A stretch of 52,885 nucleotides of DNA, the filler included, from Catajapyx aquilonaris (Eukaryota), in NCBI GenBank assembly GCA_000934665.2. It is 2 parts of 2 records of this genome, joined end to end, with 100 filler letters (N's around TTAATTAATTAA, not from the genome) between each part and the next. Parts side by side here need not be neighbours in the genome. Positions count along the whole stretch, not along the records: positions 26,520 to 52,885 come from JYFJ02005217.1; 1 more part is not named here. One strand, 5' to 3'. The position numbers and the translations under genes are program-made. The notes beneath the pieces were generated by a model. That model ran no database searches. It saw only the letters and a list, made by a program, of their open reading frames with translations, and was not told the DNA's origin. Shown here piece by piece: positions 1 through 52,885 of this stretch (its first letter is position 1; the number at the start of each line of letters is the position of its first letter).

Positions 1-382
1 GGCACCCATTTCACAATTCAGTGTCAATCAGCAGCACCTTGCAGTAAATATGAAATTCCCAACATTTGTTTCCAAACAACTAATCCCTTTGGATTAGCTA
101 ACGATCCACGTTCCACAACAGACAGCACAGTCATATCGACATGTGGACATTGGAAATCATTACAGAGTTCGTGACGGATTCAATATTGTCATATCATACC
201 TATATATGAGCACTGCGAATGGACGATTCTAGTGACGAAAAATGCGACGTAACCTTTGATTGGGCAAAGATTACCAACAGTGATGCTAATGCATTGGCAT
301 TGGCGTGAAACTGACATGTTGCAATGCAATTTGAGCATCAGGATAGACTTATGCATATTTAGCCTGGTAATGATAATTTCAG

Positions 383-1205
383 GGCCCTGCACATGAAAGA
401 GCATCCGGACTACAAGTACCGGCCTCGTCGCAAGCCCAAGGCTCAGATGAAGAAGGAGGTGGGTCGGTACCCCCTCCCGCTGCCCATGCTGACCTCTGGC
501 CTGGACCACTTGCACTCCGTCCCCAGACCCTTCCTCCCTGGCCTCCCTGGACCACCCCTCCTGCACCACCACGATGCGGACAAGCAGCGAGACCCTTTCG
601 CCCGGACATTCTTCCACCCACTCTCCCTTCCCCCACATCCCCTCTACCCACCATTGGACCCTGCCACTCTGGCCAAGCTGACAGTGCCCTCCACCTCCTC
701 CGGGTTCGACACCTCCGTGGCCCTGGCCAAGCTCAGAGAAGAGACGGCCGTCCTTCGGAAGCTCCGAGACGAGATCATGACGTCCTCTACCATGCCCTCT
801 CTCACCACATCCTCCTCTCCACCATCATCCTCATCCCCACACAACTCTGCATCTTCCCCAACCCCACCCGCTGCAGCCACCACTACCACCACATCCTCTT
901 CCTCATCTTCCTCCTCCACATCCGTCACCCCGACATCCGTGGTGTCCAAGGGAGGTGACACACCTCTGGCCACCCCGGCAGCCCTCTACGCCAGCAGCTC
1001 CATCTACTCAGGGTTTATGGGGCCCTCCTACCCGGGGCTGGGCTCCTACATGGTTGGATGCGGGTGTGGCCCAGGCTGCAACCCCGCTGCCCCTGAGGTC
1101 AAGCGCCCCGTGGCATACCTACTGGTCAAACCTGACGAATATGGGTCAGCGGCGCATGTCACCTCCTCGGCCGCCTCTCTTCCGACAGCACCTGCGGTCA
1201 TCTGA
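383..1205 (+). CDS. Sox21: SoxB-group HMG-box transcription factor (Sox21/Dichaete-like), terminal coding exon; upstream exons outside the window
   Basis: Acceptor tttcAG at 381-382 (phase 2), then (R)ALHMKEHPDYKYRPRRKPK, the end of a SoxB HMG box. Also a DPATLAKL motif, a Ser/Thr/Pro-rich region, C-terminal KRPVAYLLVKP and TGA at 1203-1205. An intron inside the HMG box fits arthropod Sox21a/b better than the usually intronless Dichaete/SoxN; the paralog is not resolved. Confidence 0.9.
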
Positions 1206-2474
1206 GCATGGCACCAGCTCCATAGGCAGGCATCCTACAGCCCATGGACGCTCATGAATTTCAAGTGATCGCAGCTGCAGCACTCGGTCCCAATGAGTTT
1301 GAATCCGCTCAGTTGGATACGACAAGTTGGATTTCTTGTGCCGCTCGTCACCTCACATGCTGCATTATTGTCCAACATGTCGTACCCACCTCCGTCCATC
1401 ATGGATCAGACTCATCGGGTTACTCCGCACTTACGGAAGGGTGCAGGCTCGTAATATTAAACTGAAAGCAGCACTTGGTCGTGTCAACCTTCGCTCATGG
1501 CGCAAAACATCAGCCAATGTCACTGACACTGGTCATCTTGTTTCTTTTAGGCTTTTAGGCTGACTGCTTGCCAATTTTATAGGCTTTTTTTGTTTCTAAT
1601 ACCAGTTATGTCTACTCTGTATGCTGCTCTCGCATTCTACTTACATCATGCCCGTTTACAGTAAAATAATTGCAAAACTCGATACTTGATGCTTATATAG
1701 AGTGCTGATGATGCAGTCATTATGTCTTGTTTCTATCCAAGTAATGTTCCGGTGCAACTGTGGCAAAAGTATTTGTAGGCCTAGAAAAGTGCTAAGTGAT
1801 CTGAACGATTTACTGAAAATCTCAATGACTTTGACTTAATAGTACAGTTTGGCAAACGGATAATAATTATGTGAAGGCCACTTTTTAAAAGTCAAGTTTG
1901 AAACGCAGTATGTAATATTGGATACACATATCAGCGGAAGAGGCTCCCAAGTCTATTGCTATACACGCTGAACACAAGTCGATGCATGATAAAACTTGAA
2001 TTATTATAGTGGCCTGTTCCCTCCTAAACTCTCGATATTTATTTCTCGGGTTGAAATAATCATGATTTCGACCTGAACGGCATAATTCTCATTTTGATAT
2101 ATCTGCGGAGAGGAAAATGAGGTTGCGGATGTTGCAACAACCTTTTGCGTTTTCACAAGTTGTCTAATATTGTTCATTAATCATTTTTAATTAACCCGCT
2201 AGTATTGACTACCAAGGTCTATCGTTGTCGATGTGCAATAGCCTCCTATAGAGAGGCGGAAAAAAATCAGTGGTTCCAAAGAGGACTTTTGAAGTCTATT
2301 TCACCCGCATGATTGGTGTACTTTTAGAGTGCGACTGATAACCGTATTATTAGTGATTGTTTCTAACCTTTCTTCCGTGGACCATACAAATTATTATTAT
2401 TTGTTTGCGATAAGCGCACCAAGAAAATAATTAAGCTGCATATGGTACGTTCTTCGTGTATTATGTGATCTGTA

Positions 2475-2480
2475 AATAAA
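2475..2480 (+). terminator. Candidate polyadenylation signal of the Sox gene (3' UTR about 1.3 kb)
   Basis: AATAAA followed directly by a GT-rich (GTT)n tract at the end of an AT-rich UTR-like stretch. Confidence 0.55.
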
Positions 2481-5400
2481 AGTGTTGTTGTTGTTGTTGT
2501 TTACATCACGCATATTTTTTTCAACAATTTATTCTTATATACAGGCAGGTACAGTACAAGTTTCAGTCTCGGTTCCACAAAGAGAAGTCATGCCATATGA
2601 AACAAGAATATTATCTCACGTTATCGGCCAACCACAAAGAAACAACCATCAGAGCAAACAGCTAGATCCTTCGGTAAGTATTGATATAACTTGTGGCCTT
2701 TCTTATCCCCAAGTAGTTTAGCGTGTATCAGATCCGTTCATCTGGTCCTACTGACAACGCCCGATAATAATGCCTCCCCTACTTGAGGACGAGCGACATG
2801 TAAATCAGGCGCCAAATGGCAGGAAGCCTCGCCGATTAGATTGCACAAACAGCTTTTCCTGGCCCATACACCACCCATCACATATGATTACAAGCCGATG
2901 CAGACCAAGGAACTGGCGTAACATAAACCCTGTCCCATCTCCTGAGAATTCAGGTTGATTTAACACCATTGTTGTGGGGGGTTCAAAGACGGCCCGGATT
3001 ATTTTCTGAGGATAATGCAATCGTCTTTCTGGTGCAAATTGACTAATTCGGAGATAAGCCGCATGTTCCCCATCTGCCAGCAATGAGCGGTGGTTTTTGA
3101 CGCACACACTACACGACTCATCCCCACAGGTTTTGTTTGCACGGCAGGGGACATGAAAGCCGCCCAGCCAATCAAATTAATCTTTGGTAGTCAATTAACG
3201 CCGTGTTTTCCACAATTGCGATTTGTTACAAGGCCCCTCTCACACGCTGCGAAAAAATCGGTGGGACCAACTGATCCTATCCAGAGGGTTGTCAATATTG
3301 TTTGGGCAGCCTATAACTTACAGGATACTTGACGGCGAGGTTTTTTTGAAAGGCAGCAATGACAGCATGTAGCGGGTTCCCTTCATGAACCTATTTTCCA
3401 CGTCCATCCCCCCCACACTTTTTCCGACGCTCCCGTCGTTTTGTCGGGGCTGTATCGGTGGTCAGCACTGGACAAAAGCGGGATAATGGGAGACAGAGAG
3501 GCGTGATAGCCTATCGAACACGCGCCGATAACACCGGCAGCCCTAAACAATGGGGAGAAGCCACAGGCAGCGCCATTCCCACGAGAAAACACATAAGTCA
3601 TCGGACCAAAGGCTCTTCAGATCACATCTGCGATATTATGTGTTCACACTTGACTTATCTGCAAATACATAAAATGAGCCTTTGTCCACTTTATCTGACT
3701 TGTTGACCTTTTTTTAAGTCGAGCACTTTATATGAGAGAATGTGATAATAGGAGTCGGACATAATTGAACCGTATAGATGTCACAATAAGTATAAGGAGG
3801 GGGCTCCATCTGAGTTTGATTGGAAATGTTATCGAACTGAAAAGGCGACTCAGGCGTCAGGATCGATTGGAATAGCTTTCGGGCCTTATTGGGGAGCTGA
3901 TAGGGAATTTCTCTGGAAACAGCACAGTTCTCTTCAAGAGTGAAAGTGTCGCCGTTCTCAAATAAAAAGAAAGTTATGGCTTACCAATACAGCCCATTTC
4001 TTACAGATATGTCGACTCTATTTAATTGAAGATTTTTTAAAGCCGCCATTTCCGCTGCCAGAATAGATATCCTGCTGGATGGCAAAAGGGACCCGCTCTT
4101 CGAAAATACAAGGTGTATCAATTTCGATTTTGTTTCGATGAATTGCTCCGTCTCAATGATTTCTCTTCATTATTACACGAACCTGACTCAGCATTCAACC
4201 ATTATTAGGCTCTCTAATCTGAACTCTGGCTGTCGACTGCGGGAACAAAACAAAGTATAAAAAGTCGTTAAGAGGATGAATGTATGAAGGGGGGAACTTT
4301 TCTTTGTCCGGACTCTACCGGCAACCGTGACCTCATAAAGCCATGTTTGCTCTTCATTGGCCCAGGTGATAAAATACACGAGAGGCCCACAAAAAGTGAC
4401 GGATACGACTCGGATTGTGCAAACAAAAGCAGATGGAAAGCACCATTGTGGACAAGTCGAGCACTCATCCGGTATGTGCGGAGGGGACATGAGGGGACAG
4501 GAGGAGGTGTGGGAGTGATGCGCCTGCAGGATTCGATCAGTCTTTTTTTTAAAGTGCTATTTTCACTGGCAGCTAATTGCAATGTCGATATATCTGCAGA
4601 ATCTGAACAGAATATTTCGGGATGCCATTTTAGAAACATGGTGTGTAATAAAAGAATAAAATTCCCTGTAGCAAACCTGCAGTAGTCGAGGTCCCCACCA
4701 TGCAGTGTGAAAGAATTTCAGCTCTCCTGCTTCCCTTTTCCATAATATATTTCCCCCTCCTCGTACCTGCATCACGTAGGACGTGTCCAGACTCATCTCG
4801 CAGTCGCCTATTCGGTTCGGACAAAAGAGGCGCCGCTCCCAAATCCGACCTGGCATTTCCTCGGTCGAGGGCATTCACTATTCATGCCTGCCAACCCGAG
4901 ACTTTTCGCACTTGTTTTTCAACCAGTTATAGAAAAGCTTCTGTTGGGGACGAGCAGTAGGAAAAAAAAAAGCTCCAATATTTTTATAGTCAACGCTTTC
5001 TGTAACGAGGCTGTCCTAGAATTCATTAATTTAAAGCGAAGGTCTCCTAGCTACTCGGCGTGATGCAGAAAAAATAGGGTTGTGCACTCATGATGCATGG
5101 TGCCTAGAAAAATGATTCAAAATGCACAGCTCTTGGTTACCAAAAAATGTAAAGTTACACACAAGCAGACTGAATATACAGTGTTTGCAATGTTACATGG
5201 CATGAACTTATTGTTTTACTGTACACTGTGCACACGGCATGCAGCACTTGATATTGTAGCAATATGAGTTGTTGGGAAATTTTGATAAATTTCACCAAAC
5301 TGATGTAATTTTACAAATTCTTTGACTGCCTTACTGAGTAGGGCTACTCAAAATAATCGATGAAAAGGGAGGCTTCTTTTTTTCCTGAGAGAGGCACCCC

Positions 5401-8400
5401 GACCTATCCCCAACCTCAAACTTTCCTAAGACCTTTATCCTAACCAGTTCTGAAACCGAAATGGCAGACTCGCGTTGCAGTTAGGCTATAGCGTAGGGGC
5501 TACTGATGTTCCCCAATGCTCCTTAGAAACATCAGGTGGCCATTAATCCTATTAATTTGCATTTTGATCGCAAAGGTAAAGACAACATGATCGATTATGG
5601 ATATACTGTACAATGTGGGGAGGTATAACTGAGTTAGTTGCAGTGTATTGTTGTCATTGGAATAAATTGGTTTTTTCAGTGCTTAGCCGGAACTAGAGTA
5701 TGTTAATTCACACTCATACATTAATGTTATTATTTCGCTCCTCTATCGCCGTTACAGTCTAATGTTTTTCAGATTATTTGCGTCTCGACTCTGGCGCACG
5801 TCATTGTATTCTTTTTTACCTATACATTTCTTCTATAGTATCCCCAGCGCTTCCGGTTCAGAATTTAATGATCCAACAGATATATCTTCGCCTAATAATG
5901 CTTCTATACGTAGTGCATTTCCAACCCTCTTGTTGACAAGAAGAAAAGCCTGGCATTTTGTTCACAGCGTATACCTGTTGAGGCTCTTGGGTTGTTATTT
6001 TTAAGCCCATATTTTTCAACTTGTCAGTGATTTCTGATCGATGATACTCATGTATACCTATTTGGTCAAGGTCGAAACGTAAAATGAATGGCGCTTCTAA
6101 TTCAAATTCCAGTTTAATTGGCAATCTTACTATTAGTGCCCACACAATAACCCTTCCAGAAAAATACAAGTAGGATGACCTCATGGTAAGGTTGGCAAGA
6201 GGCTACTCCACAACCACCTACCAACCATACGTCTCTTTCCAGTTGGGCAAGCCAGCAGGAGAGGATTGGATGGTGCAAGAGGGGGGGAAAGGTAAGTGGG
6301 AGGGGGAGGGAGAGAAAAAGAAAGAGGGGAGGGAGGGAGGGAGTAAAAAAAAAAGTTAAGCTGACTCCTTCTGTCCCGACACAGAATACCTTCCCAGTGA
6401 GGCTTATTCCCAGCTCCAGCAGGCGGAAGAATACGGGGAAAAATAGACGAGAATAGGTGTCCTCAATGGTGGTATTGGACGGCATTCAACTCCATTCTGT
6501 CGTCTTCACTATCCCATTGAATCCGGGTGCTGACTCTGAATGCCGCTGAATACGCCCCAATTTTGACGCTCACAATGCCCAAATCACATCGAACAGTTCA
6601 ACAACCGATCCTATTAGGAAACTCCATAATACGGCGCTGATTTGTACAGCCCGGTTTTCTATTTGTCCTTCGGGGGCTTCATTATGGTGCTCACAAAGGC
6701 GCTTCCCTTGACGGCAGTTCGGGGACGGGGGGGGGGGGGGNATAGGTTCCGAAAAGGGTGGTGGTGGGGAGAGGAGGAGCTTAGCGTCTATTTTCCCCTC
6801 GTCGGAAAAGTAATTTTCCATCGTCTTTTGTTTCGCACTTAGTTCCGGTTGGCCGAAACCCAACCCATCCTCCCTTCTATCCCTCCCCACCCTCCCCTCC
6901 ACCCTCCTCTTATAGCCCTCCATGCACCTATGCCACGAGAACAGGTGAGTCGGTTCCGAAAGAGGGAACTCACCTCATCTCCCCATTCATATTTTCCCAT
7001 TCTTATTCATCGATCAACTCTTCTTCTTTCATTTATTATTTCGATCAGGATTCACTACCATGCGGATTGAAAATGTTTAAAAAAAATTAAATTGAATACT
7101 CTACATACGTGAAGGCATATTAATTTATGGTGAAGCTATCAGATCCTACACAATTGCTCCACGAATGATTCAACACTATTGGATAGCATAAAAAGTCAGT
7201 GTCTGCAACTATTCGGTCCCATCGGACCAAAACAGCTGTTTTCAGAGCTGACACTGCCATCATTGCAGTAAATAGTTGCTGTTGATGAATAAAATTGCGC
7301 CTCCCCCCCCCCCCACACAACAGCGCTAACAATTTGTCCAAATCAATGGACTAAATAATTTCCGTTCATAAAACTTCAGATCCGTATGATTTTAGGTCTG
7401 GTGGAACTGTAATAAACGATCGAAGAGCAAAATTGAAACACCATGATAAAAAAAAACCGAGGGAGAGAGAGTGAAGGGAATAGTAGGGGGGCATGGGGGT
7501 ATATGTATAGCCCATAAATGTGCTCCGGAAGGTTTTGTGGTGGTCCTGACAGACACAAACACAGGGAAAATAAAATTCGGCTACAATATTGAAACGTATT
7601 CTTTTCCCCTTAAAAAGGGTCCGGAAAAAGCATCGGCGGGGAGTCCATTAAATTCCATGATTTCTGCTCTGTGCCTGTAGTGGTAATGGCATTAACCAAC
7701 AGCAGGAACGGGCACAATTTCCCTTTTCCACCTCTCCCCTACTCCCACCCCCTCCCTACACTCCCAAATACCCCACCATCCCCCCTCCCCCCCTCACAGT
7801 AGAAAATCCCTCCCGACGAAATTCAAAACGGTTTTTGGAATTGAAAGAAACGGCAAACCTTTCATATCCCAGCGTATACAGAACGACTCATGCTTTTGTG
7901 TGCTCCTGATTACAATTTGTTCTCCTTTCACAACCACAACCGATGCTCGTGTGTGAGTGGGCTTTGGCTGAAGTAGGGGCGAGGGCAGGTTTCCTCCCTG
8001 CAAAAAGGGTGACTGATTTTCTGCCAAGTGAAATATGGACCTACTCCTGAAGTTACTCCCTAAAGCAATAAATCCTAAGTCGAGACTGGCTCAGAAAATT
8101 GAGTGGTTTATTCCAGTCTGGGTGCTGCTCGGATTCGAATAATTGTTGGTGATCAACTGCAGAGGGCACGGCCGTCGCTCAATTTTGGCGCAATATTTTA
8201 AAAATGTACTCCTGATACTTATTATAACGCTGTGAGCAATATGTAAAATTGTTTGCAAGAGAGAGGCACTCAATATAAGTACACATATGCCATGCCATTT
8301 TGATCATATATATACAGCATTCAAAACAAATTCAATACAACATTAACCAAAACCAATGGCTGAAAATGACCAATTTGTAGTCGTCCTTGCAGAGTAGATT

Positions 8401-11400
8401 GATGCAGATTGTACAAGGTCTTCTCTTTTCCCGCCAAGCAACTCAATCCGCACTAAACTTTGTCCACAATAACTCTCTCAGGGGGGACACATCAAACAAT
8501 AAATCGAGAGGGGGTTTTCTACTCCCTCCCTGCTCCCTCCCCCCCGCAATCCGCAACCCCCGGCGAATTCAATCACTGCCTTTTATTGTCCCCAACTCCC
8601 ACTCTAATGGGCTTGTGACAACTTAAACAAAGCACTGGTTTAAAAACCTCCCCACCCCCCGGACACCCTCCCCTCCCCAGCAACTCCCCTGCTGTCCCCA
8701 CCCTCTGTCCTCGGCCATCCAAAAAACCGGACACGTTGGGGAAAAGAGACGCCTCCGCACAGTGACAAATCAATGAAGTCGCGATTGCCCCCAGTTCCAA
8801 CTCTTCATTGGGGCAAGTGTCGGGTTCTCTCTTCAACCAGCCAAACTCACACTTCTTTTTACAGGAGTAAATTGTGTGGAAAATAAGTCTCCTGCTGAGC
8901 TGAGGCTCCATACAACACCAGGTTCTTTAACATCAATTAAGGTATTTTGAAGGTGTAATATTGTCACCTTATGAGAAGCTGTTATATGCAGCCTTTGAAA
9001 TGGTGGGAGACAAAAGTTGGGTTGGAAAGGTTTTCCTGTTGGTTGGACTGCCTCTTTCATGGCGTTTCGAGGGGTGATCAAAAAGCTTGAGGAACTTTGT
9101 TCGGTGATGTGTGCCAATCAACTTGGTGTTGCTGACAAAGATGATGGTGGAACAATAATGGCTCCTTCATGGGGGGTTCTATGACTCGATGTAAATAAAT
9201 GCGCGTTAGATGGTTCGCATGAATTTCGCGGAATCGAAAAAAAGAAAGTAGAAATTGTCAATTAGGAGCGCTTGTGAAAATGACGTAAATCTGATGAAAA
9301 CGAGCCGCACGTTTATAGCAAACACTATAGCGTTACAACAAAGCCTATTGCTGGAGCATGTCAACAAGTCCAGATTCTCCATTGTTCCTCCGGGCTATAT
9401 ATTATGTGGTTCTGCGTAAAACTCTGACAAATGATTTTGAAATTAACAGTGTACTGTCGCAGTCAACAAACCAGTCCTATACAATATGACAAATGGCACG
9501 AAAGTTATATAATTTCTAATATAAAGGCATTTGCACCAGGGGGCAAGAAATATGAACAGACATAATTATTATATAGACATCAAAGACCACGCAATGGCTG
9601 CTTCTTGTGATATCTAAGACGTGGAACACTCAACTGCTTGATTAATATTATCAATGCGCAAACAATGTACCGCAATAACATGTGGCTACTCAGAAACTCT
9701 GCAACACTCTATTTACAGAAGTCTTTGATCAGTTAATGACCAGTGATGAGGGTGATCCATAGAAAACATTCTAATCTTCTCCCCTAAACTATGGCCACAT
9801 TGCTAAATCTTCTTGTGTTTCATGCTGGCAAGCCTAATATAATAGAGGCCGGACTTTCCAGACTCTGCCCTTGTGTGGATGGATGCAAACCTTCCAGGAT
9901 ACGATATCCCATTTATATCTTGGTAAGTAGGATGCGGCCGGACAAAATTACCCCTTATAAAGTGACCCTCTGGTCCACATAGGGTCATCCTCAAAGTTTG
10001 TGAGTATCTTTCTGAAACACCCTGTATAATAGTAACTTTCCGGAAAGCCGACAAAGTCACCTTAGCATCCACTCATAATTCCACAAAACATTGTAAAACT
10101 TCAACTCGTTCACAAGGAGCGGGTATAATGCAATCGCTGTAACTTCGCGGTATAGGCTATCGCAGTCATTTTCAGGGCAAGGTATTATAAAACCTATACA
10201 TAGCAGGTTTACGTAACAGCGATTAATTTTAAAAAATTTCAGCGAATCAGACGCAATAATAATATTCATACATCAGTGTTCGTGTTTATGCAATGTTAAA
10301 TTATTCGTCATATGAAACTAGAACTTAATTTTTGGTCCAATAATATTATGAGCATGGTTGGGTTCTTCCCATATCCGGCGGCGATGGGCAACAATCAACA
10401 TACTATTTAAATTTTTATAATCGGAGTTAATATTCCAAACTGATGAGCTGAATTGAGTCCCTATTCATATTCCCATATTCTAATGGAATAAAATTGAAAA
10501 TATAATGTAAAATAATTAACTCGAATTGATTGATTTCATTTTATTTGAAACATGGAACTGATCGGAATTGAACCCAGTTCGGATACGAATTGACCCATGA
10601 AATTCAAAGATCGGCACCAACCAATTCAAAATTAATCAAGTTGCATGTTTAAAATCCTTCAGAACTTGTGTAGCGTCACCATTTTATTCAACTTGCTATG
10701 GGGCAATAATTGAGGATTATTCGACAGGCCATTAACACTGGGAGTATATTCATGAAAGAACGAGTATCCGCATCAATCATATTTAGCGGATACCAAGTGT
10801 TTTTCCTGTTCTTGTGCAAAACGTATATAATTCAGCTTCGATCTACAAGTGTATATAATCTACTATCTACAGTACATGCAGTGTGAATCCACCTGGTATA
10901 CGCCAGAGAATGTAGTATGTCCACAACCCAGCAGAAGCTTCTCCGTCAGAAAGGAAGGAATATCGGGAATGCGGGCAGAGTCTATAGAGCGAGGTGTTGG
11001 TTTATATGGCAAAGACGAGTCAGTGGTGGTCCGATAAGGGCCGATGATGAGGAGCCTCCCGCACGCAGTAGCCCTATTCCAACCCATCCCGAACCATCCG
11101 GTGGCCAATTATAAGCCGTTGCATGGCCGCAGGGCAGGCCACAAAGCGCCGGAAAGAGGAGCCCGATATCTAGGTGGGGGTTTCTCTAAGAACGACCTGC
11201 TGGCATCAAGTCCTTATGTATTGACCCGACTTTAGGTTGGTGGAAAGGGAGGGAGAGAGGGGTGCTGGTGGGTGGTGGGAGGAGGGTCACGGAAGCGACA
11301 GTCTAGAATGCGGATTAGGCCCGGGCTCATTTTCCATCCCCCAAGCACCCGGCGTCAAACAATCCATCGGGCCTCACAAAGGACTGGGATTAATCGGCGT

Positions 11401-11657
11401 ACTGCCTGGGAAGGAAGATAGACCCAAACCCTGGCCGCATCAAAATTTCCTTATGTAGGATTTTCTGCCTTGTTTTGTGGCCCCACGCTTCATGCCGCGG
11501 ATATCTGATCCGTCCGCTGCCGACGACGCTTTTCATCCATAGCCTCTAATCCGATACTGTTTTCCTATATATACCCAGCTGTCAGCCTTAATGTTCATAT
11601 TGTGAAATTCCCGTTCTCTTGCCTTTTAGGGTAGGCATATTCATCACCTGCCTCTGA

Positions 11658-11738
11658 CGTGTGTGGTCATTGTGCCGCACAATGACCACACACGCTTTCT
11701 CAATAGAAGTACTGGCAGTACTTCTATTGAGAAAGCGT
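11658..11738. repeat. Two abutting perfect palindromes (37 bp and 47 bp)
   Basis: 18-bp arms around C11676 and 23-bp arms around G11715, overlapping by 3 nt. Confidence 0.95.
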
Positions 11739-14614
11739 AGGAGATTTCACTGAAATATTCTGATACATCTGAGAACAGCCATCCTTAGAGATCATTCCTA
11801 CTATTGCAGATTTTCTCATTTTGTTGGATCCAACTCGTGACTGAGTGCAGAGTTAGCAATCAGTTTGGCGGACTTTTTGAATTACGTGGGCTGTAATGAA
11901 AAGTGCGAATGCACTGCACCCAGCGCCACATTATTTTCCCTCTAGTACAATGCGGTCAGAAAAGTACGGCATAATTGCATGTTTTCACTGCGGAAATTTT
12001 ATTCCAGAATTTTGGTTGTTTTCAGTGAGTGTGCAGTGCTGTTTGCACCCTTTTATCCTGACAGCCATTTCTTAGCCGGCACAATGTTTATGGCTGGATT
12101 TGACAGCAATACGTGCCATACAACACGTATTCCTGACTTTTGTGCTTGGTACAGCGGGGACAATGGCATTTCACCTCAAAGTGCTGACCATAATGAACGT
12201 AAAAATTGTTCCAGAAACTCATTAAAACTTCATTGCGACGATATTACAGACTGCTTTTATGTTTGTGTGGAAAAAACCTTCATGAAAGCTTTCATTCTGC
12301 AAGTCGTCTTGATTTTTTGTTGCTGTTGATGATGTATTATAGGCAGCACAAACAGGTTTCAAACTTTGCGACTTGCTCACCGAAGCTGTAAAGATAACTG
12401 CCATATTGCATAAGCGCAAAGCATTGTGCAGCAAAAATGTCGTTACTTAATCGACTGCAAAAAATTATAATCGAAATATTATTATAAGGAAGAATAAATG
12501 AATAAACAAACAAGAGGAAAATGTTACAATACTTTGACTGATGACGACACCTGGAGATAGATAGATTAAATCTTCCTTCAAACCCCCTCAAAGAGACCTT
12601 CCGTTTCATGAAAGACTAGACCCATACAAGTGGCGGCATTGGGTCTGCAATGTAGGCTACTGTAAGTCGAAGTAAAGGAAGAAAAAAAGGCAGTAGTGCC
12701 CACTCCGGTCTGAAGTGGAGGACTTACTTGGGCCGCACCACTTTGAGCCCCGTCAGATGGTTGCTTTCTTTTCATTTGGCAGCAAGCGAGTGCGAGAGAC
12801 TTAATTGAATCGCGGGCCAGAAGAGACACAGGCCGTCCTTTCATCGTCCCCCCTGTGCGCAAACATTCGGACCAGCATCCAGTTGTGCCAGCCACCAGTT
12901 CTCTTTACTGGGCCACCAATGCCACCCATCCATATCCCTCCTATATACACAACACCACTCCACAAAATCCCCGTAGCACTACTCAAACCCACACTTTCCC
13001 TTATATGCCTCAGCAGGGCGCACTTTTGGTCACCCTGAAGTCCCCCCCTGCCAACCAATGTTGACACAAAGCTTCGTCATTCCTCCAGCACATCCCCATT
13101 TCAATTTAGCCACTTATTCTTCATGGTGCCAATATCATACGCACCTCATAAGGAGGTTTCAGTATTTCTTTTGTTCTTATTGGCCCACTTGTATCACTAG
13201 AGCACGGTTATGTGTGGTACGAATAACTATAATCCTGGTGAACTTAGATAAGTAATGGACCAGTAATGGCTGACTTCTGGGCCTCATCCTTGCAGTGAGG
13301 TAACCCTCAGGCCTTTCCTGGTTCACTAATTGCCGCTCTGTCAGGGGCGGGATCCTGGAGGAAGGAGGCCTTGTCTTTGTCAACTTCACGTGAATGGCGA
13401 TGAGTACATTAAATAGAGCATGTTCGCATTCATCGAGCCAACTCGTGCAGATGAGGGCGAGGCTGAAAACACGAGCTAGAAATGGATGATTTGTCATCAT
13501 TATGTGGCTTTGCTCTTAAATTTACTTTGGGTCAACGTAATCATTTCAAAATACTTGTATACATGACATGCTCTGCGACTGTGATTATAAAATGTCACAT
13601 CTGCCTCAACAATGTGAGCCTGGCGGCATATACAGTATGCATAACGTTTGACATGCCACATATGGCTCGCATTAGTACCAACATAATTATAAAATACACG
13701 AGCTTTGTTTTAACACTGAACAACTCAATAAATAGGTAGGATAAGGTTTTGTCTACTTCATTTTGGTCACTACGCCACATGCAATATTATGACTATGACG
13801 CCTGTGGGCAGGAAAAAATCTCCATAGTCGAATGTACAATGCGCATTTTGAAAATGGACATTTTTGGTTGGATATGGCCAACAAAGACCTTGTGACGCTT
13901 TCACTCAGGGGCATGAAGTGTTTTGTTGACCGCATTTTTTTGTTGTTGTTTTTTTTCTGCCTGCTGGTAGAGTGGGCGAAACAAGAAAATGTTATTTGGA
14001 ATGTCCACAACTGAAGCTGTGGAAGTGATAGCCGCACTGAGGCCTATTGTGATCGGGAGGAAATCCCCTCCCTCTCTAGCACCATAACTCATACCTTTCA
14101 TAACTCATCCCCCAACCAACCCCCATTTATCTCGCGCGGTCAAACGGTCAACCACGATCCGCAGGTGCCTGACAGTTGACCTGACAGGGAATCACACCAC
14201 CACCCCCAAAAAGCCCGCCTGCTACAACACATCACCCTTTTCACATGCTGTCACCCCCCTTCTCTCTTTTTTTCTCCCTCCCTCCCTCTCTAACTCTCCC
14301 CACCTTCCACCACCTCCAACCAACATCCCCTCACGTCAATTTTTCACTGCGATTACACCCTGCCTACAATGGCGTGCTAATAAAGCCAATCCATCAGGAA
14401 GATAAATCGCCCATTATCAACGGGCAACGCTTGTGCATGTATCCCCCGTGTCCTTCCATACACATTGTGCGCCAGGGACCGGAGGAAAGGGGCCCACAAT
14501 GTGACCGTTTACAGTGTCCAGCACCCATGAGTTTCACGGGCCTTCGACCAACACCAAACTCCGACGATGTTCATCAAACTGCATTTCTTGCAAGTGTCAA
14601 ACTGTCCACTTCCG

Positions 14615-14674
<60 letters not shown>
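14615..14674. repeat. (ATT)n microsatellite
   Basis: About 20 perfect units. Confidence 0.97.
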
Positions 14675-15083
14675 GCTACTACTATCACCGACCTGTGACC
14701 TTTCCCTGTCGCACCTTCCCGGGTCCAAATTATCCATAGGAGGCAGAGATAAGGTGGGATTCCTTTGATCGAACATGAATTGTGAAAGGAATGGAAGCCA
14801 TCTTGGAATGAAAATGAGGGAGCAAAGTATCGATACGATGAATATGACGTCACATATCGATATATTTTGTATGCGTCATATCGATGGTACATCCGGGGTT
14901 CCTGCTTTTCTGCCTTTTTGCCTCCTGCGGAGAAGGATGAGCTTGGAGATCAAGTCCAATGTGCTAAAAACCTTCCCCGTTAAAAACTACCCCTAATGAT
15001 CCCACTGGGGCATATGTCGAGGCCTCCGTATTGATTTGCATCGGGAACGTACAGACATACGTCGGGATATATGCATAAGATGA

Positions 15084-15154
<71 letters not shown>
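15084..15154. repeat. (ATT)n microsatellite
   Basis: About 23 perfect units. Confidence 0.97.
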
Positions 15155-15155
<1 letters not shown>

Positions 15156-15665
15156 AAGTGAAGGATGTGTCATGGCTATTGATGGCGGATTTGATGATTC
15201 ATGAATAAACAAATACAAATCCGGAGCTAACGACCATCGGCCCTTTTCAGCATTCAGATAAAGGAAGAGGGGGAGACCACAAAAATCAGCTTTTCTATGA
15301 GTGTCGTCCGAATTTGAGGGGTGTCCACGTCTTATCATCCTGTCTCACATTTTCACCTTTTTATTAGTACAGTGGACACCCATCGTTCAATCACGCCCGC
15401 ACACAAATTGGGTCCACATAAATCATACGATTTGGTCTGCTGCAATCATGTGACAAGTTCACATTTAGTATTTTGTGGGCTCGCCTTGGACGACCCTGGA
15501 CTTGGTCCCTTCCCCCATTATCCACCAGCGTGGTGTGTCAGTCACTTGTCATGCTAATCAGGCATGATGGGAAAATAATCAGCGCCAAATTGGGAGGATA
15601 TCGAATCAATCGTGCATGCAGACGAACTGGAAGGGGCAGGATGGGGGATGGAGGGGGGGGGGGGG

Positions 15666-15696
15666 NNNNNNNNNNNNNNNNNNNNNNNNNNNNNNN
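15666..15696. other. Assembly gap within a poly-G tract
   Basis: 31 N flanked by G runs. Confidence 0.98.
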
Positions 15697-18314
15697 GGGG
15701 GGGGGGGGCATGGGACAGCCTAAAAAGAGGGTCCGGAGAAAAACCTCAAATCAATTTTGAGGGAGGCAAAGAGCAGTTAGTAGATCACAAAATTGATTCT
15801 TGTTTCCAAACTGCTGGGGGAAGTGTGAAGGGTCGGAAAGGTCCTTAGCTTATCAGGGACTGCCAAATACAGGGGGTGCCAATACATTTCTGGTCAGATG
15901 TTTGAGAGTACAGGTGGTATGATAGTCTCTTCTTATATATAACACGGCCTAGAATAGTGAAGTACATGGCTGCTTCCCGGCTTCCCTTATAATATTCTCT
16001 ATCGCGGCAAATGGGAGGGGGCAAGAGAGTCTATGCAGAAAATCCCCAGCAAGGGCACCCCACCGCAATTCTCCTCCACCTCCTCCTCCGCCAACCCCTG
16101 GCCTGACTCCCCCCCCCCTCTGCCGCCCAACTTTGTCCCTATTCACCACTCTCAATGGCTAATTGAGAAGGTGCACGGATATGTGAAACAGGCTTTCAGT
16201 AGCGAGTTAGCTTGAAATGGCTTTGGATTCCAAAGGGAGGCGAGAAGAGGAAGTCGAGTGGGCAGAACGGATTGGTTCCAGCCTCTCCCCCTCCCCCTCA
16301 CTCCCACGTTTCCTCCTCGCCCCCTCCCCCCTCCACCAGCCACATCTCCTAAAATCGCTAAAGCGCAGGGGCCAATTCTATGAGCCTAATAATGTGCCTA
16401 GGATTTCTCCCTGCTGTATTAGATTTTTACACACGACCTTTTTCCATGGCTGCCTGTTACGGTGCCATTCCACTCGGACTTGTGGCCAGCATATTCATGA
16501 AATTTTCACAAGTGGAGATTTTTTGAAAGCCAAAAGGCTCTAGCTGCGATTCGTTTTTTTAAAAAACGAATCTATCTACTTCTGGTGACCTAATCAACGT
16601 CTCTATAATCATGCTCATAATCAACACCTTGTTGACAAAATAATCGGGTCGCAAGTGCCGTTTGTCCCCTCTTCCTTCCAAGGCCGTATCCTCCAATACC
16701 GGCAACAATCAGCTAGAATCAGGAGCTGAAAGCCCTTTCGAACCAAGCCAGGGCGGATTCTATGAGACCTTCTGTCACATGAGTATAAGAGCTTATATGC
16801 TAATGGACAAGCAAGTCTGCTGGTTGACAGACGACAAAACAAGGCTCTAATTGCCATCCCAGGCCCCGCTAAGCAAACATCCAGACTCTGATGAAAGGCC
16901 TATAGCAAGTATCTATTTTTCTATTACCCTTCAACGAAATGGGTATTCTTCTAGTGGTTTGGAAACAGTTTTCTTGTCCTTTCCGGATCGGAAGGAGGCA
17001 GCAAACCTCTTGTAGTCCTTCCGGCGCGTGTGTTGGCCCATTGTGCATCGCCATCCTGAAATCCCTTGGACCTGGACCGCACAAAGGTGTCAAAAGCAAA
17101 ATCTAGTCTACATTTCAGTCATCCTCCCCGCTGGCTGGCTATAGCCCCAGCTTGCGTCCATTGTGCTAGCAGCAGGAGAAGAGGAGAGAGAGGAGATTCT
17201 ATATATACCAGTTGGTAGCAGCAGCAGCAGCAGCACCCTCGTCACGTGATTCCCCAGCTATTACTTCTCCTCTCCAAACTTTTCTGTAAAAAATTTTTGT
17301 TGAGTAGCCATTCTTCCCCTATTCCCTACCCCTCAGTGAATATATTGTATCCTTGGCCTGCTACGGTATATGCGATTCTGTATGGAGCAGAGAAAAGGCA
17401 TTATAGTAAGTCCTTTGTCACATGGCAGTGTGGGCTTTCATTCGCTTTGGGTAGCGGAGGCCCTGATACGTTTAATGCAGCCCACACTATTCATCTCCAG
17501 GCTCGCTCGTTTATAGCGTGGCTCTTATGCGAGCCGAGCGAATATTTCATTGGATAAAATTTTCTTTCAGAAGTGTTTTTCAGCGACGGGGAGGGACCGC
17601 AGAGTGAAGACGGGGAGCGCTGCATTGGAGCCCATGAATGTAAATGAAGCCGAGCATAATACGGGGACAAACTCACGCGTTTGATTCCGTGTTCTTCGCG
17701 CTTGGTTTAGTCAGAAAAGGTGCTGGGAAGGGAAGGGGGCGGCTGGCTGAGGGAGAGAAGAGATGGGGGGGAGGGAGGGAGGGAGGGAGAGGTTTGCCAC
17801 AGAAACGGAGAGAGCGAATGAGGATTGCGAAAATTCGAGAACCAACATTACAGGCATCGCCACTACGCCAAGGATTGTCTGAGTGCTTGAAATGCACGGT
17901 GAGGCTCTTCCCACCAATGCGTCACTTATGCACGGCGCCTGCGACAATAAGCGCGTCCAACAAGTCGCACACTTTCAGTTTCTTTATCTCTCTCAGCTCA
18001 CATTTTTTTTTACTTTATCGTATTAATGATGTCTTACTGAGTTTCTTACAAAACGAGTGTGCGTACTGTCTTTGAATAGGCCAAAATTAGGTAGCAACAA
18101 GTCCGCTTTCGATATTTTGTTCCCGCATAGTCTAAAGAGGATTGGTTGGCTTCCGTCCTTTTTCTTCCGCTCAGTTGTTTCTCTCAGATAATAAGGGAGG
18201 CAGACAGGATTCTAGTGCAGTCCTATACACTAATAAAATGTAAGCTCGTAAGAAGATTGGAACCTGTTGTGTCCTGTCATTATTGTATAACCAGTTGCCA
18301 GACAAGAGACAGGC

Positions 18315-18558
18315 AGAGGTCTGTTCCCAGCTCTCAGCACTTGTACTATGTATACTATGTAGTACATAGTATACATAGTACAAGTGCTGAGAGCTGGGAA
18401 CAGACCTCTTTTGGTGATTTGTTGTCTTGTTATGTAAGGAACATACCGAGCAGTTGGTCTGTTCCCAGCTCTCACTTGTACTATGTATACTATGTAGTAC
18501 ATAGTATACATAGTACAAGTGCGGTATGTTCCTTACAAAACAAGACAACAAATCACCA
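18315..18558. repeat. Compound nested palindrome
   Basis: Perfect 95-bp palindrome at 18315-18409 (47-bp arms, 1-nt centre). A second foldback at 18412-18558 re-uses the same core. Confidence 0.92.
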
Positions 18559-21500
18559 GTTCCTTCAGAACCTTAGCACAATATAAAATGTTAAAAGCCC
18601 ATTGTGCATAATAAACATGGCAGAGTCACTCTACATTACCTATCTCCAGTCGGAATAGTTGGACGAGACATTTAATCAGAGGTAATTGACAGCGCAATCT
18701 GGTAATTACGGATGTAATACATTTTGCCTAGGGCCCGTGCATCCAGGCAATGGCTCACACCGCATTCATGATGGCTCAGTACTCACTATCTACTTATCTC
18801 TATCCAACTCCCAGTGTCCTCGCAACAATACGCAGCATAAACGAGCTCTATAGAACAATACCATACGATCACATTAATACTTCCAAATTGCTTTCAACTA
18901 TTAAAAGCAAAGTAAAAACATATGAGGTGTTCCCTCCGGTATTATTCGATGCTGGATCAGATGATGAATACAAGAGAAGTGAAACAACAACAAAAATTTA
19001 CTGGTAGTCCCTGGTGTGTATGAGTGAATGTGCACCGCCATCTTTATACAGATGTTATCCGACTACTCCTCAACTTTTTGACAGACTGGCTGAAGTTATA
19101 GGCCTACCATAATTATGAGTCTGAAATTGTTCCTATACTGAGCGACATCCTACTTGGTAAATGGCGGGTTGTAACATTTTTATGGCAAAAATATCATTTT
19201 CATTTGCCCAAGTATGCACGTCCTGGTCAATCTACCTCATGCATTTTACACCGAGCCCCTGTAATAATAAACAATAAATTCAATTCATATTTTGACAGCA
19301 TGCGTGAAATACCATCATACAATTACAACCCATGAAACTTAATTTTTTGTTTTGATATTATACATGCACACAGCGCAGCGTGGCATTAAAAATATACATA
19401 TCAATACGTATTATGTGCAATGTAGGCCTATACTTGTGTCAATAAGAGACACAAATTTGCACGTTTTTTCTCGACTACATCAAAATAATAATTATAACAA
19501 TATTCTTGTGCAACAGTTACATTTGACTCATGTTGCAATATGGAGTCAAATGATGTACAATACAAGAATGACTCCCATATACTCGTTAATCCTGTCGGCT
19601 ACAGGATATCACCCGAGAAGTGAAACACCATTATACGACGTACAGTACATGCAACAAAACTATTATATTGCCATTCATAGAATTTCCATGACATTGCTTT
19701 GGTCTCATGAATTTTAGTGTAGATACTGGAGAATATCAAAGGAATAGGCTATATACTGTGCTATAGCAGGGTTCTTCAACTACTGTACTTCCCTCTCCTC
19801 ATGAAGCCAAGTTCTTTCTTGAACTGTCCGTACAACACACGAGGATATCCACACACTTCTCTGGCAGAGATGAACCACATGGTCCATGTATGACATGTCA
19901 GAGTTCGCACCTCAAACCTAATAATGGCATGAGTATTTACGTCACGTTCACAGTGGATACGATTATCATACAGTATTTCTTCCATAAAAATTCACATTAT
20001 GAACTCACCACACTGACTTCACTTACGACATCCGTCTTTGCCATACTGACACAAGTAGTTCACATTTATTGTCTGCACAGGAATATGGTTCACAACACTA
20101 TGATCGCATTGAAAAATGCGCAGTCTAATAGAGAAGTATGTATTATACACGTACAGCACATTTGTAGGGCCGGTTGGATGTAGTCAAATTTATATGAAAA
20201 TCTAGGATTGAAATATTGTGAATACATACAGTATGTGCTGCCCAATCGGAATGTTAGAGAAACCCCTAAAACCAATGTCAAACCAATCTTGTTAGTTTTT
20301 TGAAGCTATAGGTGTTACACTGTTAATGCAATGGTTTTAATGGGCATAATTATTCTATCGTAATCATACACGTTATTAATGTTTCCCATTTTAAATGCAA
20401 TCTCTCTGACGTTCCGCCGGTATATGAACATTCAGCGTTTTTAGAGTATCAATTTTCAAGCCTCGCACGGTACCGTACGGCGCGTCGTCTCAGAGTCCGA
20501 CCATGTCAGCCGTGGTCCGTTAATTCATCTCAACTGAAGACAACAGCTTCCTCGCTTGACTCCCGCATGATGGGGAACCCAAGTCTTGTACCACCAACGT
20601 TAATCGCTCTTTTCTGGCCCATAACCGCCTCGAAATCTGATTACATTTCACAGCACATTGGGCTGATGACAAATATTTTCTTCCGCAGCCCCAAAAAGTG
20701 GTAAACTATCATCAGCATCGTCTCACCCCTGGAGCAAATGCTCCAAAGCAGTGTGAAAATGGTTTAGCCGTAGATCGGAGCCTGGTTATAGGCCAGACCA
20801 GCAGCAGGCGGCGCAGCAGCAGCAATAAGTCCCCGGAGGGCAAAGAGGAGAGGTCCTGGTATAGGCATGGGAGGGGGGTGTGTTGGTGGAAACAAGGTGC
20901 AAATTGCGAAGTTTTGCCGTTCTTCCGCTTGGTTACAGCATTGGAGGGGCGACAGAATCCGCCCCTACACTCCCCGCAATCCAAATTTTCCGCTTGCACA
21001 GCCCCTAATTTTCCCATCCCGAGGGGTGGGGGGGTGTCCTGGTGTCGTCACATCCAGCCCACCAATATAGCTGCTGTCACCAGAAGAGGAGGTAGGTGGA
21101 ACAGCCCAAACCCCCCCACCACAACCAACCCCCTCCTGACTTCCTCGCCTGGCAAATTTTCTCATTTGGCTGGGGCCCTCACAGCGGGGCAGAGAAAGGG
21201 GCAATTGGACGGAAAATCGCGCTGATGGAAACGCGAAATGAACATTATGGGCTCCACTGTGCCAATCTAGTGTTCGCTCACACAGCGCCGCCAATACCTC
21301 TCGGCCACAATAATATGAGGGGGTCCCCCGCTACACCAAGATTGCCTCAAATGGGGTTTACAGCAGCCATCCCAGGGATCAGGCCTCGGCTTGTTATGCA
21401 CGCTTTGCATGCACCTCATCATCAAGCCCCTGCTTCCACCGAATAATATAAGAACGACTTATTATTCTCGCAGACGAGCTTTCTCATGCGGGCTTGATGA

Positions 21501-22511
21501 CGATGATGCCCTCGCCAATTGCTTTCGTTTTGCCTTGGCTTTGACTCCGGATATACTGGCTCTCGGGAAGCTTCTTTGCATCGCTCGTGCGTGTAATCAG
21601 CTCATCACTTTCATCTCACTATTTGAATGATAAGGAGGTTCTTCTGCACGCGGAGGAAGATGATGCGTGGTCAGCCCAAGTATTCGAGGTACGAATAATA
21701 ACCGAAACCAAACGAATTTAATGCAAAACATGTGAACTTAAGTAGCTCAGGTAAGTAGTAAGCGCACCATATTTCCAAACTGCAGTATCAAGGAAATAGC
21801 TTCGACTTAAATAGAATCGAGCATATTGGTGTTAATTGATCTATCTGACGATGGAAGAAGAGAGGCATCCTTGAGCTGAAGGAGAGGACTTTTCACTGTG
21901 ATTTCACTAGTCAAGTTCATTTTCTTGATTTCTACAGTATAATGCCATGGCGCAATGTTGCAGTTAATGGGTCATAGGGGGGATCGTTAAGTAAGGCCAC
22001 GCCAAATTAAGGGTCAGTAATTTATCTTAATAGAAGAACAAAATCACTTTGCTTCTGGCTGATTTCAAAAGCATTATTGACGTGAAGTATAATGACGTTG
22101 AAATGAATTTAATATAAGAATAATCATGTTTTTCTTTAAATGCGATGCTTTATTAAATAAAGGTTGAATTTTAGTGAAATTATCCCACATTTCAACGAAT
22201 ACGATTCATCAACGACATGTCGAATAAGACAGAATTCAAAACCTGCCCTCTTTCATATTCATGTGTATGCGATGTACTGTACAGTACATGTAGGTGTATC
22301 GTATCTACAATGCCATAAAAATGGAAGCTATTTTTTTACGTTTGAGAATTTTTCAGTAAGCCTATCACAGGAATATGATTATTCTCTCAACAAGTGATGA
22401 AAATCAGAAAATTATTAGGGCTATAGGAACAAGTCATTCTGTCATACAGTACGGTATATCTGGAGTTTTCCTCTATATTCCATCTTATTTTGGTATTTCG
22501 CGTGCAAATAC

Positions 22512-22749
22512 CAGGGGTTGGAACATTCGGATGCAAAGGTGCAATTTAGACTCCAAATTTGTTATACGAATGCACTCCAAACTTAGGCTTGGAGTGCAAA
22601 GTTTGCCGTCCAGTTGATCCTGCATTTTAACATGATGGCTAAACCAAGCAATTAAAAATTAATCAGTCCACGTAAGTAATTTGCACTCCAGACTTTCATA
22701 TGGAGTGAAACTCTGCACCAGGGTTTTAAAAAATAATAATCGACCCCTG
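22512..22749. mobile_element. hAT-like MITE with CAGGGGT termini and 6-bp TSD
   Basis: CAGGGGTTG...CGACCCCTG flanked by AAATAC on both sides; internal TGCACTCCA/TGGAGTGCA repeats; second copy at 46383-46599. Confidence 0.75.
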
Positions 22750-22761
22750 AAATACTGCATG

Positions 22762-23115
22762 TAAGGTGTTCCCGAATTCGTCTGCCAGAATGATATGGGT
22801 GGTAGGGGGTGTATATGGAAAAAGCATGGTATAGGCCCCAAAAGGTAGTCGACGCTACGACTAGGAGATTCCGACCTTTGACATCGACGTTGTCTATCCT
22901 GAATAGTATGGATATCCCCGTAGTACATTCAAATGGTCTGGTAGTGAGAGCTCCTGACTCCGGCAACCAGCAATGCAGGCATGCACGGGGGACTGGGGTA
23001 TCCATATTTGTCAGGATAGACAACGTCGACGGCCATTCGGACCCATGCCATGCTTCTTCCATATGCACCCTCTAGCACCCAAGTCATTTTGGAAGACGAA
23101 ATCGGGTACACCCTG
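22762..23115. mobile_element. Foldback Tc1/mariner-type MITE (decayed)
   Basis: Long imperfect inverted arms; right end ...GGGTACACCCTG-TA; inner inverted repeat TCGACGTTGTCTATCCTGA/TCAGGATAGACAACGTCGA. Confidence 0.65.
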
Positions 23116-24488
23116 TAGTAACTTATATAATGTAGACGTAGGTTTTTTGTTATAGTACCACAAGGTTCTTATGCAACTATTCACATAATATTATTATGTT
23201 TACCGTGTCCTATATTATGTGTTGCATAATATGGTACCATATATAACAACGAAAACCCACAATTTTCATAAGTGTATACTGTTTACGTGTGCCGTCTGTA
23301 TGTAGTTCCCGGTAGTTCCTGATGCAATATTGGTGTAGCAGTACCAAGTCGATATTACATCACACATACTATCAGCATGTCTATGTTAAATTTCTTCACA
23401 GGCCCTTGCACCATTAATTCGCCCTGCGGAGCCTGGCAGGCAGGACCTGGTGTATCATCTGCTCCGCACACGAGCTCGGTCAATGTGAGACATGATTGCG
23501 GTGGCAACAATGATGAGCCTGGCCCACTGATTGTAATTTTCTTTCATCAAAACCATATATTCTGAGCGTATATGCACTGTATCTAGAGTGTTTGTGTGAG
23601 TGTTTGTCGCCCCTATTGTTGGCTTCTCCGAAGGGACTCTTCTGCGGCAATAGTTTTGGGAGGACCTTTAATTTGTTAAGAACTTATGGCATTATTCCTT
23701 CCGGTCGCATGCTAGAACCAGGCTTTAAACTCAGGATGGGTTTTTGAACACGGGGACCTACAAGTCAGACGGGAAATTGAACTTTTCTGAGAACAATAAG
23801 TTAGATGCATGTGGTGAGTAGGGATGAAAGTATTATGTCTACCAAGACTTTCATTGTACTGTATACTCTTACTGCACTATAGTCACGATGAAATAGTGGC
23901 ATTGGAAGGTTTCGGAAATGGCGTTAAAACTAACAAGTGTAGGCAATAGTGCAACCAGTTTTATGTATATTCTGAATGCATATTCGTATATACGTACATG
24001 TCCAATCAGTCGGCTCTAAGCTGTCCCAATGGAGATGTTCCCTCATTCTCGCACTAAAGGAATTCAAAGCCGCTTCGGGTGAAAGTACGTAAGCAGGTCT
24101 TCCTCGCTCTTTCTCGTGCGCATATCTGATTTTTTTTTTTTTGTCCTTTCCAAAAACGAAACTCCAAAATATGTTTAACACGTGACGTTGCTTAAACAAT
24201 TTAATCATTCTTCTATTCGTGGACGGTAATCAGATGTAGTTCATAATATAAAAGTTAGTCGGTTATAATGAAAAACGTCCAAGCCTGTTCTTATCAACTT
24301 TACGAATGAAGTTATTAAAAATGATTTTATCCCAGATAGACGCACTTTATTTCCAACCTTTCCACTCAATATTCTCTCTATACTTTCAAAACTGACTCAC
24401 CTGCTGCTTCCTCCAGTATACTCTATTAAAGTTTCTAGATTGGAGTTATTTTTATTCCAGGAACTGCTGCTTGTAAAAATGACCTGTT

Positions 24489-24770
24489 TTTTGTTGTTTT
24501 TTTAAATATATAAATTACCCCTATGCTAACGTTGTTGGTCTTAAGGGGGGAAAGGAGGTTCCCAAGAGGGGGGCTCTGTACGATATAACTGTAACCACCA
24601 GACCTTTTCTCCGGGTCCGGGGCAGAGTAGGGAGTGCAATTCTGCCCAGGCATGTCGGGTGAAAAGCGGAAAAAGACCCGGCCAAGCAGAGGTGACGGGG
24701 ACGGGATTTGAACCCCGGCCTCCCGCTTGGCTGGCCAGCGGCGTAACCGCTGGACCACCATGCCTCCCCC
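24489..24770 (-). mobile_element. tRNA-derived SINE, family B
   Basis: Pol III A box TGGTGGTCCAGCGG and B box GGTTCAAATCC; A-rich tail; near-perfect TSD AAAAATG(A/C)CCTGTT; body matches 41392-41600. Confidence 0.85.
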
Positions 24771-25034
24771 AAAAATGCCCTGTTATTTATGTGTTATTTA
24801 GTGGGCGGAAAACTGCGTATCCCATCCCCTCAGACCACGATGCCTCAGACTTACAAGTTCCTTTAGAAATGCTAAGTCCCGCAGGATGAAATGCGCACTT
24901 TTTCCGATCATTTGTACACACATTCAGAGGACATTTTGCAATCGATAGCTTCGAGGATATTTCCCGACCTTCACCATATTTACTACAACACAATACAGAA
25001 CTTGACGGTCCTTCTTCCCCGCTACATTTTGTCA

Positions 25035-25090
25035 ATCTTGTCCAATATGTGCTTTAGCTTTATAAAGCTAAAGCACATATTGGACAAGAT
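25035..25090. repeat. Perfect 56-bp palindrome without spacer
   Basis: 28-bp arms: ATCTTGTCCAATATGTGCTTTAGCTTTA / TAAAGCTAAAGCACATATTGGACAAGAT. Confidence 0.95.
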
Positions 25091-26419
25091 CTTCCCTGGC
25101 AGAATAACTCTGCACGAGGTATCCTATAATGAAGTGCGAGTCTAAAAGCACCAGCAAGAGCACAAGATTCAACTAAATTCCTTTGTAACTTGAAGAATTC
25201 AATACTCGTCGAGCTAAAACATCTTTCGCCACGTCTCAGGAAATTACTGTTCAAATCTAAACACTTGTACTGCCAACCATCTTGGATTCCATGCTGGATT
25301 AAACAGTACATGAAATCGCTCGGATTATCCTACCAGCATTTGTTCCCAGCATCACCCCGAATTTTCCTCCCGCAATTCCAAAGTCGCCCTATAGACCCGC
25401 CTGAAAATAAGAGAATTTAGGCAAAAACTTTCGCGAAAGTTATCCATTGCCAAAAAGTACCTCCAGCCTCCCTCTCTCTCTCCCCAGCTAGAGACCCTCT
25501 CCTCCTCCCCCTTTTCTCCCCCTCCCTCCTCCCTCCCCACCCCGGGCTGCAGGCGAACCTTCTTCGTTCCCGCAGATAGGGCCATAATAGATAGCCTATC
25601 AGGCTGGGCGTTCATTTCCTTCAGTGGCTTATACCATTCCACGGTGCCTGAAGATAAGTGCTATCGCCACAATGCCTCTACATTTCACCCTTTTATCTCT
25701 TTTGAGGAGGGAAAGAAAACTGGCAGAATAGCGTCTGAAATGTACCATTATGTTCGTTTGTAAATCCTATTATCCTCCTGTAGCAATTTTCCCTTCCCTT
25801 TATCTGGCGATGGACAATAATGCATAAATTGTGGGGCTGGAAAGCTTCTTTGGGCGCCCGGGGCTACCCGGCTGCGTTTTGTGGCGCACTGCGATAATAA
25901 GCGGATTTTCCAAGAGGGCCTTTTCGCCCCCCCTCCCTTTCCACACCCACCCACCCACCTTCCCCCTCCTCCCCCTTGCTCCTCCTCCTCCGCCGCTTAA
26001 ATTCCGGAATCAAAGCGACTTTATTGGGGCTGCCAGGGTGCAGAGAGAATGGAGGCTCCAGCCCGCAATTGGATGGAGGAGGAAGAGGGACCCCAAATGG
26101 TTTGCGATATGTCTATAGGCCGGTACCACACTTTTCAGTTACGGAATATATACGGTCTGGACCGCAATGTTCTCTGATAAAAGGACGAGTTGCCATAGAT
26201 CAGTCACATAGTACTTTTTGCATACCAATGTGGACTGTACAATGTTTGGTTTTTGTTTGGTTTATTAGGAAGAAGCCAAAGAAACTATGGATATCAGGAT
26301 ATAAGAAGACACAAAGGTGGGACCAGGGTATATAGAAGGAAGGGTAGAGCCATAACGGATCGGGCCAATTATAGCGCAGCGGTAGTGACGTCACCGGGAT
26401 GACAAAATTTCCCGCCAAT

Positions 26420-26519
26420 NNNNNNNNNNNNNNNNNNNNNNNNNNNNNNNNNNNNNNNNNNNNTTAATTAATTAANNNNNNNNNNNNNNNNNNNNNNNNN
26501 NNNNNNNNNNNNNNNNNNN
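26420..26519. other. Artificial scaffold join: 44 N + TTAATTAATTAA + 44 N
   Basis: Exactly 100 bp with a central six-frame stop linker. Confidence 0.95.
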
Positions 26520-27201
26520 ATGCGAAAATCTCAATTCTTGACAGTCTTTGAAATTTTGTAAAATTAGCAAAAGGACCATTTTTGTAATAAATACAATACC
26601 ATGCATTTTCTCTTCAGCACTGTTAGTCATCCCATCAGACAGTGTCTATTTAGATAACTCTGTTCAAGGATCATTCTGGGACTGATTAGGGCCTATATTT
26701 GGCCCCATTGCGTACTTTCAAGGCGCACATGCGTTCCTTCAAATGCAATTATTTTCCTTAAATCAAAAAACTCCTCCTGAGATTTTTTTCTATGTGAGGG
26801 AAAGGGTCTGGGCTACAACATTATTTAAAAATCGGATTTTTAAATTAGACGGATTTAAAAAAAAAATGAAATTTTGAAAATGGGACAAAATTTTCAAAAA
26901 AGTCACAATACGAATTTTCAATCCTTAGTGAGATTGGGCCCTCGAATCTGTTCAAAGGGAGCGGTCTACGACGTCTGTAGCTCAATTGGTTCACGAGATA
27001 TGACCGATTTCTGAAACCCTACCTTCCGAAAATGACGTTTTTTTCGGTGGGCCTATCTCCGGGGAGGGGGGGTAAATCTCAAAACCGCGCAAATGGTATT
27101 TTTGAAAGACGTAATTAAAGCGATTCGCCGATTTTCGTCAAAATCTGACAACCCAAGGGTCAATTTTCCTTAAAAGCTCGGTGAATTGACAGGAATGACC
27201 C
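26520..27201. mobile_element. Probable non-autonomous DNA transposon end, truncated by the gap
   Basis: Ends in TTGACAGGAATGACCC (TIR-like); internal AAAAT/ATTTT-rich sequence typical of MITE bodies; the other end is not visible. Confidence 0.4.
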
Positions 27202-27565
27202 AGTTACTGAAAAATGACAAAATTCCAAAATACTATTTTGCTCCAATTATTGTTTAGCCTTGTGAACCCAGGCAACAAAAAGTACTATGTGAAGTAATGT
27301 TAATTTTGGCAAACTATCTGAGGCTGCAGCAGTTTTCCTAAAAAGCTACATTCTGCAGACAGGAAACTGGACCATTGAATACAGAAGTGCCATGACATAA
27401 TTATTATCCTTTTAATCATAATCCAGACAGTCACACAATTAAAATACAGAAAAAAATTAGTATTATTCTATCCACATATTCTTGGTGCCCTCACAATTTG
27501 TTGAGACAGCGCCACCAATTTATGTGATTTTAAATTGGACACACATCATGGATCATGCTTATACT

Positions 27566-28015
27566 GGGGGAGGTGTGGTGGCCGAGATGGCAACGTCTGG
27601 ACTTGCTGAGTGGAAGGTCCCAGGTTCGATCCCCGCCTGGGAGTTCCCTTTTACCTGCGTCGGGAGGGCCTCTGACCTGCATCTAGGTGTCTGGCAACCT
27701 AGGGCTGAATCTTCAACGTATCGCGCAAACCTGCGGGTGTGGAAGGTGTGGTAACTCCCCGTTTGCGCGCCCCTCCCGCAGGTTTGCACGATACGTCGAA
27801 GATTCAACCCCTAACCTCCTGGGGGTTTGCACATGGCCCAACCTTGAGACGTTGCACCTGCACAAGTGTCCCTTCCCAATCCCTATCCCTATCCTACATC
27901 CTTAAGTCCGTGCACGGTGATTGAAGAAAACACGTTTGAAAACTGATGGTTGTGTCCATAACGACTTATAGTTGTATCACGGGGTAAAATAATAATTTAA
28001 AAAATAAATAAATAA
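27566..28015 (+). mobile_element. tRNA-derived SINE, family A, carrying a nested MITE
   Basis: A box TGGTGGCCGAGATGG, B box GGTTCGATCCC, (AAAT)n tail, perfect TSD ATGGATCATGCTTATACT (27548-27565 / 28016-28033); homologous copies at 46963 and 48070. Confidence 0.92.
27702..27810. mobile_element. 109-bp PIF/Harbinger-like MITE inserted in the SINE
   Basis: TIR GGGCTGAATCTTC.../...GAAGATTCAACCC; 3-bp TSD CTA; the empty site GGCAACCTAACCTCC is seen in the copy at about 47092. Confidence 0.85.
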
Positions 28016-30157
28016 ATGGATCATGCTTATACTGTGGCAGCTACGCATTCGTATCAGGAGACCCAGCACGTTTACCTACTCTCCTACGTGTGTATCCACC
28101 AAGAAGGAAGGTTAGGTCACGAGGTAGGTTGGTGCAGCGTGCCCCAACCCTGCCACATTCAGTCTCCCATTACGAAAGTCCTTCCACTGTGACCTACTAT
28201 AAAGACTATAAAGATAACTACAACCAATGCTCAGATGGCAGTGAAGACAAAATTAAGATGGGATTAAATATTTCCATGGCAAAGTAATGCTGGTTATTCT
28301 GGTGTAGCCTAATCATCGATTCCATCATCATAACAAATCCAGCAAAAGATAGCATGTATGTGCAAGTCTCAGTGACACTCATTGCTTATTTTCTTTTGTT
28401 GCTACAACATACTGTTCACTAAACGTGAATACTTTTTCCTAATCAAGAAGACTGCATGGCACATCAACAAAATGTGTTACAAAAAAATCCCACCTGCATA
28501 CATAGATTATATTGCTTTTTCCACGACTGTGCCAATTCTTGCCTGTCTAATTACTATCAAAAAAGGTCCATTTGCCATGGTTCATCTGTATATTTCTGGG
28601 GGTTGCCAAAATTATTTCTGCACCTTAGGCAATAAAATGCAGCGCCCCCGAATAAATTGCAAAATCACAGCAGCTCCCTGACTTAATAACGACACCCTTT
28701 TTTCAGAACAATTAATTACAACTAGTCACTAGGCATGAGTACTGCATGTAGCACAAGTCTGTGACCCAACATGCTTGCTCTGCAGCTTCTGGGCACCCGA
28801 ACAAGTCGGTTCCTGCCACACCGTACGCACACAATACCCTAGCTGCTTCCTCCCCCATAATCGAGAATATCATAACCTCCGGGATACTCACCTCGCAGAT
28901 TCATGCTATATGCCGCAGTGTATAACTGACCAAAGTGCATCTGCAAATGTTTGGTCCATATACATATTCCAAAAAAACCTAACTATAAGTAGATGGGTGG
29001 ACTACTTGTGCTGGACAAAATGATCACAGCCAGTCAATATTATTCCCAAACACAGCAGTGTCTGCCTGCCTGCCTCTATATACCCTATACCTACTAAAGT
29101 GACGAAGCAGACCCTAATCTTGGGTCATGTGGGCACAGTTCATGCAAATACACGCTAGATCTGATATTGTGCCCAGCAAATCGTGTGGCTTATTTGCCGT
29201 CCTTCCTCTGCCCTTGGAAACAATAATGGGTGCATCATATCAGCCACTACAGAAATTACCGTGTTCAGGTGGTGTCCCGCATCGCCCTAGTACACCGTCG
29301 ACTCCTTTCGGGTCGTCCATGACGAGGGCAGCAGCAGTGGGGCTGCCAGGACGGTGATGGGGGCGAAACAAGACCAGCAAGACATACGCACACACTCTTG
29401 CCAAGAACAAAGGAAAAATGGCGCCTTCCGCAACATACGTCGAGGGAACCCTGCGCCAAATGCGGCCTACTAGCCGGCTGCGCGCTCGCTCACAGGCAGT
29501 CACACACACCCATGGAGCACACAGACTGGTGCCCAAGAAGTTGCAACACCACGGCAACTTCCTGCCTGGGGGAATTCCCCGCTCACACCCTTCAACCAAT
29601 GCACCATTTTCAAATAAACATTTCATGACGACCTTCACGTTCACCTCGGATTTTTACGACCTCAGCAAGTTTTATGTTGCGTCGGATTTTGCAGAGCTGC
29701 AGCTGATGACCTCATATTTTCAACTCGCACATTTCTCTCTAGGCAACTCCTCAGTATTTTCCAGTCAAATTATAGGTATCATTGTGGGGGTTAGAATCAG
29801 TCAGTGTAGGTTTCAAGGAATGTTGCACAAAATACTGGAAAGAAGAGAACCAGCCAGCTGAAAAATGCTCCCCTTCTCCTGCTCTGGTTGACCTCTCCAA
29901 ATTAACGCCATACCATGAAAGTTTCTTTCTGATCTGATGCAAACTGCCATGTGCATGTAGCCATGCATATCAGCTCCAGCTGCCAACTTTGAGAACAATA
30001 TCAATCAATATTAATCAAGAAGACCTAATTATAACCACATAAGCATTTTATTTGCACAACTTTTTTCTCATTCCAACCCAAGGGGATAAAAATCATCCTT
30101 AGAACTGCAAACAGTTCTGAAACAATTTTATAAGGTGTAGCCAATATTAGCAATGTA

Positions 30158-30283
30158 CAGTGTTGGCCATTAATCGCGTCATACTGCTAGAGACATTTTC
30201 TGAAGCGGCAGAAGAACGAATCGAAGCAATGGATAGTGCAAGCCGTGCAAGCAAGATTCTGCCGCATCAGAAAATGTCGCTAG
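30158..30283. mobile_element. Decayed copy of the foldback MITE at 36409-36570
   Basis: TA-CAGTGTTGGCCATTAATCG...GACATTTTCTGAAGCGGCAGAAGAA matches the younger copy. Confidence 0.75.
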
Positions 30284-31664
30284 GAGTATGACATGATTAA
30301 TGTCCAACATACCATATTTACAAATGCTAGGTATCTTTGGTGGGATGCCAGATGGTCACCTTGTGTTTTAATCTTTAGACATCCTAATCCACATACTGCA
30401 ACCCTTACAAAACAAAATTCAGGGATAATGATTAATTTCATTTTAAAATGCCATGAAAAGAAGAGGTAAGGAGCTCTTATCATCAAAGGTACCATATCTG
30501 TTTGTTGGGGGGAAAGGGGAAGGGAGGGAGGGAGAGAGAGAGACCTGCTATATGGAATTTCAATACATAGAGCGAGTCAGTACTGTACCCCAGGTCATCC
30601 AGCTTTCAGTGAGTACCTTGACCTGATACAAGTTTAAAATGTCCTGGGTAAGCAGCATTAAATATTGACTGCACCTTTAAAAATTCTGATTAATCACATC
30701 ACTCTAAATATCCTTCCCTCATTAAATCTTGATTAAACACGTTAGCTACAACAGTTAACACAGCAAATAAAATGGTTGAGCTTCTAACAATAGAATGGTT
30801 ACTGACGACAACAATGTGATTTCTTCCAGCTAATACAACCCATTTCAATTTGACTGAATACATTTTGCCATCATCATCAGTCTTAAACAAAACAATCATT
30901 TTTCGGATTTAAGTCCTTCATAAAGGAAAGCTACACAAACTGTTCTGATACTACCTCACTCTGACCTCTGAATAACAATTTTCAATTAATACACAATATG
31001 GGAGTAGTTATGAGTGTTAATCAATGTTACCCCCAAGTAGCGCCATGACAGTATGGAACAAGGTCAACCAGGGAACCATATACCCTGCAGGACCCAGTTA
31101 GATGGTGGCAATGTGGACTAATATTTGTGATTTTCTCCTCCTCTTTAAAATTAAATTTGATTGAAATTTTTACTATTGTTGAATGTCTACATATATGTGG
31201 ATAATTTTTTAAACAATGCAACAAGTTATTTGAACATACAATTTAGAAATCTGTCCAAAGAGGACCTTTGTACAGTAGAGTGTTGCCCCAGTTCAAGTAA
31301 CATACTGATTGTGCCGCTTGCCCTCCGCAAAATCAGATCACATGCCACCAGCAATAGAAATTCCTTTGGTCGTCATAGCTCATGTACGCTTATTATTTTC
31401 ACAACTCTTGGGTACTCACACATCATCTCCACCTGCACTGCCAAAAACACTGTGCATGGCATGGACGGGACCTGACAAAAATTATAATGTAGTGACAAGC
31501 AAACTCGTGACTTGAGTACCAGGACTAAGAAACACAAATTCCAAGTTCCAGAACACCACATCCCAGTTTGGTTGTGACATGTAAATGTAATTAGTTAAGC
31601 TGGTGAAACTTGTGGTTCCATTCTGCACCAAATCTCTTTCACATGTCAAACCAAGTTTAATTAA

Positions 31665-32165
31665 CCCTTGGACGGTGACGTGCAAAATGTTCGCTCTCCG
31701 GTGACGTGGGCATTTTTTGTGACCAAGACATATTTTTCGTTGTATCTGGCGAAATATAGCACATTTGGGCTTCACCTTTGAGGCAATCATAGTGTGATTC
31801 CTTCTATGACAAATAGTGTTTAGTTTACATTTTTTGAGCAAATAGTGCGATCAGAAAAAAAATCGGAAAGAAAATCAGTCGGGCCCAACTCCCGGGGGTA
31901 AGGGGATTCCACCCCTTGGCGGCCTGGGATGCCACCGGGAGCCGCCCGACTGGATCTTGGTCGGGCCCCAACTACGCATTGCTGCCAAATTTATTTTTTC
32001 CTGGTCGTGCTATTTACTCAAAAAATTTAAACTAAACATCATTAATCACAGAAATAGTCAAACGAAAATGTTCTCAAGGATGAATCTTGAATGTCCTAAA
32101 TTTTCCAAGTTATTGCAAAAAAAGTGTCGCTGGTCACAAAAAGTGCCCACGTCGCCGTCCGAGGG
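31665..32165. mobile_element. piggyBac-type MITE (501 bp) in the probable ZNFX1 3' UTR
   Basis: TTAA-CCCTTGGACGGTGACGTG...CACGTCGCCGTCCGAGGG-TTAA; asymmetric subterminal inverted repeat; no ORF. Confidence 0.9.
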
Positions 32166-32219
32166 TTAACAAAACTGCCCAGTGCCCACGTCGCCGTCCG
32201 AGGGTTAACAAAACTGCCC
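32142..32219. repeat. 39-bp tandem duplication of the MITE right end, TTAA and flank
   Basis: AGTGCCCACGTCGCCGTCCGAGGGTTAACAAAACTGCCC twice, identical. Confidence 0.95.
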
Positions 32220-32313
32220 AGATAAGTTTTATCACAAACAAATTTCTGATCTATATATTAGTGCTTTGATCATGATCATGATGCAATAATAATGAGAGTT
32301 CCAATAACTAAAT

Positions 32314-32629
32314 TCAATAAGGAGTGTTTCGCCAAGCAGGCGCATGAGCTCCATCCATCTCTGGAGCAAAGGAATTATTGCCAAGCAGGGCATGATGTGC
32401 CCCACCAATTGCAGCTCCACACTCATTACATGTTGACACTTGCATGGCTCCTCCACATTCACCAATTGCATACACATGTCCATTGGGACACTTGAACCAA
32501 TGACCTTGTCGCAGACCCATGGCAGCAATAATGCTTCTTTTCTCCTCATTGGAAATGTTGATGCCACTTCGCAGCATATCAGCCAAAGTCCTCAGCTTCT
32601 GAGTGACAGCCCTTTCAATGAACTCATAT
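32314..32629 (-). CDS. ZNFX1: ZNFX1 last coding exon (RZ-type zinc finger)
   Basis: ISNEEKRSIIAAMGLRQGHWFKCPNGHVYAIGECGGAMQVSTCNECGAAIGGAHH...APEMDGA..PAW, then stop. Confidence 0.95.
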
Positions 32630-35600
32630 CTAAAGAAGAGAAATGTACATTTAAAATAACAGTAAAACTGCAGCAATAATACAAATAATAATCTATTCTT
32701 CCAGGTAAGGCACAGCCCCTGCAGAAAAATTTTTCTTCCACACTCATGCATTCATTCGAGTACATGGTGTTCTGTAAACATGCAAACAAACCTACAAGTT
32801 TGTATTGATGTGAGCAAGGGATCACATATGCAGGGGGATCATTTGGCTTCCATCTATTTTTTACTGAGGCAATCAGCTAGTCAGCTATAAAGTTTGCAGC
32901 AACTATACATGTGGAGGGCATCTTGCTGGTAGTACACATGCAACTTCTGGATAGCTATACTTTTTAAGACTGCCTGTGGTGTGCATTTGAATGGGGTATT
33001 TTGGAGTCAGTGAGATAATCACTGCATGAATTTGAAGTAAATTTACCATGCACATCACCCAGACCAACCACCTGCAGAAAATGCAGTTCTACATGCACTC
33101 CATTGCCTGTCAGGTGCAACCTTCCAGGATATGCCATACAAAGCCATTTCATTTCACTTGTCAATTATAAGGTGGCGCACAAGCAAATGACATCGTGGTC
33201 CTCTTATTCCTTAAAAACAAAAAGGAAAATATCCAACCTATCTATTCCAAAGAGCAAGTCAGTGAGCTCCTTATGGCACTGCCGTGTATTTACAGCTGTG
33301 TTGGCTATTGTGCAACAACTCTCCAATCGGTATAACTCCTGGATCCTCTTCAGTCGAGTCAGCTCATGGTGAAAATCTCCGACCTCCTGCTCACTCACTT
33401 GCTCTCTCTGCATCAGTCGAAAAAGAAGACTGTTGGCATGCACAGAGAGTTTCTGCAGTAGGTCTTGCTGCACTGGGTTTTGTCCACCTTTTGATTCTTG
33501 CACAATCTGGCTAGCCTCTGCCATCAGCTTGATTTTCACCTCCATTGAATACAGCTCTGCCTGATTGAGATGCTGCACCTTCTTGTTGCCTGACCTTTTT
33601 GGTAACTGAAGTTTCTTCAAGAGAATACCCTTGTAGTTAACAAACAGCTTCTCCTCTGAAAAGAGTATCATGCAACAAAATTAATTCCACAAGTCCACTT
33701 TTGAGTTGATTCACCATGCCACTTATGATTATTTTATCACTACACAGGGTGCACCAGTTGTTTATGACAAAATCACTTGTTCAGGCATGCATTTAAAAAA
33801 AACAGTGACAAATAAATGGTACTCATCATGATTTCTGTTACTTGTGAAAATGTTCTGAACACCCAATAACTAACCATGTAGAGCAAGTAGGAGCTCATTC
33901 TGTTTCTTTGCAAGTGTATTCAGTGCTCCATATAACTTCTGCTTCACATTACAGATGTCCTTGTAGTTCTGTTTTATTGCATTGTTGTAGCGAGGACATC
34001 GGTTAATTAGAGTCTTGCAGCGGGGGCAGTGCTTCATGCCTATCTCATCGTCTTTGGTTGCCATCCAATGATCCATTCCTTCAGCCTCGATCACATGCTT
34101 GCAATCTTGCAGATATACAAATCTTGCCTCAGGATCATCCTCATTTCCAAGTAGAAAAAATTCCTCGCTGCTAAACTTCTTTGGATCACATTCACGGCAG
34201 AATGGAGGGCATGGTTCACCACAAAATCCTGGACACATGTGGCCGCACTTTTTAATCTTCTTAGGACAGGGTTCATCGCAAGGATCCCTGTTGCATATTT
34301 CCCAGCACCGCTTCGTACATTTCATATGTGGGCATTGCCACATGCATCGTTCCTGCAATCACAACTCACATAAGTTTGAAATTCACCAAGCATCTACTAC
34401 TTTAAGCTAACTACAATAACACAAATAACGACAAAAAGCCACCTTTTCTGTGTCATAAATCAAATTATTGTTTTCATGTTGAACTGTCATGATGAATATG
34501 AAAGTGGAACCCATTTTACTGTATCATGCATCTATATATCTATATTTTAGAAAGTTTGTGGGTTTGTGGATTTGTTTATTTGTTCGCTATAAAAATCCAG
34601 GAGAATGCCCCTACACTCCTGTGGTGTGCCGGAGGGCGACCCCCTCACCGGCCGGCATCACCTTGCCAGCAGGGAACACCTCGTCAGCCACCTAACCATT
34701 CCCTTCCCTGCCTGAAGGCTCCTTTCCAGCCATTCCAGAATCGAGCCACTCTCGCTTGCTGACCTTGCTCCCAACATGGTCCGCGCCTTGCCCATAAACG
34801 TGGCACACAAGGCGTTAGCAGCCCATTCGATCAGCAGACTCCATCTAGAGATTACCGACTCCAGAGCTCCGCAGCACACCTGATAATCGGTCCTTTTTAG
34901 AACCAACCACCACCACCTTACCAATGGCCCTTTTAAGGGTCAACCACAAGCTTCTGTAACGAGTCGCCAAACCCCCTTAATATAGCATACCGCGGGTGAC
35001 TTTTTATGAGGAATTTATAGCTGCATATTTCAGCTTCTGAAAATAAGCCAAACTCCCACAACACGCATAACTCCTTTCCCTGCTCCCCTCAACAATATCA
35101 ACATCAACAATATCCCCTCAACAATTTTCCATTTTTCAAGTTTCCATGGACATGTCCTCATGCACCAATACCTAGCATATTAGGAGTATTCGGCAATTCA
35201 GATTTTTCTGAGATGCGTCACGTGATATCTGAGTTGTTAGCCCCGCCCCTCAGAAGATTATTGCCGAGCGGCTGAACTGAGAGACCCCCCTACCCGCCAT
35301 TTGTGCTGCATCCCAGTGATGCAAATGTTCGGGTATTTCGGTGCCGTATTTCGGACACTTGCGGGTAATGGTGCGGGTAAAATGAAAATGCGGGTAAAAT
35401 CGGGTATTTTCAGGTCCTCTCGCGGGGTTTTTGGGCATTTTGCATTGGCAACACTGCTGCATCAATAACATGAATTTGTTGTCCGCCATGTTTCTCAGAA
35501 AGTAAGTGAGGTCAGGAGTACACTAAGTTCCTGAGCTTTGGAAGTCAGGTAGGGCGCATGCGCACTTACTTCAGGGGTCGTGGCACCTGATTTGCCGAAC

Positions 35601-38600
35601 ATCCAAACAGCCCAGGAAGTCAGATTCCTGAATTGCCAAATACGCCTAATAAACCAGTGGTGGAGGGGAGGGGTGGAGGGGGGGGGGGGAGTGCCAAATT
35701 AGTAAATGGTAAGGTGAGGGGCGAAAGGGCGACGGAGGCGAAATATTTTTGGGTTCAAGGTCACACAAGCTAATGAGAGATTTGAATTGGTATAGCTTAT
35801 TGAAGAATTCCTTTTTTTCCCCAGCCTCTTTGCAGAGCACTTGGAGAAGCTTCTCGGAGCACAGTTTGGGAAACTGAACTAGATTAAATATGACATTGTA
35901 GACAAACCTGACACTTTGTGCATGGCTCTCCACACCACTTCTTGCACTTGCTGTGTGAACACTTGTACTGACATGCTTTCTTGCATGGTGGGCAGTTTTT
36001 GGAGCATGGCACACCACAGCTGACAAGGGGGGAAATAAAACTTAATTAGCACTAAACATTGTCACATGCACCAGTATTGATAAAATACATACGGATGACC
36101 ACAGACAAGAGGACGGCCACAATCGTCATTGCATGCCATGTGGATCCTTCCCTGCATGCATTCCCCACATGTTCCACTGCACCTGTGCCCACATGCCAAG
36201 AGTACGTTGCAAGGATGCTGACACTTAGACATCAAAGTTTCCATTTTTACTCGGCAAACTGTAAGAATTTAAAAAATGAAAAGTTACCATCACGTGAGCA
36301 TTGACTTGGTGCAGGATTACGTGGTCTTACAAAGGGTCACTCACTCTACAAAATAGTTGCTCAACAAAGTCGGGTCTCATTGAAAAAATACGTAAATGTA
36401 GGATTGTACAGTACTGGCCAATAATCGAGGCAACGACTAGCGACATTTTCCCGAAGCGGCAGAAGAAGGAATCTTGCTCGCCCGGCTTCTAGCATGCTTA
36501 TCTTCGATTCCTTCTTCTGCCGCTTCGGGAAAATGTCGCTAGTCGTTGCCTCGATTATTGGCCAGTACTGTACTGCCATGCTTACAGATAGGTAAAAAAA
36601 TCCTCATATGCAATGCGCTGCAGGATCAAGAGTTGCTTGTCAGGCTCAATTGTGCCATTGTAGCTGGATTCCACTCCATCTGAACTAGTCTAATAGAGGC
36701 CGAGAAATAACACTCCACCATACTGCACATTGCAGACCAGGCTTTTTTTTTCCAAAGCATAGCAGCATAAATCTGCACCCCAATGTGATACATGTGAACT
36801 ACATTGCGCAATACCATAGGAAAATAAGACTATGTTGAAAATAATTGGTCTAGGTGAAAATCTCCCTTTCTTTCAAGCATTTCCTTTCCTGATAATAATC
36901 CAAATACTCCACACAAACACAGAGCAATCAAGGGAATTCTACAAAAGATAGAGTTGTCATCGTAAAAAAACATCTCAGAAATGGCTAATTTTTGGAAATG
37001 TGGATAGCCACATATTGTTGACGTAATTGCAGGATAGCCATCACATTCGTTCACATGAAAAATCTGCTGCATCCCTCCCAATGTCTCTGATTTCAATTGG
37101 ATGATACGTGAGATAAACTCTAGGCCTTGTTGACCAACTCGGGAAGGCATGCATTTCTGCAAAATCGTCTCCTAGTTCCTAGAAATAGTATCACTACGAT
37201 TTTTGCGGCTCCATCCCAGAGTGACACCAAAGCACTGTTCCTCTTCTTAAAGGGACACTCCACTCAAAATACAAGTTGGGTTCTAAAATTCGGGCAAAAA
37301 ATCCTGATTCCGAGGGTATAAGCAGTTTTTTTAAATTATTATTTACACCCTTGAGGCCTTCTGGCCAATGTAGGGGGGAGATTTTTCCACCATTTTCTGA
37401 CTCTTACTTCTTCTCTTACTCTTATTTGTTACTTTTGGAGAAAAAAAAAAGGAAAAAGAAAAAGTCATGTAAAGGAGGGAGTCCCTCCCTGAGTCTGATA
37501 CAGGGAGGTAAAATAAAAATATTGATTGATTGATTGATTGATTGTTGACCAACTCGAACATAAGGAACATAGACTAGCCAGTATATATCAAGAAGTAGCT
37601 GGGGGAGATGAAGTGGCGCTACGGTAACGCGCACGCCCACGGACATGAAGGTCCCGGGTTCAATCCCCACCCGGGGTTCCCACCTTCATCCGTGCAGAGT
37701 TGGCCCATCTCTGGGTTCATTTTGGGTGGAAATTTCCTAAAGACTAATCCACGCGGGGGAGTTCACAAAATGACCACTCAACGACAGCGCACATGCACTT
37801 CGCACATCCCCTCCTACCTACCCTTGGAGTAAACGAATAAGATCCTTCTTAACACGCTCCAACAAATCCCGATGGTCACAGAAATAGGGCCTACCATGTA
37901 AGAGACTTACATTTAACACTTGTTTCTGTTCTTATTTAGATAAGAGCAAAACATTCCCTTCAGTACAAAAAAGGGTAGTAAGACCTCCGTGGCGGAATAA
38001 AAGTATCGAAACAATGTAGGCACACCAAGACCTTCACCAATTGATTTGAGCTGTACCACAGGTCTTACTCAAGCAATTCCAATATTAACTCTCACAAAGT
38101 ACGGTATCCTTTCTGAAAAAAGTTCCATTAGTCATTCCATGTAAGTGTGTTTTCTGAAATTAAGACCCAAGCCACAGAGGGCAGATATGAAGAAGCAAGC
38201 GGCTGCAAGTGGTGCCTACTGCAACTCGAAGCAGGAGTTTCGTTTACTTGCAAAAGGGGATTATGCAATCTATACAATAAATTAAATCCATAACTTCTCA
38301 AATCCCACAGTTAAATTAATTGCTCTCACCTGAGTCACGTTCGTTGCAAGGAATCAGAATGTTGTGTTTGCATGGTGATATGAGGCCACTTGGCACAAGC
38401 ACTTTGCAAGGCCCACAGGGTTCGAAGCAACGCTTGTCACAAGGATGACCACAGGCAAGGAACCTTTCACATTTCACCCTGCAGTGCTTCCTTTTCGCAT
38501 CTTCACAACACAACACTTGCACTTTATGATTACATTCAGGAACCAACTTCTCAACTTTCACCTGCCAAATAAAACAATCAAGACCAAATTCACATTGAAA

Positions 38601-41600
38601 CATTATAAGCAATCACCTGGCAGTTTCCACATGGTTCGGCACAAACAAGGCGGCATGGGTGACCACAGGGAAGAGTCCGTTCACACTTCTTCTTGCAGAT
38701 AATAGTGGCAGAGTCCACATGACATTGTGTTTTGAACTTGTGCTTGCAGGCTGGTAAGACCTTATCCACCATCACAGCACAGCTGCCACATTCTTCATAG
38801 CACAACTTTGGACATGTGTGGTCTTTGGAGCACCCTACTGATTTTTTAACACATGACTTCCGGCACCTGAAAGGAGAGAAAATTTAAAATCACATTTCAG
38901 CAACTCTACATGATGACATACTTGTATTCCAAATGATCTGGATCACTATCCACGTGGCATTTTCGCATACACTGGTGCCCACACTGAGTTCTCACGTCAC
39001 ATGGTTCATAGCATGTGAATTTGGCTGGGTCCTGGCAGCAAGGCATGTCCAAGTCATGGGCACATAAAGGATGGGTTCTCTGAACAGTGGTGTGGCACTT
39101 GTATTCAGCAACAACAACATGACAAGGCAAGGTATGCTCATGTGCGCAAGTAAGTATCCTTTTCATGGGTACTTGGCAGGGTTTACATTTTTCCCAGCAT
39201 CTCATAGGACACACATGATCTTCTCCACACAGGATCTTTGTGCATGGCTCCATACACTTGTGTTCCTTATGCTCTCTGTCCCACACGTGGCACATGCTGC
39301 GACAGCGATGACCGCAATCAAGAGCAGCATCACATATGGCATCACAACCACCCTCGCGAACCTTGGCAAAGTCATTTTTGGTGGCTGCAGGTGTTACTAT
39401 GTTGTGGATCTGACAATGTAGGGGAAGGTGTGTACCAATGGCATCTTGCTTTTCCAGAGTTGCCTTAACTTGCCTCCACACATGGCTCTGGTTCTCCAGA
39501 TTTTGCATATTTCCTAGGATAAACATGCCTTGCTTTGCACGAGACAGAGCAACACAAATTCGATTGTCAGTTTTCAAAAAGCCTATCTTCCCCTCCTCAT
39601 TGTTTCGAACGAGGGATAACAAAATTATGTCGTTTTCTTCCCCTTGGAAGTTATCAACAACAGTTATCCTCACTTCTTGGCATGCTTTGTAATTCTTCCT
39701 GAGCTGAAGAAGTATAAAACAAATCATTATTAGTACATCACATCATTATAATTAAACAGCAATCTTATCATTAACTTATTATCAGCTGCCTTTTCAAATA
39801 CTGTAATATACCTTCTTCAGAAGGAAAAGCTGTCCGGTGTATGTGGTCAGTAGAGTAATTTTATCTGGTGTGTACCCCTGAAGAATCAGATAACGACAGA
39901 GCTCAAGAAGAAACTCTGCTTCATGCAAATTGGACTTGCTAGCTGAATCTGCAACCTGGAAAATGAGCCACATGTTAAACTTGCAATAATACGACAGTGC
40001 AAGGCTCATTATAAGAGAGTGAGCCAGTCAACCACATGCAAATTTGAAATATGAAGAAGTCCAGGAGCAAACTGCTAAAAATCTGCACAATTCTCATCTG
40101 CAAGTGGGCAAAAGATTGATATCCACAGCAGGAGAGGCAGAAGATAAACATGATCAAAACATAATCCCAGCCCAGACCTCTTTAGGTCTAATAGCCATAA
40201 GGACCCATAATATACAAGGATATAAAATACAGCAGAGACCAAAAAATTCAATAATGTCCTGGAGGTCATTTTCAACTTGATGAGGGGAGCTATAACCTTC
40301 ACACTTCACATGATGTTGATTTATTTTGAGTGAACCATAGCTCATCTCTCTCTCTCTCTCTCTCTCAACACTATTCATTACCTTACTTTTAAAATGTAGT
40401 TAGCACATCACAATAACCCACATGCCTCACCTAGATCGCTAGATGATTGATTCATTGATAAAAATTGTGCTATCTTGCCTCAAATATCAGCACATTGGTA
40501 AAAGCGGGCCCGGGGGGNGGGGGGGGGAGAGAAATACAGTATTTTTAAAATGCGCATCTGCTGGCTATACTGATATAAATTTTTTTAACTCTCTCTGCTA
40601 AATGTTTTCATCAGGTGGCAATGCATCAGGCGAGACTTACTATTTGGAAACTGGTATTTTTTCCCACCAAGAGAGGAACTAGGCCTAAGAACATGAGCCT
40701 GAGGAAGCGACAAGGCTGATCAATGCAATTTGACATCCACACTAACTTACTCAAACTTACTAGTTGATAAAGGAACTCAGTTTCCTGCAATTATTTATAG
40801 TGCTAGTGGTGATTCATTGAGAGTCTTAGACCATTAAAAGAGGGTTTGGAATAGTTCAGTGAGTTAAATTTTCTATGTCCATTTCACAATCCTTGAAGGT
40901 TCAGTAACTTACCAATTCTTCTTTCTCATCATGTGTCACAAAAAATAAATTCTTCTTTATTCCATCTATAGCAGGATAGTTTAACACTGACTTGTCATTG
41001 AGGAGGTGTGGGTAAATAGCAGGGACCACTAAGCTTGCAATTTCAGGCCTCATTCTGTGCTGCACCTCCAATTTTTCACAGTGCACACCATTGTTCAGCA
41101 TCCGCTCAAAGAGGGAGACATCTAAGTGGTACTTTGTGGCCAGTTCATATACAGTAGTCGATGGACGAAGCTGCTGATGGTCACCTGTAAGCATGACACA
41201 AACAAAATCATTATTTGTATGTTTCTATCTCACTTTGGACTCTAATAGTCCGGACGTTAAGGGATTCAACCGTGCATTTGGTGAAAAAAGCATGAAATTT
41301 GGTACAAATGTCCCTGAGACCATACTCTTCAAATTCAGATATGGTGCCACGCCCGTTTTCGCCCAGGAGGCAGGTTGGCCACCCTGAAGCGACCCTCTGC
41401 TTGGCCGGGTCCTTTTCCGCTTTTCACCCGACATGCCAGGGCAGAATTGCACTCCCTACTCTGCCCAGGGCCAGGAGAAAAGGCCTGGCATTTAACGAAT
41501 GTCAGAAATGACTAACGCACAGCGCCCTCCCTTAGGAACCTCCCCTTCCCCCCATAAAGGGCACCATCCTATCACAGGGTAAATATGTTTTTTTTTTTGA

Positions 41601-44600
41601 AAAAAGGTAGGTTGAGTGACTTTAAAGAGTTCTTACCAATCAATATTAGATGCTGGCATGAACGTGTAACAGATGCCACTATATGGGACTCCAGGACCTC
41701 AGCAGCCTCTTCCACAATCACTGGAACAGAGCAAAAAAATAGTTAAAACAGAGTAAGGCAACCTTCATTATGAACACATACCAATGGGGCATCCCACACT
41801 TTTCATTACTTCATTGTACTTGGCTGCTCCAGTAGTGGTCATCCCAATTACCTGAGCCCTCCCCAGTATGCCAGCATTTTCTATTGAGCGCTGCTCATTA
41901 AGCCTGCCAACAGCTTCTTTGTAATGTGCTTGTATCTCTTCTAGCTTACGATCCCACCTTGCCATCAAGTCAGCTCTCCAGCAAGCATAAAGATTCAACC
42001 TCTCACGTGGTGGAAGATGCCACATGTCCTCTACTTGCTGAAGGTGCTTGTTAGCACTGACATCAACCTGAGACAAATAATCAAGGACTGCCTTCAGGTG
42101 GGCTCCTTGTTCATTAAGAGTGGCTAATCTTGCATGAAGTGGCCAGGCTATATCCTCAACATAATGGTGTTTGGCTTGAGCTTCCAGATTATCTAACTCA
42201 AACTGACATTTCTGGATCTCATGGTTAATGGTGCCTGAAGACAGGCCAAAAACCTGTCCGATGTACTTCGGAATGTTCACCAGGGCCTTCAGATCATCTG
42301 GTAGGTCATCCTCTTCTTCAAAATCCCAGTCATTATCATGGTCTTCTTCAGCATCAAAGAACTCTTCTTCATTTTCTAAATATTCATCCATGTTGTGATC
42401 ATCGCCCAAAGCAGGTTCTATGTTTCCCTCTCCTTGATCAATCACCTCCTCAATGGGCACATTCCAATCAGGGTTGTAGTGATTCTCCAGGTTTAATCCC
42501 AGCCAGTAAATGATGAGATTATCTCGATGCTTTTCTTCAACAGGATACAACTTTAGGTACCGCTGCTGCTCACTGTTCAAAATCCCATTCTCCATAAACA
42601 AATTCTCATGAATGATACCATGACCACCTTTCACATTATCCACAATCTTCTTGGTCTCTTCATACTCTTCTTTAATCCCATAGCATTTGTGCTTGATTAG
42701 TGCTTCATTTTTATAGGAATCTATTGCCCTGAGTCTTTGCTGGCTCAATTTTTGTCGCAACTTCACCAGATTATACTCATCGACAACTTCATTTTTTGAT
42801 CGGCTACCAATTCGTACAACAGACTTTGTATACCCAAGAATTCCCTCTAAAAACTGATCCAGGGCATGGTTTGTGTAACAAACGACCAGAATCGGTGAGT
42901 GTGGATTAATCTCTTGCTTCCACACTTCTGAGTTGTGCAACAGGATCTGGACTAGCTTTAGTCCTAGGTATGTTTTACCTGTTCCTGGTGGACCTTGAAT
43001 GACCACAAATTTTTGAGTCAGTCCAGACATCAGAGCGGAGTGCTGTGACTGGTCCAAATGCATTTGCTCTGGTGTAGGCCATGATTCTCGTTGGTTAAGG
43101 GCAACACTCCTCAGCACAGGATCTACAGGAATGTACGTCAACGGTTCTTCAGCTTCATCATCAGACATATCTTGAATTATAAACTTCTCCCAGGACTTGT
43201 CAGCATCATTTTTCTTTTTCTTTATTCTCTCCTTGAGGAACTCTGCCTGAAAAACATGCAACACTGTGTGGTCCCTCAGTTTAGCATCAGACACAAGGCT
43301 GCTTAGGTTGTACATTGGTTCAATCCCTGCCATTTCCTGCAGATCCAAGTATGTTGGAAGAGCAACCTTTTTTGAGGCTTCCACAATGTACTCCTGCATG
43401 GGGAAGTTCCTCTCAGTTGTTGTTTTCAGTGCTTCCAGAAAGTGCCGGTAGGCCTCAAAGTATACCTCAGCTTCTATCATGGTAAAAGTACCCTTCAGGT
43501 CACCACGGTTGTGATCCATCTCCATTCTTACAGACACTCTGCCATTTTCCAGTTCCTTCACATCACGTTTCACAACAGTTCCAATCAAGACACTTGCGAA
43601 CATGTCACTTGTGAAACACAAAAGGGTGCCACTTGTCAACCTCTTCGAATGTTCCCATTTGAGTTTCGAAAATGGCTTCTCATCAAATTGAAAGCAATGA
43701 ATGAGATCATCATTGGTCATTTTGCACTCTATCCAATGCACCTTCTCGTACACCTTGACATTGTTGAAACGTTTAGGTTTTCCTTTTTTTTTTTCTTGTG
43801 TCCCAAAATGCAGAAGATATTCCTGTATCCCTTCTCTAAGAGGACCTAGAAAGTCCTCCCTCAAGAGCCGGAACTGCACATCTAAATAATGTTCCACATC
43901 TGAATATGCCCCTTTAATAATGTTCGGTCTCAAGAAAGGCTTCATAGGGCTCAATATATCTCCTGGCAATGGGACTACACTCAGATTTCGAAAGTCATCA
44001 GGTGGCTTCATCATGCTCAGACGTTCAATCTTTGCTCTACTGTACCGTACCTTGGTCATGTTATCAGCTGCCTCATCAAGCCTGCGTTTCAGAGCTTCAA
44101 AATCTGAAACCAGCTGCGGTGCAAGTTGCACATTTTTCAGCATGAGAGGAGCTGCAATTATGAGGGTGCAGCAAGCATTAACATTGTTTTGCAACTTTTC
44201 ACATGCTACATTTGGCGTATTTTGCATAATGTACTCATAGAAAGTTCTTATGTGGTACAAAAAGTCCGGAATTTTTGCCTTGCGTTCTGCATCCCTCTCC
44301 TGCATGTGCCTCCTCTTGTCATTTTCAATCTGCATAAGTTTCATAGTGAAGTTTTCCAGGACCTCCAGAAATCTGTTGCTAGTGGACATAGCCACTACGT
44401 GTTGAATACTCAATTGATGCAGTTCATGGCGACATACTTTATCCAAGATGCCAGCCACAAGAAACATTCTGTCATCCTTATCACTAATCTCTCTATTGAC
44501 AAGATCTTCATATCCATTATGATCATTGGTGAGAAATACTATTATCTTAGATGTATCTTCTTGGGATAATTCCTGCAACTTCATATACCCTAGGCGGTAG

Positions 44601-45115
44601 TGTCTCTCACTATTTGAGCTCTGGCTTCCCCTTTGCCTATTAGATCTTGGTCTTGCTCTGCCACAACTATCAGCATGCCGCCCATCTTCATGATAATTCT
44701 CATTAAAATGTGGCTCTTGATGTGCATTGTAATTCCCACCATAATTGGCACGATAAGTTGTGTGTGCTGGTGGAGGGGCCATATCTACGTTGCTTCCTCC
44801 CCTTGGCCAGTTATTCCTGGGTCTAGCCCCACCAAAATCTTGCCTTCCACCTCTTCCTTCATGATGCCCATAACCTCGGTAACCCATTCTACCAGGCAAA
44901 GGTATCCCACCACCCTCATATTGGTGAGGTGGAGGAGGAGCCACATTCCTATGTTGTTGACCCCCATGACGTGGCCTTCCTCCTCTACCTGATGAATCCA
45001 TTCCTAGTGGTGTCTGGCACCTTAACCTCTTGGAGGGAATCACCACATCATCTGCAGCACTGGACGCTTCTTCTCTCAACTTATTCTTGACTTTTTTTTG
45101 TGCTTGTCTCCTCAT
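32314..45115 (-). CDS. ZNFX1: NFX1-type zinc finger-containing protein 1 (SF1 RNA helicase, NF-X1 fingers, RZ finger); 12 coding exons, 6588 nt, about 2195 aa
   Basis: Exons 45115-41782, 41720-41637, 41184-40913, 39955-39812, 39703-38922, 38866-38617, 38561-38330, 36258-36093, 36019-35908, 34352-33875, 33655-33238, 32629-32314, all GT-AG and phase-consistent. Motifs: HYLDVQFRLLREDF, GPPGTGKT, VEEAAE, GDHQQLRP, VDNFQGEE, VALSRAK, repeated CGHxC fingers, GHWFKCPNGH...CGGAM...C..C...IGG..H. Confidence 0.96.
33238..33655 (-). CDS. ZNFX1: ZNFX1 coding exon 11 (helical/coiled-coil)
   Basis: Phase 1 to phase 2 fit; SEQEVGDFHHELTR. Confidence 0.85.
33875..34352 (-). CDS. ZNFX1: ZNFX1 coding exon 10
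   Basis: ERCMWQCPH...CGEPCPPFCREC...LQDCKH...CPRCKT. Confidence 0.92.
35183..35646. mobile_element. PIF/Harbinger-like MITE in a ZNFX1 intron
   Basis: TIR GGAGTATTCGGCAATTCAG / CTGAATTGCCAAATACGCC; flanks TTA / TAA. Confidence 0.75.
35314..35456. mobile_element. hAT-like MITE nested in the previous element
   Basis: CAGTGATGCAAA...TTGGCAACACTG; 8-bp TSD CTGCATCC / CTGCATCA; internal CGGGTA repeats. Confidence 0.75.
35908..36019 (-). CDS. ZNFX1: ZNFX1 coding exon 9
   Basis: CGVPCSKNCPPCKKACQYKCSHSKCKKWCGEPCTKCQ, in a frame other than the ORF track's. Confidence 0.9.
36093..36258 (-). CDS. ZNFX1: ZNFX1 coding exon 8
   Basis: CGHRCSGTCGECMQGRIH; ttacAG / GTATGT. Confidence 0.9.
36409..36570. 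mobile_element. Young foldback Tc1/mariner-type MITE (162 bp)
   Basis: About 65-bp perfect inverted arms starting CAGTACTGGCCAATAATCG; TA TSD. Confidence 0.88.
37601..37835 (+). mobile_element. tRNA-derived SINE, family C (3'-truncated)
   Basis: GGGGAGATGAAGTGGCGCTACGGTAAC...GGTTCAATCCC; homologous to 47461-47789. Confidence 0.82.
38330..38561 (-). CDS. ZNFX1: ZNFX1 coding exon 7 (NF-X1 fingers)
   Basis: CGHPCDKRCFEPCGPC; donor GTGAGA. Confidence 0.9.
38617..38866 (-). CDS. ZNFX1: ZNFX1 coding exon 6 (NF-X1 fingers)
   Basis: CRKSC...CGHPCRLVCAEPCGNCQ; tttcAG / GTGATT. Confidence 0.9.
38922..39703 (-). CDS. ZNFX1: ZNFX1 coding exon 5 (helicase motifs V/VI, start of zinc fingers)
   Basis: VDNFQGEE, NRICVALSRAK, CGHRC repeats. 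Confidence 0.95.
39812..39955 (-). CDS. ZNFX1: ZNFX1 coding exon 4
   Basis: SKSNLHEAEFL...ITLLTTYTGQ; 144 nt, phase 0 at both ends. Confidence 0.93.
40913..41184 (-). CDS. ZNFX1: ZNFX1 coding exon 3
   Basis: GDHQQLRP...SLFERM...QHRMRPEI; ttacAG / GTAAGT. Confidence 0.95.
41392..41600 (+). mobile_element. 5'-truncated SINE, family B
   Basis: CCTCTGCTTGGCCGGGTC...GCAGAATTGCACTCCCTACTCTGCCC is near-identical to the copy at 24.6 kb. Confidence 0.85.
41637..41720 (-). CDS. ZNFX1: ZNFX1 coding exon 2 (Walker B)
   Basis: VIVEEAAEVLESHIVASVTRSCQHLILIG; ttccAG / GTAAG; absent from the ORF track. Confidence 0.93.
41782..45115 (-). CDS. ZNFX1: ZNFX1 coding exon 1 (RG-rich N-terminus, helical region, helicase N-half)
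   Basis: 3334-nt open exon; acceptor CAG at 45125-45123; donor GTATGT at 41781; Walker A GPPGTGKT. Confidence 0.95.
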
Positions 45116-45277
45116 GCAGTAGCTGATAAGGGGTGAAAGATTGACTTATAATGCAGGCAAGCTTAACCCATGTGTCATAATTGTGCAAGATGAGTGAATG
45201 ACAACATGACATGCAACATTTTTATACAGCGTTAAGGCAAAGATTTATCATCCCAGTGTTGAATATCTGTTTGTGTG

Positions 45278-45567
45278 ACCGAAGCAGTAGTGGTGTAGTG
45301 GTATGGTGCTAATCGGGAGGTCCTGGGTTCGAATCCCGGAGACCGCCGACTCTGATCATGGTTTTCTGTGGTTTCCCATGGTCATCGCAGGATAATTCTG
45401 GGGTCGTTACTGTAATTATAGGCCACAGCCGCTTCCTTCCTTACCTATCCTTGCCTCAATTCCGATGAAAAAGTATAGTAAAAATGGAAAGAGTTCCAGA
45501 CAAAAAATTGGGAAAAATCCCCCCCTAATAAAGCCTAAAGGGCTGATAATGGGGTATCAATTATTTT
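45278..45567 (+). mobile_element. tRNA-derived SINE, family D
   Basis: B box GGTTCGAATCCC; TSD TATCTGTTTGTGTG(AC) at 45264 and 45568; second copy at 48527-48654. Confidence 0.85.
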
Positions 45568-45670
45568 TATCTGTTTGTGTGACTGACTAAATTCTGTAAG
45601 TGTTCAGCTTTCAAGTTTTATTTCATACTCTCTGTAAATGTCAACAACTCTTTTACGTGTCATTTAATAA

Positions 45671-45924
45671 TAGATACCCCGTGATAGGCCTCCTTGGGCC
45701 ATTTAGGGGATCATCTTATAAATACCCGACGTTAATCACTGCCTGCGTTGTGGATTTTGATTGTGGGATAAAACAGGAGAACCCCAAGAAAACCCACGCG
45801 AACACGGAGAGAACCCATGGAAACTCTATCCACATAAGTATCCTCCATCTGACCCGGGGATCGAACTCGGGACCTTAGAGGTGGAAGGCTGCGGCGTTAA
45901 CCACTTGGCCACCGTGACGCCCTC
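45671..45924 (-). mobile_element. tRNA-derived SINE, family E, with a V-domain-like core
   Basis: A box GGTGGCCAAGTGG, B box AGTTCGATCCC; core GAGTTTCCATGGGTTCTCTCCGTGTTCGCGTGGGTTTTC; flanking direct repeat GTGTCATTT(A/C)ATAA. Confidence 0.8.
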
Positions 45925-45950
45925 ATGTGTCATTTCATAAGCAGCTCTCA

Positions 45951-46135
45951 AGGTGCGTTTACATGTGAGTGATTTGATTTTGTGATGCCATAGCCGAGCA
46001 ATGAATCCAATATTGTTTGCGGTGAAAGTAACAATCGATTTTCGCCTCAAACAATACTTGTTACTTTGGTTACGCAGCGATGTTACCGCTGGCAATGACA
46101 TCGCGTGATCTAATCGCTCACATGTAAATGCACCT
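45951..46135. mobile_element. PIF/Harbinger-like MITE
   Basis: TIR AGGTGCGTTTACATGTGAG / CTCACATGTAAATGCACCT; flanks TCA / TTA. Confidence 0.8.
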
Positions 46136-46189
46136 TTAATCATTCTGTTCATCCATATTCACATGAGCAAACCTCCAAAGTAGTAGATA

Positions 46190-46739
46190 CAGTAGAACCC
46201 CGATTATCTGACTACTCGGTTTATCCGACTGTCCCACTCCAGCAATAAATCTGTTTTCTCATCAAATACTGTAATGCAGGGCTACGAAGCATTAGTTGGG
46301 TATTGCCTTAGTTAAATTGATTATAAATACAGTGCAGCAGAGTGTGTATGTAAAAGACAAATACTGTCGTACTTCACTATTTCAGGGGTCGAATTTTAAA
46401 ATTTTTGTTCAGATGCAAAGTTTGCATTCCAGACTTTTATCTTGGAGTGCTTAATTTTTAATTACTCGGAATTGCCATGTTTAAAAGCATGACCAACTGG
46501 AATGCAAACTTTGCACTCCAAGGCTCAGTTTGGAGTGCAGATGACAATTTTGGAGTGCAAATTGCACCTTTGCATACAAATATTTCTTAGAAAACCATAC
46601 TATTGTACATTATTTCGGGTTTTTATGTTTTTATTGCCTTCCATTCAAGCTTCATTTGATCCTCGGATTATCCAACCTTTTTGGTTATACGACGATTCCC
46701 CAGTCCCGTGGGTGACGGATAATAATTGTGGTTCTACTG
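46190..46739. mobile_element. pogo/Tigger-like (Tc1/mariner) MITE with a nested hAT-like MITE at 46383-46599
   Basis: TA-CAGTAGAACCCCGATTATC...GTGGTTCTACTG-TA; the inner element is an inverted homolog of 22512-22749 with flanks CTATTT / CTATTG. Confidence 0.82.
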
Positions 46740-46962
46740 TACCAACAACATTTCCCTCTATGGCCATATTGCCATCTTCGTCTGTGTATAAACAAACCCC
46801 AGTTTCACTGCAGCTTAGATCCACAAGAAAAATACATGGTTTCGAAATCGGATCTGAATATACTTGATGAGCTGAGTCAAAAATACTACTTTTACAGTGC
46901 ACAATCATTTCTTTCAGAGGTTTTTCAAAATTAACCATTTCATTTATAAATATTACTGATAT

Positions 46963-47333
46963 GGGGAGGTGTGGTGGCCGAGATGGAAACATCTTGGCTT
47001 GCTGAGTGAAAGGTCCCAGGTTCGATCCCCGCCTGAGAGCTACCTTTCGTCTGCATCAGGAAGGTCTCTCACCTGCACCTTGGAGGTGTCCGGCAACCTA
47101 ACCTCCTGGGGGACTCCACATGGCCCAACGCTTGACATTGCACTTGCACCCATGTGCCCTCCCCAACAATCCTACCCTTTCCCAATGTCCCTGTTTCCTT
47201 GCACCGGAGAAAGAAGCTGGAAAAATATAGAAAACTGATGGTGGTGTGCCGCACCCCTAGAGATCCCGTACGGGACATCACAGGGTAAAAATATTTAAAA
47301 AAATTAAAAATTAAAGAAATTTTTTAAACACCC
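46963..47333 (+). mobile_element. SINE family A copy
   Basis: GGGGAGGTGTGGTGGCCGAGATGG...GGTTCGATCCCCGCC; A-rich tail; possible TSD CTGATAT. Confidence 0.88.
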
Positions 47334-47460
47334 CTGATATTAGGCTATTATTAACTACCTACCAGTGTGCCTGAAGTATAAAACCAGAAAGACCTGTGAC
47401 CAGCGAGCTATTGAACAAATCAAAGGAATAAATGAATTTGCTTGAACACTCATAATAGAC

Positions 47461-47789
47461 TTTTTTTTTTCCATTACCCCATTGGGAGTTACATCTCCTT
47501 TAGGGGAGTGGAATACCACCATCTGGGTGGAACCGGTATACTAAGATAGTATTTAGTTTGTTCCAAGGGTAGGTGGGAGGGGATGTGCAAAGTGCAAGTG
47601 CAATGTCTCTAATCGTCATTTTGTGAACTCCCCCGGGTGGCTTAGTCTATCAGTAATTGCCACCCGAAACGAAGCCAGAGATGGCCCAACTCTGCACGGA
47701 TAAAGGTGGGAACCCCGGGTGGGGATCTAACCCGGGACCTTAATATTCGTGGGCGCGTATGTTACCGCAGCGACACTTCATCTCCCCTT
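47461..47789 (-). mobile_element. SINE family C, full-length copy
   Basis: Poly-A tail (T run at 47461); TSD CACTCATAATA(G/A)AC at 47447 and 47790. Confidence 0.87.
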
Positions 47790-48069
47790 CACTCATAATA
47801 AACTTCTAGGGGTTCCCTTTTCAAAGCAGGCTGACAATGGGATTGGTCACACTCTATGCACTGTGCAACAGAACTTGCATATTCTCATAGCCCTGTACAT
47901 TTGCCCATTTTTCACCGTAACATCATTTCAGTACAGTACGAGAAGCATTCCAAAAATTTTTACGGCGATCAAAATTATGGAAATCCACCTCAGTTATTGT
48001 GGCATGCCGGACACCCCTTGGTTATACCGGCATGTTGGTTGACCTCATTTTATACCAGCATGCCACTTT

Positions 48070-48408
48070 TTGTTTTTTATTTATTTATTTACTTATTTAT
48101 TTCACCCTGTGATACAACTGTAAGCTGTTATAGGGGGGTGGCATACCACCATCGGTTTTCTAGTATTTCATACTTTTTCTTCGTTCTCCGTACATGGAAG
48201 CAAGGAAATGGGGTAACGATAGGGATTTTTGGGGAGGGGACACAGGTGCAAGTGCAATGTCGGAAAATGGGTCATGTGCAGTCCCTCAGAAGGCTAGGTT
48301 GCCAAGACGCCTGGGTCTAGACCCACTAACGCAGGCGGAAGGGAAATCCCGGGCGGGGATCGAACCCGGGACCTTTCGCTCAGCAATCTCGGCCACCATG
48401 CCTTCCCC
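48070..48408 (-). mobile_element. SINE family A copy
   Basis: B box GGTTCGATCCC; (AAAT)n tail; TSD ATGCCACTTT at 48060 and 48409. Confidence 0.88.
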
Positions 48409-48526
48409 ATGCCACTTTATGTGAGGTAATATGATATGAGTGGGCAAATGTCTTGAGCCATCAAATCATGTGGAACATAAAGTACTGAGAGGAAGACCTT
48501 ACTCCTAGTGCTTTGAAACAGGGATT

Positions 48527-48654
48527 TAATTATCCTAGAAAGACCGTGGGAAACCACAGAAAACCACGGTCAGGGTTGCCGGCCCCGGGATTCGAACCCA
48601 GGACCTCCCGATTAGCAGTAGGACGCCTTATCCACTATGCCAACCTGCTTCGGT
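48527..48654 (-). mobile_element. SINE family D, 5' fragment
   Basis: ACCGAAGCAG...TAGTGGATAAGGCG...CTGCTAATCGGGAGGTCCTGGGTTCGAATCC. Confidence 0.8.
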
Positions 48655-48858
48655 AGTGGTAGTAGTACAGTGCTGGACAAATTAGCCGTCGCTGAATGTT
48701 TTTTTTTCCGTCGGCGACGGCGCTGCGTAACCTGGCAACCCCGTCCGGTGGGCCAATTCAAACATCAGCGTATGGAGAGTGCTTCCATTGTTGCCACTGT
48801 TTACAAATCGAGGGAGTGACGCGGACGACCCAGTGACGGGTCTCTTCTGCCTGCTTAC

Positions 48859-48975
48859 ACAGTATGTGCAGGGATGCGCAGGAGAAAACGGGAAAATAAT
48901 GATGTTAGAAGCAAACCACGTTGGGAAGATATTATCCCTGGACTCAAAGAAAGGTCTTCGTCCACAGCACACGAA
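48859..48975 (-). promoter_or_regulatory. Candidate ZNFX1 promoter and non-coding first exon
   Basis: CpG-rich patch with a GTAAGC donor at 48858, no ATG and a pyrimidine-rich start. The ZNFX1 ATG exon begins at an acceptor and so needs an upstream exon. Confidence 0.45.
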
Positions 48976-48980
48976 ATATA

Positions 48981-49145
48981 GGGGCCGTGCAGACGGGCCT
49001 AGCTTAGCCGCGGCTGGCCGTGGCTGCGACGGTTCACACCTAGCGGCCCCCTAGCAACGCCACGGCCAGGGCACGGGCCAACTTCCTGGAAGTTGGCCAG
49101 GGCCGGGGCCAGCCGCGGCCAAGCTTGGCCTGTCTGCACGGCCCC
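48981..49145. mobile_element. GC-rich PIF/Harbinger-like MITE (165 bp)
   Basis: TIR GGGGCCGTGCAGAC / GTCTGCACGGCCCC; 3-bp TSD ATA. Confidence 0.88.
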
Positions 49146-49347
49146 ATATTCCACCCCTGAGGAGGGGGTGTCAATTAATATCAGGGGTGTGATTGAAAGT
49201 GCGTCAACTGGCGGATTCTTTCAGTTTTTGTGTCTTTTCCGCGTACTTTGACACCTCGAAGACGAATGGAGACCATGCCCTGTATGTCAGACAGCACGTC
49301 AGTCTCGTAATTTGTCCCCAAAGATGTCATAATTATCTCAACATGGC

Positions 49348-49545
49348 TTCTGCTGTTCTGCATATAGGCCTACGAGTACGTGTCGTTCACGTCATATTCG
49401 CACCAGGAAGAGATACACGACTAACGCTTGTTGTAGGTGTTCATATTATTGTGTCCAATCCTGTACATGTCATGTTAGTCGTGTATCTCTTCCTGGTGCG
49501 AATATGACGCTAACGACACGTACTGGTATATGCAGAACAGCGGAA
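49348..49545. repeat. About 200-bp foldback (MITE-like hairpin)
   Basis: Arms CGTCATATTCGCACCAGGAAGAGATACACGACTAAC / GTTAGTCGTGTATCTCTTCCTGGTGCGAATATGACG, plus outer arms. Confidence 0.8.
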
Positions 49546-49797
49546 CCTCCACTCATGATGCAGTTCTCCATCGAAAAGCTTGAGAGGATAATTGAGGAAC
49601 CCCGTGTCGTAAAGATACCATGTCACTCTCAAGCAGTGGAAAGATGCGTGAAGGTGGTAACTGAAGCATCCGAGGCAGTTTACGGAAAGGAGGCAAGAGA
49701 TGGCTATATTAGGTCAGTATGTAAATCCCGTGACTTTATGGCTTCATTCAGAAGTAAGAAAGACTTTAATGTACCCAATGTACCATTTCCTAAATAA
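49537..49797 (+). pseudogene. C-terminal remnant of a DDE transposase (hAT/hATm-like)
   Basis: EPPL...IPCHSQAVERCVKVVTEAS..VYG..ARDGYIR, recalled as a recurrent arthropod transposase C-terminus; stop overlaps AATAAA; N-terminal part absent. Confidence 0.6.
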
Positions 49798-50354
49798 ACT
49801 GCACTCTGTACTTATGTAGCAGTGTATGACAGTGTATGTGCTTATCAACGGCGGCGGAACGTATTTCTATTTGGGGGGGGGCATGGGAGAAACTATTCTG
49901 TATTAATACACCCCCCCCCCCCGCTCGTTTTCAAAGCGTACATNAAACGGGAGGCATGAATGTTTTTTGGGGGAATTCGCGATTTTGACGAGCGTATATC
50001 TCTGAAACTATAACAGATACGTAAATAGTGAATAGAGACATTCTCATAGGGAATTTTACCAGCTTCAAATTTGTACATTACCACATTCTGGCTAGACCTA
50101 CCCGATTTCGAGATTTAACCTCCTCAGACCCGAAAGCGCTGTGTTTGATATACTTGCTCGAAATTTTGTGTATAGGCATAAAATGGCGCTGGGAACAAAG
50201 AACCATCCTACACATTTTTCAACATTCTGCACCATCTTTGAGTTAGAGGACTGTATTGCAGGTAATACATTGGGTCTTAAGACTTCTGAAATGAAATGTG
50301 GTATTGCTAGAAATACTAAACAACTTTCTTATCTCTACATTTCTCAACACTTTT

Positions 50355-52877
50355 TTATTCTGTATGATACAGGGTGAAGCAGTTACGGGCTGCTTGGAGA
50401 CAAAGGAAAACGTTGCATTGGGTGCACTTTGTACGTGAAAAAAAATTGCATCCTTTTTTCTTGCATCTTGGCACAGTTACTCCACGCTCAAACTTCACCA
50501 CCTCTGGAAAGTGCTTTCCATTGTGGCGGAAACCTTCCCCCAATGATGGTTGGTACTTCCTCTTCTTCTTACCCTTTGGGATACCCACTCCACTCTGTGC
50601 CACCAGCTCCTCACCTAGTCTCATCTTGAAATCAAAGAACTCCATCACCTCCTCCTTTGGAACTGTACCCAGTGCACACTGCTCCCTGTACTCAAACCAA
50701 GAATTGGCTGCAGCAAGATCTGCCATGTGCAGGATTACACGAATAGTCCACTTCTTGGATCGAGCTCGGGAGGGATAGAAACTTAACATACGGTCGCACA
50801 GATCCACGCCTCCCATTTTCTCATTGTACTGTTTGACCACATACGGCCTGGTGACATCAATGTGGCGCTTCTCCTTCTTTGACCAGCGTGAACAGGTGTC
50901 TGTTGGCTCAAGTCCATGCCCAGTTGACGCGAGGTAGACTGGTTTATTGTCATACCATTTGCATATGGCAATGGCATTGTCACATCGGACAATCATGGCA
51001 GATGATCCCCTATCCTAAAAATTGAGTAATAAATAGGAATCCTTAGATGTATTTACCAAACAGTGCAAACATACCATTTTCATGTCTTTGTCTGTGGGCA
51101 GCTTGCTTCTTGCTGCTCTTGGAATTCTGTTGACCATAATAGTCCCTGTCCCGTAAATCTTTTCCTTGTTTAGGTGTTCCAGAAGTGGCATTGAGGTGAA
51201 GAACCTGTCAAAGTAGAGATGGCTACCTCCTGCTACTTCTGTAACCAACTGGGCCACCATGCTGGCTCCTGAACCCAGGTTCAGTGCTTTGACCTCTTCC
51301 GTGTATGAGGTAGTTCCCTGATATAAGAAAAAGTTCAGGACCTTGCCAGATGGGGCAGCCAGGACAAGATTCTTCAAACCAACTGGGTTGGGTTTTCCTG
51401 AAATATCAACAGTGCTTACTCACTGATCTGAAAAAATGATTTGTAGTCAAATTTTACACTGCAGGCACTACTTTGTTGGCATTCTTGCCACTGATAGCCA
51501 AATGTATCAAAAACGTAAGAAAGGTTGCTTGGAATGTCTTTTTTGCTGTCATTACCTGGAAGGTATTGCTTGCACACAACAGCCCCAGAAAATGGCACTA
51601 TCTGTTCATCGATGCTCATATCACCTGGCTTTGGAAGTTGTTGGCAGATATCTTGAATTTTGCTCAGAAGAGGTCGAACTTTCCAAAACCGGTCCTGTTC
51701 CCGCTGCTCTTTTGAAACATCGTCATCAAATAGGAGTTTCATTCGGGATCTGATGAAAAAAAATCTGTCTCGCGTCATATTGTCCGCCACCGCTGGAATT
51801 CTTGTTCTGGCCTCCCAGAACATCCTTATGCGGGGGAACTAAAGGAGCGAGAGCAGTGATAAGTAAATGTATCTAGGGCACCATGGTTACTAGGACTGGT
51901 TGACACCTGAATCAGTATCGGCTGAATTAGATGCGGTAGGAAACGTCTTACCTTGAGGCACGACATCATGAAATTGAGCCCAAAGAATTTTTTAATCTCT
52001 TCTGATGTAATATCACATGGTTTGCCCAGAAGAACTTCCCTTTGATTTGTAGAAAATGCTATTGTTTGATAGAGCTCGTTGTCAAAGTATTTGCTGAAAT
52101 ATGTGTAGGCTTCTCCGATGTTTTGGGCAGACCCCGCAACAACATCTTGAGGCCCAGCAAACACCGCTGGGTTAAAGCTGATGGCATATGGCATATTTTC
52201 AATAAAATTAATCACAAATCACTGACTAATAATCTTACGGACCTTTGTGCTGCTCTCCATATTGGAGGTCTTACAGGTCTAGATAGGGCTTGCGGTGGTG
52301 AAAATGGCCCATCACCTTCAGAATCACTATCCTCTTCATATGATGGGCTGTATTCATCATCGCTCACATCACTTCCCTCCTCTACTGCTCCCTCAATATC
52401 CGAATCATCACCATCAAATAGAGCCAGGATAGCATCGGGATCCAAATTCCTCCCATAACCTGGATAAACAAGATTGGCAAATCATGCGAGCATGATTCGA
52501 GGACTCTTTCTCATTTGACAACTAGTCCGCTCTCTGCCATCAGAAGTTGGATAACAATGCACTGACCTCACTCAGGCACGCTCGACAGAGAGCACGCCAT
52601 CTTGGATTGGCTGCTGTGGCGGGCATGGTATGCGCACGCAGACTCTTACATGTGCATTTAGGAGGTATTGATACTATCTTTCAGTGGTGTGAGTTTCACA
52701 TGTCTACTTTCAGTAGTGTGAGTTTCACATGTCTACTTTCAGTAGTGTCTTATCCAAGAGGATATTCACTCTTACATATTTTGCATACATGTACAGTGCT
52801 GGACACAATAGCATATAACAAGTGTAAACAACGACTTTGGCGTTACCTGGCAACTGGTCGTGTTCGGACATCGTCAT
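50355..52877 (-). CDS. piggyBac-family transposase (PGBD2/3-like), 6 exons, about 579 aa, apparently intact
   Basis: Exons 52877-52847, 52459-52243, 52177-51952, 51838-51556, 51397-51075, 51014-50355 (1740 nt, GT-AG, phases fit). Acidic N-terminus; SIDEQ, YFDRFF and MGGVDLCD catalytic motifs; KPNPVGLK; WYDNKPV; C-terminal RC...C...TKCTQCNVFLC...NCF..YH; AATAAA overlapping the stop. Exon 1 and the exon 2 donor are less certain. Confidence 0.9.
52678..52748. repeat. 29-bp tandem repeat, about 2.5 copies
   Basis: CTTTCAGT(G/A)GTGTGAGTTTCACATGTCTA repeated in intron 1 of the transposase. Confidence 0.85.
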
Positions 52878-52885
52878 GTGGAGAG

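Follow-up and report, generated by a model that had tools for sequence, protein, structure and literature searches.

Transposases of the piggyBac superfamily move DNA by cut-and-paste at TTAA sites, and their zinc-binding, Cys-rich C-terminus binds the element ends. Those of Trichoplusia ni piggyBac and Myotis piggyBat are uninterrupted open reading frames (ORFs) within elements that have defined ends, and cut-and-paste elements in general typically give rise to derivatives with internal deletions. In dead transposon copies, damage is often bridged by false introns supplied by gene predictors. A transposase can also become the tail of a host protein, the model for this layout being the CSB exons that are spliced onto PGBD3.

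In the available part of PMC5381638, a mobile piggyBac-like element (PBLE) is defined by two terminal inverted repeats, two untranslated regions and a transposase, and a PGBD is defined as a domesticated gene that is single copy at an orthologous position across species, with a Ka/Ks that shows selection. According to the same part of that publication, in the PGBD3 branch, mobile members included, the ORF is preceded by a 3' splice site and followed by an AATAAA. The preliminary description of the locus reported here assumed that canonical piggyBac transposases are single-ORF, a premise that does not hold for Pokey of Daphnia, a mobile element with a 68-84 bp intron whose removal was found to be possible by RT-PCR (PMC3849761, in part). 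Among the publications that we found, the multi-intron piggyBac genes are domesticated (PGBD5, TPB2 and PiggyMac), and Pokey, with one intron, is the sole intron-bearing mobile element. PiggyMac has a catalytic domain with three aspartates (PMC5389696, in part).

Here, we describe a locus of Catajapyx aquilonaris (assembly GCA_000934665.2) that was analysed within one stretch of 52,885 nucleotides, hereafter the window. The locus is best explained as a complete, transcribed transposase gene of the piggyBac superfamily, from its PGBD3/PGBD4-like branch, and its coding sequence is split by four spliceosomal introns.

Comparison with described piggyBac systems

Over the whole protein, the nearest relatives are fish and tick sequences labelled "PGBD3-like". 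The best matches thus carry the label of a branch that includes human PGBD3 and CSB-PGBD3, spider SmiPBLE7 and Smi-PGBD-like3, aphid Api-PGBD-like3 and the fish and tick sequences themselves, a placement that rests on the database labels of the hits, the tree described below having been built without PGBD3 itself. The gene has the domain order of this branch (a DDD triad and a C-terminal Cys-rich domain) and also its layout, with an acceptor at 52460 ahead of the ORF and an AATAAA at 50354-50359 behind it, as given for the branch in PMC5381638 (in part). It differs in its whole-protein identity of 36-49%, its long isolated branch and the four introns in its coding sequence; the transposase part of PGBD1-4 is intronless according to the available part of PMC5381638.

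Like the present gene, Pokey is an arthropod piggyBac element with a short spliceosomal intron and a DDD motif, and it also has a zinc-finger motif (PMC3849761, in part), a likeness of description in which sequence relatedness has no part. Pokey differs in that it exists in many copies, has a single intron and is bounded by defined inverted repeats with TTAA duplications, whereas the present gene has four to five introns and a body at single-copy-like depth, with none of its ends in view. PGBD5 of vertebrates and lancelet is likewise a metazoan piggyBac-derived gene with several introns (5-7; PMC5381638 and PMC3902484, each in part); the likeness concerns the presence of several introns, and the matches obtained here are PGBD3-like, not PGBD5. 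In PGBD5, which has orthologues across chordates, the catalytic motif is not conserved and the Cys-rich domain is absent (PMC5381638, table 1, in part), whereas both are intact in our gene, which shows neither of these two losses. PiggyMac and TPB2 are also intron-containing piggyBac-derived genes, with 2 and 12 introns, respectively, and are host genes (PMC5381638, in part). They differ in that both come from ciliates, are 1065-1220 aa long and have an established function in programmed DNA elimination.

A transposase gene split by four introns

On the minus strand, five reading-frame pieces (50355-52459) are joined via four GT..AG introns of 65, 113, 158 and 60 nt into a stop-free frame of 568 codons; without splicing, a stop is reached after 81 codons. 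The features are:

52243-52459, minus strand: exon 1, acidic N-terminal region (DSDI...SDDE, W-x5-F-x-P), aligns with the N-termini of relatives
52178-52242, minus strand: intron 1, 65 nt, GT..AG, 31% GC, retained in a sibling copy
51952-52177, minus strand: exon 2, start of PF13843 (profile positions 2-53; E 2e-07, 31.1 bits against a cut-off of 22.4)
51839-51951, minus strand: intron 2, 113 nt, GT..AG, phase 0; profile positions 53 to 56 cross the joint
51556-51838, minus strand: exon 3, PF13843 positions 56-148, first catalytic Asp at 51608-51610 in MSIDEQIVPF
51398-51555, minus strand: intron 3, 158 nt, GT..AG, phase 1; the joint restores YLP-G-KPNPVGLK as in relatives
51075-51397, minus strand: exon 4, PF13843 positions 150-251, second catalytic Asp at 51207-51209 in HLYFDRFFTS
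51015-51074, minus strand: intron 4, 60 nt, GT..AG, phase 0, removed in a contig of run X5
50355-51014, minus strand: exon 5, PF13843 positions 258-349, third catalytic Asp at 50802-50804 (GGVD), Cys-rich domain at about 50364-50468
50355-50357, minus strand: TAA stop, end of exon 5
50354-50359, minus strand: putative AATAAA polyadenylation-type hexamer, read from the sequence, overlapping the stop codon

The preliminary description had ORF fragments splicing through GT-AG introns into one stop-free frame, which we confirm for four introns and 568 codons. It had counted five introns of 60-387 nt and about 579 aa; four introns (60-158 nt) stand, the fifth, of 387 nt, is without homology or read support, and the residues beyond the 568 confirmed codons correspond to a candidate first exon of 10 codons. 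In an alignment with 12 full-length relatives (A1), the pieces abut with a gap of at most one residue, and residues 2-566 of the joined protein align with homologues of 582-596 aa (E ~1e-147). Alignment with relatives also shows that W-x5-F-x-P matches without a break only once intron 1 is removed. The PF13843 profile is continuous across every junction, indicating that nothing is missing at the joints. Acceptors are pyrimidine-rich in all four introns, and the GC content of introns 1, 3 and 4 (28-36%) lies below that of every exon (42-48%), intron 2 being at 45%. The four introns are genuine and the gene model is well-supported. Since three fish relatives (P0034, P0037 and P0043) are uninterrupted across the sites of introns 3 and 4, the introns are lineage-specific.

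The pieces from exons 2 to 5 tile positions 2-349 of the 349 positions of PF13843 (DDE_Tnp_1_7) at 31-54 bits each, all four above the curated Pfam cut-off of 22.4 bits. A profile built from the gene's pieces and their relatives covers nearly the full length of both T. ni piggyBac (E 3.7e-42; PDB 6x67/6x68) and Myotis piggyBat (E 9.1e-55; PDB 9c0f), which are distant in sequence. In the alignment, the Asp codons at 51608-51610, 51207-51209 and 50802-50804 correspond to D268, D346 and D447 of T. ni piggyBac (6x67), and the D450 equivalent is present too, as a fourth Asp at 50793-50795; the D346 assignment comes from the profile search, exon 4 alone having matched no piggyBac chain in the PDB by phmmer. 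At the C-terminus, the pattern C-x4-C-x7-C-x2-C-x4-C-x6-C-x5-H is complete and common to the gene and its full-length relatives, and an upstream His-x-Pro-Glu motif is in register with them as well. Against the Pfam zinc-ribbon families, no match of the tail was found at E up to 5, the sole match being a sub-threshold one to the Tc5 C-terminal family. Both the three catalytic Asp motifs and the full Cys-rich domain of the preliminary description are therefore borne out and, judged from its sequence, the enzyme looks intact, with a DDD triad and a complete Cys-rich tail.

Two protein searches with exon 5 returned 33 and 13 hits, the best at 40-60% identity and coming from fish, ticks and a fly, with PGBD3-like labels. 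None of these 33 and 13 hits exceeded 60%, a value reached only on partial cover. A quick tree of 34 rows puts the gene on a long isolated branch and pairs it with another long branch at 44% support, a pairing that we do not trust. Hits of a neighbouring ZNFX1-like gene are scattered over insects, spiders, lancelets and molluscs at 28-48% identity (31-35% for whole-query hits). As this neighbour is also without a match above 48%, the collection searched may lack species closely related to the host.

Copy number, flanks and element ends

A single unbranched DNA contig, at a depth of 39-50, covers the gene body (50487-52065), and the immediate flanks of this body have the same depth (28.6-47.4), as expected for a single-copy gene, contig depths not being equal to copy number. 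A decayed sibling copy, ~95% identical, lies elsewhere in the genome and was found in both DNA and X5 contigs. It carries a 1507-nt internal deletion (50515-52021, with 2-nt microhomology), a 133-nt deletion and 1-nt indels, and it retains intron 1, indicating that it arose as DNA. Similarity to the sibling ends at 50393, within coding sequence, and at 52598, neither of which is a recognisable element end. Five differences separate the two copies in exon 2, three amino-acid-changing and two silent, too few for a selection test. Beyond the stop codon lies a possible end of an element:

50119-50354, minus strand: 3' flank, possible 3' terminal region of an element, between the stop and the TTAA at 50115-50118

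Within this flank, the summed DNA depth over 50143-50340 is 185-473, 4-10 fold that of the gene body (39-50), and each DNA run has 3-4 contigs there with a variant at 50223. On the other side, 52519-52617 has ~3-5 times the depth of the gene body. Searches of the gene and both flanks by blastn gave no second copy of either within the window.

The preliminary description saw no clean TTAA-CCC end at the 3' side. TTAACCC was indeed not found near the gene; a TTAA followed by CC is present (50115-50120, the TTAA itself at 50115-50118), 237 nt past the stop, and its meaning is ambiguous. Contigs that exit the window at this TTAA (50118) have mutually dissimilar tails (agreement 0.62-0.68), which fits the TTAA of a neighbouring high-copy repeat and not that of an element carrying this gene. 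A sensitive inverted-repeat scan gave no terminal inverted repeat pairing 49950-50360 with 52470-52885 at a score of at least 10, no TTAA occurs in 52400-52885, and repeat finding over 45000-52885 returned no terminal repeats. Nor did the reverse-complemented candidate 3' end, the diverging-contig tail or the inverted end of the neighbouring repeat have a second match in the window. The paired inverted repeats and TTAA that had been proposed as a check are thus absent within the window, beyond which (past 52885) the 5' end may extend.

The preliminary description left the choice between a young multi-exon transposon and a domesticated recombinase. We lean towards a transposon and consider that the gene is, on balance, probably the only intact member of a piggyBac-like transposon family that bears introns and is low in copy number. 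The internally deleted sibling at ~95% identity and the 4-10 fold repeated 3' flank lean to such a family, and the raised depth of 52519-52617, the lack of a close orthologue and a branch layout that mobile members share also count in its favour. A host gene would accord equally well with two other observations, a gene body at single-copy-like depth and a window in which no inverted-repeat ends were found. Introns would be compatible with mobility by analogy with the spliced intron of Pokey (PMC3849761, in part). Several observations speak against a transposon: four introns are far above any mobile piggyBac that we found in print (Pokey, one), exon 1 is without a start codon, the depth is single-copy-like, and similarity to the sibling does not stop at element ends. 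Moreover, no inverted repeats pair the flanks, 52400-52885 is free of TTAA, no second copy lies in the window and the tails at the TTAA at 50118 fit the neighbouring high-copy repeat.

Somewhat unlikely, and the strongest of the alternatives, is a domesticated host gene, that is, an immobilised piggyBac that was selected for long enough to gain four introns and kept both its triad and its DNA-binding tail; its role in the host would be that of a nuclease, a recombinase or a DNA-binding factor. Four real introns in a transposase-derived coding sequence argue for it, as do the single-copy-like gene body, the lack of inverted-repeat ends or a TTAA pair in view, and an undamaged frame of 568 codons with four splice-site pairs, as against a ~95% sibling with two large deletions and several indels. 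The gene is also transcribed and spliced, as far as run X5, taken to be RNA, indicates. In print, introns are a trait of domesticated genes (PGBD5, 5-7; PiggyMac, 2; TPB2, 12; PMC5381638, in part). On the other hand, a recent, internally deleted sibling that arose as DNA, together with a 3' flank that is repeated, would more typically be seen in a transposon family, and, as a weak point, no orthologue-like match was found, the best exon 5 matches being those at 40-60% from fish, ticks and a fly. A narrower form of domestication, in which the gene is a lineage-specific piggyBac recombinase of an arthropod-like animal that has four to five introns and kept both its active site and its end-binding domain, is unlikely.

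The 5' end of the gene

Exon 1 has no in-frame ATG and starts at an acceptor in phase 1 (...cttgtttatccag at 52460, directly ahead of the exon). Enumeration of in-phase ATG/donor pairs gave two candidate first exons:

52847-52877, minus strand: candidate first exon A, that of the preliminary description, ATG at 52877, 10 codons, donor CAG/GTAACG, phase 1
52460-52846, minus strand: candidate intron for exon A, 387 nt, with a good donor and the right phase
52572-52626, minus strand: candidate first exon B, ATG at 52626, 18 codons, weaker donor TGA/GTGAGG, phase 1

Candidate A lies inside a repeat with a DNA depth of 4700-25000, and neither homology nor read support was found for its exon and the 387-nt intron; none of the contigs, those of X5 included, carries a joint from the 52847 side to 52459. 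The contig of the sibling copy runs straight through the region of candidate B.

With both candidates in the window either weak or within a repeat, one may ask whether the five exons are the transposase tail of a host-transposase fusion, spliced to exons of an upstream gene past the window end. The missing ATG, the good acceptor in phase 1 and the AATAAA behind the ORF would suit such a fusion, and this acceptor/poly(A) layout is known for the PGBD3 branch (PMC5381638, in part). Against this, no upstream gene is visible in the window, no contig joins exon 1 to anything, the mini-exons of 10 or 18 codons fit the phase, and the full-length relatives have only ~14 residues more at the N-terminus. 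From these ~14 residues and the two in-phase mini-exons, a short first exon of the gene's own suffices, and we regard a fusion as decidedly unlikely, slightly more so than the recombinase considered above.

Splicing and transcription

In run X5, a contig of 619 nt with the same sequence as the window connects 51014 directly to 51075 and thereby removes exactly the 60-nt intron 4 (the joint skips 60 nt and reads CT..AC with the cut at +1). In the DNA runs X1, X2 and X3, the number of contigs with this joint was zero each. Over 49945-50340, the depth of X5 is zero, against 120-3200 in the DNA runs, and X5 is therefore not a whole-genome DNA library; no kind is recorded for X5, and we infer that it is RNA solely from this zero depth over repeats that abound in DNA. 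X5 cover is absent over introns 1-3 of the window copy and over 50355-50392. The preliminary description had proposed a search for spliced junctions, and intron 4 is thus seen spliced in a run that is probably RNA. The gene would accordingly be both transcribed and spliced, as judged from one X5 contig.

That the introns are false, and the gene a decayed transposase copy with damage bridged by chance GT..AG pairs, is very improbable: predictors commonly do this in dead copies and introns 1-3 are without read support here, but no residue is lost at any of the four gaps, each of which lies between adjacent PF13843 positions, the pieces abut when aligned with relatives, canonical ends and pyrimidine tracts are present in four of four introns and a GC content below every exon in three of four, and X5, unlike the DNA runs, shows intron 4 cut out exactly.

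Discussion

We propose that a short upstream exon may supply the start codon and that the spliced mRNA would encode a protein of ~580 aa with an RNase-H-like DDD active site and a C-terminal, zinc-binding Cys-rich domain. The terminal repeats of the favoured transposon would then lie outside the window on the 5' side and be unrecognisable on the 3' side. Its mobility, the first exon and the activity of the protein are what we infer here.

DDD-intact piggyBac genes matter either as sources of new transposon tools or as rare cases in which hosts kept working DNA-cutting transposases, and a copy with four introns, an intact DDD triad and apparent expression is unusual. Should the gene be a domesticated recombinase, it would be a metazoan counterpart of the ciliate PiggyMac and might be a programmed DNA-cutting enzyme, or a standing source of transposase for the abundant TTAA-ending repeat beside it. 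If it has been tamed, it would represent an arthropod piggyBac domestication with catalysis kept, which is undescribed as far as the literature that we searched shows. If it is mobile, as we favour, a piggyBac lineage can carry a host-like exon-intron structure.

Gene model and exon-intron layout

A stop-to-stop frame list and the sequence itself revealed five frame pieces with piggyBac-like translations on the minus strand. Splice sites were set by eye and then checked by script.

Exons and introns of the piggyBac gene
52243-52459, minus strand, exon 1 (217 nt)
52178-52242, minus strand, intron 1 (65 nt)
51952-52177, minus strand, exon 2 (226 nt)
51839-51951, minus strand, intron 2 (113 nt)
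51556-51838, minus strand, exon 3 (283 nt)
51398-51555, minus strand, intron 3 (158 nt)
51075-51397, minus strand, exon 4 (323 nt)
51015-51074, minus strand, intron 4 (60 nt)
50355-51014, minus strand, exon 5 (660 nt)

Each of the four introns has GT..AG ends and an acceptor rich in pyrimidines; GC content is 28-36% in three introns, 45% in intron 2 and 42-48% in the exons. Joined, exons 1-5 yield 568 stop-free codons, and without splicing a stop follows after 81 codons. Of the five-intron gene in the preliminary description, four introns in one stop-free frame were recovered, but the fifth, of 387 nt, was not confirmed. The gene model is solid, structurally unusual and slightly odd.

Introns 1-4 are real

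Three independent lines show that introns 1-4 are real: a Pfam profile, an alignment of relatives and a joint in X5, a public sequencing run of unrecorded library kind. Against PF13843 (piggyBac DDE domain), exons 2-5 matched profile positions 2-53, 56-148, 150-251 and 258-349 of 349, each exceeding the curated cut-off; because these matches are nearly contiguous, the interruptions sit between neighbouring profile positions and no protein is removed. Aligned to 12 full-length relatives, the exon pieces also abut, gap-free at MSCLK/FPRIR, YLP-G-KPNP and W-x5-F-x-P and with a one-residue gap at KDMKM/DRGSS. Residues 2-566 of the script-joined protein align, at E about 1e-147, to relatives that are 582-596 aa long. 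For read evidence, we compared four of the five public runs carrying window DNA, namely the DNA runs X1-X3 and X5, the last being derived from a different sample in a different study on the same organism. One window-identical X5 contig of 619 nt joins 51014 to 51075, the exact removal of intron 4, and this joint is absent from X1-X3 (0/3). Over 49945-50340 the DNA runs attain depths of 120-3200 and X5 has none; X5 is therefore not a whole-genome DNA library, and we infer that it is RNA. X5 cover of the window copy excludes introns 1-3, and the spliced joint concerns intron 4 only; no X5 contig joins across the 387-nt intron. Beside these three lines, the rival account that the introns are false is extremely improbable.

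Completeness of the enzyme

The three catalytic Asp residues and Cys-rich C-terminal domain first noticed in the sequence were borne out by alignment. Against Trichoplusia piggyBac, the first Asp (MSIDEQ, 51608-51610) lines up with D268, the second (YFDRFF, 51207-51209) with D346 via the family profile, and the third (GGVD, 50802-50804) with D447, with the D450 equivalent after it. The C-terminal pattern C-x4-C-x7-C-x2-C-x4-C-x6-C-x5-H is in register with relatives; Pfam zinc-ribbon models did not match this region.

Transposon or host gene

On balance, the gene more likely than not belongs, as an intact copy, to a piggyBac-like transposon family that carries introns and is low in copy number. 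Counting for such a family, a sibling copy elsewhere in the genome (~95% identical) appears in DNA-run and X5 contigs, the 3' flank 50143-50340 exceeds the gene body 4-10 times in summed depth and is represented in each DNA run by 3-4 variant contigs, and 52519-52617 lies at about 3-5 times gene-body depth. The sibling, known only through X1-X3 and X5 contigs matched to 50393-52598 of the window, has lost 50515-52021, where the joint shows 2-nt microhomology, as well as 52255-52387, and carries 1-nt indels at 50438, 50476, 52416 and 52446; because it retains intron 1, it is a derivative that arose as DNA and has since decayed and lost internal sequence. Its similarity stops within the coding sequence at 50393 and, on the other side, at 52598, with no recognisable termini there.

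A lineage-specific domesticated host gene is a less likely reading. Several observations count against a transposon in view within the window. The gene body 50487-52065 forms a single unbranched DNA contig (depth 39-50), and the immediate flanks 50114-50312 and 52544-52716 have a similar depth (28.6-47.4). There is no TTAACCC near the gene, no TTAA in 52400-52885 and no second gene copy within the window, where the search for paired TIRs (terminal inverted repeats) and TTAA on both flanks, proposed in the preliminary description, likewise found no pair.

A TTAA at 50115-50118, followed by CCTCC, lies 237 nt beyond the stop. It closes a short repeat, 49945-50118 (DNA depth 1200-3200 versus about 43 for the gene), other copies of which cease matching the window exactly there. 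Since the tails of contigs diverging at this TTAA are dissimilar (mutual agreement 0.62-0.68, little above chance), it more likely belongs to the high-copy repeat than to the gene's element. The repeat may be an element that inserts at TTAA; near 49870-49944, homopolymer runs and an N mask its left end.

Other features beside the gene
49348-49545, palindromic MITE-like unit of about 200 nt, 55-nt arms 95% complementary
49333-49794, plus strand, 154-codon open frame (…PCHSQAVERCVKVVTEAS…) partly overlapping the palindromic unit, unmatched in Pfam even with E relaxed to 5
48975-49150, GC-rich block, 44-nt inverted arms 89% complementary
45307-45397, 48528-48617, 47708-47741 and 48342-48375, both orientations, SINE-looking tRNA-like (GGTTCGAATCC-type) pieces, 79-93% alike

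The 5' end

An in-frame ATG is lacking in exon 1, which starts at a good phase-1 acceptor.

Candidate first exons and repeats in the 5' region
ATG 52877, minus strand, candidate A (from the preliminary description), ten codons, donor CAG/GTAACG, then the 387-nt intron
ATG 52626, donor 52572, minus strand, candidate B, in phase, donor weaker than that of A
52466-52501, very high-depth repeat piece, depth 1600-2500
52717-52885, very high-depth repeat piece containing candidate A, depth 3200-25000, partial matches at 48665-48739 and 49447-49470
52678-52735, upstream of the gene, 29-nt unit in tandem duplicate, 97% identical

Neither candidate is backed by reads or homology, and A sits in repeat sequence at DNA depth 4,700-25,000. 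Because the relatives' N-termini are longer by only about 14 residues, a short first exon suffices. That the piggyBac exons are instead the tail of a host-transposase fusion, spliced onto a gene lying further upstream and outside the window, is rather unlikely.

Relatives and known piggyBac systems

Exon 5 as a protein query found 33 matches in one search and 13 in another, all 36-60% identical, the upper values on partial cover only; named matches were from fish, tick and fly, annotated as piggyBac-derived protein 3(-like) or si:ch211-255f4.7. In a quick, non-robust tree of 34 rows, the gene stood alone on a long branch that joined neither the fish nor the tick group. Three fish relatives (P0034, P0037, P0043) run unbroken where introns 3 and/or 4 would fall, so these introns arose in the gene's own lineage if those contigs are genomic.

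Downstream on the same strand lies another gene.
32235-45145, minus strand, ZNFX1-like helicase gene: 1125-codon exon with ZNFX1 and AAA_11 domains, later AAA_12 exons, RZ-type zinc finger

Its best named matches are 28-48% identical (31-35% for whole-query cover), spread over insects, spiders, lancelets and molluscs in an invertebrate-type mix. As this neighbour also has no match above 48%, the host's close relatives seem absent from the protein collection, and a missing piggyBac orthologue therefore says little.

In the excerpts of PMC5381638, a PBLE is defined by two TIRs, UTRs and a transposase, a PGBD by single copy, orthologous position and Ka/Ks showing selection, and everything else is PGBD-like, the class we give the gene for now. 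The same excerpts list introns inside the transposase part only for PGBD5 (5-7), PiggyMac (2) and TPB2 (12), and describe PGBD5 as having no conserved catalytic motif and no Cys-rich domain. They also give the PGBD3 branch, mobile spider and moth elements included, a 3' splice site before the ORF and AATAAA after it; our gene resembles this branch in both. Mobile Pokey of Daphnia has one intron, removable by splicing in RT-PCR (excerpts of PMC3849761), so introns do not exclude mobility. In the literature searched, we found no metazoan piggyBac gene combining at least four introns with an intact DDD and Cys-rich domain. A tamed yet catalytically intact recombinase, if true, is what would make the gene interesting.
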